Source: an uncultured Gammaproteobacteria bacterium (GTDB taxonomy: Bacteria; Pseudomonadota; Gammaproteobacteria; UBA9214). From it: a DNA stretch of 64,000 nucleotides. The DNA lies in the NCBI GenBank assembly GCA_963773065.1, contig CAVYZN010000023.1, forward strand, positions 96,001 through 160,000, written 5' to 3'. The notes below the pieces were generated by a model. It worked only from the letters and a program-made list of their open reading frames with translations. It was not told where the DNA came from and ran no database searches. This document shows positions 1-64,000 of this stretch, in pieces (position 1 is the first letter of the stretch; each line of letters opens with the position of its first letter). Both the position numbers and the translations under genes were made by a program.

Positions 1-180
1 GCTGATGTTGCCATCACGTGAACTAAAGATGATGTGGAAAGTTTTCAAATTATTTTGGGACATTTTACCCAATTATTACTATGAGTCAACAGTGCAAAGT
101 CAAACTAAGCGGCCAGCTATGCACCCTCGTTGACCCGTTCGAGAACGCGAATACCGCAACCGCTAACGGCCTGTCACCCC

Positions 181-414
181 TCATGAAGTCGCGGTCATTG
201 CGCTGCGAAATAGCCAAGGCGAATTGGGATTCGCCGCTGTTGAATGTACCTGTATGTAGTGCCGGATATACGGGAGGGCCTTTTCCCATTCTCCTGAGTA
301 TGCTTTCTTCGTGTCGTACAGGGTATCCCCCTCAAGGAACATACAGGCCGATACGGCTTCAGAGAAGGCGGCCGGCACTGCCCATGCGAACCCGTCAAAG
401 AATCTCTCGCTCAT
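181..414 (-). CDS. hypothetical protein (may continue past a frameshift)
   Basis: ATG overlaps the stop of the upstream ORF (ATGA at 411-414), suggesting translational coupling. No recognisable motif. Confidence 0.4.
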   Translation of the reverse strand: MSERFFDGFAWAVPAAFSEAVSACMFLEGDTLYDTKKAYSGEWEKALPYIRHYIQVHSTAANPNSPWLFRSAMTATS

Positions 415-908
415 TTGCCTCCTGGCAACCCAACTGCCCCGCCAGCGATTGCTACCACGAGTGGATGCACAAGAAATCTCCGTAGCAGGCCCATTGCTTC
501 CTGCTTTTGCTCCTGTGTCGCATTGGCATTGTCAATGAGTTGGACCAGCTCTTCAACACTCTGGGTGACTCGCTGCCTGTTGTTATCCCCTACGATGACA
601 TTGGTCGAGCCGGAGACGTTGACTGTGTTGTTTTGCACGAACTCCACCTTTATGTCTGAAGTCGCTTCACCCTCAACCACATCAATTCCAAATGCAGAGA
701 TTTTTCCTATGCCATCGTTAACCGCACCATAAGACTTCAGGGACTTCCATTCGATAAGACCATGCTGACCTAGCTGGTCGCTGATTGCGAGAATGTCGTC
801 CTCAGTGATGGGGACCTCAAAGTCGCTGGGCTGAGGTAGGTACATCCCACCGCGACGGTTCTCGTAGTACCGCTGCAGGACCAAGCCCCGGAGTTGTGTG
901 TCCTTCAC
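411..908 (-). CDS. hypothetical protein (wHTH-like N-terminus, Asn-rich linker, helical C-terminus)
   Basis: GTG start at 908 with GGGGAG SD upstream. 165-aa plausible protein in lower-GC DNA directly beyond the tRNA 3' end. Confidence 0.65.
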   Translation of the reverse strand: MKDTQLRGLVLQRYYENRRGGMYLPQPSDFEVPITEDDILAISDQLGQHGLIEWKSLKSYGAVNDGIGKISAFGIDVVEGEATSDIKVEFVQNNTVNVSGSTNVIVGDNNRQRVTQSVEELVQLIDNANATQEQKQEAMGLLRRFLVHPLVVAIAGGAVGLPGGK

Positions 909-994
909 TGTGCGTAGCTCCCCGCCACCAATATTACTAGCAATAGTTACTAGCGAATTTCTATAATTTATTGTTTTTATAACTACTTTCAATA

Positions 995-1079
995 TGGTGC
1001 CGATGGCCGGACTCGAACCGGCATGGCTTGCGCCACTGCCCCCTCAAGACAGCGTGTCTACCAATTTCACCACATCGGC
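995..1079 (-). tRNA. tRNA-Leu (anticodon GAG)
   Basis: GCCGATGTGGTGAAATTGGTAGACACGCTGTCTTGAGGGGGCAG...GGTTCGAGTCCGGCCATCGGCACCA: long variable arm, T-loop, encoded CCA. Classic position after secG. Confidence 0.97.
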
Positions 1080-1113
1080 CTGATTCGAAACGCTACGCCG
1101 CAAGCGGCGCGGC

Positions 1114-1703
1114 TTATTCAGGTAAATCATCCACCTTCTTGTCCGGCGTCGCGGGTGCCTTCGGCGCAATGCCGGCAGCGGCTGGTTTCTTTGCAGCCGG
1201 TTTCTTGCGGTTTCGGGCGCCGGTTTCTCGGTCGCCGCTTTCTTTTCCGCCGGTTTGACAACAGCCGGTTGCACGGCTGCCGGTGTCTCGGCGGCCGGCT
1301 TCTCTGCCACCGGGTTCTCGGCGGCCGGCGCCGGAGTGATTTCCGGAAGGTCCGGCGCCGCGCTCTTCAACTTGTCGAGGGTGGCGGCCGTTTCTTCCTG
1401 CTGCGCGGCTTTCTGCTGGGCATTCTGCTGCTCGATCTGCTCGACCACGCTCTCGGGCGCTGCGCGGCCCACGTGGCGCACCAGCGGCGAGGCGATCAAC
1501 AGGCAGTTGATGAAGAACACAGCCGCCATGATGGCGGTCGCCCGCGTGAAGAACGACCCCGAGCCGCGCGACCCGAAGACCGTGCCCGAGGCGCCGCTGC
1601 CAAACCCGGCGCCCATGTCGGCGCCCTTGCCCTGTTGCAAGAGCACCAGGGTGATGATGCTGATGGACACCAGGATCTGCACAACCAGTAGTAAGGTAAA
1701 CAT
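1114..1703 (-). CDS. secG: preprotein translocase subunit SecG with long Ala/Pro/Lys-rich tail (one apparent indel near 1215)
   Basis: LLQQGKGADMGAGFGSGASGTVFGSRGSGSF motif and tpiA-secG-tRNA-Leu synteny. The alternative frame supplies KKPAAKKPAA...DDLPE* ending at 1114. Confidence 0.92.
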
Positions 1704-1742
1704 AGGCGACCGTCAATTCAGCGTTAATACATTTATATAAGA

Positions 1743-2504
1743 TCAGCGGCGGACATTGCCGGCCCGGCCGATCGCCAGAAAATCCTGCGCATCCAGGGAG
1801 GCGCCGCCGATCAGACCGCCGTCGATATCCGCCATGGCGAGAAGCTCCGCGGCATTGCTGCCCTTGACGCTGCCGCCGTAGAGAATCCGGACCTTCGCCG
1901 CGACGGCCTTGTCCAGGCCGGCCAGCTTGCCGCGGATGAAGGCGTGTACATCCTGCGCCTGCTGCGGTGAGGCGGTCCTGCCGGTGCCGATTGCCCAGAC
2001 CGGTTCGTAGGCGATCACGGCGGCGGCCAGCGCGCCGACGCCCTCGAGGGCGATGACGGCGTCCAGTTGACGGCCGACGACCTGCTCGGTGATGCCCTGC
2101 TCCCGTTCCTCCAGCAGCTCGCCCACGCACAGGATCGGCACCAGTCCGGCCTTGCGCGCGGCGGCGAACTTGCGCGCCGTGAAGTCGTCGCTTTCGCCGT
2201 AGATGCTGCGCCGCTCGGAATGCCCCACGATGGCGTATTTGCAGCCGACATCGGTCAGCATGCCGGGCGCCACCTCGCCGGTATGAGCCCCGGATTCCCG
2301 GTCGTTGACGTCCTGGGCGCCGAGCGCGACCGAGGTCCCCTTTAGCATGGCGGCCACCTGCGGGAGGTAGACGTAGGGCGGGCAGACCGCCAGTTCCGCC
2401 GTGGTGACCATAGCCAGGCCGGCCTTGATCCCCTCGACCAGCTTTTTGATGCTGGCGAGCGATCCGTTCATCTTCCAGTTACCGGCGACCAGTGGCTGAC
2501 GCAT
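1743..2504 (-). CDS. tpiA: triosephosphate isomerase
   Basis: AGNWKMN, GHSERR, AYEPVWAIGTG, YGGSV and GGASL motifs. Confidence 0.98.
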   Translation of the reverse strand: MRQPLVAGNWKMNGSLASIKKLVEGIKAGLAMVTTAELAVCPPYVYLPQVAAMLKGTSVALGAQDVNDRESGAHTGEVAPGMLTDVGCKYAIVGHSERRSIYGESDDFTARKFAAARKAGLVPILCVGELLEEREQGITEQVVGRQLDAVIALEGVGALAAAVIAYEPVWAIGTGRTASPQQAQDVHAFIRGKLAGLDKAVAAKVRILYGGSVKGSNAAELLAMADIDGGLIGGASLDAQDFLAIGRAGNVRR

Positions 2505-2800
2505 TTCGACCTCCCGTGAAAGCAGGCCGGGTAGCTTAGCGATCCGGGACCGGAAAATCAATTTGTCCGGTGAAATGCTTGTTTGCGCAGGAACCTTCGC
2601 TCATGAATGAGCAGACCCCTCAATTGCCTCAGGAACCGTGCGGCCCGGCGGACCTTTCCCCCCCGGCAAGGAAACGCGACCCAGGGTGAGACGCTCAGGC
2701 AACACCGTTTCGTGAAAAATTCACGTAGCCGGGAAAAAGCCCGGTTATTGACTATGATTACGGTACAAAACCCAATGGACCCCGGTAAAGGAGGATCGCT

Positions 2801-3169
2801 ATGGCCAGGAAAGCGCTTTGCATCGGCATCAACAACTACCCCGGTACTCACATGGATCTGCAGGGCTGCGTCAACGACGCCCAGGATTGGGCCGCGGTTT
2901 TGCAGGCACGCGGCTACACGGTCACCACTCTGCTCGACAAACACGCCACCAAGGCCGCGATGGTACAGGCGATGTCGGACCTGATCGGCGCGGCGGGCAA
3001 CGGCGCTTTCACCTACTACGCACTGAAAACGCTCAAGGCGCTGAAGCCGGACGCCAGTTATGCGGACTGGAACAAGGCCATCGGCGCTTATCTGCCGTCC
3101 GCCAGTTACCCGCAGAGTCCGCAACTCGTGGGCAACAAGACGGCGCGCGGGCAGAAGGTTTTTGGCTGA
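2801..3169 (+). CDS. metacaspase (peptidase C14)-derived protein lacking the His/Cys catalytic core
   Basis: Strong SD AAAGGAGGA. N-terminal KALCIGINNY..DLQGCVNDA is joined directly to C-terminal NGAFTYY...YPQSPQL; no SGHG or DSCHSG motif. Confidence 0.8.
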   Translation: MARKALCIGINNYPGTHMDLQGCVNDAQDWAAVLQARGYTVTTLLDKHATKAAMVQAMSDLIGAAGNGAFTYYALKTLKALKPDASYADWNKAIGAYLPSASYPQSPQLVGNKTARGQKVFG

Positions 3170-3236
3170 CCAGTATCCAAGTAAGAAGTGAGAAGTAAAA
3201 AAGTAAGGTCCGGAGCCACCGCCCCGGCACCCGACC

Positions 3237-3464
3237 ATGAACATCTTAGCCATCACACTTTGGCAGATGAATGAGAACCTCCCCGCTTTGAAACTGATGC
3301 GGGCTGCTGCCGAGGGCCGCACGCGCGTGCTGGGGTCGAATCATCCCGATGCGGTCAACTCGCGGCAGATGTTTGCGCAGATGTCGGCAGCATTAAGTGG
3401 TAAACGAATAGGCTTTGTAGACAGGAAAAGAATCATCAGAGGGAACTTGCAAAGCACCAGGTAA
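3237..3464 (+). CDS. small protein/fragment with one TPR_12-like (RVLGxxHPD) repeat
   Basis: RTRVLGSNHPDAVNS resembles kinesin-light-chain-type TPR ends. Only 75 aa. Confidence 0.4.
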   Translation: MNILAITLWQMNENLPALKLMRAAAEGRTRVLGSNHPDAVNSRQMFAQMSAALSGKRIGFVDRKRIIRGNLQSTR

Positions 3465-3541
3465 AACCTTCAGGCGAGTGCCACGTTTGAAAGGGACAGG
3501 ACGCAAATAGGGAATAATCAGGACCAAAGGAGAACGACATC

Positions 3542-6500
3542 ATGACCAGGACCTATAAGATACGCGGCACCGAACAACACGCGAGGACCGTTCCTCCCAC
3601 CAGTCAGGACATCGCCATCACCAATCCGCGCCGGCTGGTCGCCCGGCTCCGCCCGCGAGGCCGGGGTGGGCGAGATCGAGGCGGCGGGCGACGAGGTGGT
3701 GCGGGTGGAACTGGAAAACGGCTTCGTGCTGTGGACCCGGGCCGACGACCTGATCCGGGAGCGGGGCCGGAAGGCGACGAGCCGCGACGGGGGCGAGGGT
3801 TGGGAGATCGAAAGCCGGCCAAAATTGCGGGGCATGCAGTCCGGCCAGCGGGGCTGGCTGGGGCTCGGTATCAAGGTGCTGGAGTTCTTCGGCGTGGACC
3901 TGACGGGCAAGACGGCCGGGGTACTGGGCGACAAGCTGGAGGAGAAACTGTTGAAGGGCAATTTCCCGGGTCTCTACCGCTGCGCCCTGGGGGATGCTTT
4001 TACCCTCACGGTTGTGCCCGACGGTGAGGAACTGCCAACTGGCAAGGAGCCGTTGCTGGTATTTATACACGGTACCGCTTCCAGCACCCAGGGCAGCTTC
4101 GGCAAGCTTTGGGAAGGAGGCGGCAGCGCCGGCGCCGCGGCGCGCAAGACACTCAAGGATCGCTACGGCGACCGGGTGTATGCCTGGGAGCACCGCTCCC
4201 TCACCGTCAGTCCCATCCAGAATGCCCTGGAGTTGGTGCGACGCCTTCCCGCCAACGCCGTGGTCCATTTGGTGACTCATTCCCGGGGCGGGCTGGTGGG
4301 GGAACTGCTTTGTCTCGCCGAGCGGGACAAGTCCAAGGACCCGTTCCAGTCGGATCTCCTGCAAAACCTGTTCGCCGCCGATCGCACCATCGCCGAGCAG
4401 ATCGGCCTGAGCCCGCTGGATGAGGGCGCCGCCAAGACGCGCGACGATGCTTACGGCGAGGACCGGGAGCGGCTGAAAAAGCTGCTGGAATTGCTGGACG
4501 AAAAGCAGATTAAAATCCGACGCTTCGTGCGCGTGGCCTGTCCGGCCCGGGGCACCACCCTGGCCTCGGGCCGCCTGGACCGCTGGCTGTCGGTCATCAA
4601 CCACCTCACCGGCAACAGCCTGGTGGGCGATGCCGCCGACTTCCTGCTGGCGGTGGTGAAGGAGCGCACCGACCCGCGCACCCTGCCGGGGCTGGAGGCC
4701 ATGATGCCCGGCTCGGCCCTCACCCGGATGCTACAGCACCCCGCCCTCACCACCGGCGCCGATCTGACGGTGATCGCCGGCGACGTCGAGGGCGACAACC
4801 TGTGGAGCCAGATCAAGCTGCTGGCCACCGACTGGTTCTACGGCGCCGACCACGATCTGGTAGTGAACACCGGTTCCATGTATGGCGGCATCCGCCGACC
4901 GGAAAAGGGCGCCCGCTTCCTGCGGGACCAGGGTCCCAGCGTCAACCACTTCAGCTATTTCGAGAACGACAAGAGCGTGCGCTGGCTGATGGCGGGACTC
5001 ACCCGGGCCGACGGAACCGACGGCGGCTTCCAGCCCATCGAAGCAGCGAAACACGAAGAACCCCGCTGGCGCGAGGCGGTGCGCCGCAGCCGTGCCGCGA
5101 CCGCGCCGCGGCCCCTGGCCGTGGTGCTGCCGGGCACTCTGGGCAGCGCCCTGAAGGTGCAGGGCGAAAATGTGTGGCTCGACTACTGGTCCCTGTTGTG
5201 GGGCGGGCTCAAGCGGCTAAGCATGGATGCGACGGGGGTCGAGCCCACCGACCTGCTGGACGATTTTTACGGCCCCCTGCTGGAGTTCCTGGCACGCAGC
5301 CACCGCGTGGAGATCTTCCCCTACGATTGGCGGCTTTCGGTGGTCGATGCGGCGAAAAAACTGGCGGACCGCTTGGAAGTCTGGCTGCCGGCAGCCGAGC
5401 GCACTGACCAGTCCGTACACCTGGTGGCCCATTCCATGGGCGGGCTGGTGGTGCGCGCCATGATCGCGGACACGCAACGTGGAGCAGCGCTGTGGCGGCG
5501 CATCGTTGCCCTGCCCAACAGCCGATTCCTGATGCTGGGCACGCCGAACCTGGGTTCCTACGAAGCGGTGCGCTGGCTGACCGGCGGCAACCCAACCCAG
5601 GCCAAGATCAGCCTGCTGGATATCACCCAGAGCACCAACGAGATCATCGATTTGGTGCGCAACTATCCGGGCCTGGTGGAACTGCTGCCCTTCGACCCCG
5701 ACAGCCCCGACTTCAGCCAGCAGGGCCTCTGGAAGAAACTCAGGGACGCCTTGAACGCCTCATGGCAACCGGCCGAGGAAGCGGTGCTGCGCCAGGCGCT
5801 CGCTACCTGGACTCTCTTGAAACAGTCCGCCCCGGATCCCGAGCACATGATTTACGTGGCCGGCTGTCAGGATGCCACGGTGGCGGATTACCACCTGGCC
5901 GACTACGAACAACCCTCTCTCGCTGGACGTAAACGCCTCGAGTTCATCGGCGACCGGCAGGGCGACGGAACGGTGACCTGGAAGTCCGGCCGCCTGCCCG
6001 GCGTACCCGTCTGGTATGTGGAAGACACGGCCCATGACGAGCTGTGCAAGCAGAAACGCGCCCTGCCCGGCTACCTGGATCTGCTCATGACCGGCAAGAC
6101 CACGCGCCTGCCCGGCACCCCGCCGGCCGGGGCGAGAGCGGCGGCGGGCGAGCCGGATCGCTTCCCCATGCCGGCCCTGCCGCACACCGACGACATCCCG
6201 GATGAGCGCAGCGTGCGCAGCTTCAGCTTCGGTCCCGGGCGGCCCTTAGAGACCGATGACGACCGGCCGGTGGTGCCGGTCATCCAGGTCGGCATCTGTC
6301 ACGGCGACCTGGCCTACGCCCATCATCCGGTGCTGGTGGGGCATTACCTGGGTGACACCGTCATCAGCGCCGAGTCCGCCCTGGACCACCGGCTTGGCGG
6401 GGCGCTGACACGGCGCCTGCAGCTCGGGCTCTACCCGGGGCAGACGGGAACCCATGCCCTGTTCTTCAATGAAAAGACGGACGGCAAACCCGGGGGCGCG

Positions 6501-9062
6501 GTCGTGATCGGGCTGGGCCAGGTGGGCGAACTCTCTCCCGGTCTGCTCGAGGCCGGCGTGCGCAACGCGCTGATGGACTACGCCCTGCAGGTGGCTCAAT
6601 GGCCGGACGAACGCTTCGGTCCGGCCAAGGGCGTGCGATCGGCCGCCGTATCCTGTCTGCTGGTGGGCTCCGGCCCGGGCGGCATGGCGGTGCGTGATTC
6701 CGTCGATGCCATCCTCCGGGGCGCGGTGGCGGCCAATGACCGGCTGGAGCAGGCTGATCTGAATGACCGGGTGCTCATCGACCGCGTCGAGTTTCTGGAG
6801 CTGTTCGAGGACGTGGCCCTCGCCGCGGCCGATGCAATGGATTCGATCTTGAAGGACGGGAAACTGGCCAATGCCATCGCCTGGCCGGCGAAAGTCATCG
6901 AGGAAGGACAGGGCCGGCTCCGCCGGGTACGCTGCGACGATACACCGGGCTGGTGGCACCGGCTGGAGATCATCGAGGAGAAAGGCCGGGGCGGCCTGCG
7001 CTTCATCGCCTCCACCGATCGCGCCCGGGCCGAGGTCACCCAGGCCACCGGCCAGCTTCGATTGGCGGACAGCTTTATCCACCAGGCCTCCCAGTCTCCC
7101 GCCAGCAATGCCGAAGTGGCCAAGACCCTGTTCGAGATGCTCCTGCCCAACCGGCTGAAGGAATTGGCCCCCAGACAGACGGACCTGGTGCTGCTGGTGG
7201 ACGCAGCCTCGGCGCGCTACCCCTGGGAATTGCTGGAAGACCGCTGGAGCCAGACCGGCCGGCCGGCCGCTGTTTCCGCCGGCCTGGTGCGCCAGCTCAA
7301 GACGCCCCGGTTCCGTCCCCATCCGGCCCATGCCACCGAGGCCACCGCCTTCGTCGTGGGCAATCCGGATCTGGGCGGCTGGGATTCCTTCCCCGACCTG
7401 CCCGGCGCAAGGCAGGAGGCGCAAAACGTCGCCAGCCGGCTTATGGCCGGAGGTTATCGGGTGAGGGACTGCATTGATGAAAAGGCCGACGTCATCCTGG
7501 AAGTTCTGCACAAGGACGCCTGGCGCATCCTGCACCTGGCGGGCCACGGCGAGCACGAGATGGTGCTGGAGGAGGAAGATGAAGCCCGAGAGGTGTGCGC
7601 GGACGATGAGCGGCCCGTTCCGAAACGCAAGCAGTGCCTCTCGGGCATGGTCATCGGCAGCAAGACTTTCCTCACCCCGGGCGATGTGGAGCAGATGCGC
7701 TGGGTGCCGGAGCTGGTGTTCATCAACTGCTGCCACCTGGGCAAGACCGGCGCCTCCCGACACGGCAAATACAGCCTGCTGGCGGCGAACCTGGGAGTGC
7801 AGTTCATCAACATGGGAGTCAAGGCAGTGGTGGCCGCCGGCTGGGCGGTGGACGACGGGGCGGCGAGCGCCTTCGCGGAGAGTTTCTACGCCCACCTGCT
7901 GGACGGCGAGCTTTTCGGCAAGGCGGTGCGTGCCGCCCGGGAGGAGATCTGGACCCGCTTCCCCAACGTCAACACCTGGGGCGCCTACCAGTGCTACGGG
8001 GATCCCGGCTACCGGCTTCGCGGCGACGGCGCTGCCCCACCGCCTCCCAGCGGCAAGCGCTACCACTCCCCGGCCGAATTGATCGCCGATCTGGAAAACC
8101 ACACCCAAGTGATCCGCGTGAAGATCAAGAACAAGGAGAAGGACGGGGACGAGGATGCCCTCGCCAAGATGCGCGCCGGCATCGTCGGCCTGTTCGGTGC
8201 CATACCGGAAGAGCGGCAGGCGAAATGGCTCGCCCGCGCCGACGTGGCGGCGGCAGTGGGCTTCGCCTGGGGCGAGACCGGCGCCTGGGCCGAGGCCGTG
8301 GAATGGCTGGAGAAGGCACTGCATGCCAAGGAGGGCGATTGCCCGGTGCGGGCGGTGGAACAGTGCGCCAACTTCAGGGTACGGCTGTCCGCGCAGAAGT
8401 GGCAGCAGATGCGTGATGCGGTTGATCGCAAACAGGCCGAGGCAGGTCGCTCTGCGCTGATCCGGGAAATCGAACTCGCCATCCGGGAACTGGACTACCT
8501 CAACCAGCGGGCGCCGACCCAGGAACGATTGGACCTGCTGGGCGGCGCCTGCAAGCGGCTGGCCTGGGTTCACACCGAAGAGGCGCCGCGCCTCGAAGCT
8601 CTGGTCAACATGGCCAACTACTATCGCCAAGCCTTCGATCATGACGACAAAGCCAGATCCCTATCCCTTCACCAACTGGGCCATCGCCAAGGTGTTCGCC
8701 AATCGGTTCGATCCCACCCAGGATGGCGAGTGGCGGATCACTCTGGAAGACGAATGCCGGCGCATGATCGACGTGGCCCGGAGCCGCAACGCCGAGAAAC
8801 CCAATTTCTGGGACGGGGCGGCCGAGGCCGACTGCGAACTGGTGATGTTGCTATGCTGGCAAATCGCGACACCACGACGAAGGCAGCCAACGAAGCCGTG
8901 ACCCGCATTGCCGAACTTTACCGAGCCGCGGCACGGCGCGGCGCCAGTCCCAGGGAATACGCCTCGGTGCTGGAGCACCTGGACTTCGTCATCGAGGTGG
9001 GCGGCTTCACGGCCGGCTCTCCATTGAACGAAGCTCTGCGCGCCATCCGCGATGCGCTCTGA
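3542..9062 (+). CDS. giant multidomain protein: two alpha/beta-hydrolase (lipase/LCAT-like) domains + CHAT caspase-like protease + C-terminal TPR-like region (indels near 3650 and about 8655/8855)
   Basis: SD AAAGGAG before ATG 3542. Motifs FIHGTASS...VTHSRGG and PYDWR...VAHSMGG...LGTPNLGS, CHAT dyad HLAGHG / FINCCHLG, VAAGWAVDD and WGAYQCYGDP. ORF 8641..8901 supplies the likely true frame over part of the C-terminus. Confidence 0.88.
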
Positions 9063-9087
9063 GCCGCCAGGAACCAAGGAGACCGCC

Positions 9088-10123
9088 ATGGCCAACCGTT
9101 CGAAAACCCGGCTGGAAAACCTCAGTCTCGAAGACCTCGACCCGCAGGATCTCATCGCCGCGAACTTCCGTGTCTATGAACTCACCCGTTCCGAACTCGC
9201 CAGCCGGCTGGGCATAGACAACACCTTCCCGAGCGACCGGGAACTGCGCGCCGCCGTGTACCTGGCCCGCAAGGTGCTGCAGGTGATTCGCGATACCTTC
9301 GGCCCCTATACCCCAAACAGCGTGTTCCGCAGCCAAGCCCTGGAGCGCGCGCTGAAGAAAAAGCCCGGCGGGTGGATCAGCACCAGCCAGCACACCCAGG
9401 GCTGCGCCTGTGACGTGGAGATCGTCGGCAAGACCACCCTGGAACTGGCTCAATGGGCGGCGGACAACCTGCCCGACTACGACCAGATCATCTGCGAGTG
9501 CTTCGACCCGAGCGAAGGCCCCAACTCCGGTTGGGTGCATATCTCCCTCAAGCCCCCCGAATTGGGGGTAAACCGCAGGACCCTCTTGAGCTACATCCGT
9601 GATCCCGAAAATGGAACTCATCGCCGCGAACTTCCGTGTCTATGAACTCACCCGCTCCGAACTCGCCAGCCGGCTGGGCATAGACAATTCCTTTCCCAGC
9701 GAGCGGGAGCTGCGCGCCGCCGTGTACCTGGCGCGCAAGGTGCTGCAGGTGATTCGCAAGGAATTCGGTTCCTTCTCACCCAACAGCGTGTTCCGCAGCC
9801 AGGCTCTGGAACGCGCGCTGAAGAAAAAGCCCGCCGGCTGGATCAGCACCAGCCAACACACCCAGGGCTGTGCCTGCGACCTGGAACTCGTCGGCAAGAC
9901 CACCCTGGAACTGGCCCAGTGGGCGGCGGACAACCTGCCCGACTACGACCAGATCATCTGCGAGTGCTTCGACCCGAGAGAAGGTCCCAACTCCGGTTGG
10001 GTGCACATCTCCTTCAAGCCCCCCGAATTGGGGGTAAACCGCAGGACCCTCCTGAGCTACATCCGTGATCCCGGAAGCGAACAGATGGTTTATGTCGAGG
10101 GGTTGCGGGAAAGCGTGGCGTGA
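9088..10123 (+). CDS. peptidase M15A-like (D-Ala-D-Ala/endolysin-type Zn peptidase), two tandem domains; either one frameshifted gene or two overlapping genes (9088..9645 and 9611..10123)
   Basis: SD AAGGAG. Each half has NF..ELTRS, S.FRS.AL, SQHxxGxAxD and WVHIS Zn-ligand motifs. Confidence 0.82.
9151..10073 (+). repeat. diverged tandem direct repeat, two 457-bp copies (9151..9607 and 9617..10073)
   Basis: Both copies begin CTCATCGCCGCGAACTTCCGTGTC and end CTACATCCGTGATCCCG, with scattered substitutions between them. Confidence 0.95.
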
Positions 10124-10211
10124 CAATTGGCATGATGTCGAAGTGACTGTGCGCGACACCGGTGAGATCAGCGCGAGTGGAAAATACTTCCGGCATCGCA
10201 CCGGTTACTGA

Positions 10212-10388
10212 GAGCCTGTGAAAATATCGCCAGCCTGCGTCGGACGCCGCTTTGCGGCTGCGGCGGCGTTGCGCCACGCGAAAACTTCGGTCATTTGGCT
10301 CGCCAAACTCCCTTGTTTTCGCGCAGCGCGCCTTGCCTCGCACGCAAATCGACGCCCTCGCGACGACCGTCGATATTTTCACAGGCTC
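10212..10388. mobile_element. MITE (non-autonomous, IS5/IS1182-like ends)
   Basis: Perfect terminal inverted repeats GAGCCTGTGAAAATATCG / CGATATTTTCACAGGCTC, flanked by TGA on both sides (10209-10211 and 10389-10391). No transposase inside. Confidence 0.75.
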
Positions 10389-10794
10389 TGAATCCATACA
10401 TCATCCACTGCAAGGAGGAGATGGCCATGAATAAATGCGTTGTGTTGCTACGCAACGCTTGGTGGATTACGCAAGAATACGCTAACCCCCTACCCGCCCT
10501 GATTTGTATTCCTCCCTCAATGACAGACAGAACGCTTACCTTGACGGATATCCGCTGATCCCGTTCAGCGGCATGCGCCATGGCGGCGTGTGCCACAGTT
10601 GAAGTAACCGGTGACAGAACGTCTGAAAAAAATTCAAGACCCTGCGCTCCTGCCTCCTGCATGCGGTGAAATTTATACCCGGCCTTCAACGGAAGCGATT
10701 GGGCGAAATCCTGACTGCTCCATCGAATACCGGGGTTTCTTTCGCCAGCCCGGTTATCTGCGATATGCTCCTTTCTCTTGAGAACACGGGCCAC

Positions 10795-13504
10795 ATGACC
10801 ACCATCTACCTCTCTTCGTCCTACGAAGACCTGAAGGACTACCGCCGGGTCGTGTTCGAGGCCCTGCGACGGTCCGGGTATAACGTCATCGCGATGGAGG
10901 AGTACGTCGCCCGTGACGACCGCCCCGTGTACGCCTGCCTTCAGGACGTCGATCACGCCGACATCTATGTGGGGCTGTTTGCCTTCCGCTATGGCTACAT
11001 CCCGCCCGCCGCACACGGCAATCCCAACGGCCTGTCCATCACCGAACTGGAGTTCCGGCGCGCCGATCGCTGCGCCTGCCAAGAAATGCCTGACGTTTCT
11101 GCTCGATGAAAAGACCCCCTGGTCGAGCCTATACAACGACGCCTATACACGTGAGAACGAACGCGGTGAGCGAATCAAGAAGTTGAGGGATTACCTGCGG
11201 CAGGAAAAGATGGCAAGCTTCTTCAGCACACCCCACGAACTGGCCAGCCTGGTGCAAGCCGCCGTCAGCCAACATCTCCAGTCCGGCCGGGAAGAATCCC
11301 CGGCGTCCGAAACCCGTTCCGAACCGATCACCTGGCACGTCGCCAAAGACGACTCGCCCTATCCGGGGCTCATGCACTTCACGCGACAGTTCGCCCGGGT
11401 GTTCTTCGGCCGCGAGGGGGAGGCGCGGGAACTGCTCGACCGGATGACCCTGCCCGATGGCCGCTTCCTCATCGTGAGCGGCGACTCCGGCACCGGCAAG
11501 TCCTCGCTGGTGGATGCGGGCGTGTTACCCCGGCTGGAGGAATCCGGACTCCCCGGATACCCGACACTCACTACGGTACGCCTGGTCCCGGGCGAAGGAG
11601 AGAACCCCTTCGACGCCCTGCTCCGGGTCCTTAGCCCTTACGCACAACGGGCGGGTTTGAACTCGTATCTGCTTGGCACCGAGGAGCTGGTCGCCCACCC
11701 CGAGAATTTGCCGGCAACGCTTGCGACGATCGTCGCGCGTGGCATGGACACAAAGGCCTTGGTGCTGTTTGTCGACCAGATGGAAGAGCTGTTCACGGTC
11801 AAGGAAGAGGAAAAAGCGCTGGCGGCCGCCTTTCTCTCGGGGCTTTACCAGGCCATCCAGACAAGCGCCTTGTGGGTCATCGCCACCATCCGCACCGACC
11901 TGCTGCACCACTGCTACAACCACCCGGACCTGCTCAAGGTCCTGCGCGGTCCGGGGCATTATCCGCTCGGTCCGATGGCGCTCCACCGGTTGCATGAGAT
12001 CATCGTGCGGCCCGCTCGCTGCGCCGGCCTGGCAGTTCCCGGTCCTCTGGCGGGACGTCTGATCAAGGACGTCGGCACGGAAGCGGGCAATCTGCCGTTG
12101 CTGGCCTTCGTGCTGCGGCGGTTGTTCGACAGACGCCAGGATAATGTGCTCAGTGAAGCAGTCTACGATGACCTCGGCGTCCTCAATGGCGCCATCGCCG
12201 ATCACGCTGCTTCGGTGCAACGCGAACTCGCCGCCACCCTTGGACAAGAAGTCCTGGAACGGCGTCTTGCCGAAATCTTCGAGGCTCTGGTCCACGCGGA
12301 TGTGGAGGGCCTGCCCACCCGGCGCAGCGTCCCTTCGCAGGAGTTTTCCGACCACATGCATACCGTCATCGATGCCCTGGTGAAGGGACAGCTTCTGACC
12401 GTGCAGGGTGGGCGCGATAAGGGCACCGTCACCGTGGCTCACGAACGCCTGTTCAATGCCTGGCCGGCGCTTGCCCATTGGGTCGCCGAACTCCAGGACG
12501 AGCTGCGCCTGCTGCGCCAGGGTGAACTCGATGCCGCGGAGTGGCAGCGTCATAACGCAGACCTCGGCTATCTTTGGCACACCGACCGCCTGATGCGCTT
12601 GCAGACGGTGGTAAGCGGCCTGGCAGCCAACCGGGCAAGCCGGCAGCTACGCGACTTCGCCTGGCCGCAACAACGTCTGGTGAACCGCCTGAACGAACCG
12701 GAACTTACCCATGAGGTACGCCAGAGCATCGGCCGCTACCTGGCCGAGCAGGGCGATCCACGGCCGGGGACCGGTGTGACCGCCGACGGTATCCCGGACA
12801 TCGACTGGGTAGACATACCCGACGGTCGCGTGGTGTTGGAGAAAAATGTCGGCGCGGGCATGGTCGAACCTTTCCGCATGGCGCGTTATCCCATCACCAA
12901 TGCCCAGTTCGAAGCCTTCGTGTCCGCCGCAGATGGTTATCGTAACCGGGAATGGTGGACAGGATCGCCGGAGGCCGCCAGCGATGGCCTGGAAACGCCG
13001 CGCTGGCCCGAACCCAACCATCCGCGCGTGTCTGTATCCTGGTACAAGGCGGCGGCCTTTTGCCGCTGGCTGTCCCGGCGGCTCGGCTTCGAGGTCTGGC
13101 TGCCCACCGAATTCGAGTGGCAGCAGGCGGCCACCGGCGGTGACCCGACCAACGTCTATCCCTGGGGCCCCGAATGGGATGCGCGCTACTGCAACAGTAC
13201 GAAGAGCAGGCTGAACCGAACCACGGCGGTGGGCATGTATCCCGCGGGCGCCAGCCACCAGGGCGTGCTGGATCTGGCCGGCAACGTGTGGGAATGGTGC
13301 AAGAATAAATACGACAATCCCGATGACCCAAAGGCGTTGCGCGTCGATGATTCCGGAGATTCGCGCGTGTTGCGCGGCGGGTCCTGGGCCGGCGGTCCGG
13401 TCGACCTGCGTTGCGCCGACCGCTTCAGGTTCTTTCCCGACGACCGCTTCGTCGACATCGGGTTTCGTGTGGTGTGCCGCCCCCGCTCTTCCACGGGACG
13501 CTGA
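10795..13504 (+). CDS. DUF4062 + STAND-type NTPase + FGE-sulfatase (SUMF1/CLec-like) domain protein (indel near 11065)
   Basis: DUF4062 IYLSSSYEDL...RYGYIP...SITELEF. SPYPGL..F...FFGRE, Walker A GDSGTGKSS, Walker B LFVDQMEELF, GNLPLLAF and AHERLF. FGE motifs LPTEFEWQQAA, DLAGNVWEW and RGGSW...GFR. Confidence 0.9.
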
Positions 13505-13604
13505 CGGGAATGGCACTTACATCGGGTTACCTCAACCTGCTATTTTGACGGAGCCGCGGAATGCGCACCCGGCGCGCAAGAGTACAATCATCGCGGGGAT
13601 ACCC

Positions 13605-13721
13605 ATGAACACCTACGAACCACACCCAATCGACACCTCCGGCATCCGGCTACCCGAGGATCTCCTGGAACTCACCGAAGAACTTGCCCGCAACCGTATA
13701 CTCCCTCCGGGCGCCGCGTGA
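13605..13721 (+). pseudogene. truncated 5' copy of the RyR-domain gene
   Basis: MNTYEPHPIDTSGIRLPEDLLELTEELARN is nearly identical to the first 30 aa of 15113..15400, then diverges and stops overlapping the next ATG. Confidence 0.8.
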
Positions 13722-14977
13722 TGTCCGCTGAAACAGCCTCCACGAAGAACGACAGCCGGCACGTTTTCATCAGCTTCGCATCGGCGGATCTCGAACTGGC
13801 CAATCGGATCGTCGAAAGGCTGGAGCGCGGCGGGATCCGCTGCTGGATCGCGCACAGGGACATCGAACCCGCCGCGAGCTATCCAGCCGCCATCACGGCC
13901 GCCATGACTTCAAGCGCAGCCGTCCTGCTGCTCCTGACTGAATCGTCCAACAGTTCGCCTCATGTGCTGCGCGAAATCGAGATGGCGTTCAACGCCCGCA
14001 CACCCATCCTGCCGGTGTGCATGGCGGGCCTCACGCCTTCGGCCGATTTGCAGTATTTCCTTTCGACGACGCAATGGTTCGATGCCGGCGCGACCTTCGA
14101 CGAGGGTGACGCAAAACGGCTGCAGGACCGTCTGAAAGAACTGCTCGCAGGCGGCACGGTTCACCGCGGCAGACGGGATATTCCAGGCCGATTCGGACGA
14201 CGGGCCTTCATCGCGGGAGTGCTGGCGCTGTCGGCCGTGGCTGTTATCGTCTTATCCTTCGTCGTTCCATGGGGATTTCATCCGTCGCGGGAGTCCATCC
14301 AAACGAAAGTCAGCTCGCGGGACGGCCAGACGTACGTGTGGGTCCAAGCCGGTGATTACGTGATGGGATGCTCGTCAGGAGATCCTGCATGCGAAGAAGA
14401 TGAGAAGCCTGCGCATAGGGTCCGCATCAAACAGGGCTTCTGGCTTGCCCGCACGGAGGTAACGGAGGCGCAGTACCGTAAGCATGCACCGGCAGGGAGC
14501 GGTGATCGCCAGGAGGCGGACGCCAATATGCCGGCAACAGAGATTACCTGGGCGGATGCGAATGTCTATTGCACGGCGATCGGTGGCCGGCTGCCAACGG
14601 AAGCCGAGTGGGAATACGCGGCACGCGCGGGCACCACGACCCGCTACTACGGCGCGCTCGGGTCTATCGCGTGGTACGAGGACAACAGTAACCAACGCGC
14701 GCATCCTGTGGGGCAGAAGCAGCCCAATGCGTTCGGCCTCTACGACATGCTGGGCAACGTGGCGGAGTGGGTTCGAGACCGCTATTACAACTCGTACGAC
14801 GATAGCGGCGATGAAGTCGCGATCGAGGAGCCGCTGGCACCGAACGCCTCGGCTATCGCGCGCGGCGGTTCATGGTTCTCGGATGCGCGCGGTGTCCGAG
14901 TATCGCGGCGGCTCGATATGATCCCGGAGGCGGCAGAGGCGATAATCGGCTTTCGTTGCGCATACGACAAGCTATGA
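13721..14977 (+). CDS. TIR domain + transmembrane helix + FGE-sulfatase (CLec-like) domain protein
   Basis: HVFISFAS.D...CWIAHRDI...SNSSPHVLREIE (TIR with conserved Glu), hydrophobic AFIAGVLALSAVAVIVLSFVV, then RLPTEAEWEYAARAG, LYDMLGNVAEW and RGGSW...GFR. Confidence 0.9.
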   Translation: MSAETASTKNDSRHVFISFASADLELANRIVERLERGGIRCWIAHRDIEPAASYPAAITAAMTSSAAVLLLLTESSNSSPHVLREIEMAFNARTPILPVCMAGLTPSADLQYFLSTTQWFDAGATFDEGDAKRLQDRLKELLAGGTVHRGRRDIPGRFGRRAFIAGVLALSAVAVIVLSFVVPWGFHPSRESIQTKVSSRDGQTYVWVQAGDYVMGCSSGDPACEEDEKPAHRVRIKQGFWLARTEVTEAQYRKHAPAGSGDRQEADANMPATEITWADANVYCTAIGGRLPTEAEWEYAARAGTTTRYYGALGSIAWYEDNSNQRAHPVGQKQPNAFGLYDMLGNVAEWVRDRYYNSYDDSGDEVAIEEPLAPNASAIARGGSWFSDARGVRVSRRLDMIPEAAEAIIGFRCAYDKL

Positions 14978-15112
14978 CCGGGCCAGGCTCAGTGAGAGTG
15001 GTGGGCGATGCTCACCCTACGTGCTACCCCCTGCTCCCGCAACCTGTTATTTTGAGCGAGCCGCGGAATGCACACCCGGCGGCGCAAGGGCACAACCATG
15101 GCGGGGATACCC

Positions 15113-15400
15113 ATGAACACCTACGAACCTCACCCGATCGACACCTCCGGCGTCCGGCTACCGGAGGGCCTCATGGAACTCACCGAAGAACTCGCGCGCA
15201 GCACGCACGATCACTGGGCGAGACAGCGCATCGGGGAGGGATGGAGCTGGGGTCCCGCGCGCGATGACGCCGCCAAACGGCACCCCGACCTCGTGCCCTA
15301 TGCCGAGCTTTCGGAAGCGGAGAAGCAGTACGACCGCACGACCGCCATGGAAACGCTGAAGGCGATCATCGCCCTGGGATACCGGATCGAGCGCGATTAG
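15113..15400 (+). CDS. stand-alone RyR-domain protein
   Basis: P.PIDTS.V.LP..L..L.E.LAR.THD.WA..RI.EGW..GP.RDD..KRHPDLVPY.ELSE.EK.YDR..A.ETLK.I.ALGY.I matches the ryanodine-receptor repeat consensus. Confidence 0.9.
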   Translation: MNTYEPHPIDTSGVRLPEGLMELTEELARSTHDHWARQRIGEGWSWGPARDDAAKRHPDLVPYAELSEAEKQYDRTTAMETLKAIIALGYRIERD

Positions 15401-15454
15401 CGCCGCAAAGGGCTGCGCCCCACGGACTCCCGAAACGGGGGAAAGCACAACGGG

Positions 15455-16675
15455 TCAATCCTCGATGTCCCTGGCAAGACGAAAACCAATGTAGCTGTAC
15501 CCGGCACCGGGGGAGTCCCTGAGCCGGGACGCGGAACGCAGGCCCACCGCCAGGAGGTACCAGGAACCACCGCGCACCACGCGCTGGCCGCAATCTCCGC
15601 CGCCGCCCTCCAACCAGGCGGAACCGTCATCGGGCGCGCCATCGTAGTTATCATGCACGCAGTCCTGCACCCACTCCCACACATTGCCCGCCGTGTCGTA
15701 AAGACCAAACGCGTTCGCCTCGAATGACCCTACCGGCGCCGTGTACTTCCCTTCGGCCTTGCCCTGCCACTCACTCTCACAATCCTCGCAGTTGGCCATC
15801 CCCGGCTTCATCTCCTCACCCCACCAGTACCGCGTCGAAGTCCCCGCCCGCGCGGCATACTCCCACTCGGCTTCGGTCGGGAGCCGATACGGCTTACCCG
15901 TCTGTTGCGACAGCCATTCGGCATAGGCTACCGCATCAACCCAGGAGACATTGATCACCGGCCGACGGTCACGACCCCAGCCACCATCGGCCGGCAGCGC
16001 ATGCCCCGTTGAGGCCGCAAACTGGTCGTATTCCTCGAAGGTCACTTCGTATCGCCCAATCGCAAACGGCCTGGTGAAAGTAACCCGGTGCTGGGGACGC
16101 TCATCCGGATCCCGGCCATATTCATCGCCTGGCGAACCCATCATGAAAGAACCCGGCGGAATTTCCACCATCTCGGGACCCTTCGAACCATCAAGCAATG
16201 TGTCGCGAATCACAGCCGGCAATGACACGTTGGCTACGTTTACGTTTTCGCTTGGTTCTTTGCTGATTTCAGTCGGCCGATGGGGTTGACCGACAATCTC
16301 GGCGATATCCTTCCTCAGGTTCCGATAAGAATCCTGGTTAACGGTGCCATCCCAATCGAACAATTCAAGCGTTTGCAACTCTTCGAACCGAAAGGGAAGA
16401 TCGACCGCCTCAATCTTGACCGGAACCAGTTTATTGTGATTCAGAGCGTAATACGCCTCGTCCTTCACATAAGTCGACTGGACCGAACGTTGCGACCACA
16501 GGACGATGACGCAGCGGGATGCCTTCATTGCCTGCTCGATCACATCATCGAAGTGTTCGCCCGCGTGGAGCTTCGGGTCCCACCAGACACTCCAGCCCTC
16601 GCGTTCCAGCGCATCCGCCAGGCATCTGGCGACGTGCTGTTCCTCCCGTTTGTAGCTGATAAAAATATCCGTCAT
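15455..16675 (-). CDS. TIR domain + FGE-sulfatase (CLec-like) domain protein
   Basis: DIFISYKRE...VWWD...VIVLWSQRSVQSTYVKDEA (TIR_2 with Glu), then GPEMV.IPPGSF.MGS, RLPTEAEWEYAARAG, GLYDTAGNVWEW and RVVRGGSW...GFRLA. Confidence 0.92.
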   Translation of the reverse strand: MTDIFISYKREEQHVARCLADALEREGWSVWWDPKLHAGEHFDDVIEQAMKASRCVIVLWSQRSVQSTYVKDEAYYALNHNKLVPVKIEAVDLPFRFEELQTLELFDWDGTVNQDSYRNLRKDIAEIVGQPHRPTEISKEPSENVNVANVSLPAVIRDTLLDGSKGPEMVEIPPGSFMMGSPGDEYGRDPDERPQHRVTFTRPFAIGRYEVTFEEYDQFAASTGHALPADGGWGRDRRPVINVSWVDAVAYAEWLSQQTGKPYRLPTEAEWEYAARAGTSTRYWWGEEMKPGMANCEDCESEWQGKAEGKYTAPVGSFEANAFGLYDTAGNVWEWVQDCVHDNYDGAPDDGSAWLEGGGGDCGQRVVRGGSWYLLAVGLRSASRLRDSPGAGYSYIGFRLARDIED

Positions 16676-16812
16676 GCTCGCGACTTGTTCCAGGTTTCGT
16701 ATGCCGGTGAAAAACGAGACGGGGCGTTCGGCCTGCGCCTACCCGCCCCGTCCCGCGCCGTCCGTGACAGGTCTATTAGGCGGCCCCATCCGTGCGGTCG
16801 GCAATGGCGGCT

Positions 16813-18147
16813 TCAGACGGCCGCGGCCACGGCCGTGGCCAGATGACCGGCCTCTTCGCGCACCGTCTGTTCGTCCTCGCCTTCGACCATGACCCGCACC
16901 ACGGGTTCGGTCCCGGACGCGCGCAACAGGACACGGCCCCTGCCGCTGAGCCGCCGCTCCGCCGACCGGACCGCCTCCTGCACGCCCGGCGCGGCCTCCA
17001 AGTTCATGCTCTTACCGACCGGTACGTTGATCATGTACTGCGGATATTTCTTCATGCCGGCCTTCAACTCGTGCAGCGGCTTGCCGCCCATGATCATGGT
17101 GGCGAGCACCTGCAGCGCGGCGACGATGCCGTCGCCGGTGGTGGTGCGGTCCAGGCAGATGATGTGGCCGGAGGATTCCCCGCCCAGCATGCCGCCGGTC
17201 TGCTGCAGCCGCTCCAGCACGTAGCGGTCGCCGACCCGGGCGCGCTCGAAGGCGATGCCGTGCGCCTGCAGGGCATGCTCCAGTCCGAGGTTGCTCATCA
17301 GGGTGCCGACGACGCTGCCGTTCAGCTTGCCCTGCTCCCGGCGCGAGCGCGCGATGATGAACAACAGCTCATCGCCGTCCACCAGTTCGCCGCGGCTGTC
17401 GACCATGATGACGCGGTCGCCGTCGCCATCGAGGGCAACCCCGGCATCGGCGGCGTGTTCCCGCACCGTTTTCTGCAACTGCTCGGGCTGGGTGGAACCG
17501 CAGTCGAGGTTGATGTTGAGGCCGTCGGGATGCGTGCCGACCTTGATCACCTCCGCGCCCAGTTCGTCGAAGATGCTGGGCGCGACGCCGTAGGTGGCGC
17601 CGTTCGCGCAGTCGACGACGATCTTCAGGCCCCGCAGCGACAGGCTCATCGGCACCGTGCTCTTGCAGAACTCGATATAGCGCCCGGGGGCATCGGGCAC
17701 GCGTTCCGCCTTGCCGAGCCGGGCGGAGTCCACGGTGACCATGGGCTTCTCCAGCTCGTCCTCGATGGCGAGTTCGATCTCGTCCGGCAGCTTGGTGCCC
17801 TGGCGCGAGAAGAACTTGATGCCGTTGTCGAAGTAGGGATTGTGCGAGGCGCTGATGACGATCCCGGCGCAGGCATGCAGGGTGCGCGTGAGATAGGCGA
17901 TGCCGGGGGTGGGCATGGGACCCAGCAGGCGGATGTCGATACCGGCGGCGGAAAGACCCGCCTCCAGCGCCGATTCGAACATGTAGCCGGAAATGCGCGT
18001 GTCCTTGCCGATGATGACCAGGTCGCCGCCGGCAAGCCCCAGCACGCGGCCGGTTGCCCAGCCCAGTTTCAGCATGAACTCGGCCGTTACCGGGTATTCC
18101 CCCACCCGACCGCGGATGCCGTCGGTACCGAAATATTTTTTCGCCAT
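16813..18147 (-). CDS. glmM: phosphoglucosamine mutase
   Basis: [29 protein letters not shown] and RASGTEP motifs. Confidence 0.98.
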
Positions 18148-18188
18148 GCTGGCTCCTCAATGATGCCGCATCAGTCCAGATCGGAATT

Positions 18189-18404
18189 ATTCACCGCAAA
18201 GACGCAAAGTTCGCGAAGACTTATTAACAAAAATCATTAAACAGCTTTGCGTTCTTTGCGTCTTTGCGGTGAATTTATTTCTTTATGGATGGACATTGAT
18301 TCACCGCATTTTCGCTCTCTCCATCCTGTCCTGTATTACCGCTCAACACCGAAGTTGTTTTCAAGTGATTATTGGTTTTGCGGTCTTGGCGTCTTTGCGG
18401 TGAG
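18189..18404. repeat. REP-like palindromic repeat cluster
   Basis: Perfect 21-bp inverted pair ATTCACCGCAAAGACGCAAAG (18189-18209) / CTTTGCGTCTTTGCGGTGAAT (18254-18274). A further arm GCGTCTTTGCGGTGA lies near 18390. Confidence 0.75.
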
Positions 18405-18409
18405 GCTCA

Positions 18410-19264
18410 TTAGCCGGCATCCCTGACCGCCTGACACAGCCGGATCGCCTCGCGAGTCTCGCGGACATCGTGGCAGCGCACGATCGCGGCGCCCTGCCAG
18501 ACCGCCAGCACCGCCAGGGCAACGCTGGGAGTTAACCGCTGATCGACGGGAAGGCCCAGCACCTGGCCGATCAGCGACTTGCGTGACAGACCGACCAGCA
18601 CGGGGTAGCCGTGCGCGACCAGGCGGTCGAGATGGCGCAGCAGCCGCAGGTTGTGCTCAACCGTCTTGCCGAATCCGAAGCCCGGGTCCAGCAGTATCCG
18701 GTGGCGCGGCACCCCGGCCGTGACACAGGCGCGCACGCGCTCCAGCAGAAAGCCGGCGACTTCGGCAACCACGTCCGCGTAGCGCGGCGCCTCCTGCATG
18801 GTTTGCGGCTCGCCCCGCATGTGCATCAGGCATACCGGCACGCCCAGATCCGCCGCCGCCGCGGCGGCGCCTTCCGCCCGCAGGGCATTGACGTCATTGA
18901 TCAGGCCGGCGCCCGCCGCCACCGCGGCGCGCATCACCTCCGGTTTCCGGGTATCGACCGATATGGGCACCGGCAGGGATCGATGCAGGGATTCGATGAC
19001 CGGCAGGACGCGCCGCAGTTCCTCATCCAGCGGGACCGGCGGGGCCCCCGGACGGGTGGACTCGCCGCCGACATCGATGATCGCCGCGCCCTCATCGACC
19101 ATGCGATGCGCCCGCTCGACGGCCCTCGCGGTGGATAAGAAATCACCCCCGTCCGAAAAGGAATCGGGGGTGACATTCAGGATGCCCATGATCTGCGGAT
19201 GCGAGAGGTCCACCGGCTTGCCCGCGCAGTCGAGCCAAATGGGGTCAGCGCCATCTCCCGCCAA
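18410..19264 (-). CDS. folP: dihydropteroate synthase
   Basis: MGILNVTPDSFSDGG, DVGGESTRPGA, DPGFGFGK and GLSRKS motifs; ftsH-folP-glmM synteny. Start approximate. Confidence 0.96.
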   Translation of the reverse strand: MAGDGADPIWLDCAGKPVDLSHPQIMGILNVTPDSFSDGGDFLSTARAVERAHRMVDEGAAIIDVGGESTRPGAPPVPLDEELRRVLPVIESLHRSLPVPISVDTRKPEVMRAAVAAGAGLINDVNALRAEGAAAAAADLGVPVCLMHMRGEPQTMQEAPRYADVVAEVAGFLLERVRACVTAGVPRHRILLDPGFGFGKTVEHNLRLLRHLDRLVAHGYPVLVGLSRKSLIGQVLGLPVDQRLTPSVALAVLAVWQGAAIVRCHDVRETREAIRLCQAVRDAG

Positions 19265-19282
19265 GGGTATTCACCACCCGGT

Positions 19283-21220
<1,938 letters not shown>

Positions 21221-21303
21221 ACCGGATACCTCATCTTGTCAGTGGAGCGACTGCCTGCGTATTTCCACAATCAATGGACGGGTTAAAAAGTGCATCAACT
21301 ACA

Positions 21304-21936
21304 TTATGACACATTAGCCGGATTGCGGTGCTTTGCCAACACATACACCTCGCGGCTTTTGGGGCGCGAAGCCCTGGGCTTGCGTATCCTGACCGCATGG
21401 TAATGCGCGCGCAACGTCTTGACCAGTTCGTCAAACCCCTCGCCCTGGAAGGCCTTGAACAACAACACCCCGCTATCGCGCAGGACCCGGTCGGCAAAAT
21501 CCGCCGCCAGTTCCGCCAGGTAGATGCTGCCCGGCTGGTCCACCGCATCCATACCCGTGATATTGGGGGCCATGTCGGACATTACAAGGTCGACCCCGCC
21601 ACCGGTGAGCATCCCCAGCAGCCGTTCCAGCACCGTGTCTTCGCGAAAATCCCCCTGCAGAAATTCCACTCCGGATAACGGTTCCATCGGCAGGATGTCC
21701 ATGGCGATGATGCGGCCGGTGCCCTTGAGAAGCTGCGCGGCATACTGCGACCACCCGCCGGGCGATGCGCCCAGGTCGACGAGCGTCATGCCGGGCCTAA
21801 GAATACGGTCCTTGCGCTGGATTTCCTCGAGCTTGTACACGGCGCGCGAGCGGTAACCCTCGCGTTGCGCGCGCTTGACGAACTCGTCATCGAAATGCGA
21901 TTTGAGCCACTGGTGGCTGCTCTTGCTTCTGCCCAT
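21304..21936 (-). CDS. rlmE: 23S rRNA Um2552 methyltransferase
   Basis: MGRSKSS..WL, YRSRAVYKL, DLGASPGGW, SDMAPN and KPRASR..SREVY motifs. Confidence 0.97.
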   Translation of the reverse strand: MGRSKSSHQWLKSHFDDEFVKRAQREGYRSRAVYKLEEIQRKDRILRPGMTLVDLGASPGGWSQYAAQLLKGTGRIIAMDILPMEPLSGVEFLQGDFREDTVLERLLGMLTGGGVDLVMSDMAPNITGMDAVDQPGSIYLAELAADFADRVLRDSGVLLFKAFQGEGFDELVKTLRAHYHAVRIRKPRASRPKSREVYVLAKHRNPANVS

Positions 21937-21952
21937 GTTCCTGAACCTGTTA

Positions 21953-22409
21953 TCAATCGATCCGGGCATCCCCATCCCTGCGCCCGACCGCCACCAGGAG
22001 CAGGCCAAGCACACAGTTGACGAGATACACCCCGCTCGCCAGGCCGTGCGCCTGGGCAAAACGGGCGCTTTCCGTCAGTCCCGCGGCACGCAGTTCCGCG
22101 ATCCACGGGGCGAGGACGAATTCTCCGAGCAGGATCAGGGCCAGCATCGCCACGATCACGATCGCACGCCAGGCGCGGGAAGCGCCGCTGCCGGCGCAGG
22201 TACCCGTTGATCGCCAGCAGGCCGCAGCCGCAGGCAAGCCCCGCATAGCTCATCACGCCGAAGAGGGCCCCGGCCAGGGTACCCGCCAGCGCCCGGTCCT
22301 CCAGTTGCGAAAACAGGAGCGGCGCCACGACGAACCCGGCCGTCCACAGGCCGCCGACCCAGAAGGTCAGGAGCGTGCGTTCCACCGCCTGCAGGTAGGG
22401 ATTGGTCAT
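21953..22409 (-). CDS. DUF4149-family membrane protein (indel near 22190)
   Basis: TFWVGGLW..GFVVAP.LF..L.DR.LAG.LAG followed by F...HG...VYLVN in the second frame; common greA-rlmE neighbour. Confidence 0.8.
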
Positions 22410-22622
22410 GGATCAGAACTCCTGGAATTCGGTTCAGCGCGTCGTTACAAGCCGCGGCGCAACGCGTTTAACAGGTTTTGTGGCAAGAATAGCGTGGGAC
22501 TTGCCGTAAATCCGTTCTAGGTACACTGCATCCATGCGTCGATGACCGCCTAGCCGTTCCGACATCCCTGGTAGTCGTGCAGCTCTGTAGCGGTGAGAAC
22601 AGGTTTACAGGGACGGCCACTT

Positions 22623-23095
22623 TTAGATGTAACGGACCTCGACGATCTCCAGGCTGCGCGCGCCGCCCGGGACCGTGACCGTAACGACATCGCCTTCCAT
22701 CTTGGCGATGAGCGCCCGCGCAATCGGGGAATTGATCGAAATCTTGCCGGCCTTGATATCGGCCTCGTCCTCGCCGACGATCTGGTAGGTCACGGACTCG
22801 CCCGTGTCCTCGTCCGCCAGCACCACCGTACTGCCGAACACGACCTTGCCGCCGGCATTCAAGGTGGTGACGTCGACGATATGGGCATGGCTCAGCTTGC
22901 CCTCGATCTCCTTGATGCGTCCCTCGGTAAAACTTTGCTGTTCGCGGGCGGCATGGTATTCGGCATTTTCCTTCAGATCGCCATGCGCGCGCGCCTCCGC
23001 GATGGCCTGGATGATGCGGGGGCGATCGAGCGTCTTCAACCTGAGCAGCTCCTCGCGCAATTTTTCCGCGCCTTTTGCCGTAATGGGGACCTTGG

Positions 23096-23099
<4 letters not shown>
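22623..23099 (-). CDS. greA: transcription elongation factor GreA
   Basis: [17 protein letters not shown] and [11 protein letters not shown]; directly after carB. Confidence 0.97.
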
Positions 23100-26317
<3,218 letters not shown>

Positions 26318-26327
26318 GGGAATTCCG

Positions 26328-27515
26328 TCAGTGGCGCGATTTGCCGCCCGCCGCGCTCCCGACGATACCGCCGGCGGCGGCGACATACTGCCTGATCTGT
26401 TCGATGAAACGGTCGAACAGCGGCGCCACATCATGCGGCCCGGGACTCGCCTCCGGATGACCCTGGAAACAGAATGCCGGGCAGTCCGTGCGCGCGAGGC
26501 CCTGCAGGGAACCGTCGAACAGGGAGCGGTGGGTGGCCACCAGGCAATCCGGCAGGCTGCTCTCATCGACGGCGAAGCCGTGGTTCTGGCTGGTGATCAT
26601 GACCCGCCCGCTCTCGAGGTCCTGCACCGGATGATTGGCCCCGTGATGGCCGAATTTCATCTTGACGGTCCGCGCCCCGCTCGCCAGCGCGAGCAACTGG
26701 TGCCCCAGGCAGATGCCGAACACCGGGATACCGGTCTTGAGCAGTTGCCGGATGGCCGCGATCGCATAATCACAGGGCTCCGGATCGCCCGGTCCATTGG
26801 AGAGAAAAACGCCGTCGGGCCGCATCGCCAGCACCGCATCGGCCGTGGTCCTGGCGGGCACCACGGTAATCCGGCAGCCGCGCGCGGCGAGCATGCGCAG
26901 GATGTTGCGCTTGACGCCATAATCGTAGGCCACCACGTGATAGGGATACGCCGTCGCGGCATGGATCGCGGGCAGGCCCTGGTCCAGTGACCAGAGTCCC
27001 TGGCGCCAGTCATAGGCATTGGCGGTGCTCACGACCTGCGCGAGATCCATCCCCACCAGGCCGGGAAACTCCCGGGCCATGGCGATCGCTTCGGCCGTGT
27101 CGATATCCTCGCCGGCGACCAGGCAGCCGTTCTGGGCGCCCTTCTCGCGCAGCAGGCGCGTGAGGCGCCGGGTGTCGATATCGGCGATGCCGATGACACC
27201 GCGCTGCCGGAGGTAGGCGTCGAGGGTCAGGCAACTGCGCCAGTTACTGGCGCGCGCGGGCAGATCGCGGATCACCAGTCCGGCACAGTGGATCGATCCG
27301 GCTTCTTCATCCGCGGCGTTGGTGCCGACATTGCCGATGTGCGGGTAAGTCAGGGTGACGATCTGGCGGGCATAGGAAGGGTCGGTAAGAATCTCCTGAT
27401 AACCCGTCATGGCGGTGTTGAATACCACTTCACCGGCAATCCGCCCCTCGATACCGATCGATGCACCCCGAAACAGGCTGCCGTCTTCCAGGGCCAATAG
27501 GGCCGGTTTCCTCAA
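26328..27515 (-). CDS. carA: carbamoyl-phosphate synthase small subunit
   Basis: [28 protein letters not shown] and [13 protein letters not shown] motifs; TTG start with GGAGG SD. Confidence 0.97.
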
Positions 27516-27540
27516 GAAAACCTCCGCGTCTGGACGTAGA

Positions 27541-27573
27541 AAACGGGAGGGTTCCCGCGGAACCATCCCGTCT
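27541..27573 (-). promoter_or_regulatory. GC-rich hairpin in the carA leader (possible attenuator/terminator)
   Basis: Minus strand reads ACGGGATGGTTCC-GCG-GGAACCCTCCCGTTTC just upstream of the carA SD. Confidence 0.45.
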
Positions 27574-27641
27574 CTTGAAACTGATGTGAACTGCTCGCTA
27601 GCGTGCTGCGAATTGTACTGGATTGTCAACGGGGCTGTCTA

Positions 27642-28505
<864 letters not shown>

Positions 28506-29642
28506 CTACATCTTCATGCCATCGAAGAACTTCTTCACGCCATCCAGCCAGGAATGGGTCTGCGGGCTGTGCCGGCTGCCGCCCTCGTCCATTTCGCCGG
28601 CAAACTCCTGCAGCATCTCCTTCTGCTTGCGGCTCAGATTCACCGGGGTCTCGATAGTCACCTTGCAGATCAGGTCGCCGACCGGCCCGCCCCGCACCGG
28701 CTTTACCCCCTTGCCGCGGATACGGAACATCCTGCCGGTCTGGGTCTCCGGCGGGATCTTGAGATTCACGCGCCCATCGAGCGTGGGCACCTCCAGTTCA
28801 CCGCCGAGCGCCGCCGTGACGAAACCGATCGGCACCTCGCAGTAGAGGTTGTTCTCTTCGCGCACGAAGATGGGATGCTGCCTGACCTGGATCTGGACGT
28901 AGAGATCGCCGGGCGGACCACCGCTCTCACCGGCCTCGCCTTCACCGGCCAGGCGTATCCGGTCCCCGGTATCGACGCCGGCCGGGACCTTCACCGACAG
29001 GGTCTTGCGCTCCTCGACGCGACCCTGGCCATGGCACTTCTGGCACGGGTCGGAAATGAGGGTGCCCTTGCCATGACAGCGCGGACAGGTCTGTTGCAGT
29101 GAAAAAAAGCCCTGCTGCATGCGGACCTGCCCGTGGCCTCCGCAGGTAGCGCAGGTCGTCGGAGTGCTGCCCTTGCGCGCCCCGCTGCCGCCGCACTCAT
29201 CACAGGCCACCCGGGTCGGTACGCGGATCTTGACGCTGGTGCCGGCCACCGCGTCCTCCAGCGACAGGTCAAGGTTGTAGCGCAAGTCGGAACCGCGGTA
29301 AACCCGCTGCCCGCCGGCGCCGCCGCGTCCGGCGCCGAAGATGTCGCCGAACACGTCACCGAAGATGTCACTGAAACTCGCCCCCGCGCCCGCCGATCCG
29401 CCACCGCCCATGGAGGGGTCCACGCCGGCATGGCCGAACTGGTCGTAGGCGGCGCGTTTGCGGGAATCGCTGAGCACCTCGTAGGCTTCCTTGCACTCCT
29501 TGAATTTGTTCTCCGCCCCCTTGTCGTCCGGATTGCGGTCCGGATGGTGTTTCTGCGCGGCGCGGCGATAGGCCTTCTTCAGTTCGGCTTCACTGGCGTT
29601 TTTGGAAACACCGAGGACTTCGTAGTAATCACGTTTTGACAT
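28506..29642 (-). CDS. dnaJ: chaperone DnaJ
   Basis: J-domain HPDRN, G/F-rich region and four CxxCxGxG repeats. Confidence 0.98.
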
Positions 29643-29910
29643 AAGGTCGGCAGTTAGTCTGGTTGCAGCCCGGATTGTTTACCGCAAAGAGGCAAGGTGC
29701 ATCATGCCGCCGTAAAGTGCGGCAGGTCTTACCGGAAATTTCGACCGGGAATCCTCTCGGCATCCGTCAATCCGCCCTCAACCCCGCGTCCTGTCCAGTG
29801 ACGCGGCTGCTCGTCTGCATTCGGCCTCGTGGACACGCCATCCACGACGAATGTCCGCCACCGGCACAAGCCGATGGCGGAGCTGGCGTCCGCGCACGTC
29901 AATCACACCG

Positions 29911-31854
29911 TCATTTGCGGCCGGCGTCTTTCACCTCTTCAAACTCCGCATCGACGACATCACCCTCCGCCCCGGCGCCAGCCTCGCCGGCCGCGCCACC
30001 CGCGGCGCCGGTACCCGCGGCTCCCTGCCCGGCCTGCTGCTCCTTGTAAACACGCTCGGCGAGTTTTCCGGATTTCTCACCCAGTTCACTGGTGCGTGCC
30101 TCGATGGCGCCCTTGTCGTCACCCTTCATGGCTTGCTGCAAGGCTTCGATGGCCGCCTTGATCTCCTTCTTCTCGGACTCGGTCACCTTCTCGCCAAGGT
30201 CCTTGAGCGACTTGTTGGTGGCATGGATTAGTCCATCCGCATGGTTGCGCGCATCGATCAGCTCATGGAACCTGCGGTCTTCCTCGGCATGCGCCTCGGC
30301 GTCCTTGACCATCTGATCGATTTCCGCATCCGACAATCCGCTCGAGGCCTTGATCTGGATCGACTGCTGCTTGCCGGTCGCCTTGTCCTTCGCCGAAACG
30401 TGCAGGATGCCGTTGGCGTCGATATCGAAGGTCACCTCGATCTGCGGCACGCCGCGCGGGGCCGTCGGGATATCGCTCAGATCGAACCGCCCCAGCGACT
30501 TGTTCGCGGAAGCCACGTCGCGTTCACCCTGCAGCACATGCACGGTAACCGCCGTCTGGTTGTCGTCCGCCGTCGAGAAGACCTGGTTAGCCTTGGTCGG
30601 GATGGTGGTGTTCTTTTCGATCAGTTTGGTCATCACCCCGCCCAGCGTCTCGATGCCGAGCGAGAGCGGCGTCACGTCGAGCAGCAGCACGTCCTTGACA
30701 TGGCCCGACAGTACGCCGCCCTGGATCGCCGCACCGACCGCCACGGCCTCGTCGGGATTGACGTCCTTGCGCGGCTCCTTGCCGAAGAAATTCCTGACCA
30801 CCTCCTGCACCTTGGGCATGCGGGTCTGGCCGCCCACCAGGATGATGTCATCGATCTGGCTGGTCGACATCCCGGCATCCTTGAGGGCGATCTTGCACGG
30901 CTCGATGGTCCGGTCGATCAGGTCCTCGACCAGGGCTTCGAGCTTGGCGCGGGTAAGCTTCATGTTGAGGTGCTTGGGCCCGCTGGCATCCGCGGTGATA
31001 TACGGCAGGTTCACGTCGGTCTGCTGGCTTGAGGACAGCTCGATCTTGGCCTTTTCGGCCCCTTCCTTGAGTCGCTGCATGGCAAGCGGGTCACCGCGCA
31101 GATCGATACCCTGATCCTTCTTGAACTCGTCCGCGAGGTAGTCGATCAGCCGCTTGTCGAAATCTTCACCGCCGAGGAAGGTATCGCCGTTGGTGGATAG
31201 CACTTCGAACTGGTGTTCGCCATCCACATCGGCGATCTCGATGATGGAGATATCGAAGGTGCCGCCGCCGAGATCGTACACGGCGATCTTGGAGTCGCCG
31301 CGCTTCTTGTCCATCCCATAGGCGAGCGCCGCCGCCGTCGGTTCGTTGATGATGCGTTTCACCTCCAGGCCGGCGATGCGTCCGGCATCCTTGGTGGCCT
31401 GACGCTGCGAGTCGTTGAAATAGGCCGGCACCGTGATGACCGCCTCGGTCACCTTCTCGCCCAGGTAATCCTCCGCCGTGCTCTTCATCTTCTGCAGCAC
31501 ACGGGCGGAGATTTCCGGCGGCGACATGCGCTTGCCGCCCGCTTCAACCCAGGCATCGCCGTTGTCCGCCTTGACGATCTTGTACGGCACCAGCTTGATG
31601 TCACGCTGGACGACGTCTTCCTGGAAGCGGCGGCCGATCAGGCGCTTGATCGCATTGAGGGTGTTGCGCGGGTTGGTGACCGCCTGGCGCTTCGCGGACT
31701 GACCCACCAGGATTTCATCATTGCCGGTGAAGGCCACGATGGAAGGCGTGGTGCGGTCCCCCTCGCTGTTTTCAATGACCCGCGGTTTACCCCCCTCCAT
31801 GATGGCCACACAGGAATTGGTGGTGCCCAGGTCAATGCCGATAATCTTTGCCAT
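29911..31854 (-). CDS. dnaK: chaperone DnaK
   Basis: [17 protein letters not shown] and DAEFEEV motifs. Confidence 0.98.
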
Positions 31855-31920
31855 TTTTTCAAGTCTCCATGTAACTTCATGAATAATCGGATGATGCATC
31901 CAGACTGCCGCTACCCTCCT

Positions 31921-31949
31921 ACATGGGGACGGCAGGCAAATAAATCAAG
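31921..31949 (-). promoter_or_regulatory. sigma32 (RpoH)-type promoter upstream of dnaK
   Basis: Minus strand CTTGAT-N15-CCCCATGT. Confidence 0.75.
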
Positions 31950-32552
31950 CCTGAGGATTGGTGCTGGCGCCGCCGGAGTCCTCGGGCAACCGTGACACGA
32001 TCACCATCGCCGGTCGCAGGAGGCGCTCGTTCAGCAGGTAGCCTTTCTGGACCACGGTCACCACGGTATTCGGTTCGATGTCCGCGCGCTCCTGCAGGGA
32101 CACGGCCTGGTGAAAATCCGGATTGAACCGCTCGAGCTGCGGATTGACCTCCGTGATGCCGAATTTCCCCAGGACGGTCGTGAGCATCTGCAGGGTCAGT
32201 TCGACGCCCTCCTGCAACCTCGACCGGATCGACCTGCCCGCCCGCGAGGGCGGCGAGACCCATTTCCAGGCTGTCGCGCACCGGCAGCAATTCCTGCGCA
32301 AAACGTTCCAGGGCAAACTTGTGGGCGTTGGCCAGGTCACGCTCGGAACGCTTGCGCAGATTGTCCATTTCGGCCTGCAGACGCAGACACAGGTTCCAGT
32401 TCTCATCGACCTTGTTGCGGGCATCTTCCAGCAAGGTGGCCAGTTCCGGTTCCTGCGGCGGCGGGCGCCATGGCGGCCCCTGTATCAGGGGGGATCTCCG
32501 CCCCGGCCTGCTCAGCCGATTCCTCGGCGAGGTTATTTTCCTTATCCGACAT
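31945..32552 (-). CDS. grpE: nucleotide exchange factor GrpE (two apparent indels)
   Basis: [13 protein letters not shown]...LLPVRDSLE in one frame and FNPDFHQAV...[18 protein letters not shown] in the next; ATG 32552. Confidence 0.93.
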
Positions 32553-32632
32553 AGTGATACTCCATATTCCTCATCTTGTCGCAGACACGGAATGGCAGGC
32601 GTATCGCCTGAAATGAATTCCGGTGACTGAAT

Positions 32633-32658
32633 GTATGGGTTAATCTTTCTGTTTCAAG
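32633..32658 (-). promoter_or_regulatory. sigma32-type promoter for grpE overlapping the hrcA stop
   Basis: Minus strand CTTGAAA-N12-CCCATAC. Confidence 0.6.
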
Positions 32659-33683
32659 GCCGCGCCGAGCAAGCGCGCGGTCGCATCCACGATGGGGATG
32701 ATCCGTTCATAGGCCATGCGGGTGGGCCCGATGACCCCGAGCACACCCACGATACGGCCATCGATCTGGTAGGGGGCGGTCACCATACTGCATTCATCCA
32801 GCGTCTGGTAGCCGGATTCATCGCCAATAAAAATCTGTATGCCCTCCGCCTGTACGCACTGGTCGAGGAGATGGAGGATTTCCCGCTTTTTATTGAAGGC
32901 TTCAAACAGGTTGCGCAGTTTATCAATATCGCATAACTCATGGAATTCCATCAGGTTGGTCTGGCCGGCCATGACGTAACCCTCAGTCCGGTTCTGCTCC
33001 AGAATCTGATCCGCCATCTGCATCGCCGTCACCATCATGCGGTTCATGGTGGAACGCGTTTCCTGCATTTCACGCAACAGGATATCGCGTACGGCCGCCA
33101 GATCCTTGCCGGTGAAATGCTCATTCAGGTAGTTCGATGCCTGCTGCAGTTCGGATGCACTGCATTGGCGCTCAATTGCGATGATGCGGTTCTGTACCTC
33201 ACCCTTGCTGGTCACCAGGATCGCCAGCACCCGATTTTCCGACAATGGCAGAAACTCGACACGCCGGAAAATCGCCTGCTCGTGCTTCGGCAGCGTGACC
33301 ACACCGGCCAGGTGAGTAATCCCGGACAACAGGCCGGACGTGGCCTCGATCAGCTCCTTCGGCGCCATCCCCACGTCGAACTCGGCACGCAACTCCTCGA
33401 TCGACAGGGTATCCAGTGGCTGCACCTTGAGCAGGATATCCACGAAAAAACGATAGCCCTGCACCGTGGGAACCCGTCCGGCCGAGGTATGCGGCGAGCG
33501 GATATACCCTAGCTCCTCCAGATCTGACATGACATTGCGGATGGTTGCCGGGCTGAGGTTAAGCCCCGCTTCCCGCGCCAGGGTTCTGGAACCCACGGGC
33601 TGGCCATCGCGAATATAGCGGTCAATCAGCACCTTCAGCATATGCTGAGCACGTTCCGATATGTCGTGCGTCGTCTCTGTCAT
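32640..33683 (-). CDS. hrcA: heat-inducible transcription repressor HrcA
   Basis: PVGSRTL, SPATIRNVM.DLE, PHTSAGRVPT..GYRFFVD and GVIGPTRM.Y motifs. Confidence 0.97.
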   Translation of the reverse strand: MTETTHDISERAQHMLKVLIDRYIRDGQPVGSRTLAREAGLNLSPATIRNVMSDLEELGYIRSPHTSAGRVPTVQGYRFFVDILLKVQPLDTLSIEELRAEFDVGMAPKELIEATSGLLSGITHLAGVVTLPKHEQAIFRRVEFLPLSENRVLAILVTSKGEVQNRIIAIERQCSASELQQASNYLNEHFTGKDLAAVRDILLREMQETRSTMNRMMVTAMQMADQILEQNRTEGYVMAGQTNLMEFHELCDIDKLRNLFEAFNKKREILHLLDQCVQAEGIQIFIGDESGYQTLDECSMVTAPYQIDGRIVGVLGVIGPTRMAYERIIPIVDATARLLGAALKQKD

Positions 33684-33732
33684 CGTCGTGAAAGGTGTGT
33701 GCCGCGAAAACATCGGCAGATGCGCTATCCGG

Positions 33733-33759
33733 CTGGCACTCTCAAATATAGAGTGCCAG
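33733..33759. promoter_or_regulatory. CIRCE operator
   Basis: CTGGCACTC-N9-GAGTGCCAG perfect palindrome about 50 bp upstream of hrcA (consensus TTAGCACTC-N9-GAGTGCTAA). Confidence 0.88.
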
Positions 33760-33900
33760 TGCGCCGCATGCAACCGGCGCTTTGTCTGCCGCAGGAACAA
33801 GAAAACGGTTTCAGACCGCCGGCAACGGGTGGACTCGCGGGAGTTGGCGTACCTGTACCGTCATGATAGCTTTCCAGTCTGTCCATCCGAAAAGGCATCC

Positions 33901-34778
33901 ATGAATACTCCCTTCGAGCGCGTCGGCCTCATCGGCAAGTCCGGTGACCGCAACGTTTCGGCCGCCCTGCAGGCGCTGACTGCGCTGCTCGAACGTCATC
34001 GCTTGCAGATCCTGCTGGATGAGGGCATTGCGGATATGCTTGCCGGGCGCCGCCTACCCGGTGGTTACGCCGTGACGTCATGGCCATGCAATGCGACCTC
34101 GCCATCGTGGTCGGCGGCGACGGTACCCTGCTGAATGCAGCGCGCAGCCTGGTCGAGCCAGGCTGCGCCGTGCTGGGCGTCAATCTCGGGCGTCTCGGCT
34201 TTCTGGTGGATGTCTCGCCGGAAGAGATGGACACGCAACTCGACAGGATCCTCGACGGCGAATTCATCGAGGAGCAGCGTACGCTCTTGCATGCCACGGT
34301 GACGAGAAAACGGGAACCGGTCGATGTCAGCACCGCCCTGAATGATGTCACCATACACAAGAAAGACATCGCGCGCATGATTGAGCTCGATACCTGGATC
34401 GACGGGCATTTTCTGAACAGGAACCGCTCCGACGGCCTGATCGTCGCCACACCGACGGGTTCAACCGCCTACGCCCTGTCGGGCGGCGGGCCGATCCTGC
34501 ACCCGAGCCTCGATGCCATCACCCTGGTACCCATCTGCCCGCATACACTCAGCAATCGCCCGATTGTCATCAACCACAACTCGAGCATCGAGATCGTCAT
34601 CCACGAGGGTACGCTGCAGGGCCAGATCTCCTGTGATGGCCAGATCAACCTGACGCTCAACCCCGGCGACCGGGTCACGGTGCGCAAACATGATCATACC
34701 CTGCGTCTTGTTCACCCTCCCGGCCATGACTACTTTGATATGCTGCGCAAGAAACTGCGCTGGAGCGAACAGCCCTGA
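33901..34778 (+). CDS. nadK: NAD kinase (indel near 34050-34080)
   Basis: VGGDGTLL, GVNLGRLGFL, ALND and DGLIVATPTGSTAYALSGGGP motifs; hrcA/nadK/recN synteny. Confidence 0.95.
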
Positions 34779-34922
34779 ACCATCGAATGCATTCACCGCT
34801 GCCAGAACCTGTGGAACGACACGTCCGGACAAGCCGATACTACCGGAGTTCGAATTACGTCATTCGCGACACTCATCATCGCGACATCCGCGCGACGTGG
34901 TAGACTCCCTGGCTGAAACAAC

Positions 34923-36641
34923 ATGCTCTCGCATATCCATATCCGCAATTTCGCCATCGTCGACGAGATCGATGTCGAATTTGATGTCGGCCTGACGGCA
35001 TTGACGGGAGAAACCGGCGCCGGCAAGTCGATACTGATCGACGCGCTGGGGTTGGTCCTTGGCGATCGTGCCGACAGCAATGTCATTCGACACGGCTGCG
35101 AGCGCGCCGAGATCTCGGTCGGCTTCGCGATCCAGGACCTGCCGGCAATCGCCCGCTGGCTCGAGGACAGGGGGCTGCAGGCGGACGGTGAATGCCAGTT
35201 GCGCCGCATCATCAATCAGGATGGCCGCTCACGCGGTTTCATCAACAACCTGCCGGTTCCCCTGCAGTCCCTGCGCGAACTGGGTGAACAACTGGTCGAT
35301 ATCCACGGCCAGCATGAACACCAGTCCCTCCTGCATGCCTCCATCCAGCGCCAGCTGCTGGATGATTTCGCCGCCCACGAAACATCGCTGGCCGACATCG
35401 CCCGTCTCTTCAGGGACTGGAAATCGACCCGCGATGAACTCGAAGCCGTTACCCGCACCGAGCAGGACCGCGAGGCGCGCCTCGATCTGCTGCGCTACCA
35501 GTTGCAGGAGCTGGAGGCGCTGCATCTGGATGTGGATGAAATTACACACCTGGCCAGGGAACACAGCCGGCTGGCCAATGCCGGTGAGCTGTTGAGCGCC
35601 TGCCAGCGGGGCCTGGAGCGTCTGTATGACGATGAAACCGCTTCCGCGTATCGACAGATCAGCCAGACACTCACTGAAACGGAGCAACTGGTCAGGTTCG
35701 ATGAACGCCTGATGGCAACCGCGCAACTCCTGGGCGAGATCCTGGTCCTGGTGCAGGAATGTGCCGACGGTCTCAGGCGCCAGGCGGAAGGGCTGGAAGT
35801 GGACCCTGAGCAGTTACGCACCCTGGAAACCCGCATCGGCATTATCCACGACCTGTCCCGCAAGCACCGCTGCGCCCCGGAACGACTGCCATCCGTACAG
35901 GAAGCGATGCGCCAGGAACTTGCTTCCCTGGAAGCCGCCGATGAGCGGCGCGCCGGGTTGCAGTCCAGGCTGGCCACGCTGGAAAGCGCCTATCTGGGGG
36001 CCGCCCAGCAGTTATCGGTGCGCCGCCGCAAGGCAGCCGGGCAATTTGGCAAACAGGTCACCGAGGCCATGCAGGCACTTGGCATGCCAGGTGGAATCTT
36101 CGGGGTCGATGTCCAGTACGACAAGAACAGGCCGTTTGGTCCGCACGGACTGGACAGCATCGCGTTCCTGGCGAGCGCCAACCCCGGACAGCCTGCGGGC
36201 GCGTTAGCCAGGGTGGCCTCCGGTGGCGAGTTATCGCGCATCAGCCTCGCCATCCAGGTCATGTCACCGCGCAGCGCCTGCATACCCACCCTGATCTTCG
36301 ACGAAGTGGACAGCGGGATTGGCGGCGGGGTCGCCGAAATCGTCGGTCAGAAACTGCGTGCACTGGGTGCAGACCGGCAGGTATTCTGCGTCACCCACCT
36401 GCCCCAGGTTGCCGCCCTTGCGCATCACCAATTACAGGTCACCAAACTCACGGGAGAGGACACCACCCGCACCCGTATCCGCAAACTGAACCAGGAAGAA
36501 CGCGTCGACGAGCTGGCGCGCATGCTGGGCGGCATCGAGATCACCCGGCAGACCCGGGAGCATGCGCGCGATTTGATGGAACGCGCCCAGAATGCCAAAC
36601 CACCCGGAAGGAAAAAGAAATCCACACCGCGCGCCGGTTGA
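34923..36641 (+). CDS. recN: DNA repair protein RecN
   Basis: TGETGAGKS, IHGQHEHQ, ASGGELSR, FDEVDSGIGG and VTHLPQVAA motifs. Confidence 0.98.
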   Translation: MLSHIHIRNFAIVDEIDVEFDVGLTALTGETGAGKSILIDALGLVLGDRADSNVIRHGCERAEISVGFAIQDLPAIARWLEDRGLQADGECQLRRIINQDGRSRGFINNLPVPLQSLRELGEQLVDIHGQHEHQSLLHASIQRQLLDDFAAHETSLADIARLFRDWKSTRDELEAVTRTEQDREARLDLLRYQLQELEALHLDVDEITHLAREHSRLANAGELLSACQRGLERLYDDETASAYRQISQTLTETEQLVRFDERLMATAQLLGEILVLVQECADGLRRQAEGLEVDPEQLRTLETRIGIIHDLSRKHRCAPERLPSVQEAMRQELASLEAADERRAGLQSRLATLESAYLGAAQQLSVRRRKAAGQFGKQVTEAMQALGMPGGIFGVDVQYDKNRPFGPHGLDSIAFLASANPGQPAGALARVASGGELSRISLAIQVMSPRSACIPTLIFDEVDSGIGGGVAEIVGQKLRALGADRQVFCVTHLPQVAALAHHQLQVTKLTGEDTTRTRIRKLNQEERVDELARMLGGIEITRQTREHARDLMERAQNAKPPGRKKKSTPRAG

Positions 36642-36658
36642 AATACCCGGCAGGGGTA

Positions 36659-37078
36659 TTAACCCGCCTTGGTGCGACAGGCGGAACAGATCCCGTACAT
36701 GTAGAGACAGTGGTCGGTCATTTCATAGCCGAGACGGACGGCAATGGCTTTCTGCCGCTCTTCGATCATTTCATCGATAAATTCATCGACCCGGCCGCAT
36801 TTCACGCACAAGATATGATCGTGATGAACCCCCTCGTTGAGTTCGAACACGGAATGGCCCCCCTCGAAGTGATGGCGCTTTACCAGACCGGCTGCCTCGA
36901 ACTGCGTCAACACCCGATAAACGGTCGCAAGTCCGATGTCCTCGCCGGTATCCAGCAAGGCCTTGTAGACGTCTTCCGCGCTGTGATGTCGGCTGCTGCT
37001 TTGCACCAGGATATCCAGAATCTTCACTCTGGGCAGGGTAACCTTCAGTCCGGCCTTGCGTAACTCACTGGATTCCAA
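36659..37078 (-). CDS. fur: ferric uptake regulator
   Basis: [21 protein letters not shown] and HHDH..C..CG motifs. Confidence 0.97.
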
Positions 37079-37165
37079 TGCGTACTCTCCTTTGCTAATG
37101 CCATCGTAGGCAGACTTGGGGTATCATGCAGCCGGCCATTCCGAGAGAATCCGACGGGTCTGCGG

Positions 37166-37627
37166 ATGAAAAAGCTTCTCATTATTATCACTTGCTTTGC
37201 AAGCCTGTTTACAGCGGCTTGCACCGCGTCACGGTTGCACCTGGTTCACAAGATAGATGTCCAGCAGGGCAATGTCGTCACCCAGGATATGGTCAACCAG
37301 TTGAAACCCGGCATGACCCGCAGCCAGGTCCAGTTCATCATGGGGTCTCCCTTGGTGGTCGATACCTTCCACCAGCATCGGTGGGATTACGTTTATTACT
37401 TCAAACCGGGTTACGGCGACGCCACCGAACAACGGGTCACGCTGTTATTCAATGATGACTCCCTCGCCAGCATCACCGGATCGGTACATCCCGAGGCGGG
37501 CGTTATCGTGGCGGGCGATAATAGCGCGCCGGTAACGGTGGTCGTTCCACCGTACGAGCGGGTGGAACCCGGATTATTGAACAAGATCTGGCACTGGATA
37601 ACCTTTCGCAAGCCCCCGGAATCCTAG
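37166..37627 (+). CDS. bamE: outer membrane protein assembly factor BamE
   Basis: Lipobox TAAC, IDVQQGN, GMTRSQV...GSPL and RWDYVY; divergent from fur. Confidence 0.95.
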
Positions 37628-37935
37628 CCCGCGCCTTTTTTCATGTCCTTGCCCCTGGCCGCGCGTTGTTTCCTGATTTCCTTGGGATCTGCGATCAACG
37701 GCCGGTAGATCTCGACGCGGTCACCGTTGCGCAGGGTGTCGGCGAGCTTGCACGGCTTGCCGAAGATACCGACCTTGTTGCTGTCGAGATCGATTTCCGG
37801 AAATTGCTGCAGTATCCCGGAGTCGCGTATGGCCTGTTCCGCCGTTGTTCCTTCGTCAACCCGCAGTTCCAGAATCAACTGCCGCCGCGGCAAGGCGTAG
37901 GCAACTTCGACCGTGATTTGCTCAACGTTTCCCAT
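37624..37935 (-). CDS. ratB: RnfH/RatB ubiquitin-like protein
   Basis: VEVAYA.P..Q, VGIFGK and [17 protein letters not shown] motifs. Confidence 0.92.
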
Positions 37936-38359
37936 AAATCTCGACTGCTCGCTGCTGAAAGGCATCGACCAGCGTATTGGCGATCTGCCCGAATATAGGC
38001 CCGACCACCAGGCCAAGCACGCGGTTGGAGAAACCGTACTCGAGAAACAGCGCGATCTTGCTGCCTTCATCACCGAGGGGGTCGAAACGCCAGAACCCGT
38101 CCAGCCGGCTGAAGGGACCATCTACCAGGTGCATCTCGATCATTTTGTTCACCTGATGCCGGTTGCGCGTGGTGAATGATTTGGTCAAGCCACCGACCGC
38201 AAACTCGATTCTGGCGCGCACCTCGTCGATATCACGGGTCAGTATCAGCGCCCCCTTACACCAGGGGAGAAAACGCGGATATGACCCGATATCGCTCACC
38301 AGTTCGAACATCTCCTGTGGGGTATAGGGCACCAGCGCCGAACGATCAACCGATTCCAC
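37922..38359 (-). CDS. ratA: RatA/PasT (CoQ10/START family)
   Basis: RSALVPY...MF.LV.DI..YP.FLPWC, FTTRN and LVDGPF..L.G.W.F motifs. Confidence 0.93.
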
Positions 38360-38387
38360 GACAATGACCCGTTAATGCGATCCGCAA

Positions 38388-39772
38388 TCAGATAATGCCG
38401 ATGACATCCAGGAATACAATCATCACCGCGACCGGCGTGATGTAGCGCACCAGGAAACGCCACCAGCGGTAGAAAAATCCGTCACCCATGCCCAGTTCAT
38501 CCACGCTGGAATCCCGGCGCAGGTACCAGGCGGCGAACACGGCGATCGACAGCCCGCCAAGTGGGACCATGACATTGGTGGTGAGGTAATCGAGCAGGTC
38601 AAATACCGTATGGTCATGAAAAATCGGCACCCAGGAAAGCAGCTTCACTTCCGACCAGATATTGAACGAGAACACCGTGAGCAGCCCGCACAGCCAGGAT
38701 ACGACCCCGGCCAGCGCCGAGGCATGGATACGACTCAGTCCGTGATTCTCCACCAGCCAGGCAACGGCCGGCTCGATCAGCGAGATGGCTGAGGTCCATG
38801 CGGCGAACACGAGGAGGACAAAAAACAGCATGCCAAAGAACGCCCCGCCAGCCATATGGCCGAAAGCGATAGGCAGGGTCCGGAATATCAGCCCGGGACC
38901 GGAGGACGGCTCGAGCCCGTTGGCGAAAACGAGGGGGAAAATGGCCAGGCCGGCCAGCAGGGCCGCCACCGTGTCCATGACGGAAACCGCGATGGAAGTC
39001 CTGGCGATGGAGATGTTGTCAGGCAGGTAGGAACCATAGGCCATGATCGCACCCATGCCCAGGCTGAGGGTGAAAATGGCATGCCCCATGGCGATCAGGA
39101 TGCCATTGACGGAGATCCGGCCGAACTCCGGCCGAAACAGGAATTCCACTCCCTGCGCAAAGGATCCGCTGTTCCACGCATAACCGTCCAGCACCAGCAG
39201 TAAGACAAACAGGGTGGGTATGAGCACGCGCGTGAGCCGCTTCCAGACCGCCACGCACACCCCGCGCCACCACCATCATGGTCATCACCATGAAGATCGT
39301 ATGCCATGCGATGAGACGTTCAGGTTCGTTGACGAGGTTGGAAAATATGCTTTGCACGCCATCGGCCGTCAGCCCGGTAAACAGACCCGCTGCCGGTGCG
39401 GAACACATAGGCCAGCGCCCAACCGGCAATCACACTGTAATAGGAAAGAATCAGGAAACCGGCGAGCATCACTCCCCACCCCAGCCACTGCCAGTGCGGA
39501 CTGAGTTTTTCTTCCGACGCTAGGGTACGCATGGTATTGACAGGGCACTGGCGGCCACGGCGTCCCAGCATTACCTCGGCCATCATGATGGGGATGCCGA
39601 TGATGGCGATACATACCAGGTAAACCAGCACGAAGGCGCCGCCGCCGTTCTCGCCGGTGATATACGGAAACTTCCATATATTCCCCAGGCCCACGGCGGA
39701 CCCCGTGGCGGCCAGCACAAACGCCATCCGGCTGGACCACTGGCCGTGTATCGACACTCGCTCGGTTGGCAT
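38388..39772 (-). CDS. sodium-dependent transporter, NSS family (two apparent indels)
   Basis: [38 protein letters not shown] and GPGLIF.TLP, spread over three frames. Confidence 0.9.
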
Positions 39773-39883
39773 ACTTACCCCTATGTTGCGGATGCCCGGG
39801 CATTGTCCGTGAAATGGCCGCCCACCTCAACACCAGTAATCCCGCGGCATACGAGCGGCGAACAGGGTTGCTATACTGCGCCG

Positions 39884-40363
39884 ATGAACAGCAAGAAATC
39901 CGGCGGCAAGGGCTCATCCGGCACCATTGCGCTGAACAGGAAAGCCCGTCACGACTTCTTCATTGAAGAACAGTTCGAAGCGGGACTCGCATTGCAGGGG
40001 TGGGAAGTGAAGAGCATTCGCGAAGGCCGGTCACAACTGAACGAAAGCTACATCCTCATCAAGAACGGCGAGGCTTGGCTGTTTGGCGTGCATATCACGC
40101 CGTTGACGAGCGCATCCACTCACATCAGACCCGATCCGACCCGCACCCGCAAGCTGCTCCTGCACCGCCGTGAACTGGACAAGCTGATCGGCGCCGTTGA
40201 ACGCAAGGGCTATACGCTAGTGCCACTGGCCATGTACTGGAAAAACGGGCTTGCCAAGCTGGAAGTCGCCCTGGCCCGCGGCAAGCAGAGTCAGGATAAG
40301 CGCGCCACCGAGAAAGCCCGTGACTGGGAACGCGAAAAAGGCCGGCTACTGCGCAATCGCTAG
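39884..40363 (+). CDS. smpB: SsrA-binding protein
   Basis: [31 protein letters not shown] and DKR motifs. TATACT sits just before the ATG, so the transcript may be leaderless. Confidence 0.97.
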
Positions 40364-40624
40364 GCCGATATTCCACCGAGTGGAACGCCAGGTATTCCCA
40401 GATTTGCTATCCCGGAATCAACCAGTAGTTACCGAACAGACAATACGGACTCTTACGCAGGATACCGCACGAATGGGTGAGATAAAAAATCGCTGTACAA
40501 AATCTTGATCCTATTGGGTCCGTTGCTACGCTCTTTTGACCCAACTAAGCTACGTGTTAATTTTTTTCGCCCCTCAGTCAACGGGCATGGCCGAATGCCG
40601 CCCGACTGGAGGAAAAAATGCGTC

Positions 40625-41306
40625 TTATTGCTTGGTGGCCGGCTGCTGCTTGAACGCCGCCTGTTCGTTCCTTTTATTATTGCGATCTTCCAGCATGGCG
40701 ATCAGGCCATCCAAGCCCTTGTCACGGATAATGGATGAAAAGCTGGAGCGCTGGGTAATGACCAGGCTGACGCCCTCGGCGCTCACATCGTAGACCTTCC
40801 AGTCGTTTCCCCTGCGGTACATGCGAAACTGCGCATGAATCAAGCGGACCATTCGGCTGCTCGATTTCCGCCTCGACCTCCGCCCTATCACCATTGGGCG
40901 GATTACGCATCGGAAGATACTTGATGGATTGTCCATGGTAATCGGCCCTGGAGATGGATGACAGATAGGTGTTGATTAACAGTTCCCGGAACTCCCGCTC
41001 GAAAATCTCACGCTGCTGGGGCGTTGCCTTGCGCCAGTTGATTCCCAGAACCGACTGGGACAGGGCCAGGAAATCGACATTCGGAACCACGACCTCATTG
41101 GCGATTGAGCGCAGGCGCGCCTTGTCGTCCAGTACGGTGGGGTCTTGCTTGATGATCTCAAGCACATGGTCGGACATCCCCTGCAGCACTTCTATTGGAC
41201 CCTGTCCGGCCAGAGCAGCGGTACTGGATACAACCGTAGCGGTCAACAACATGAAGTTGAGCCAGAATCTATGTAATAGATTGTATACTGTTGTTTTATA
41301 TTCCAT
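40625..41306 (-). CDS. MlaC/Ttg2D-family periplasmic lipid-binding protein (indel near 40840)
   Basis: Signal peptide, P.VDF..LS..VLG..WRKAT.QQR..F..EF..LL..TY and WKVYDV..EGVSLV...RSSF. Confidence 0.85.
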
Positions 41307-41928
41307 TGTCTATGCTTTCCGATGGATGCATACCATGAATCATCTCCGCCTGGACGGTCGGTTATAGCTTCATGCGGTTCGGCAACGTCTGCAAATTCTT
41401 AAATATATTATCTGAATGGTAGTCAGTGATGATTAATTTTACAGGTATTTCCTGTTCTCTGCGGTGTTACTAACGACCTCTCAGAGCCTGCTGTCATGGC
41501 GCACCGGCTGGCAGGCTTACCGGTTCTGAAACCAACGCCTTTCTAACCGCACGCATTATTATAAATATTATTACAATCATAAACTCACACGAGATACCTT
41601 GCGTGAAGAAACAGGTTAACCAAGCGCCGGCACGAAGACACGCCAGTCCGGTTACCGCCATGACTGACTGGCATTGCGGCTACACACACGATGGGTGCCA
41701 AAGCCGTGGTTTCATTACCTCATCAACCGACGCCGATCATCAGGGTTCCGGGCAGTCTGCGTTTCCCCAGCCCGCCTAAACCCTCGTTTACAGACCGTTA
41801 CCCTGTCTACCTTCGCCGGATTATGATGATCAAGTCGACGATGATTGACGTGCGGACCGGCAAGATCCCATCCACGCGATGATCGGATGACAGTAACGAC
41901 ACCTCGAGTACACCAATATCACGTCCAC

Positions 41929-42744
41929 ATGCCAGACACTGACTCTGATGAACGGATGAGGCAAGCGGAACCTTCGCTTGCCTGGTTCCGCTTCTATGAA
42001 GAGCTGAACGATTTCCTTCCGACGGCCCGCCGGAAACGGCGCTTCCCTCATGTCTTCACCCGCCGCGCGTCCATCAAGGACATGATCGAGGCGCTCGGCA
42101 TACCGCATACGGAAGTCGAAGTGATACTGGTCAATGGCGAAAGCGTCGATTTTACCTATATCGTTAACGACGGCGATGACGTCAGCGTGTACCCGATGTT
42201 TGAAAGCCTGGATATACGGCCGTTGCTCAGATTGCGGCCGGAGCCACTGCGGCGACCCGGCTTCGTGCTCGACACGCACCTGGGACGCCTGGCGCGCTAT
42301 CTGCGGCTGCTGGGCTTCGATTCCCTCTATCACAACGATTTCCCTGATGAGGACCTGGCACGGATATCAAGCGAACAACACCGCACTCTGCTGACCCGCG
42401 ACCGGATATTGCTGCGGCGCAAGATCATCACCCGCGGCTACTTCATCCGCGCGACGGAGCCGCTGCAGCAGACAGTCGAAGTCCTGCGGCGGTTTGACCT
42501 GTCAGGGGACATCAAGCCGCTCGGTCGCTGCATCCGTTGCAATGGCATGCTGGAGGATGTCGAAAAGGACATGATCATCGACCGGCTCGAACCGAAGACG
42601 CGCCGCTATTACGAGCATTTCCGGATTTGCCGCGATTGCGGGCAAATCTACTGGCGGGGAAGTCACTTCGGGAAAATGACCCGGTTGATTGACGCCATCG
42701 CGGCGGCATCGGCAGGGGAAATCGCCCCTGGCAGTCACTCCTGA
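41929..42744 (+). CDS. Mut7-C ubiquitin-like + PIN RNase (DUF82) protein
   Basis: FRFYEELNDFLP...SIKD.IEALGIPHTEV, FVLDTHLGRLARYLRLLGFD, LLTRD, RCIRCNG and C..CG.IYW.GSH motifs. Start approximate. Confidence 0.9.
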   Translation: MPDTDSDERMRQAEPSLAWFRFYEELNDFLPTARRKRRFPHVFTRRASIKDMIEALGIPHTEVEVILVNGESVDFTYIVNDGDDVSVYPMFESLDIRPLLRLRPEPLRRPGFVLDTHLGRLARYLRLLGFDSLYHNDFPDEDLARISSEQHRTLLTRDRILLRRKIITRGYFIRATEPLQQTVEVLRRFDLSGDIKPLGRCIRCNGMLEDVEKDMIIDRLEPKTRRYYEHFRICRDCGQIYWRGSHFGKMTRLIDAIAAASAGEIAPGSHS

Positions 42745-42984
42745 ACCGGCCGGGCTGCGGCAGCATCTGCCATCGACCAGACAACGGCAGGACGGTCCCG
42801 CGTTTCACCGACACCGCAAGCATTACCCGCGCCCAGACACCACGGCACCTTCCGGCATGGACCGCACCCCCGGTCGGCACGGCAAGGCGAAATCGGCAAT
42901 ATCCTGCAGCAATTCATTGACATGCCTCCGGTACTTGTTAACATCCTGTCTTCTCTGGACAAAATTGCCCGCATCGATACCCGC

Positions 42985-43770
42985 ATGAAAATCCTCCTGC
43001 CTCTCCTGCTGACGGTCTGTTCCCTGTCGACCAGCGCCGCGGAAATTCCCCAGGCAATCGAATCGTGCCTACAGCGGAACCTGCCGGAGACAACCTCATC
43101 CCAGTCGATCGAGCTGCACGCACGGGACCGCAGCGGCTACGAGCAGACACTTGAAGCCGATGTTTACTGGAAACGCTACGCAGCCGATCAGGCGAGCGTC
43201 ATGATGTATTTCCGTGAACCCGCCGATATCCGGGGCGCCAGGTTTTTGATCGTGGGAAAACAGCCCCAGAACGACATGTATATCTACATGCCCAGCCTGT
43301 TCAAGGTCCGCCGCGTTACCTCAAGAAATATCTCCAATTCCATCATGGGCACGGACTTTTCCTATGAGGATTTTGAGCGCATCCAGGGAATACTTTCCGA
43401 TATTCACGCCGAACAGTTCCCCGACGACACGCTAGCAGGGAGAGCCGTGTACGTCCTGATGAGCTATCCGGATGAAAGCTCGGGCTACGTCAAGGTGGCC
43501 ACCTACATCGACAAGGAAACCTGCATTCCGCTCAAGACCGAGCTGTATGAACGTGGACATGTTTTGCGCAAACAGTTGACCGTCGACCCGGCGGCCATCC
43601 GGCACCAGGCAGGCATTTTCTACCCGAGCGAACTGGTGATAAAAGACCTGAAAGACAAGACGGAAACCCGGCTGATTGTCCGAAACGTCAGCATCGGAAC
43701 GCAACTGAGTGATGACCTGTTTGATGCAGAGAAACTGAAACAGGCGGAAATCCCGGCCATAGTCCCCTAG
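42985..43770 (+). CDS. outer-membrane lipoprotein-sorting (LolA-like) protein
   Basis: Signal peptide, F.EPADIRG..FL, YIYMP...KVRR and GTDFSYED motifs; adjacent to an MMPL gene. Confidence 0.85.
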   Translation: MKILLPLLLTVCSLSTSAAEIPQAIESCLQRNLPETTSSQSIELHARDRSGYEQTLEADVYWKRYAADQASVMMYFREPADIRGARFLIVGKQPQNDMYIYMPSLFKVRRVTSRNISNSIMGTDFSYEDFERIQGILSDIHAEQFPDDTLAGRAVYVLMSYPDESSGYVKVATYIDKETCIPLKTELYERGHVLRKQLTVDPAAIRHQAGIFYPSELVIKDLKDKTETRLIVRNVSIGTQLSDDLFDAEKLKQAEIPAIVP

Positions 43771-43773
43771 GCG

Positions 43774-46519
43774 ATGGGTATACTCGAGAAATTCTCCAAC
43801 CTCATCTCGAGGTCTACCGGCCTCGTCCTGCTGCTCTCTGCGGCCCTCACCATTCTGGCCGTCACCCGACTGGTCGACCTGCACACGGGTCATTTCCGCC
43901 TGGAGATCGACCCATCCGCCAACCGGCTGCTGTCCGAGCACAACGCCGCCAAGCAGTTCTATGACCAGGCGCGGCGCACCTTCGGCAGCGACGAGATACT
44001 GGTCATCACGCTGACATCCCCGGATGTTTTTACACGCGACACCCTTGAGCGGATTGACAGGATGACCGCGCGCATCAGCGCCGTCGAGGCTGTCGACCAC
44101 GTGGTGTCACTGGCCAACGCGATGGACATACGCAACGTCGAAGGCGGACTGGACATCGCGCCCTTCATCGACAACCTGGGGGAAGGTCCCGAGGCCATCA
44201 AGGCAATCCGGCAGCGGGTACTCGACAACCCCATCTACAGCGGCAGCCTGGTTTCGAAAGCCGGCGACGCCACCGCGCTGATCGTTTATTTCCAGGATAT
44301 CGACGATCGTGAATTCATCCGTCGCGGCATCCACGACAGTATCGTCGCCATCGTCAACGAGGAGAAAGGCGCCAACGAAGTCTGGTTCACCGGCACGCCG
44401 CACTTCAAGGTCTCGGTCATCAAGATCCTGATCCACGATCTCCTGTGGATGCCACCGCTCATCACCCTGGTCCTGGCCCTGGTGCTGATTGCCTGCTATC
44501 GATCGGTGCTCGGCGTCATCGTCCCGTTGCTAACCGTCGGTGTCGGCGTGGTGCTTTCACTGGGGATCATCACCGCGCTCGGGTATTCGCTCAGCATGAT
44601 CTCCGTGCTGGTGCCTCCGCTCCTGATGATACTCGGCCTCTCCTATTCGGTGTACGTGGTGTCCGATTACCAGCAGCATCGGCTGGAGACGCCTGACAAG
44701 ACCGTCCTGGTCAGAGACACGTTGAAGCGCAGCCTGCTGCCTGTCCTGTTGGCAGGATTGACGACCGTTGCCGGCTTCATCTCATTGATGGCCAATCCGA
44801 TCGAGGCGATCAGCGAATTCGGCCTGCTCTCGACCATCGGCGTCATCGTGATCAATCTCCTGTCGGTCACCCTCACCCCCGCCCTGCTCAAATTTCTGGA
44901 CAGGCGAGACCCTGCCCTCACACGGGCAAGGGAAGCGCGGGCATCGTTATTCGAGCGTTTCATCGACCGCATCGCGCGCTTCGACCTGAACCATAGAAGA
45001 AGCATCTTTGTCTGCTTCGGTGTCGCCCTGGCGCTGGGCCTGGCTGGCATACCCAGGATCCACGTCAGCGCGGATATCATGTCGAGTTTTCCCAGGGATT
45101 CGGAGGTGCGCAGGTCCTTTGAACTGGTCAATGAGAAACTCGGGGGAGCAAACCCGCTGTATATCGTCATCGATGGCGGCCACCCCGATGCCTTCAAGGA
45201 CCCGGCCACCCTGGAAATCATCAGGGAACTGCAATCCTGGCTGGGCAAGCAAGCGGATATCGGCGGTTCGGTCTCCATCGCCGACTACCTCATGCTGGTC
45301 AACAAGGCCCTGCACGACGACGACCCCGCCTTTTATGCCATACCGGACAACCGCCGGCTGATAACCCAGTTGCTGTTTCTCAGCTTCCAGCGACGAACTG
45401 GACAGGATCGTCGATAGCCGATACCAGACCGCGAATGTCATCGTGCGCGCCAGGGTCATCAGCTCGGACGACATGGCCAAACTGATTGACCGCATCAACG
45501 CAAGACTCGCCGAATTGCCCTCCCACCTCAAGGCGACGGTCACCGGCAATCCGGTGCTGATCACGGAAGCCCTGACGCAGATCATCCTCGGCCAGGCAAC
45601 GAGTTTTGGACTCGCGCTGCTGATCGTCTATGCCATCATGTCACTGATGTTCATGTCCCACCGTATCGGGTTCATCGCGCTGATCCCCAACCTCATACCG
45701 ATAGTGGTCTTCTTCGGCTCGCTGGGATTCTTCGGCATCAGCCTCAACCCCAGCACCAGCCTGATCGCCCCGATGGTGCTGGGTATCGCCCTCGACGACA
45801 CCATTCACTATTTCGCGCACATCAACCACGAAGTCAGGCGCCTGGCGGATGACAGGAAGGCCACTATTGCCACCCTCAAGGCCGTCGGCCGGCCCATGAC
45901 CTATACCGCGGCAGGCCTCTGCCTCGGCTTTCTGGTCCTGACGACCAGCGAACTCAGCATGCAGGTGCAGGTCGGCCTCATGGCCTCCTGGGCGCTCGTG
46001 GTAGGCTGGCTGTGCGAATTCCTGCTCACCCCCGCGCTCTGTTCCAGTGTCCGCATCACCACCCTGTGGGACGTGCTGACCCTCGACCTCGGAGAAAACC
46101 CGCAGGAGTCCATCCCCCTGCTGAACGGCCTGCGCAAATCGCAGGCGCGGATCGTCGCCCTCATGTCGAGAGTCACCACCGTTCCGGCCGGCACCCGCAT
46201 CATCACCGCCGGGGAAAAGGGCAAGGAAATGTACGTGGTGATCGACGGCCGGCTGCGCAGCTCGATTACCGGGGAAAAAGGCCGCGTCGAGGTCGCCACC
46301 CACGCGCGCGGGGACGTGGTCGGCGAGGCCGGCCTGTTCTTCGAGAAGCGCACCGCCGATGTGGATACGCTGGAAGACAGCCGGCTGCTGTGTCTGAGCC
46401 AGGACAATCTTGACCGGCTCAGCCGGCGCTACCCCTACATCGCCACCAAGGTGTTCAGGAATCTGAACCGGATCCTGGCCACCCGCCTGTTCACGACCAC
46501 CCACAGGCTGACGACCTGA
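43774..46519 (+). CDS. MMPL/RND-family exporter with C-terminal cyclic-nucleotide-binding domain (indel near 45390)
   Basis: Two TM bundles (GLTTVAGF.SL and LGIALDDTIH) and a C-terminal AGEKGKEMYVV..G...GDVVGEAGLFFEKRTADV cNMP cassette. Confidence 0.88.
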
Positions 46520-46679
46520 TGCTGGAACAGATTGACCACATGAACGGTAACGTCGCGGCCATGACAGCCAGTATGCAGTTGCTCAACCGGCAGCTTGTCG
46601 ACATGAACCTGAACGTGGGGAGCATGTCGGCAACATGCACCAGATGGCGGAACCGATGAAGATGTTCCCGTTCCAGTAA
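46519..46679 (+). other. short Met-rich coiled-coil ORF/remnant (one indel)
   Basis: ATG overlaps the MMPL stop. Reads MLEQIDHMNGNVAAMTASMQLLNRQLVDMNLNVGSMS then, after a shift, NMHQMAEPMKMFPFQ*. Confidence 0.35.
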
Positions 46680-46801
46680 TGCGGAAAAGCGGGAGTAGCG
46701 GTTTACCGAAATCCCGCTCCCCGCTATTCGCGGGGATGGCGTGTTCAGAGCCTCTCTTCACTCCCTTGAATCCGATCAGGCGGCTGACTGAAATTGGGCA
46801 C

Positions 46802-47527
46802 CTATTTTCGATCGTAATCGGCTGCTGCTTTCAATCCAACCTGATCGAGCAAGGCAGCCCGCTGGGCACGCAAACTTGCATCCCCCGGGTTATACTGGAT
46901 AGTGCGAGATATCGAATCAATGGCGTCATACCAGATCCCATCCTCTGCATAGGTACGTGCCAATGTGCGCTCGTTTGCTTTGGCGATCCGGCTCTTAAGA
47001 GCAGCATCGGGCATGATGTACTGAATCGTGCCACTGGCAACGATATCGTTGGAGCGTTGTTTCTCATCCGGCGTCAAGGAGACGAACCAGCGATACTCAA
47101 TTCCCGGCTTGAGTGTTGCGCCAACCGTTGCCAGATCCAGACTCTGAATTCCTGCACTTTTCGGGATACCGATGACCTGCTCGAGAAGCGGATCAATTTT
47201 CTCGTCATTGATCACCGTCACATCCAGCCGGGCGTTTGCGGGCTCGGAGAGGTACCAGTAGAGCGTTGGCTGGCTCCTGGTGGTCAGCCCCGTGTGATCA
47301 GGCGCCAGCACAGACAGCTTGCCTGTTATTTCTCCTGCCCCGCGCGACCCGCCACCTACTCGACTGGCCGGCGCACCCCGTACGGGAGGGATGGTAGGTG
47401 AAACCGGCGGAATCGGTGCTGCTCTTTGTCTCTGAAGAGCCGCTTGTTTCTTCTGCGAATAGCAGGCAGGAAAATGGTAAAAGAACCAGTGCTAGCAACA
47501 GAATCCAATTACCGAAATCATTTTCAT
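46802..47527 (-). CDS. DUF928-domain exported protein (frameshifted)
   Basis: Hydrophobic signal-like N-terminus, RGAP.SRVGGGSRG, LAPDHTGLT...QPTLYWY, G.EYRWFVS and YAEDGIWYDAI...R..LL.QVGL. Confidence 0.85.
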
Positions 47528-47834
47528 GACAATCCCTCCCCGTTGGTTTAAGTGATATTCATCGTTGCGATCTGCATCCAAGATACCGCACGTATGCCCA
47601 CCTCAGATAGCCAACATTGGCTCATCTGCCAAAACGTGCCGGGGAGATCGTTCGCCCACCTTATTGAGATTTATGCACCCATCAATAACTAAACAGACTA
47701 CGGCTGTTTATAGCGGATCAAGGGCGACAATACAATTGGGAAACATACTTACCAGGAAATCCAGAGGCAAGGTCCCGTACCAGGCGGCAGGTGTTGGAGT
47801 GAAGCTGCAGGACTGTGGCAAACGTCCGCCGGCC

Positions 47835-49806
47835 TCAGCTATTGGCGGCGATTGATGGAGCGAAATCGCCCGCATCCACCTGCGTTTTTTCTCCAAGCAG
47901 GCGGTAGACCATCACACCCTCGGACTTGCCTTTCAGACTGCAGACCCCGACATGTTCGAGTTCGAACCGGTCCCCGAGACACTCGGCCGTATTGGCGGAC
48001 AGCAGGACTTGGCACAAGCTGTCCGGAGAATTCCCTGGGGCCTCCTTGCTGAAACTCTCGAGCCTTGCAGCCGTGTTGACCACATCACCGATGGTCGTAT
48101 ATTTGATGCGTTGCGTGCTGCCCAGACAACCGGCCACCACCGGCCCGGTGGCAATGCCAACACGAATCCTGACCAGCGGGGAACCCTGCGCGGACCAGAA
48201 CTCATTCAGCCGCTCCATTTGCCGCCGCATCGCCAACGCGCAGGTCACGGCGTTGATGGCGTCCTGGCGAATCTCCTCTTCGGTCATCCGCGGGACGGGG
48301 ACGCCGAAATCGGCCTTGATGGCGTCGCCGATGTAGTTATCGACCACACCGCCATACTGCGTGACCAGACTTGCCATCGCTTCCATGTACTCGTTGAGCC
48401 AGTTCAGCAATTCCGGGGGGGTGAGCCGTTCGGCAACCGGGGTAAAGTTGGCCAGGTCCGAAAACAGCACGGTGATCGTCATGGTCTGTGCCTCCAGACG
48501 CCCACCATGCATGAAACGGTCCCGATGTTTCCACAACTCATCGGCAACGGCAGGCGAGACGTTCTTGGAGAACAGGTCCATGAGGAGCTTTTTCTCGGCC
48601 TTTTCGTAATTCGACAGGTACGCCGCGACCACCCCGGAGGCGGCCAGCCAGGCGAGTCCGGTGGGGGCGACCGGCAACCACCAACCCTGGACGAAGGCAT
48701 AAAACGTGACCGCGACCATCACCGCCAGACCGCCGACAGCGAAAAGGGTAAAGCGCAGGCCTGAGCGGGCAAACCGTCCGAGAATCGCCGCCAGCCCGCC
48801 CCACAGCAGCACCCACAGATGTTCTATCCGGTCGTCCACCACCCGGATGGGGGTATCGCCCGCCAAGGCCGCCCGCAGCAACTGGTTGGTCTCGTAGGCA
48901 TGGACCGCAATACCCGAGGTGGTTTGTCCGGGGCCGGCAAATCTGATCGTACGGGGTAAGAAATTCATCCTTGACGCTATCGGAATTGACACCAGCAATG
49001 ACGATATTGTCCCGGATGAGCGCCGGATCCACGTGGCCATCCAGGACATCGGCCATCGAGTAGGTCGTAAAGGGTTTGACGCCGCCCCGGTAGTCGAGCA
49101 GATATTGATACCCGGCCGCATCGGCCGCCACATAGCCACCGTCGTTGGCCTCGAATGGGATAAAGGTCGTCGGACCCAGGCGCAGGTACTCGGGGTTCGG
49201 CTCCCCTGCCTGCGGCGTAATGCCCGCCTTGGCCAGATAGGCCAGGGCGAGCCGCAGTGGCAGTGACATGGAGAAATTCTGGCCATCATCGAGAAACAGC
49301 AGCCCACGCCGCGCCACACCATCGCTGTCGACGGTGACATCGGAGAATCCGATCCGCTGCGTGCCTCGCAGGACCGTGGGGCCGAGCACCCGGCCTGCCA
49401 CGGGCATCACCGAACTTTTCTATACAGATAATCGACTCGTTGTCGGCGAGCAGCGCATTCAGCCGTTCCGTACCAGGCGGCACGGGGAAATCCCGGTAGA
49501 GATCGACGCCGATCACCCGCGGGGAATAGTCGAGGAGCGTCTCAATCAGGTCGGCCAGCCGGTCGTCAGAGGGCGGCCATTGCCGGATCCGCTGGATGTC
49601 CTCCTCCACAATCTGGACCAGTATCAGGCGCGGCTCGGGCACGGTGTGGCGCTCCTTGACCCGCAGAAAGACATCGTAAGTGGCCAATTCGAGGAACTGG
49701 AGATAGCCGGCGCTCCGAACCCGACCACGAGCAGGCAGGTGAGAATGCCCAGCCCCAGACTCACCAGTGTCGGTGACCGAAGCCGTGCCAGCCACTCAGC
49801 CTTCAT
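47835..49806 (-). CDS. CHASE2-domain class III adenylate/guanylate cyclase (several indels)
   Basis: LELATYD, WPPSD..LA, PRVIGVDLYRD.PVPPG and DSDGVARR (CHASE2), three TM helices, then TVLFSDLANFT, IGDA, RVGIATG and IGDVVNTAARLES. Confidence 0.9.
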
Positions 49807-50933
49807 GCGCCCGCCTCTCCGGAAGTCATAAAAAGCCCGGAACCATGGACCGCAAATAATCTGATAGTGTCATATTGTCTTAAATGACGGTTTTTCAGGA
49901 CTTCAGGACAAGGTGTCCTGAGTTCCTGCTGACCTGTAACAATCCGGTAACAATGGGTGGGTACGATAGGACATACGATCAGGCGATTATATGCCACCAT
50001 GGCAGCTACCCAGGTTAAAATGGGACAGCCGGGTTGCAATAAACATGAGCCGGCTTCCTGGCCGGTAAACTATCATGGCAAGCAATGCCCACTACTCATA
50101 GATAGTCCCCAATTGTGTGCAATTAACATCCAAGCGCACCTTAGAAGTGCACTTTATAAAGGCGAGTAACCGGAGATTGCTGAATATACTTATTGTCAGT
50201 ATAGCTTTATGAAGGTATACTCAATGTTAGCATTTAAGCTTTTGCTGATGCGACGGAGGTCGGTGCGCGCACCACGTGCGAAAGCCGTTTTTGCAAGATT
50301 TCCTTGATGAGATTTCTGCGGAAATACAAGTTGACCCTATCGACGGACTTTGCCGGACAACCGGCAAAGAAAGTTCGGCAGGCAAACGCGGGCGCCGCAC
50401 CGATTGGACTGATTGGGATCATCCTGGTTAGTGATTACCGGTAGCAGACATAGGCAAGTGGTCTATTATTTGCTTAATGTCTGTCGAGGTAAAATCGCCG
50501 CGGAGTAGCATCGACCGTTTTTTTTAGTTCGCTGGGTTGCACGGAAGGTACTCAGGGAAACAAATGCACTTAACAATAATCCGGAGAGACGCCGTCCATG
50601 ATTGACCTAATCAATCCACACTCCCACCTCGAGTGCCATTACGACGCACCGCCAGGCAACTCACAACCCGCTCCCAGGCAACGTCGCGCCAGTTGTAGGG
50701 TGAAAAGTTGAAGATCGCCGTTGCATTATTTTCGACGGAGCACTCCAGGCTCTGTTGTAACCCATCTGAAACCCCGTCCCGGGTATCGTGGTTAAGCGGG
50801 TTACCCAATAGAATCCTGGCCGATGACACCAGGGCTCCACGCGCCATCAGAGGAAACCAACACTTAACGACGCGAGCGGCTGCTTATCTCAGCCGTTCAC
50901 GCAACTGTCATCTATTACGGAGGAGTTATAGCC

Positions 50934-52506
50934 ATGTCTCATAGCAAGTCACCAACAAGATTACCTACCATGCTGGCTTTTGTGGCGCTGGGCCTACTCT
51001 TGGTGCACGACGCCTTCGGCGCCATAACCTGTAGAAAGAACACGACTCTCGCAAGGGCATGCAGCTTACAGTACCTCCTGCCCTACCGGCTGGACGAAAA
51101 TTTCCTCCAGCTGCAGCACCCAGACGGTTGGCGGCAGCATCACCTACATCAATCATCATGGAATAGGCATCAAATGCACTTGGCAGGAATTTCAGGGCGA
51201 GTGGTCGTCCAATCCCGGCATTGCCCCAGACCCGATCAGCGTGTCTCAGACGGTGGAAGGAGAAGGCAATTACGCCACTTGTGGTGGCTGGGATACCGCT
51301 TCCGTCCCTCCCGGAGCCCCAGATTTCAGCACGGCGCCGTACGGTTCTGGCAAATTCTTATTCAAGGTCAAGTACGAATCCGCGGCTCCCCTGACATGTA
51401 TCGAAGACCCCAATGCGGGGATCGGCAACAACTGCATCAAGACCGACGCGCAGAATCCCAAGCACGGTGATAGTGGCGGCACCACGCCCCCCGGGGCCAG
51501 CCGCGCCTGCGCGCTCAACAGCCCTGGGGGCGGTACCACGCTTACATACACGTTCGCCTGCGCGGACGGCGTGAGCGTGAGGGGATTTCTGACGCTGGTA
51601 CCAAGACTTGACGGTAACCCGCAATCGAACCCGAGTGGTTGGGCTGGAAGCTTTACGAACTGTAGCGATGCGCGCATCGCCGCCGGCGCGTGCACGATGC
51701 AGCTCGGTGGAATCCCCACGAAGACGGTGAAAGTAAAAGGACAGAACGTGACGGTCGTCGACTCCGCCGCGTGCGAGGCTGCTTTTCCGGCGGGATCGGT
51801 GGTTAACGCATTGGGTACGAGTCAGACGCAGAATTTGGACCTGAAGGAAATACTCTTCTATAAGGAAGTCGCCTCTGAGGGAATCTGCGACGCCACCACC
51901 CTACTGCCCACCGTGGTCGGTCTCCCGGCGGCGGCATACGGGCGCTATTGCCAGTCAGACCTCGGCGTGTTCTACGACAACGTGACCGGCAATATATTCA
52001 CTGGTGATTCGTCGATCCTCGAAGGTTTTGACAATGAGTTACGCGTATGCCCACCAGGGCCTGACGGGGTGCGTCACACGGCCACCCAAGATGTAGAGCA
52101 GGTTAAGCTGAGCGGCGTCACACTGGAACCACAAGGTCCTCTGAACCTGAACTGCACTTCAGGCGGTAATACCGACTCGGGCAATTACAAGGTCAAGATT
52201 CCCGACCAATCCCCATTGTTATCGGTGGACATCGACACTAGCCCACTGAGCACCGACGCGCCAAAACTTGAGGGCGTTTCTCCGACCAGTGCCGCTATTA
52301 TTGTCGACACCGACGGGGTAAGGAAGCTGGAGTTGACCTACCCGACATGTCCGGATTTGTCGGCAAACATCATAAGCAGGTATCAGCCGACGAATAATTC
52401 CAACGTCACGTTGCATCTGGAGGGCCAGACCAACGGGGCGGGCGCCGGAAGCCTTGGCCCGGTACTTTTCGAGGGCGAATTCACCATCAAAGTGAACGGC
52501 CTGTAA
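50934..52506 (+). CDS. Cys-rich exported hypothetical protein (indels in the 5' part)
   Basis: SD GGAG, signal peptide ending AFG-A, and a long open frame 51241..52506 with 13 Cys. No family recognised. Confidence 0.65.
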
Positions 52507-52516
52507 TTATAACTAG

Positions 52517-52647
52517 GGAAGCTCTGATTAAGTCCGTTCGTGGTGAGCCTGTCGAACCATGAACGGACAAATCGCCTGACATTTATGGCATTTCCCGTTC
52601 ACCCTTCGACAAGCTCAGGGCGAACGGGAGACTTGATCAGAGCTTCC
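52517..52647. mobile_element. IS5-like MITE carrying internal REP-type palindromes
   Basis: TIRs GGAAGCTCTGATTAAGTC / GACTTGATCAGAGCTTCC (1 mismatch), CTAG on both flanks, and internal GTGAGCCTGTCGAACC...CCCTTCGACAAGCTCAGG. Confidence 0.8.
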
Positions 52648-52752
52648 CTAGCGAGGGAAGGGTCGCATTACTGCGCCCTGCACCCCGGGGCCTCATGCGG
52701 CGCAGGGTCGTTTCTTTGACTATGCGCGGCCTAAGAGGTTGAGGTAGAGATT

Positions 52753-55700
52753 ATGAGCACGCGAGGATCCCACGGCTATTTTTCCGGTGTGCCGGCTGGG
52801 GTATTACTGTTCGCGGCCGGCACCGTTCTTTCAGTTGCCCATGCCGACGTCACGTCCAGCGGCCTGGGTACCGTCGTCAATCAACCGGCTGCCGGTGTCT
52901 TCGATATCACCGGCGGCACGCGGCCGGGCGGCGGAGCCAATCTGTTCCACAGCTTTGGCGACTTCAGTCTGGATGCAGGCCAGAGCGGTAACTTCATCAA
53001 CAATTCCGGTCTGTCCACCACGAACGTCATCGGGCGCGTCACCGGCGGAAATCCATCGAATATCTTCGGGACGATTCAAACCACGGGTTTTCCGGGCGCC
53101 AATCTGTATTTAATGAATCCCGCCGGCATCCTCTTCGGACCGACGGCTCAACTGAACGTCGAGGGATCCTTCCACGCCACAACCGCCGATTACATCAAGC
53201 TCGGTTCTGACGGTATTTTCTACGCAGATGCGGCAAATGCCAGTGTCCTCAGCGCATCCCCACCCTCGGCCTTCGGCTTCCTCAGCGCCAATCCCGCTTC
53301 GATTGAGGTTCAGACGGGTGGAATAGACTTCGACACATTCCAGCCGGCAGCGCTCCTCCAGGTCCCGGAAGGCCAGACGCTCTCGCTGGTTGGCGGCAAC
53401 GCGCCGGGAAGTGACATTCCGGGTGTCAGCATCGGCGCCCTGGATGGCAGTACGCCGGGTTACGTGCTGGCGCCGGCCGGCCGCGTCAACCTGGTGAGCG
53501 TGGCGTCTGCCGGGGAGGCGACGTTCGATGGGGTGGGATTCAATGTCGATGGCTTCGCCGAGTTGGGTGGCGTCAAGGTCGGGACCGGCAGCCTCGTGGA
53601 CGGCAAGGAGATTTTCATCCGCGGTGGACGGCTGGTCATCGACGACGGCGTCGTGTTGCCCGGGGCATTTGCGTTCGAGTTGTCGTTCGTCGGTCTGTCG
53701 CCGCTGCCGGACGGCGGCCAGGTCAATATCAAGGTTACCGATGACGTGACCATAAGAGGAACGTCGTTCGAGCCGCTGACTTTTGCGGCTCCGGGGATCT
53801 TTGTCTATACGGGGGACCCTTTGGGCAACTCCGTATCGCCCGAGGCCAAGCTGCCTGACGTGAGGATCGACGCGGGCTCCGTGTCGATATCGGGATTCGC
53901 GGCCATCCAGGCGCAACGCAATGCGCCCGATAGGTTCGGCGAAAAAACCGGAAATGTCGAGATCAACGCGAACAAGGTGACGGTGGAAAGCGGTGGATCG
54001 ATCGTGCTGATCAACGCCATTCAGGGCGACGGCCCCAGCCTGACGATCAATGCCAAAGAGGTGGACGTGTCGGGCGACGGCAGCTTCAGCGCGTTCGGCT
54101 TCGAGGGGTTTGCGGCCCAGGGTCTGCGCAATCCCGCCTATCCGTTCAGTGCCATCGCGGCCGAACTCATCACGGCCGACAGCGGCAACATCACGATCAA
54201 CGCCAGTGACAGTCTGAGCGTTCGCGGTCTGGGCCAGGTCACGACCGACAGCCTCAATTTCGGGCGCGCCGGTGATATCACGATAAACGCCGGCAATGTC
54301 CTGGTGGCGGGGACCGGCGACCCGCAGAGCGCCCTGATCGGCTCGCAGAGCAACTTCGCCGGCGATTCCGGCAACATCGTGATCAACGCAACCGGAACAA
54401 TCACGGTCAAGGACGGCGCCCGCGTCACTAGCGCGTCACTCGGCTCGGGCAACGCGGGTAATGTCACCTTGAGCGCCGGCGGGCCGGTCACCCTCTCCGG
54501 CGCCGACGCCCGCATCGTGGGCGCGACTTTCCAGCCGCCCGACGATCAGTTGAATGCGCTGTTCGAGTCGGTGTTTTTCGAGAGCTTCGATTCCCTACGC
54601 GCTGAAATGGGAAATCCCAACGCCAGCCTCATGGAGGTCCTCGCCTACCTGCGGGACGTGCGCGGACTGGTGCCGATCCCCGACCTCGACCTCATCCCCG
54701 GCGATGGGGGCGCGATTACGATCACTACGCCGGAGTTGACTATGAATGCCAGGACGAGAATAGAAACGTCGACAGGTTGGGAAGGTAATGCGGGCAGCGT
54801 GGAGGGGAATGTGGGCTCCTTGTTCGTGAATGCCGGCGCCGCGATCCGCAGTCGCAGCGGCGTTGAGTTTCTCGATGGCACGGCCGCCGTCGGTCCTGGC
54901 GACGGTGGCGCAATAAATATCAATGCCACCGACACCGTCTCGATCTCAGGCACAGACAGTACAATTTCGACGAGCACATTCGGCGATGGCAACGGCGGCG
55001 ATATTCTTATCAACGCTGGCAAGGGTGTGAAGATACTCAACGGTGGACGCGTGGCAGCTGATAGCGGCGGAACGCTAGCGGATCAACAGTTCTCCGGCAG
55101 CGGGCTCGCCGGCAACATCAGTATCACGTCCGGTGGTTCGATCAACATGGACAATGGCACCATGTCGACGCGGGCGATCACCTCAGATGGCGGCAACATC
55201 GCGCTGACTGCCCCGGAGCGGGTTTACCTGCTTGACTCGGAAATCACTACCTCGGTCGAGAGCGGCTTCGGCGGCGGCGGCAACATCAACATCGATCCGC
55301 AATTCGTGATCCTCAACCAGAGCAACATCCTCGCGAATGCCTTCGGCGGGCCTGGCGGCAACATCAACATCGTGGCGGACAACTTCATCATTTCAGCGCA
55401 AAGCCGGGTTGACGCCTCTTCCGCGCTCGGCATCGACGGCACGGTCAATATCAGCTCACCGGACGCAGGATGTCGCCCAGGAACTTGCCGTACTGCCCGA
55501 GAACTTCCTGGACGTGACCGGCCTCATCAGCGACCGCTGCGGTGCAACAGCCGGCGCGAGCAGTCTGGTGTCTGCGGGCCCCGGCGGGCTGACGATCGAT
55601 CCGGACGGTTATCTGCCGAGTTTTGTGGCAATGACCAACGCGGGATACAAGGAAAAGGGAAAAGCAGCGCGGTCAACAGCGGTAAACCCTGGTGGGCGCT

Positions 55701-55753
55701 GGCTGCGGATCACGTCAGCGATACAACTCGCCCAGGTGACCTGCACGCGTTAA
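52753..55753 (+). CDS. TpsA / filamentous-haemagglutinin N-terminal domain exoprotein (indel near 55465)
   Basis: Signal peptide, TPS domain NLFHSFGDFS...RVTGGNPSNIFG...NLYLMNPAGILFGP.A.L, G.AG.I.INA beta-helix repeats, and C-terminal LPENFLD...I.DRC...SS....GPGGL. Confidence 0.9.
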
Positions 55754-55824
55754 AAATACTGTCATTACAGAAACGATCAGCATGCCGGCTTGCCATGCAG
55801 AACCGGCAGTGGGAGTATTGCGCC

Positions 55825-57582
55825 ATGGATGCGGGACTACGGCCATGTCAGCCCTCTCGCGGGCGTATCGTGCTTGCCTGCTGGGTCTAGGGCTGTGTGG
55901 CGGTCCGGCCTACGCACAGAACCGCTCGGCCCCGGCGCACCGGGCGAGACGGCCCCCGGTGGTATCCCCAGGCCGGGTGAATTTCGACCGCAATTGCCTC
56001 GAGCCCGGCGCACCACCCCAGGCGCCGGTCGAAGTCCCTCGGGAAGCCCCGCTGCCCAGGAGGAGAAAAGACGCCCTATGGCGTCAGGGTCTTCGTCAAG
56101 GAGATTCGTCTCACGGGCAACACGGTCTTCAGCACCGAGGAGCTCAAGAAAATCACGGCGCCTTACGAAGGCCGCATCGTGGCCAGCAGCGAGCTCGAGG
56201 ATCTCCGCGTTGCCCTGACCCGCTATTACATCGACCACGGCTACATCAATTCCGGCGCCGTGATTCCCGACCAAAAGGTTGTCGATGGGGTCATCCAAAT
56301 GGTGATCGTCGAGGGCCGTCTGACCGACATCGAGGTCACCGGGAACAAGTATCTGAATTCCGACTATATCAAGGACCGGCTCAGGCTCGGCGCCGGGCCA
56401 CCGCTCAATGTCAAGGATCTGCAAGAGCAGATCCAGATAATGCTCGAGTCGCCCGTGATCGAAACCATGAATTCGCAACTGCAGACCGGGCGACCGGCCG
56501 GGAGAGGCCAACCTTACCACCCGTGTCAAGGAGGGCCCGCGAGTCCAGTTCATTCCGGTTATCGACAACCGGCTGTCACCGCCCCTGGGCGATGTCCGGG
56601 TGCTGCCGCAGGTCTATGTCTACGACCTGACCGGTCGCGGGGACGTGCTCAGCACTAACGTTGGTTATGCTGAAGGACTGACGGATGCCAATGCCAACTG
56701 GGCCGTTCCCCTGAATGCCCATGACACCACACTCACCCTGCTCGCCGAGCACACGGACTCGCAGGTTGAAAACGGGCCATTCCAGGATCTGGACATCAAA
56801 AACAAGACCCAAACCCTCGGCTTCAGGCTGGGTCATCCCTTCTACCGCACCCCGAGCCAGAACTTCAGCATGGCGCTGGGGCTGGATCTCCGCAAGAGTC
56901 ATTCCGAACTGCTCGGCGAGGACTTCGCCTTTACGCCGGGCGTACCCTCGGATGGCGAGGTGAAGGCCAGCATCATCCGATTCTCCCAGGACTGGACAAA
57001 GCGCGGGGCGAAGCAGGTGCTGGCGGCGCGCTCCCAATTCAGTGTAGGTATCGATGCACTTCGATGCAACGACCAATTCGGACAATCTCCCCAGCGGGAA
57101 GTTTTTTGCCTGGCTCGGCCAGTTCCAGTGGGTGAGACGTCTGGGAGAGGACTGGGGAGAGCTGATTTTTCGAACCGATACGCAACTGACCAACGACGAC
57201 CTCTTCACGATGGAGCAGTTCTCGGTCGGAGGGGCGCTCAGTGTGCGCGGCTACCGGGAAAACCAGATTGTGCGCGACTACGGCTTATGACATATCGCTG
57301 GAGTACCGCTATCCGCTCATCAAGGATCCGAGTGGCCGGAGCATCCTGGCGCTGGCGCCTTTCGTGGATGGCGGCGGCGCCAAGAACAACGATCTGCCCA
57401 ATGGTCCGAACCCGACGTTTCTGTACAGCGCCGGCGCGGGCCTGCGCTGGGATCCGATACCCAAAATTCACGCGCAGGTCTATTGGGGCCACGGGTTCCG
57501 CAGTGTAGACAATGACGACCACACCCTGCAGGACGACGGCGTTCACTTCCTCCTGAGCGCCAACCTGTACGAGTGGCCCTAA
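55825..57582 (+). CDS. TpsB (ShlB/FhaC/HecB) outer-membrane transporter (multiple indels)
   Basis: POTRA F.VKEIRLTGNTVFS.EEL...LTRYYIDHGYINSGAVIPDQ...VEGRL, EQFSVGG..SVRGYRE and a terminal DDGVHF motif. Start 55825 or 55845. Confidence 0.9.
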
Positions 57583-57592
57583 ACGTAAAATT

Positions 57593-57656
57593 GACCACGG
57601 AAATACACGGACAAGACACTACTGATTTCAGTGCAGTTCCGTGTGGTTCCGTGGCT
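57593..57656. repeat. REP-like inverted repeat between converging tpsB and CHAT genes (possible bidirectional terminator)
   Basis: CCACGGAAATACACGGA ... TCCGTGTGGTTCCGTGG imperfect inverted pair. Confidence 0.55.
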
Positions 57657-57686
57657 ATTATCAGGACTGCAGCTACCCCACTGGTC

Positions 57687-59999
57687 CTAGAGCCAGTTTC
57701 CGATTAACAGAAACGGCGACCAGTAGCTTGGGTGGTCGTAACGGCGATCCTTGAGCAGCTTGAGCTGTGCCTGCTGCAGTGCCTTGGCCTTGGATATGCC
57801 TGGTTCCTTGAGGTCCTCGTAGAAATCGGCGACGAGAATCGACGATGCCTGGTCGTTGATGTACCACAACGTCGCCAGGGCGCTCCTCGCGCCGGCCTTG
57901 ACGGCGATGCCTCCGAGACCCAGGGCGGCCTTGTCATCCCCCACCGCGGTCTGGCAGGCGCTGAGCGTCAGCAGTTCGACCGGTTGCTTACGGTACGTCG
58001 TGCTGGCCATATACCCTTGAAGCGTATCCATGTTCAGTTTGCCGTCGTAGGTCAGCAGGAAGGTATTCTGCGCATCCTTCTCAAATTTCCCGTGCGACGC
58101 CACGTGGACAATCGAGTAAGGCCGTTCATCCAGATCCTTCTCGAAATTCGACAGGGTAAACGTGCTGTTCTCCAGCATGGCCCCGTCGTAGAGCCTGTGG
58201 ATCCGGGTAATCTCTTCTGCGACATTGGGCAGGGGCGGAAAGCCCTGCACGCTGTCCGTCAATCCCGCCGCCAGCAACTCGATATGTTCCCGCGGCAGCG
58301 GCCGGGGGTCGGTCAGCGTCAGGCCGGGTATGGTCGCCACGGCATACCGGGCAATGAGAAAGTTCTTACCGTCGTAGAGCGCGGCGAGGGGAATGGTACG
58401 CAGCGCGCCGTCAGGGATAAAGACCAGCGTGTCGATATTCTGCGCTTCCAGATCCTTTTCCAGCGGTTGAATCAGCCAGGCGTAGATCTTCATCGCATTC
58501 CGCCGGTACTGGTTCGTCGTGCGCTTCTCCAGGAGCGCGCGGAAGTTGTTGACCTCCTCGTTCAGCACTTGCGCGCCGACCGGAACGCTGTAGCGCTTCA
58601 TGCCGTCCGGCAAGCTGAGCAGGATTTCGAGACGATCCGGGAGGACGATCGGGTAAATAGCCGCCGTGCGTTCACCCAACGAGTCGATACCCGTTGTCTT
58701 GGCCTTGAGCGCGGCGACGCAATCGTCCCGGAAGTAATCTTCCAGTTCTGCGCCCTTGAGCATCTCCACCGTGGAGCGCACCTCGCGCAGGTCTGCCTCG
58801 GCTGCCGGCGTGCCGGCACGGGCAGCCGCTCTTTTCAGCAGCAGATCGGCCAGATCCAGATACAGCTGCCCTGCTTCCTCACGGAAATCAGCCGTGCCTG
58901 CCCATGTAGCCCGCCACCAGTTCCGGTCGAATCGACTGCAGGTCGCTAACGGCGCGCTGGTAGGCATTGATCGCCGCATCGGTATTGCCCTCGGCCCGTA
59001 ACAGGCGCGCCTCCTGCCATTCCCAACGATAGCGGATCTCCGGCGCCTGCGTCTTTTCCAGTCTTTGCAGGGCCTTGACGGTATATGCTCATGGCGTCTT
59101 CGGTACGCCCTTCCTGTTCGTAGAGCGCACCCAAGTAACCATAGGCATAGGACATTGCCCGATTATCGTCGACCGATTCAGCCACGGTGGCGGCCTCGTT
59201 CAGGGCCTGATACGCAAGCCGCTGCAATTCGTCCGTCGCAGCCCCGGGACTTGCTGGCCAGGCGCAAATAAAGCCGACCGATACTGGTCAGTACAAATGC
59301 CTTTTCGTGCGAGGCCGGAAGCGCCTTCGCTTGTCCCGCCGCACGATTCAGCTCTACCAGGGCTTCCTTCTCGCGCTTGCTTTCGACCAACGCCCTTGCA
59401 ATATTGACCGATCCCTTGGCGGCCAGGCCGTTATTCCCGGCCGCTTGCGCATCGGACACGGCCTGTTGATAGACCGGAATGGCTGCATCGTAATCACCCT
59501 CTGACGCAAGCAGACTGCCCAGATTGTTACCGGCTACAGCGGCCGAAGCCGGCCGGCCGGCCGCGCGTTCTTCCGCTGTAGCCTTTTCGAGCAGCGTTCT
59601 CGCCTCGTCTGTGCGATTGGAGAGTAAATAGGCCGTGCCCAGGCTGCTCGCCACCTGGGTGGCAAGCTGTTCATCACCGGCTGCCTGCGCCAGCTTCAAT
59701 CGCTGATTGAAGGCTACTGATCGCCTGGTAGGAATGCCCATGGACAGATAGGCTTCGGCCTTGTTCTGAAGTACACGCGCCTGGCCACCCTTGTCGTTCG
59801 TCCGTCGATATTCGTCAAGCGCGACATTCCAGGCCGCCAGGGCTTCTTCGAACTGGCCATCGTTAAAATACTTCTTCCCGGTATTAACCTGTTCTGCGGC
59901 CGATGCGCTGGTCGAGGGCTCGGCAGCAGCCAGTACCGTAGCGGTAAAGAGGAAACAGACAGTGATGCACAAGACTTTCAACTGGAAGCTCCGTTCCAT
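57687..59999 (-). CDS. exported TPR + CHAT caspase-like protease (several indels)
   Basis: Signal peptide (...TATVLA-AA), TPR helices, AELEDYFRDDC, FIPDGALRTIPLAAL, catalytic HVASHG and LTLSACQTAVGD, SALATLW and HPSYWSPF.LIGNWL. Confidence 0.9.
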
Positions 60000-60193
60000 T
60001 TTCTAATCTCCTAGTGGCTGCGCCGCACGGAATGCCCGAAGTATTACATACTCTGGCAGGTGTACCTATGCCTCAATGGATTCTTGGAAGCCTGCCCCTC
60101 ATTTTCTGGCATCACCTCCGGTTCTTCAATGCTGGCTGACCCGGCTGCATGAGCTGCACGAGCGCCTGGTCTAGAAATAAAGCGCTCAATGCC

Positions 60194-60265
60194 AGGCGTA
60201 AATCCAGCCTGGAAACGGTGTTCGGTATCATCAAGGAAATGCTCGACTTTCGGCGATTTCACCTG
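60194..60265 (+). pseudogene. transposase C-terminal remnant (IS1182/IS5-like)
   Basis: RRKSSLETVFGIIKEMLDFRRFHL resembles the R...VEPVFG.IK..LGFR.F.L DDE C-terminal motif. Confidence 0.5.
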
Positions 60266-60308
60266 TGCGTGGAAGCCACGGCACCGCCCGATCTGATATG
60301 TTTACGAC

Positions 60309-60527
60309 ATGGCCGGGAAACTCAAGGAGCCCATGGTGATCACCGACTACCGGCGAGAACCGGTGTGTATCTTGCCGGTCGGGTTCTATTTCGACGATGA
60401 CCGCTGGGAAAAGATCTGGCGGCGCTTCGATGAAAAGGGCGCGCCGCTGACGCGCGATGACCTGGTCGAACTGTTTCCGGAAGAACCGGTCCTGCAGCAC
60501 AACCGGGTGAACCCCGATCACGGCTGA
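60309..60527 (+). CDS. small hypothetical protein
   Basis: 72-aa ORF with host-like codon usage and a plausible globular composition. Confidence 0.6.
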   Translation: MAGKLKEPMVITDYRREPVCILPVGFYFDDDRWEKIWRRFDEKGAPLTRDDLVELFPEEPVLQHNRVNPDHG

Positions 60528-60660
60528 TTACGCTTCACTGTCGGGATAGACCATTCGGTGCGCACGGCGCATCCTACGTCACCCGCGGCTTAATACGGAT
60601 TTGTTATTCCGTGTCCTTCCCAGTGATTCCATGCCCATTCGATCTTATAGGCGAAATCCA

Positions 60661-61546
60661 TCACCGCCCCGCCTGCAGGGCCGCGATGCGTTCCTCCAGC
60701 GGCGGGTGGCTCAGGAACAGTCTCCCCAGCCCGGCTCTCAACCCGCCGCTGATGCCGAAGGCGGCGAATTCGCCCGGCAGGTGCCTGTGGTTCATGCGCC
60801 CGCTGCAGCGCCTGCAGCGCGCCGATCATCTTGCCGCGGCCGGCGAGCGAGGCGCCGCCGGCATCGGCGCGGAATTCGCGCCGGCGCGAGAACCACATCA
60901 CGATGATCGTGGCGAGGACGGAAAGAAATATCTGGGCCACGATGGAGGTAATGTAATAGGCCGGACCGTAGCCGCGTTCGGTCTTGAACACCACCCGGTC
61001 CACCACGTGGCCGATGACGCGCGACAGGAAGATGACGAAGGTATTCACCACGCCCTGCAGCAGGCCCATGGTGACCATGTCGCCGTTGCTGACGTGGGTA
61101 ATCTCATGCCCCAGCACCGCCTCGACCTCATCGGCGTTCATGTTCTGCAACAGCCCGGTGCTGACCGCCACCAGCGCATTGTTGCGGCTCATGCCGGTGG
61201 CGAAGGCATTCGGTTCCGGGGCGTTGAAGATACCGACCTCGGGCATGCCGATGCCGGCCTGTTTGGCCTGACGCCGCACGGTCTCGACCAGCCACTGCTC
61301 CGTTTGGCTTCGCGGCTGCTCGATGACCTGCACCCCCATGGAATGCTTCGCCATGAACTTGGATAGGGCCAGCGAGATGAAGGAACCGCCGAAACCGATC
61401 ACGGCCGACATCACCAGCAGGGCCTGCAGGTTCAGGTCCACATGGTTCGCCTGCAGGATGCCATCGATCCCGAGCACCTGGAAAACGATGCTGATCAACA
61501 CCAGCACCGCGGCATTGGTGGCCAGAAACAGTAAAATTCGCATCAT
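60661..61546 (-). CDS. htpX: zinc metalloprotease HtpX (indel near 60790)
   Basis: [40 protein letters not shown], and [12 protein letters not shown] in a shifted frame. Confidence 0.95.
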
Positions 61547-61588
61547 GGGGTTTATCTCCTGGTCGTAACGAAAATCCGCACACCCCTT

Positions 61589-61616
61589 AGATGGTGGCGG
61601 GGGAAAAAAATTCAAT
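61589..61616 (-). promoter_or_regulatory. possible sigma32-type promoter for htpX
   Basis: Minus strand ATTGAA...CACCATCT; htpX is a known RpoH target in proteobacteria. Confidence 0.45.
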
Positions 61617-61623
61617 CCCGCAC

Positions 61624-64000
61624 CTAGCCCGCCTTGTGAAAGACCACCGCCTCCACCTCGGGATAACGCGCGACGAAATGCACCGTCATGCCTTCCCGGA
61701 TAGGCTCCTGCAACTCCTCGAAATCCCCCCGGTTGGCCTCCGGCAGGATCAGTTCCCGCAGGCCGGTGCGTTTCGCCGCGATCACCTTTTCCTGGATGCC
61801 GCCGACCGGCAGCACGTCGCCGGTCAGGGTCAACTCCCCGGTCATCGCGAGCAGGCGCACCGGGCGCCGCCCGCGCGCCGTGGACAGGATCGCGGTGGCC
61901 ATGGTGATGCCCGCGCTGGGACCATCCTTGGGCGTCGCCCCGGCGGGCACGTGCAGGTGGATGAAGGCGTTCTGGAAATAATCCGGCCTGATGCCGAACT
62001 TCTCCGCGTTCGACAGGATATAGCTGTAGGCGATCTCGGCCGACTCGCGCATCACCTCGCCCAGTTGCCCGGTCAATTTCAGGCCGCGGCTGAAGCTATG
62101 GATGCGCGTCGCCTCCACCGTCAGCGTGGCCCCGCCCATGGCCGTCCACGCCAGTCCGGTGATCTTGCCCACCCCGCTGTTGCGCTTCTCCTTCTCGAAG
62201 ATCACCTTGCCGAGGTAAGCCTCGACATCGGCGGCCCTGACCACGATCGGGGCCGGCTCCCCTTGCAGCAGCTTCACCACCGCCTTGCGGACGATGGCGC
62301 CCAGGTATTTCTCCAGCCGGCGCACCCCGGCCTCGCGCGCATAGTCGTCGATGATCTTGCGCAGGGCGCCTTTCTCGATGCGCAACTGGCCGCGTTTCTT
62401 CAGACCCGCTTTCACCATCAGCTTCGGCAGCAGATGTTTCTCGGCGATCGCCAGCTTTTCATTGGCGAGATAGCCGGAGAGCTTGATGATCTCCGTGCGG
62501 TCCAGCAGCGGCGCCGGGATGGTGTCGAGCTGGTTGGCGGTGCAGATGAACAGCACCTTGGACAGATCGAAAGGAACGTCGAGGTAGTGGTCGAGAAAGT
62601 CCACGTTCTGTTCCGGATCCAGCACTTCGAGCAGCGCCGAGGCGGGATCGCCGTGGAAGGAGGCGCCGATCTTGTCGAGCTCGTCCAGCATGATCACCGG
62701 GTTGGCCGAGCCGGTGCTCTTGATGGCCTGGATGAACTTGCCGGGCATGGCGCCGATGTAGGTGCGGCGGTGGCCCTTGATCTCCGCCTCGTCGCGCATG
62801 CCCCCGAGCGAGAAGCGAAAGAACTTGCGCCCCAGGGCGCGCGCGATGGAATGGCCGAGCGAGGTCTTGCCGACGCCCGGCGGGCCGACGAACAGCAGAA
62901 TGGAGCCTCCCACCGCGCCTTTCATGATGCCGACGGCGAGAAATTCCAGGATGCGCTCCTTGACGTCTTTCAAGCCCTCGTGGTCCTGGTCGAGGATGCG
63001 GCGGGCCTGCTCCAGGTCCAGCGCATCCGGGGTGTGCTTGCCCCATGGCAGTTGCGTCAGCCAGTCGAGGTAGTTGCGGGTGACGGCGTATTCGGGTGAA
63101 CCCGTCTCCAGCAGGCCGAGTTTTTCCATCTCCTCGTTGAGCCGTTGCTGTACGGGTTCCGGCACGGTGAGCGCGGCGATGCGCTCGCGGAACTTGTCGA
63201 CTTCGGCGGTCTTGTCGTCCTTCGACAGCCCCAACTCTTTCTTGATCGCCTTCAACTGCTCGCGCAGGAAGAACTCCTTCTGGTGCGACTGGATCTCCGC
63301 CTCGACATGCTGGCGGATCTTCATCTGCGCTTTGGCGACCTCCAGTTCCTTGTTGATCAACCGCAGCACCTTCTCCAGGCGCGAAAGGATGTGCGTGGTC
63401 TCCAGCACTTCCTGCAGTTCCTCCTTGCCGGCCGTGGTCAGGCTGGCGGCGAAATCCGCCAGGTGGGAGGGATCATTCGGGCTGAAGTGCTCCAGGAAGA
63501 CCTTGAGTTCCTCGCCATAGAGGGGATTGAGCGGCACCAGTTCCTTGATGGTGTTGATGATGGCCACCGCATAGGCTTTGACCTCCTCGACATGCTCGTA
63601 CTGGGTCTCCGGGTAATAGCTGACCCGCACGCTGTACGGCGGCAGCTTCGAGGTCCACTGCTCGACCCGGAAGCGCTGCATGCCTTCCACCAGCACCTGC
63701 AGCTTGCCCTCGTCCTTCGTGACCCGGTGGATGCGGCAGGCCGTGCCCATGGTGTAGAAATCCTTGACCGTGGCCTCGTCCACGCGCTCCGGCCTGACCA
63801 GCAGCAGGCCGACGATGTCGTGGGGCGAGTCATGCACCGCCTTGATGGTCGCCTCCCAGGGATCGCTGTCCACCAGCAGCGGGGTCACCTGGCCGGGGAA
63901 GATGGGCCGGCTGCTCTGCGGCAGGATGTGGATGATGCCGGGAAGTACATCCCTGGCCCGGACGATCTCACCGGCAGGCGTCGCCTGCTCCGTTTCCTGG
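61624..64000 (-). CDS. lon: ATP-dependent protease Lon (5' end outside the window)
   Basis: LON N-domain RPIFPGQ, Walker [22 protein letters not shown], catalytic PKDGPSAG and GGIQEK. Confidence 0.96.

Follow-up and report, generated by a model that had tools for sequence, protein, structure and literature searches.

The interval between tpiA and glmM in the window, i.e. the whole 64,000-nt stretch of DNA that we analysed, is a patchwork of predicted anti-invader genes of ~14 kb, and it is a composite of two modules, A (2801-10123) and B (10795-16675). We consider it probable that this is a composite defence-type (conflict) island at a variable chromosomal site, whose two units are separable in evolution. 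What the data show directly are the domains, the conservation of catalytic residues, the gene-order statistics, the topology and the two-module make-up. A preliminary description had listed the genes between tpiA and glmM and assigned them to conflict and immunity families; using Pfam, we found all of them near the positions it gave, and the family memberships were upheld (Table 1). Its premise that glmM, tpiA and secG are usually contiguous does not apply here, as glmM and tpiA are already apart in relatives of the same family. In G001 the two genes are spaced 8.2 kb apart and the gap is filled with V-type ATPase genes, and in G010 6.2 kb of unrelated genes lie between them; V-ATPase genes also adjoin glmM or tpiA, on broken contigs, in G002 and G003. 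In the closest relative (G004), homology to the window ends at ~2876 and ~16793, and a TIR-nSTAND1 gene is carried at the same site. The island was not found in any of the four same-genus genomes searched, three of which have V-type ATPase genes at the site.

Table 1. Features of the tpiA-glmM interval and its flanks, in window positions
Feature	Position	Strand	Matches and remarks
tRNA-Leu	995-1079	-	flank
secG	1044-1703	-	flank
tpiA	1743-2561	-	flank
Metacaspase remnant, 122 aa	2801-3169	+	Pfam Peptidase_C14
Giant	3542-9062	+	open frame 3666-9062; true ATG 3542 in another frame
M15 peptidase copy a, 197 aa	9052-9645	+	Pfam Peptidase_M15_3 2.3e-7
M15 peptidase copy b, 174 aa	9599-10123	+	Pfam Peptidase_M15_3 1.9e-6; tandem duplicate of copy a
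Module junction	10207-10488		MITE-like and REP-like repeats
DUF4062-nSTAND1-FGE, ~900 aa	10795-13504	+	DUF4062 2e-22, nSTAND1 7.1e-89, FGE 1.2e-43
RyR remnant	13530-13692	+	duplicate of RyR upstream spacer and first ~40 codons
TIR-TM-FGE, 419 aa	13718-14977	+	TIR_2 2.4e-21, FGE 7.5e-46
Single-repeat RyR protein, 110 aa	15068-15400	+	Pfam RyR 1.2e-35, profile positions 1-91 of 91
TIR-FGE, 406 aa	15455-16675	-	TIR_2 1.8e-23, FGE 2.4e-64
glmM	16813-18147	-	flank; folP and ftsH also flanking

Module A encodes a giant protein, in relatives ~1,840 aa long, that runs from a conserved N-terminal region through a DUF7379 alpha/beta hydrolase (Pfam E 1.5e-32), an LCAT-like alpha/beta hydrolase (1.1e-9) and a Macro-fold domain to CHAT (2.3e-28) and TPR-S (1e-9). 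A homology search gave 1665 matches at E<=1e-3, and each of the 120 listed is full length (1794-1918 aa, 55-83% identity). The giant is present in 10 of 401 genomes of the class, this genome (G000) counted, and a full-length copy was not found in the 60 relatives searched. In 13 aligned homologues of 30-71% identity, the CHAT dyad H1294 and C1356 is invariant, as are S206, D373 and H428 of the first hydrolase, and the second hydrolase has S590 in 11/13, D767 in 13/13 and H790 in 12/13. With the catalytic Asp and His of both hydrolases chosen by position and not by structure, both lipase-like domains are predicted to keep a nucleophile-elbow Ser together with Asp and His. Our literature search returned no paper on DUF7379/PF24096 and none that mentions 'Tetratricopeptide Repeats-Sensor' or PF20308 as named in Pfam, three papers using 'TPR-S' with other meanings; the caspase/giant/M15 cassette is widespread yet unstudied.

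The Macro-fold (LAP-N-like) domain, at aa ~870-1070 of the giant, was found in this analysis. Its AlphaFold model has a mean pLDDT of 82.8, with values >90 across model residues ~10-220, and Foldseek matched it to many macrodomains at probability 1.00 (186 matches at E<=1e-3). Target-normalised TM scores were 0.67-0.74 to the macrodomains of macroH2A1.1, TTHA0132 and PARP9/14, and 0.63-0.74 across many macrodomains; judged by the model, the domain has a Macro fold. The Gly-rich loops (G85, G90-G92, G142) are conserved. Among sequence matches, leucyl aminopeptidase ranks first with its N-terminal domain (3jru, E 0.0012), for which ADP-ribose binding is not known.

The two kinds of small gene beside the giant differ from those of its relatives. 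The caspase remnant covers only positions 2-63 of the 233 of Peptidase_C14 (E 9.8e-12), and comparison with upstream caspases at other loci (L015, L017, L019, L020, L022) identifies it as an in-frame internal deletion (~140 codons) of a ~262-aa caspase, which in full-length relatives is nearly all Peptidase_C14, without an extra C-terminal domain. Both catalytic segments, His (YSGHG) and Cys (DSCHSG), are missing, and because of this catalytic-core deletion we regard the caspase arm as dead in this genome. On the other side of the giant, the M15 gene is single in relatives and doubled here, with a DNA repeat (9147-9446 / 9613-9912) at 89% identity; copy a has the HxxxxxxD motif and a downstream His and, by sequence and hydropathy, no signal peptide.

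One may ask whether the island is decaying and non-functional; the caspase deletion, the frame breaks, the partial RyR copy and the doubled M15 would then be signs of pseudogenisation. The caspase deletion, supported by a public contig (run X3) that covers its junction (2695-3304), would fit, and so would the RyR 5' remnant and the frame breaks, of which the assembly has three in the giant (near 3640, 8645 and 8849) and one in the STAND gene, a 1-nt break near 11067 that puts DUF4062 in one frame and nSTAND1 and FGE in the next (tblastn). Since the STAND frames are contiguous once this break is read through, we treat them as one gene. Public runs X1 and X2, which are unrelated, have contigs with exactly the extra letters missing, one at 8645, five at 8849 and one at 11067; the 1-letter difference at 11067 is not shown by the X3 contig, a point in favour of decay. 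Against it, conserved genes of the same window are broken about as often relative to G001 (grpE once, nadK once and a CHASE2-cyclase three times, about 25 kb compared), and away from the breaks, identity to intact homologues is 60-83% and the catalytic residues are kept. Because grpE and nadK are split likewise and the extra bases are missing from the X1 and X2 contigs, the four frame breaks are likely assembly errors, and we think it very unlikely that the island as a whole is defunct.

We surveyed gene order at 95 other giant loci, 15 from genomes and 80 from metagenomes, scoring a same-strand caspase up to 500 nt upstream and an M15 up to 400 nt downstream. Because the home-made HMMs are less sensitive than Pfam, the counts are minimum values: a caspase lies directly upstream at 27 of 56 evaluable loci and an M15 directly downstream at 36 of 79, and where 3 kb or more of flank was available (73 loci) we counted TIR at 15, a ~520-aa membrane protein at 17, FGE at 4, nSTAND1 at 2, RyR at 3, RT at 1 and DUF4062 at none. 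Neither caspase nor M15 was present at 15 of the 35 metagenome loci evaluable on both sides. As about half of the giant loci are without each, neither is obligatory; the caspase pairing holds down to 33-37% giant identity (L036, L037, L038, L041). Genes that recur next to the giant are those for the caspase, M15, TIR proteins and the unnamed ~520-aa membrane protein. Of the genes named in the preliminary description, M15 and TIR thus do recur beside the giant, whereas FGE, nSTAND1 and RyR rarely flank it. In one locus (L106), a TIR-5xPASTA gene adjoins the giant.

Modules A and B are separated by repeats. A palindromic MITE-like element of ~185 nt with visible terminal inverted repeats (10207-10391) has 15 copies elsewhere in the genome at 92-98% identity, and a REP-like repeat of ~60 nt (10426-10488) has about 18 further genomic copies at 84-92%. 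The junction repeats reach a depth of 15-130 fold in public contigs vs about 1-10 in their surroundings.

The architecture of module B is common on its own. At least 120 homologues of the STAND protein are listed, typically of 880-920 aa and most with DUF4062, nSTAND1 and FGE, and at 12 DUF4062-nSTAND1-FGE loci the neighbours included RT in three and RyR in none. By hydropathy, the TIR-TM-FGE protein has a single TM helix at aa ~163-185, just after an Arg-rich stretch, which predicts a cytoplasmic TIR and an extracytoplasmic FGE; the TIR-FGE protein, whose gene is convergent with that of RyR, has no TM helix by the same measure. The RyR gene follows TIR-TM-FGE in the same orientation after 90 nt and is probably co-transcribed with it. 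The RyR remnant (repeats D2 and D6) is 89% identical to 15037-15200 and gives a weak RyR match over profile positions 1-27. The intact RyR protein is an R12-like single-repeat member of the RyR family (PF02026) according to Pfam. Its PDB matches are RyR repeats and the bacterial 'putative ryanodine receptor' chains 3nrt and 6uag, and RyDEP is not among the 60 listed. In other genomes, the small RyR follows a Cu-amine-oxidase-like gene in a two-gene context (G137, G319, G618); the giant is on another contig in G137 and G319, and G618 has none.

In relatives, the module B architecture occurs beside reverse transcriptases of diversity-generating retroelements (DGRs; L034, L151, L157, L160). In L034 the DGR comprises an RT (1391-2467), a template repeat (TR, 1326-1387) and a variable repeat (VR, 3065-3126), with a TR/VR identity of 74% and differences mostly at T, i.e. 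A on the coding strand. An RT and TR/VR pair was not found in the window: no DGR-type RT lies on its contig, the best RT matches in the genome being 452-aa copies on C10 (32% identical), and a search of the 91%-complete genome for a template repeat matching one of the three FGE 3' ends found none.

We compared both modules with known systems. PADLOC-DB v2 gave no full-length matches to component models of any named system, and its domain-level matches were to a caspase (5.7e-10), marginally to SAVED_CHAT (0.0018) and to the TIR parts of the SAVED-TIR, ThsB and Aga models. The preliminary view of a single, unnamed system holds in that the combination matches no named PADLOC system; it fails in that the genes are not one conserved system and that the DUF4062/TIR-nSTAND1-FGE architecture is already published as NTPase-FGS (STAND-FGS) systems and DGR-diversified STAND 'antigen sensors' (Kaur et al. 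2021, PMC8195603; Dore et al. 2024, PMC10907252, both from the available text). As in those systems, an N-terminal TIR-type effector, nSTAND1 and a C-terminal FGE/FGS are joined in one chain here, and there are several paralogous FGS proteins per genome. A DGR link (RT with template repeat), frequent though not obligatory in those systems, was not found here, and the RT position of L151 is held by the RyR remnant, TIR-TM-FGE and RyR; RyR is unmentioned in the available text of PMC8195603 and PMC10907252. DUF4062 has been shown to act as a TIR-like NADase in Swarozyc (bioRxiv 10.64898/2026.05.01.722283), likewise at the N-terminus of a multidomain protein among defence-type genes. Swarozyc is defined by a DUF4062 NADase domain with a conserved catalytic Glu and by a cognate auxiliary domain, and the proteins tested are activated by a phage portal, whereas DUF4062 is fused to nSTAND1 and FGE here. 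The single PF02026 repeat of about 100 aa recalls phage RyR-domain proteins (RyDEP), which are described as binding or cleaving 2'/3'cADPR with a catalytic dyad H75/D117 (PMC13232231, available text); the RyR gene here is in a chromosomal island next to TIR genes, not in a phage.

For module A the resemblances are partial. TIR proteins, a Macro fold in a multi-effector protein and a caspase-family protease in one neighbourhood bear some resemblance to Thoeris, but a conserved two-gene TIR-effector operon is not apparent, with TIR beside the giant at 15/73 loci, and the PADLOC TIR-domain matches are weak. Type IV Thoeris combines a short TIR with an active caspase-like protease that has a C-terminal domain; the window's caspase is without its His and Cys segments, and the relatives' caspase is nearly all Peptidase_C14. 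CHAT beside a small caspase-like protease, with TPR-type repeats on CHAT, recalls the SAVED-CHAT/PCaspase cascade of type III-B CRISPR and TPR-CHAT (Craspase), but here there is no CRISPR or SAVED context, and CHAT shares its chain with two lipase-like hydrolases and the Macro fold. The available text on VMAP systems (Kaur et al. 2020, PMC7159879) states that an alpha/beta hydrolase is always found next to caspase domains, and the obligate link between caspase-superfamily and alpha/beta-hydrolase domains in ternary VMAP systems is matched here; the hydrolases and CHAT share one chain here, however, with M15 as an extra partner, and no vWA, MoxR or VMAP gene turned up in our Pfam scans of neighbourhoods.

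What the two units would do, and in which sequence, is carried over from published family members. In module A, a trigger sensed via the TPR-S and/or Macro-fold domain would turn CHAT on, and CHAT may then cut the neighbouring small caspase by analogy with the SAVED-CHAT -> PCaspase cascade (cited in the discussion of 10.1101/2024.10.24.620036, available text). The lipase domains of the giant would harm the inner membrane, and the leaderless M15 could reach the peptidoglycan via this damage, so that the infected cell dies or lyses. Module B would have three independent FGE/FGS lectin-fold sensors: DUF4062-nSTAND1-FGE as sensor, switch and NADase in one protein, TIR-TM-FGE as a membrane receptor with its FGE facing outward, and TIR-FGE in the cytoplasm. 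Ligand binding by FGE may oligomerise the TIR or TIR-like domains, leading to NAD+ depletion or ADPR-type signals, and the RyR protein may bind or cleave cADPR-type signals as a host-side buffer.

The two units may instead form one integrated Thoeris-like system, in which the TIR-FGE and DUF4062-STAND-FGE sensors make an ADPR-derived signal, the giant's Macro fold receives it, CHAT, lipases, caspase and M15 fire, and RyR degrades or sequesters the signal and sets the threshold. The Macro-fold domain inside the giant is consistent with this, since Macro domains take His-ADPR in type II Thoeris (10.64898/2025.12.03.692087; PMC11204291, available text), as are the TIR genes flanking the giant at 15/73 loci; this 3.84-Mb genome has just 5 TIR_2 matches. 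A second genome (G184, L034) repeats the adjacency of RyR, TIR-nSTAND1-FGE and giant. In a 400-genome sample of the class, nSTAND1/FGE homologues accompany the giant in 6 of 10 giant genomes vs 4 of 390 others (Fisher p 8e-9; 5e-6 with G000 dropped and two congeners merged), and small RyR in 4 of 10 vs 1 of 390. This strong co-occurrence with nSTAND1/FGE suggests that independence of the two units may be incomplete, and, with the Macro fold, the TIR neighbours and the RyR co-occurrence, it provides leads to a possible functional link between A and B. It may, however, just mirror genomes rich in such systems. The searched flanks of 58/73 giant loci have no TIR, FGE, nSTAND1 and RyR are rare there, and the DUF4062-nSTAND1-FGE protein already unites sensor, switch and effector, its usual neighbour being a DGR RT and not the giant or RyR. 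The LAP-N-like sequence of the Macro-fold domain, the Cu-amine-oxidase-like context of small RyR and the repeats at the A/B junction also argue for separate units, and a single integrated system appears unlikely.

A more specific proposal, which we hold to be quite unlikely, is that the giant is a new receiver of TIR signals, its Macro fold binding an ADPR-derived messenger from TIR-FGE, TIR-TM-FGE or TIR-PASTA and triggering the CHAT-caspase cascade, membrane lipolysis and wall hydrolysis by the leaderless M15, with the host-encoded RyR as signal hydrolase or sponge. If this were true, some of the sensors would be Toll-like transmembrane receptors with the sensor outside, and parallels would exist in the plant TIR -> EDS1-family route and in type III CRISPR ring nucleases. 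In plants, TIR signalling runs to EDS1-family lipase-like receptors, and type III CRISPR has ring nucleases.

We find it highly improbable that the island is non-antiviral, i.e. a regulated self-lysis or kin-conflict module of aggregate-formers that responds to envelope or cell-cell cues through the outward FGE and, in relatives, PASTA. The predicted topology of TIR-TM-FGE places a lectin-fold domain outside the cytoplasm, a TIR with five PASTA domains sits beside the giant in L106, wall-directed enzymes recur, and Kaur et al. link these families to a multicellular habit (PMC7159879, PMC8195603, available text). Family members that have been tested are nevertheless antiphage (DUF4062/Swarozyc, TIR-caspase), and the DGR-diversified FGE domains of relatives fit recognition of variable invaders.

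Two further wall-directed neighbours were recorded at giant loci, Amidase_2 in L038 and PG_binding_1 in L037.

Every gene that the preliminary description had named between tpiA and glmM was recovered there by Pfam searches (table). The source genome G000 comprises 3.84 Mb in 33 contigs (91% complete, 6% contamination; window at C23:96001-160000), and the G+C content of the block is 0.57-0.69, with lower values at ~2500-3500 and 10000-11000. The genes form two groups: Unit A (2801-10123), with a small metacaspase, a ~1,840-aa protein that we call the giant, and the M15 peptidase; and Unit B (10795-16675), with the DUF4062-nSTAND1-FGE, TIR-TM-FGE, RyR and TIR-FGE genes. A PADLOC scan of 16 island ORFs matched no named system, which bears out the initial failure to recognise the combination. 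We read the island as a composite of the two units.

Features of the island and its flanks (window coordinates)
Feature	Position	Strand	Basis or remark
tRNA-Leu	995-1079	-	flank
secG	1044-1703	-	flank
tpiA	1743-2561	-	other flank of island
Caspase fragment, 122 aa	2801-3169	+	Pfam
Giant ORF with DUF7379, LCAT-like hydrolase, CHAT, TPR-S	3666-9062	+	Pfam
M15_3 peptidase genes, two	9052-9645, 9599-10123	+	Pfam
MITE-like palindromic element, ~185 nt, terminal inverted repeats (AGAGCCTGTGAAAATATCG...)	10207-10391		15 further copies in G000, 92-98% identity
REP-like repeat, ~60 nt	10426-10488		about 18 copies in G000
DUF4062 frame	10666-11109	+	Pfam
nSTAND1-FGE, next frame after DUF4062	10913-13504	+	Pfam
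TIR-TM-FGE, single hydrophobic helix	13718-14977	+	Pfam
RyR-domain protein, 110 aa	15068-15400	+	Pfam
TIR-FGE, convergent	15455-16675	-	Pfam
ftsH, folP, glmM	glmM 16813-18147	-	Pfam; ordinary flank genes

The preliminary description took glmM-tpiA-secG to be usually contiguous in many gammaproteobacteria, yet glmM and tpiA are not adjacent in this family, as judged from the intervals in G001 and G010 and the neighbours in G002-G004 (G001-G004 being of the same genus and G010 a further relative). In G001, the gap is 8.2 kb and holds V-type ATPase subunits; in G002 and G003, V-ATPase genes adjoin glmM or tpiA at contig ends; and in G010, a gap of 6.2 kb holds amidohydrolase, deacetylase and acyltransferase genes. 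In the closest relative, G004, whose glmM is 93% identical, a TIR-nSTAND1 gene adjoins glmM, the tpiA side holds a PG_binding_1 protein, and homology to the window stops at about 2876 and 16793. As the occupants differ among relatives, the interval is a replaceable slot, which is filled by conflict-type genes in the G000/G004 lineage, and the island, itself a patchwork, lies at a hot spot. The giant was not found in any of the four same-genus genomes searched, and a search of 60 relatives gave only short, weak matches, in 5 of them. The V-type ATPase genes of G001-G003 (loci L008, L012, L013 and L014) encode subunits A, B, D and I, and G000 itself has a weaker ATP-synt_D match away from the slot (C32:48159). 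A short repeat in the glmM/folP gap (18190-18273), probably another REP-type element, recurs beside tpiA in relatives (L008 1537-1616 and 3738-3835, in both orientations; also L013 and L014). In Thiobacillus and Hydrogenophilales MAGs (L016, L017, L018, L020), a giant cassette lies near tpiA and nuoA-nuoD, past an alpha-amylase-family gene, in the orientation opposite to that in the window.

Several island genes are interrupted. The true start of the giant, MTRTYKIRG at 3542, lies in a different frame from its main ORF; its residues ~1660-1725 are out of frame between two indels; and the STAND gene, with its ATG at 10795, has a frame shift near 11067. Compared with Pfam-verified G001 orthologues, conserved genes of the window are also split, with one break in grpE (31948-32446), one in nadK (33835-34775) and three in a CHASE2-adenylate/guanylate cyclase gene (47844-49845), each gene lying in two to three frames. 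This amounts to at least five breaks in about 25 kb; the apparent frequency of indel errors in the G000 assembly is roughly one per 4 kb. Contigs from two unrelated public sequencing runs (X1 and X2, 95-99% alike) lack one letter at 8645, five at 8849 and one at 11067. Because conserved genes are split likewise and X1 and X2 lack the extra letters, the four island breaks (~3640, 8645, 8849 and 11067) are probably assembly errors, and the "pseudogene" look of the island is probably an artefact. A contig from a third run, X3, does not have the one-letter difference at 11067, where a fourth, X4, gives no cover; near 3640, no indel was found among the listed public-contig matches, and gaps in public-contig coverage were not counted as evidence. 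The caspase lesion is a deletion. The full caspase directly upstream of the giant in relatives has 262-264 aa; in the window, the first ~66 residues are fused in frame to the last ~56, so that both the YSGHG and the DSCHSG segment are missing. An X3 contig spans the junction (2695-3304) and has no large insertion there; the deletion is therefore not confined to the G000 assembly. We infer that the caspase arm is inactive in this strain. The M15 copies share 89% identity over 300 nt, each keeps the HxxxxxxD motif and the His, and neither has a signal peptide; M15 is single-copy in all relatives checked by tblastn, and public contigs have loose ends at 9649/9650, near the duplication junction. 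An 85-codon open frame that reads like a TPR fragment (3207-3461) lies in the gap that separates the caspase remnant from the giant; in relatives, this gap is only 60-250 nt.

The giant belongs to a large family, with 1665 homologues at E<=1e-3 (7999 candidates scored). Among the 120 homologues listed, length is 1794-1918 aa, identity 55-83% and the Pfam set the same in nearly all; named sources are beta- and gammaproteobacteria, e.g. Thauera, Azotobacter, Nitrosomonas and Accumulibacter. In an even class sample, 10 of 401 genomes, G000 counted, carry the giant (about 2%). Across 13 homologues of 30-71% identity, S206, D373, H428, H1294 and C1356 are invariant, and S590 is kept in 11. Residues 860-1165, blank in Pfam, were modelled from a 53-sequence alignment with a mean pLDDT of 82.8 (>90 over model residues ~10-220). 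Foldseek matched the model with a probability of 1.00 to the macrodomains of macroH2A1.1, TTHA0132, YmdB, PARP9/14, MACROD2 and DarG, and also to leucyl aminopeptidase (LAP) N-domains (186 matches at E<=1e-3 in all); these matches assign the modelled region a Macro fold, with putative nucleotide binding. A sequence profile search with the region found the LAP N-domain alone (3jru, E 0.0012). A Macro-domain profile search of G618, G350 and G004, run without a positive-control genome, gave no match.

The neighbours of the giant were surveyed at 15 loci from genomes and 80 from metagenomes, with flanks scored by HMMs from Pfam-verified examples; flank-wide counts refer to the 73 loci with at least 3 kb of flank. 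At these high-GC loci, greedy longest-ORF calling often chose antisense shadow frames, and the counts were therefore taken from HMM or tblastn matches and not from ORF calls; all-against-all clusters of flank ORFs were partly contaminated by shadow frames and low complexity, and two were analysed further. A caspase lies within 500 nt upstream on the same strand at 27 of 56 evaluable loci, and an M15 gene within 400 nt downstream on the same strand at 36 of 79. M15 is limited to the closer giant subfamily: in the metagenome set, it was found at 5/6 loci with a giant of at least 60% identity, 24/40 at 50-60% and 1/19 below 50%. Caspase pairing persists down to 33-37% identity (L036, L037, L038, L041). 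At more distant loci, other genes directed at the wall occur: Amidase_2 in L038, PG_binding_1 in L037, and in L106 a fusion of TIR with five PASTA domains. This TIR-PASTA gene is located directly downstream of the giant, at L106:6672-8933 and likewise at L108:13324-15579, and represents a second type of TIR protein whose sensor is of the wall- or ligand-binding kind. A conserved ~520-aa protein without a Pfam match, multi-pass membrane in its N-half and soluble in its C-terminal domain, was found in 17/73 flanks, directly after M15 or the giant (e.g. L086:13938-15509, L093:5637-7217, L078:8131-9771); the window has none. The protein may be another effector or receiver.

These frequencies bear on whether the island is one system, as first proposed, and the main rival to our reading is an integrated Thoeris-like system in which both units are linked. 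TIR occurs in 15/73 giant flanks, about ten times the share expected from the TIR density of G000 itself (5 matches over its 3.84 Mb, hence roughly 2% for every 16 kb). In the class sample, a nSTAND1/FGE homologue (E<=1e-40) is present in 6/10 giant genomes vs 4/390 others, one of the latter being the unpublished G177 (Fisher p 8e-9; 5e-6 without G000 and with two congeners merged), and a small RyR gene in 4/10 vs 1/390. G184 also repeats the juxtaposition of RyR, a diversity-generating retroelement (DGR), TIR-nSTAND1-FGE and giant. However, the genome-level counts ignore phylogeny and may merely mark genomes rich in such systems, and the Unit B domains other than TIR are rare beside the giant itself: FGE in 4/73 flanks, RyR in 3/73, nSTAND1 in 2/73 and DUF4062 in 0/73. 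A reverse transcriptase (RT) lies in 1/73 flanks. The STAND-FGE architecture is autonomous, and the MITE-like and REP-like repeats, which reach 15-130 fold depth in public contigs from soil and sediment, sit exactly between M15b and the STAND gene. Weighing neighbour frequencies, autonomy and junction repeats against the evidence for a link, we favour the composite.

Unit B belongs to a class that has been described and defined by computation. The DUF4062-nSTAND1-FGE family has 736 matches at E<=1e-3, typically of 880-920 aa, the best 60% identical. Kaur et al. 2021 (PMC8195603) name nSTAND1 and describe STAND NTPase-FGS proteins whose N-terminal domain is TIR, DRHyd or a peptidase; such proteins occur several times in a genome and are often linked to a DGR. 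DGR targets of the STAND-FGS type are shown by Dore et al. 2024 (PMC10907252), and our analysis recovered the DGR link in relatives. Beside the giant of L034 (G184:C12, 600-5800) lies a complete-looking DGR, with RT at 1391-2467(-), template repeat at 1326-1387, variable repeat at 3065-3126, a RyR gene at 672-950 and TIR-nSTAND1-FGE as its target; the repeats differ mostly at T (= A on the coding strand). An RT lies within 1.5 kb of nSTAND1/FGE at 3 of 12 class-sample loci (L151, L157, L160), or 2/10 without G177, the source of L157. Searches of the window and genome found no DGR-type RT near any G000 FGE gene, nor in G000 a template for any of the three FGE 3' ends. Two identical 452-aa RT frames 2.6 kb apart (G000:C10:19359-20294 and 21993-22928) probably represent a retroelement present more than once, for instance a group II intron. 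In the closest homologue, L151, the gene order is STAND-FGE, RT and convergent FGE, whereas the window has STAND-FGE, RyR remnant, TIR-TM-FGE, RyR and convergent TIR-FGE. TIR-TM-FGE is a candidate bacterial receptor of Toll-like topology. A 725-aa frame outside the window (G000:C22:70331-72505) matches caspase and FGE models, a caspase-FGE fusion.

The analysis itself shows the domain content, the topology, the conservation of catalytic residues, the statistics of gene order and the composite make-up of the island. From published relatives, FGE would act as ligand sensor, the STAND NTPase as oligomerisation switch, and TIR and DUF4062 would turn over NAD+; DUF4062 is reported to be a TIR-like NADase with antiphage activity (10.64898/2026.05.01.722283, 2026). 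In Unit A, CHAT may activate the neighbouring caspase as SAVED-CHAT activates PCaspase, the latter as cited in the discussion of 10.1101/2024.10.24.620036, and we propose that lipase damage to the membrane would give the leaderless M15 access to the wall. Unit A fits the caspase/alpha-beta-hydrolase pairing theme in the published text of PMC7159879. In the literature searched, we found no report of a fused double-hydrolase-Macro-CHAT-TPR-S protein, of its caspase, M15, TIR or membrane-protein partners, of DUF7379 (PF24096), or of CHAT and Macro domains together, and TPR-S (PF20308) occurs as a term in unrelated senses only; the 29 putative effector types of a Thoeris survey (10.64898/2025.12.03.692087) might include giant relatives. 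A well-conserved family of >1,600 homologues is thus without a paper in that literature. The giant fuses four enzyme- or ligand-type domains, each separately an effector or sensor in known bacterial immunity, and recurs with one protease and one wall hydrolase; Unit A thereby offers a concrete example, accessible to experiment, of a putative cell-death effector with several arms.

The RyR gene has a history within the island. Its first ~40 codons and the spacer before them are present a second time as a 163-nt copy at 13530-13692 (89% identity to 15037-15200), which shows, on sequence grounds, that a RyR gene once lay directly behind the STAND-FGE gene. By analogy with published relatives, RyR may bind or cleave cADPR-type molecules; a 2026 study of phages reported RyR-domain proteins that cleave or sequester 2'/3'cADPR (PMC13232231). 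The literature search found no chromosomal RyR beside TIR genes, an arrangement made timely by this phage work on TIR-made cADPR signals, and its presence in a host would point to TIR signalling that regulates itself. Small stand-alone RyR genes are rare (5/400 genomes of the class sample); a 400-genome phylum sample gave six other RyR matches, one of them small and stand-alone (G618). They adjoin TIR/nSTAND1 genes in G000, G184 and G350, and follow a ~440-460-aa gene in G137, G319 and G618. RyR as an obligate partner is ruled out, as 0/12 nSTAND1/FGE loci have RyR within 1.5 kb, and the other two-gene context in the latter three genomes also contradicts it. The ~440-460-aa gene is Cu-amine-oxidase-like by Pfam in G137 and by synteny in G319 and G618, and the resulting two-gene unit is seen at L057 (G137:C22, 8719-10420), L058 and L149 (G618).

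What the first reader, a model, noticed from the sequence alone, without database searches (positions are those of the whole stretch)
13364..13504. DGR-type variable region at the end of the DUF4062-STAND-FGE gene, with no RT or template in the window
Seen: between GGSW and IGFR the gene reads TGG GCC GGC GGT CCG GTC GAC CTG CGT TGC GCC GAC CGC TTC AGG TTC TTT CCC GAC GAC CGC TTC GTC GAC ATC GGG TTT CGT GTG GTG. All 14 non-scaffold codons end in C or T. Known: DGRs mutate only template adenines, turning AAC/AAT codons into NNC/NNT in the C-terminal CLec/FGE ligand-binding segment. DGR-diversified STAND/TIR-CLec receptors have been reported in multicellular bacteria. Inference: this is a remote (trans) DGR target, i.e. 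a hypermutable NLR-like receptor. High GC3 weakens but does not explain the absence of NNG codons.
Basis: partly seen in the sequence, partly recalled or inferred. Interest (0 to 1): 0.78.

Follow-up and report, generated by a model that had tools for sequence, protein, structure and literature searches.

The report
Orphaned DGR-type variable region in STAND receptor
The tail of this immune-sensor-like gene looks like a stretch once rewritten by a targeted hypermutation system, but this genome appears to lack that system and the stretch appears frozen.

Summary
The codons at 13385-13474 read as quoted, and all 14 "non-scaffold" codons end in C/T. This 27-codon stretch has the gene's highest NNY count (23/27; gene-wide 55%).

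Homology supports the DGR-type label. Relatives of this DUF4062-nSTAND1-FGE gene carry true variable/template repeat pairs beside reverse transcriptases with an IGNLTSQ motif. These occur in Nitrospirales loci and in two members of the window gene's own clade. The 12 AAC/AAT codons of those templates align with NNY codons here in 12 of 12 cases.

- No template exists in the 3.84-Mb assembly (91% complete).
- The genome has no DGR-type RT, only group II intron RTs and one fragment.
- No DGR-like RT was found in 30 relatives, and no scaffold match in 40 relatives or IMG/VR.
- Contigs 96-98% alike from other studies show only one listed change in the region, and it is synonymous.

In this assembly a 1-base insertion near 11065-11068 puts the DUF4062 domain out of frame. 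The gene lies in a strain-specific island.

Verdict: an orphaned, static DGR-written region, and a new member of a known kind.

The parts
10795..11067 (+). N-terminal DUF4062 domain of the receptor gene. It starts at ATG 10795 (MTTIYLSS...) and is read in frame 1.
   Evidence: ORF 10666..11109 matches PF13271 DUF4062 at E 2e-22. One search gives the translation. The start agrees with the N-termini of the homologues.
11065..11068 (+). Frameshift site. This assembly has one extra base, in a context that is not a homopolymer, and it separates DUF4062 from nSTAND1-FGE.
   Evidence: frame 1 stops at 11109 and frame 2 carries on with ...KKCLTFLLDEKTPW, as in the homologues. table 4: contigs of X1 (at 11065), X2 and X3 (at 11067) lack one base here.
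10913..13504 (+). Open frame encoding the nSTAND1 NTPase (aa 149-550) and the C-terminal FGE-sulfatase/CLec-type domain (aa 646-854).
   Evidence: PF20703 nSTAND1 at E 7e-89 and PF03781 at E 1e-43; homologues of about 895 aa with DUF4062+nSTAND1+FGE, best 61% identity.
13388..13468 (+). DGR-type variable region: the 27 codons between GGSW and the end of IGFR. Twelve of them align with AAC/AAT codons of homologues' template repeats.
   Evidence: 12/12 NNY at template-AAY positions, 23/27 NNY overall, and the scaffold codons CCG, CTG CGT, AGG, GAC, ATC, CGT identical to Nitrospirales TRs.
13718..14977 (+). Neighbouring TIR-FGE gene (419 aa). Its C-terminus lacks the signature and serves as an internal control.
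   Evidence: TIR_2 at E 2e-21 and FGE-sulfatase at E 7e-46; 5/12 NNY at the same positions.
15455..16675 (-). Second TIR-FGE gene (406 aa). Its C-terminal segment (15479-15571) also carries the DGR-type signature and also has no template in the genome.
   Evidence: TIR_2 at E 2e-23 and FGE-sulfatase at E 2e-64; 11/12 NNY; the best non-self fit when template A is tolerated is 80/111, to a paralogous FGE domain.
3666..9062 (+). 1798-aa protein with DUF7379 and lipase-like alpha/beta-hydrolase regions, a CHAT protease domain and a TPR-S domain. It belongs to the same strain-specific island.
   Evidence: DUF7379 at 1.5e-32, CHAT at 2.3e-28, TPR-S at 1e-9, LCAT at 1e-9.
9052..10123 (+). Two overlapping ORFs (9052..9645 and 9599..10123) with Peptidase_M15_3 domains.
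   Evidence: E 2e-7 and 2e-6.

Best explanation
The gene is a STAND-type (NLR-like) conflict-system sensor with the layout DUF4062, nSTAND1 NTPase, then a C-terminal FGE/C-type-lectin-fold domain. The last 27 codons before IGFR (13388-13468) are a variable region that a diversity-generating retroelement wrote in the gene's ancestry or in a donor genome: template AAC/AAT codons were converted to NNC/NNT.

In this genome the retroelement (RT, template repeat, accessory gene) is gone, or it never came along when the island was acquired. The region therefore no longer mutates and is inherited as a fixed ligand-binding surface rich in Asp and Phe.

Shown here:
- homology to true VR/TR pairs and the codon signature;
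- no TR or DGR-type RT found in the assembly or in the sampled relatives;
- near-identity of the region in related strains;
- the island's absence from same-genus genomes.

Inferred:
- a DGR wrote this particular copy;
- the domain binds a ligand and signals through the NTPase to the N-terminal domain.

In this assembly a 1-base insertion uncouples DUF4062, so this copy may be a pseudogene or an assembly error.
For: 1. Family level. Six Nitrospirales loci and one metagenome locus with homologues have an RT with GNLTSQ within 10 kb (7 of the 80 loci L018-L095, L106 and L107). VR/TR pairs that fit 100% when template A is tolerated occur in L023, L031 and L042.
2. Same clade. L106 (56% identical) has VR, then TR, then a truncated RT just downstream. 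L018 (57%) has a TR about 150 nt downstream whose mismatches to its VR are mostly, but not only, at template A, and a weak match to the C-terminal part of a DGR RT at G041:C6:49547-49846.
3. Tree. The window gene sits in a 10-row clade (SH-aLRT 100) with L106 and L018.
4. Codon signature. 12/12 NNY at template-AAY positions, against 5, 8 and 9 of 12 in other FGE domains of the genome. The rare AGG codon and other scaffold codons are identical to the Nitrospirales TRs.
5. No DGR here.
   - blastn and an ungapped scan that tolerates template A find only paralogous FGE domains (at most 74/105).
   - A scaffold pattern with N at the variable sites hits only the region itself in the genome, 0 of 40 relatives and 0 in IMG/VR.
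   - No Asn-rich ...GFR frame exists in the six-frame translation.
   - The 5 RVT_1 hits are four RTs with the motif-4 sequence GTPQG...SP.LAN, one pair of which also carries a GIIM domain, plus one fragment beside an IS. The best match to two DGR RTs is 32-33% identical.
   - 0 of 30 relatives have a DGR-RT-like match at E<=1e-20.
   - The one Avd-like gene (PF05635) lies among sugar-nucleotide genes with no RT nearby.
6. Static region. X1 contig 13153-13643 has 17 differences, 14 of them listed, and none of those falls in 13364-13504. X2 contig 13183-13580 has 7 differences, 3 listed; the only one in the region is 13420 C>T, a synonymous GAC>GAT change.
7. Orphans elsewhere.
   - Thiorhodococcus drewsii has a DGR whose TR does not fit its two family-type variable regions (71-72 of 93).
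   - Two of five genomes with homologues gave no match to the DGR RT.
   - A third gave only 29-35% matches, and its two fetched loci carry the group II motif.
8. The island between about 2900 and 16790 has no DNA match in 4 same-genus genomes, while both flanks match.
Against: - The assembly is 90.9% complete with 6.3% contamination and is a bin of 33 contigs. A DGR could lie in the missing part, on an unbinned plasmid or phage, or the contig could be mis-binned.
- Logan contigs drop rare variants, so diversification within a population was not tested.
- In one search three differences of the X1 contig and four of the X2 contig are not listed and could fall in the region.
- Only 4 of the 12 signature codons are synonymous-free. 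The rest of the signal is amino-acid composition (4 Asp, 4 Phe), which selection could also produce.
- The genomic contexts of the closest homologues (P0004-P0010, 55-61% identical) could not be fetched.
- The tree is unrooted, so loss versus gain of the DGR link is an inference.
Confidence: 0.74

Rival explanations
1. Active remote target. A DGR encoded elsewhere, in the unassembled 9%, on an unbinned mobile element or on a phage, still rewrites this region in trans.
For: - Trans targets are reported in Thiohalocapsa PB-PSB1 (Dore et al. 2024, PMC10907252, passages read).
- The genome is incomplete.
- A second gene in the island (15455-16675) has the same signature, as expected where one DGR serves several targets.
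Against: - No TR or DGR-type RT in 3.84 Mb.
- 0 of 30 relatives have a DGR-like RT.
- No scaffold match in IMG/VR.
- The region is unchanged apart from one listed synonymous change in strains 96-98% alike from other studies, while the flanks differ.
- The two signature-bearing regions in the island share only 71 of 111 bases, with several third-position and scaffold differences, so one template cannot serve both.
Confidence: 0.07
2. Never DGR-written. The segment is the ordinary conserved C-terminus of an FGE-sulfatase-fold domain. The NNY excess comes from selection for Asp, Phe and Gly in a binding loop plus GC-rich codon usage.
For: - The GGSW...R...R...GFR scaffold is general to the FGE-sulfatase family, including enzymes.
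- 8 of the 12 codons encode Asp or Phe, which can only end in C/T.
- Other FGE domains in the genome reach 8-9 of 12.
Against: - The positions were defined from independent templates and give 12/12 here, against 5-9 of 12 in the controls.
- All four codons free to end otherwise are NNY.
- Scaffold codons, including the rare AGG, match the true TRs.
- Clade-mates L106 and L018 have a TR directly downstream.
- Across 55-61% identical homologues the flanks are nearly invariant while these positions vary freely.
Confidence: 0.12
3. Decaying pseudogene. The frameshift is real, the gene is dead in this strain, and the region is only a remnant under no selection.
For: One-base insertion at about 11065-11068 relative to three related strains. 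The public gene call starts at an internal Met (P0003, 764 aa).
Against: - The remaining 863-codon frame is open.
- The insertion is a single event and may be an assembly error; the assembly has artefactual poly-A and poly-G runs.
- This reading is compatible with the best explanation and does not replace it.
Confidence: 0.3

Closest known systems
DGR-diversified STAND NTPase-CLec 'putative antigen sensors' of multicellular bacteria (Thiohalocapsa PB-PSB1 DGR 6 and clade 5D; Dore et al. 2024, PMC10907252; passages read)
   Same: An nSTAND1 NTPase followed by a C-terminal FGE-type CLec domain that carries the variable region. An N-terminal effector or adaptor domain is present, and TIR and CHAT genes lie nearby.
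   Different: In those systems a TR and RT exist, in cis or in trans, and diversification was observed. Here no TR or RT was found and the region is static. The N-terminal domain is DUF4062, not EAD8. A full-text search for 'DUF4062' together with 'diversity-generating retroelement' found 0 papers. That paper's SI figures S10-S11 were not seen and may list such architectures.
FGS-domain, DGR-linked ternary conflict systems (Kaur, Burroughs, Iyer and Aravind 2020, PMC7159879; passages read)
   Same: The FGS/FGE domain is always C-terminal, is used as the variable sensor or effector, and has a TR in the neighbourhood or elsewhere. Alpha/beta-hydrolase-caspase(CHAT) pairings occur in the same systems.
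   Different: No vWA-MoxR components were looked for or seen here, and no TR exists in this genome.
DUF4062-nSTAND1-FGE homologues with cis DGR cassettes found here (L023, L031, L042 in Nitrospirales; L106; L018)
   Same: The same three-domain architecture at 35-57% identity, the same 27-residue spacing between W and GFR, and variable codons at the same positions.
   Different: Those loci carry a TR 0.1-2.7 kb downstream, and most carry an RT. The window has another TIR-FGE gene directly downstream instead.
Treponema denticola variable protein TvpA (PDB 2y3c)
   Same: An FGE-type CLec fold. The window domain matches it at E 7e-14 over its C-terminal 133 residues.
   Different: It is not the best PDB match; that is the kinase ToxD, 7spq, at E 1.4e-21. 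TvpA is a lipoprotein, not a STAND protein.

Membership tests
Active DGR target gene | Variable region at the C-terminal end of a CLec/FGE-fold domain | tested here: met
   PF03781 matches aa 646-854. The region aligns codon for codon with VRs and TRs of homologues.
Active DGR target gene | A cognate template repeat in the genome that differs from the VR only at template adenines | tested here: not met
   The best non-self fit when template A is tolerated is 74/105, to a paralogous FGE domain. blastn finds no TR. The scaffold pattern hits only the region itself. The assembly is 91% complete.
Active DGR target gene | A DGR-type reverse transcriptase in the genome.
   Of the 5 RVT_1 hits, four have GTPQG...SP.LAN and one pair of them has GIIM; the fifth is a fragment with TGPELSH. 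Identity to DGR RTs is at most 33%.
Active DGR target gene | An accessory variability determinant (Avd) next to the RT/TR | tested here: not met
   The single PF05635 hit, at C6:32388-32684, lies between the GDP-fucose synthase and GDP-mannose dehydratase genes with no RT nearby.
Active DGR target gene | Sequence variation between strains or reads concentrated at codon positions 1-2 of the template-A codons | tested here: not met
   in contigs 96-98% alike, 0 of 14 listed X1 differences fall in the region, and X2 has one, which is synonymous. Three X1 and four X2 differences are unlisted. Raw reads were not available.
Active DGR target gene | A homing signal or hairpin 3' of the VR | tested here: inconclusive
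   The 91 nt after the region fold no better than shuffles (z +0.57). The same is true for the true targets L042 and L023 (z +1.0 and -0.06). Only L106 shows a strong hairpin.
nSTAND1 STAND NTPase conflict-system protein | nSTAND1 domain with a P-loop | tested here: met
   PF20703 at E 7e-89 over profile positions 1-377 of 379. GDSGTGKSS is present and invariant in the alignment.
nSTAND1 STAND NTPase conflict-system protein | N-terminal effector/adaptor domain (DUF4062) fused in frame | tested here: not met
   It is out of frame in this assembly. Three related strains lack the extra base, and the homologues are fused.
Formylglycine-generating enzyme (catalytic FGE/SUMF1) | Catalytic cysteine pair and copper site | not tested
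   Only domain-level similarity was scored.

The most novel reading that the evidence does not exclude
The island carries two receptors (10795-13504 and 15455-16675) whose binding loops were written by a DGR and then fixed. A hypermutation-derived specificity has in effect been converted into a germline-encoded one. It spread by horizontal transfer without the mutator and has been held constant in soil and sediment strains from several studies. If orphaned, signature-bearing regions like these are common in the DUF4062-nSTAND1-FGE family, as the Thiorhodococcus locus and the loci in delta-proteobacterial MAGs hint, then repeated 'diversify, select, then discard the DGR' would be a general route by which bacterial NLR-like sensors acquire new specificities.
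Probability: 0.2. Interest if true: 0.6.

Novelty: new member of a known kind. Interest (0 to 1): 0.35.

Why it matters
DGR-diversified STAND/CLec sensors are already described, so the kind is known. This case adds three things.
1. The DUF4062-nSTAND1-FGE architecture is a recurrent DGR target in Nitrospirales and in gammaproteobacterial MAGs.
2. The codon signature of DGR writing can persist in genomes where no DGR is found.
3. Such signatures, read from sequence alone, therefore cannot be taken as evidence of ongoing hypermutation.

For annotation pipelines, this is a concrete example of a false "remote target" call that a whole-genome search for the template and RT resolves.

Tried and rejected
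- Hairpin or homing-signal test downstream of the region: uninformative, because true targets L042 and L023 also show no significant fold.
- Avd search: one four-helix-bundle gene in an unrelated sugar-nucleotide context. Rejected as DGR evidence.
- The RT fragment at C11:319087-319803 beside an IS: it lacks the IGxLTSQ-type motif. Rejected as a DGR RT.
- The idea that the island's two signature-bearing genes share one template: rejected, since they share 71 of 111 bases with scaffold and third-position differences.
- The idea that T. drewsii's DGR serves its family member in trans: rejected, since only 71-72 of 93 bases fit when template A is tolerated.
- The metagenome scan with the protein gave only 2 loci, none near-identical.
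- The search of earlier findings was not open.
- Structure prediction, complex prediction and the Atlas search were not run, because they would not change the verdict.
- In one search, parts of the stretch lack cover in some runs (for example X1 beyond about 15980). No inference was drawn from that.
Full report
**What is there**

ORF 10913..13504 (+) encodes an nSTAND1 NTPase (PF20703, E 7e-89, aa 149-550) followed by an FGE-sulfatase-type domain (PF03781, E 1e-43, aa 646-854).

It lies in ORF 10666..11109, in another frame. The gene's natural start is the ATG at 10795 (MTTIYLSS...), like the homologues. Frame 1 runs into a stop at 11109, while frame 2 continues with ...KKCLTFLLDEKTPW as in the homologues.

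Contigs of three related strains lack one base at 11065 or 11067 (table 4; X1, X2 and X3, while the more divergent X5 contig does not show it). So this assembly has a 1-base insertion. It is either a real inactivating mutation or an assembly error. The assembly also contains artefactual poly-A and poly-G runs.

**The observation**

The quoted codons are exact.

Because that partition was post hoc, I tested the pattern in two other ways.
1. In sliding 27-codon windows, 13388-13468 has 23 NNY codons, the gene's maximum. Four of 837 windows reach it, the mean is 14.9, and gene-wide NNY is 55.3%.
2. I took the 12 positions where a homologue's template repeat (L027) has AAC or AAT. The window has NNY at 12 of 12 (0.553^12 = 8e-4).

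At the same positions, the other FGE domains of this genome give:
- 5/12 for the neighbouring TIR-FGE gene 13718..14977;
- 8/12 for the domain on C22;
- 9/12 for the domain on C2;
- 11/12 for the second TIR-FGE gene, 15455..16675 on the minus strand.

A caveat: eight of the twelve codons encode Asp or Phe, which always end in C/T. Only four (Ala, Gly, Gly, Val) are free, and all four are NNY.

**Is it a DGR-type variable region?**

Database homologues with DUF4062+nSTAND1+FGE and about 895 aa are numerous. The best is 61% identical, and named sources include Endothiovibrio, Thiorhodococcus, Nitrospira and Desulfuromonadales. Among 55-61% identical homologues the flanks RVLRGGSW and GFRVV are almost invariant, while the residues between them differ freely.

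I fetched 78 loci from genome contigs and 2 from metagenome contigs. I scanned each one for a second copy of the C-terminal segment, allowing mismatches only where the second copy has A. Three loci have perfect pairs:
- L023: 93/93 tolerated, 82 identical;
- L031: 69/69 tolerated, 59 identical;
- L042: 93/93 tolerated, 76 identical.

Asn-rich template-like copies are also present in L027, L032 and L040.

A tblastn search with two DGR RTs taken from these loci finds an RT with the GNLTSQ motif within 10 kb in 7 of the 80 loci: L023, L027, L031, L032, L040, L042 and L106 (the RT of L042 is shown).

In L106 (56% identical) the order is gene, then TR about 50 codons downstream, then a truncated RT. 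In L018 (57% identical, a gammaproteobacterial MAG) a TR lies about 150 nt downstream. Its mismatches to the VR are mostly, but not only, at template A. A weak match to the C-terminal part of a DGR RT lies in the same locus. This looks like a decaying cassette.

Codon-by-codon alignment shows that the window's variable codons fall on the AAC/AAT codons of these templates. It also shows that the scaffold codons (CCG, CTG CGT, the rare AGG, GAC, ATC, CGT) are identical to those of the Nitrospirales TRs.

A quick maximum-likelihood tree used 32 rows: the window gene, 25 loci and 6 database proteins.
- Left out: loci among L018-L050, L071 and L106 without an ORF of at least 700 aa that carries a P-loop and a GG.W motif near its end.
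- Not considered: the distant L051-L095, apart from L071.

The tree places the window gene in a 10-row clade (SH-aLRT 100) that contains L106 and L018. The tree is unrooted, and several loci labelled 'none in 10 kb' are short contigs.

**Is it a remote, hypermutating target in this genome?**

The window is G000:C23:96001-160000 of a 3.84-Mb, 33-contig assembly that is 90.9% complete with 6.3% contamination.

Template:
- blastn with short words and an ungapped whole-genome scan tolerating template A find only paralogous FGE domains. The best is 74/105 tolerated with 56 identical. The same holds for the two neighbouring FGE genes.
- A 33-nt scaffold pattern with N at the variable sites and up to 3 mismatches hits only the region itself in G000, and 0 of 40 relatives. 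As an exact pattern it finds nothing in IMG/VR.
- A search independent of the VR, for Asn-rich frames ending in GFR, finds nothing template-like.

RT:
- RVT_1 has 5 matches.
- Two identical copies on C10 carry a GIIM maturase domain. Two identical copies on C5 and C32 match RVT_1 only. All four have GTPQG...SP.LAN in motif 4.
- One 239-aa fragment lies beside IS-type ORFs and reads TGPELSH in that place.
- The 8 RTs found next to TRs, or taken from genomes with them, read IGNLTSQ or IGALTSQ.
- With the Nitrospirales and gammaproteobacterial DGR RTs as queries, the best match in G000 is the C10 intron RT at 32-33% identity. In the genome that holds L018 the same query finds matches at 67%, 44%, 39% and 38%.
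- 0 of 30 relatives (4 same genus, 14 same family, 12 same class) have a match at E<=1e-20.

Avd: the one PF05635 gene lies between sugar-nucleotide genes with no RT nearby.

**Between-strain variation**

Twenty runs from 19 studies hold part of the stretch. Contigs of four of them (X1, X2, X3, X5; four studies) were laid on 10600-16800. They are about 96-98% alike.
- X1 contig 13153-13643 has 17 differences. 14 are listed: 4 upstream of 13364, 10 downstream of 13504, and none within 13364-13504.
- X2 contig 13183-13580 has 7 differences. 3 are listed. The only one in the region is 13420 C>T, the third base of a GAC codon, so it is synonymous.
- X3 covers at least 13327-13420 and shows differences at 13327 and 13354 but none at 13420.

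At most 3 (X1) or 5 (X2) differences could therefore lie among the 24 mutable bases. True VR/TR pairs differ at 10-17 bases. Contigs cannot show rare variants, so diversity within a population remains untested.

**Context**

The flanks (about 991-2876 and 16793-20000) match same-genus genomes at 82-92% identity. The stretch from about 2900 to 16790 has no match there. In G001 the two flanks lie 8.1 kb apart, against 14.2 kb here. No orthologue of the gene occurs in 40 relatives; the best is 31% identity over the NTPase.

The island encodes:
- a 1798-aa DUF7379/lipase-like-CHAT-TPR-S protein;
- two Peptidase_M15_3 ORFs;
- the STAND gene;
- two TIR-FGE genes.

This is the domain repertoire of the conflict systems described by Kaur et al. 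2020 (PMC7159879, passages) and Dore et al. 2024 (PMC10907252, passages). The latter report nSTAND1-FGE/CLec proteins as DGR targets, some diversified in trans.

**Orphans elsewhere**

- Thiorhodococcus drewsii AZ1 has a DGR with its own TR and VR (L097). Its two family-type segments in L022 fit that TR at only 71-72 of 93, yet both have 12/12 NNY.
- Of the five genomes with homologues searched with the DGR RT, two gave no match. One gave only 29-35% matches, and its two fetched loci carry the group II motif.

**Conclusion**

The region is best read as a DGR-written variable region that is now orphaned and static, in a horizontally acquired conflict island (confidence about 0.74).

The rivals are:
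- an active trans DGR hidden in unassembled or unbinned DNA (about 0.07);
- an ordinary FGE C-terminus whose codon bias is compositional (about 0.12).

Whether this copy is a pseudogene is a separate, open question. The kind of system is known. What is new is this family's membership and its DGR-less state.

Noticed in passing
window 10207-10391: A repeat of about 185 bp just upstream of the receptor gene. At least 14 other copies at 92-98% identity are scattered over the genome (C4, C31, C9, C18, C11, C26, C8, C20, C32, C5, C10), and partial copies occur in same-genus genome G004. It looks MITE-like.
   Followed up: no
window 18190-18295: A repeat of about 105 bp present in dozens of copies (77-93% identity) across this genome and all four same-genus genomes. 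It looks like a REP-type element.
   Followed up: no
window 15479-15571 (minus strand, in gene 15455-16675): The second TIR-FGE gene also shows the DGR-type codon signature (11/12 NNY; CGG, AGG, CCC, ATT GGT TTT CGT scaffold as in the Nitrospirales TRs). It also has no template in the genome.
   Followed up: partly
G000:C10:19116-20471 and 21750-23105: Two identical RT ORFs with a group II intron maturase domain, lying 2.6 kb apart. A second pair of identical RT ORFs lies on C5:5041-6465 and C32:190244-191668.
   Followed up: partly
G000:C11:319087-319803 (L005 1417-2133): A 239-aa RT fragment of neither the group II nor the DGR type (TGPELSH..., YVDDIV). It abuts two IS-type ORFs that read like a two-ORF transposase. 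The IS family name was not tested.
   Followed up: no
G000:C33:~95250-95430 and C13:~11000-11190: Long poly-A, poly-G and poly-T runs inside contigs. They are most likely assembly or sequencing artefacts, and they bear on how far single-base indels in this assembly can be trusted.
   Followed up: no
L042 16822-18996; L099 2967-4025: DGR cassettes in other genomes serve further target architectures: a 724-aa NTPase-TM-FGE protein in L042, and a TPR-FGE protein with Avd and RT in L099.
   Followed up: no
window 9052-10123: Two overlapping Peptidase_M15_3 ORFs in different frames (9052..9645 and 9599..10123). They may be tandem paralogues or another frameshifted gene.
   Followed up: no
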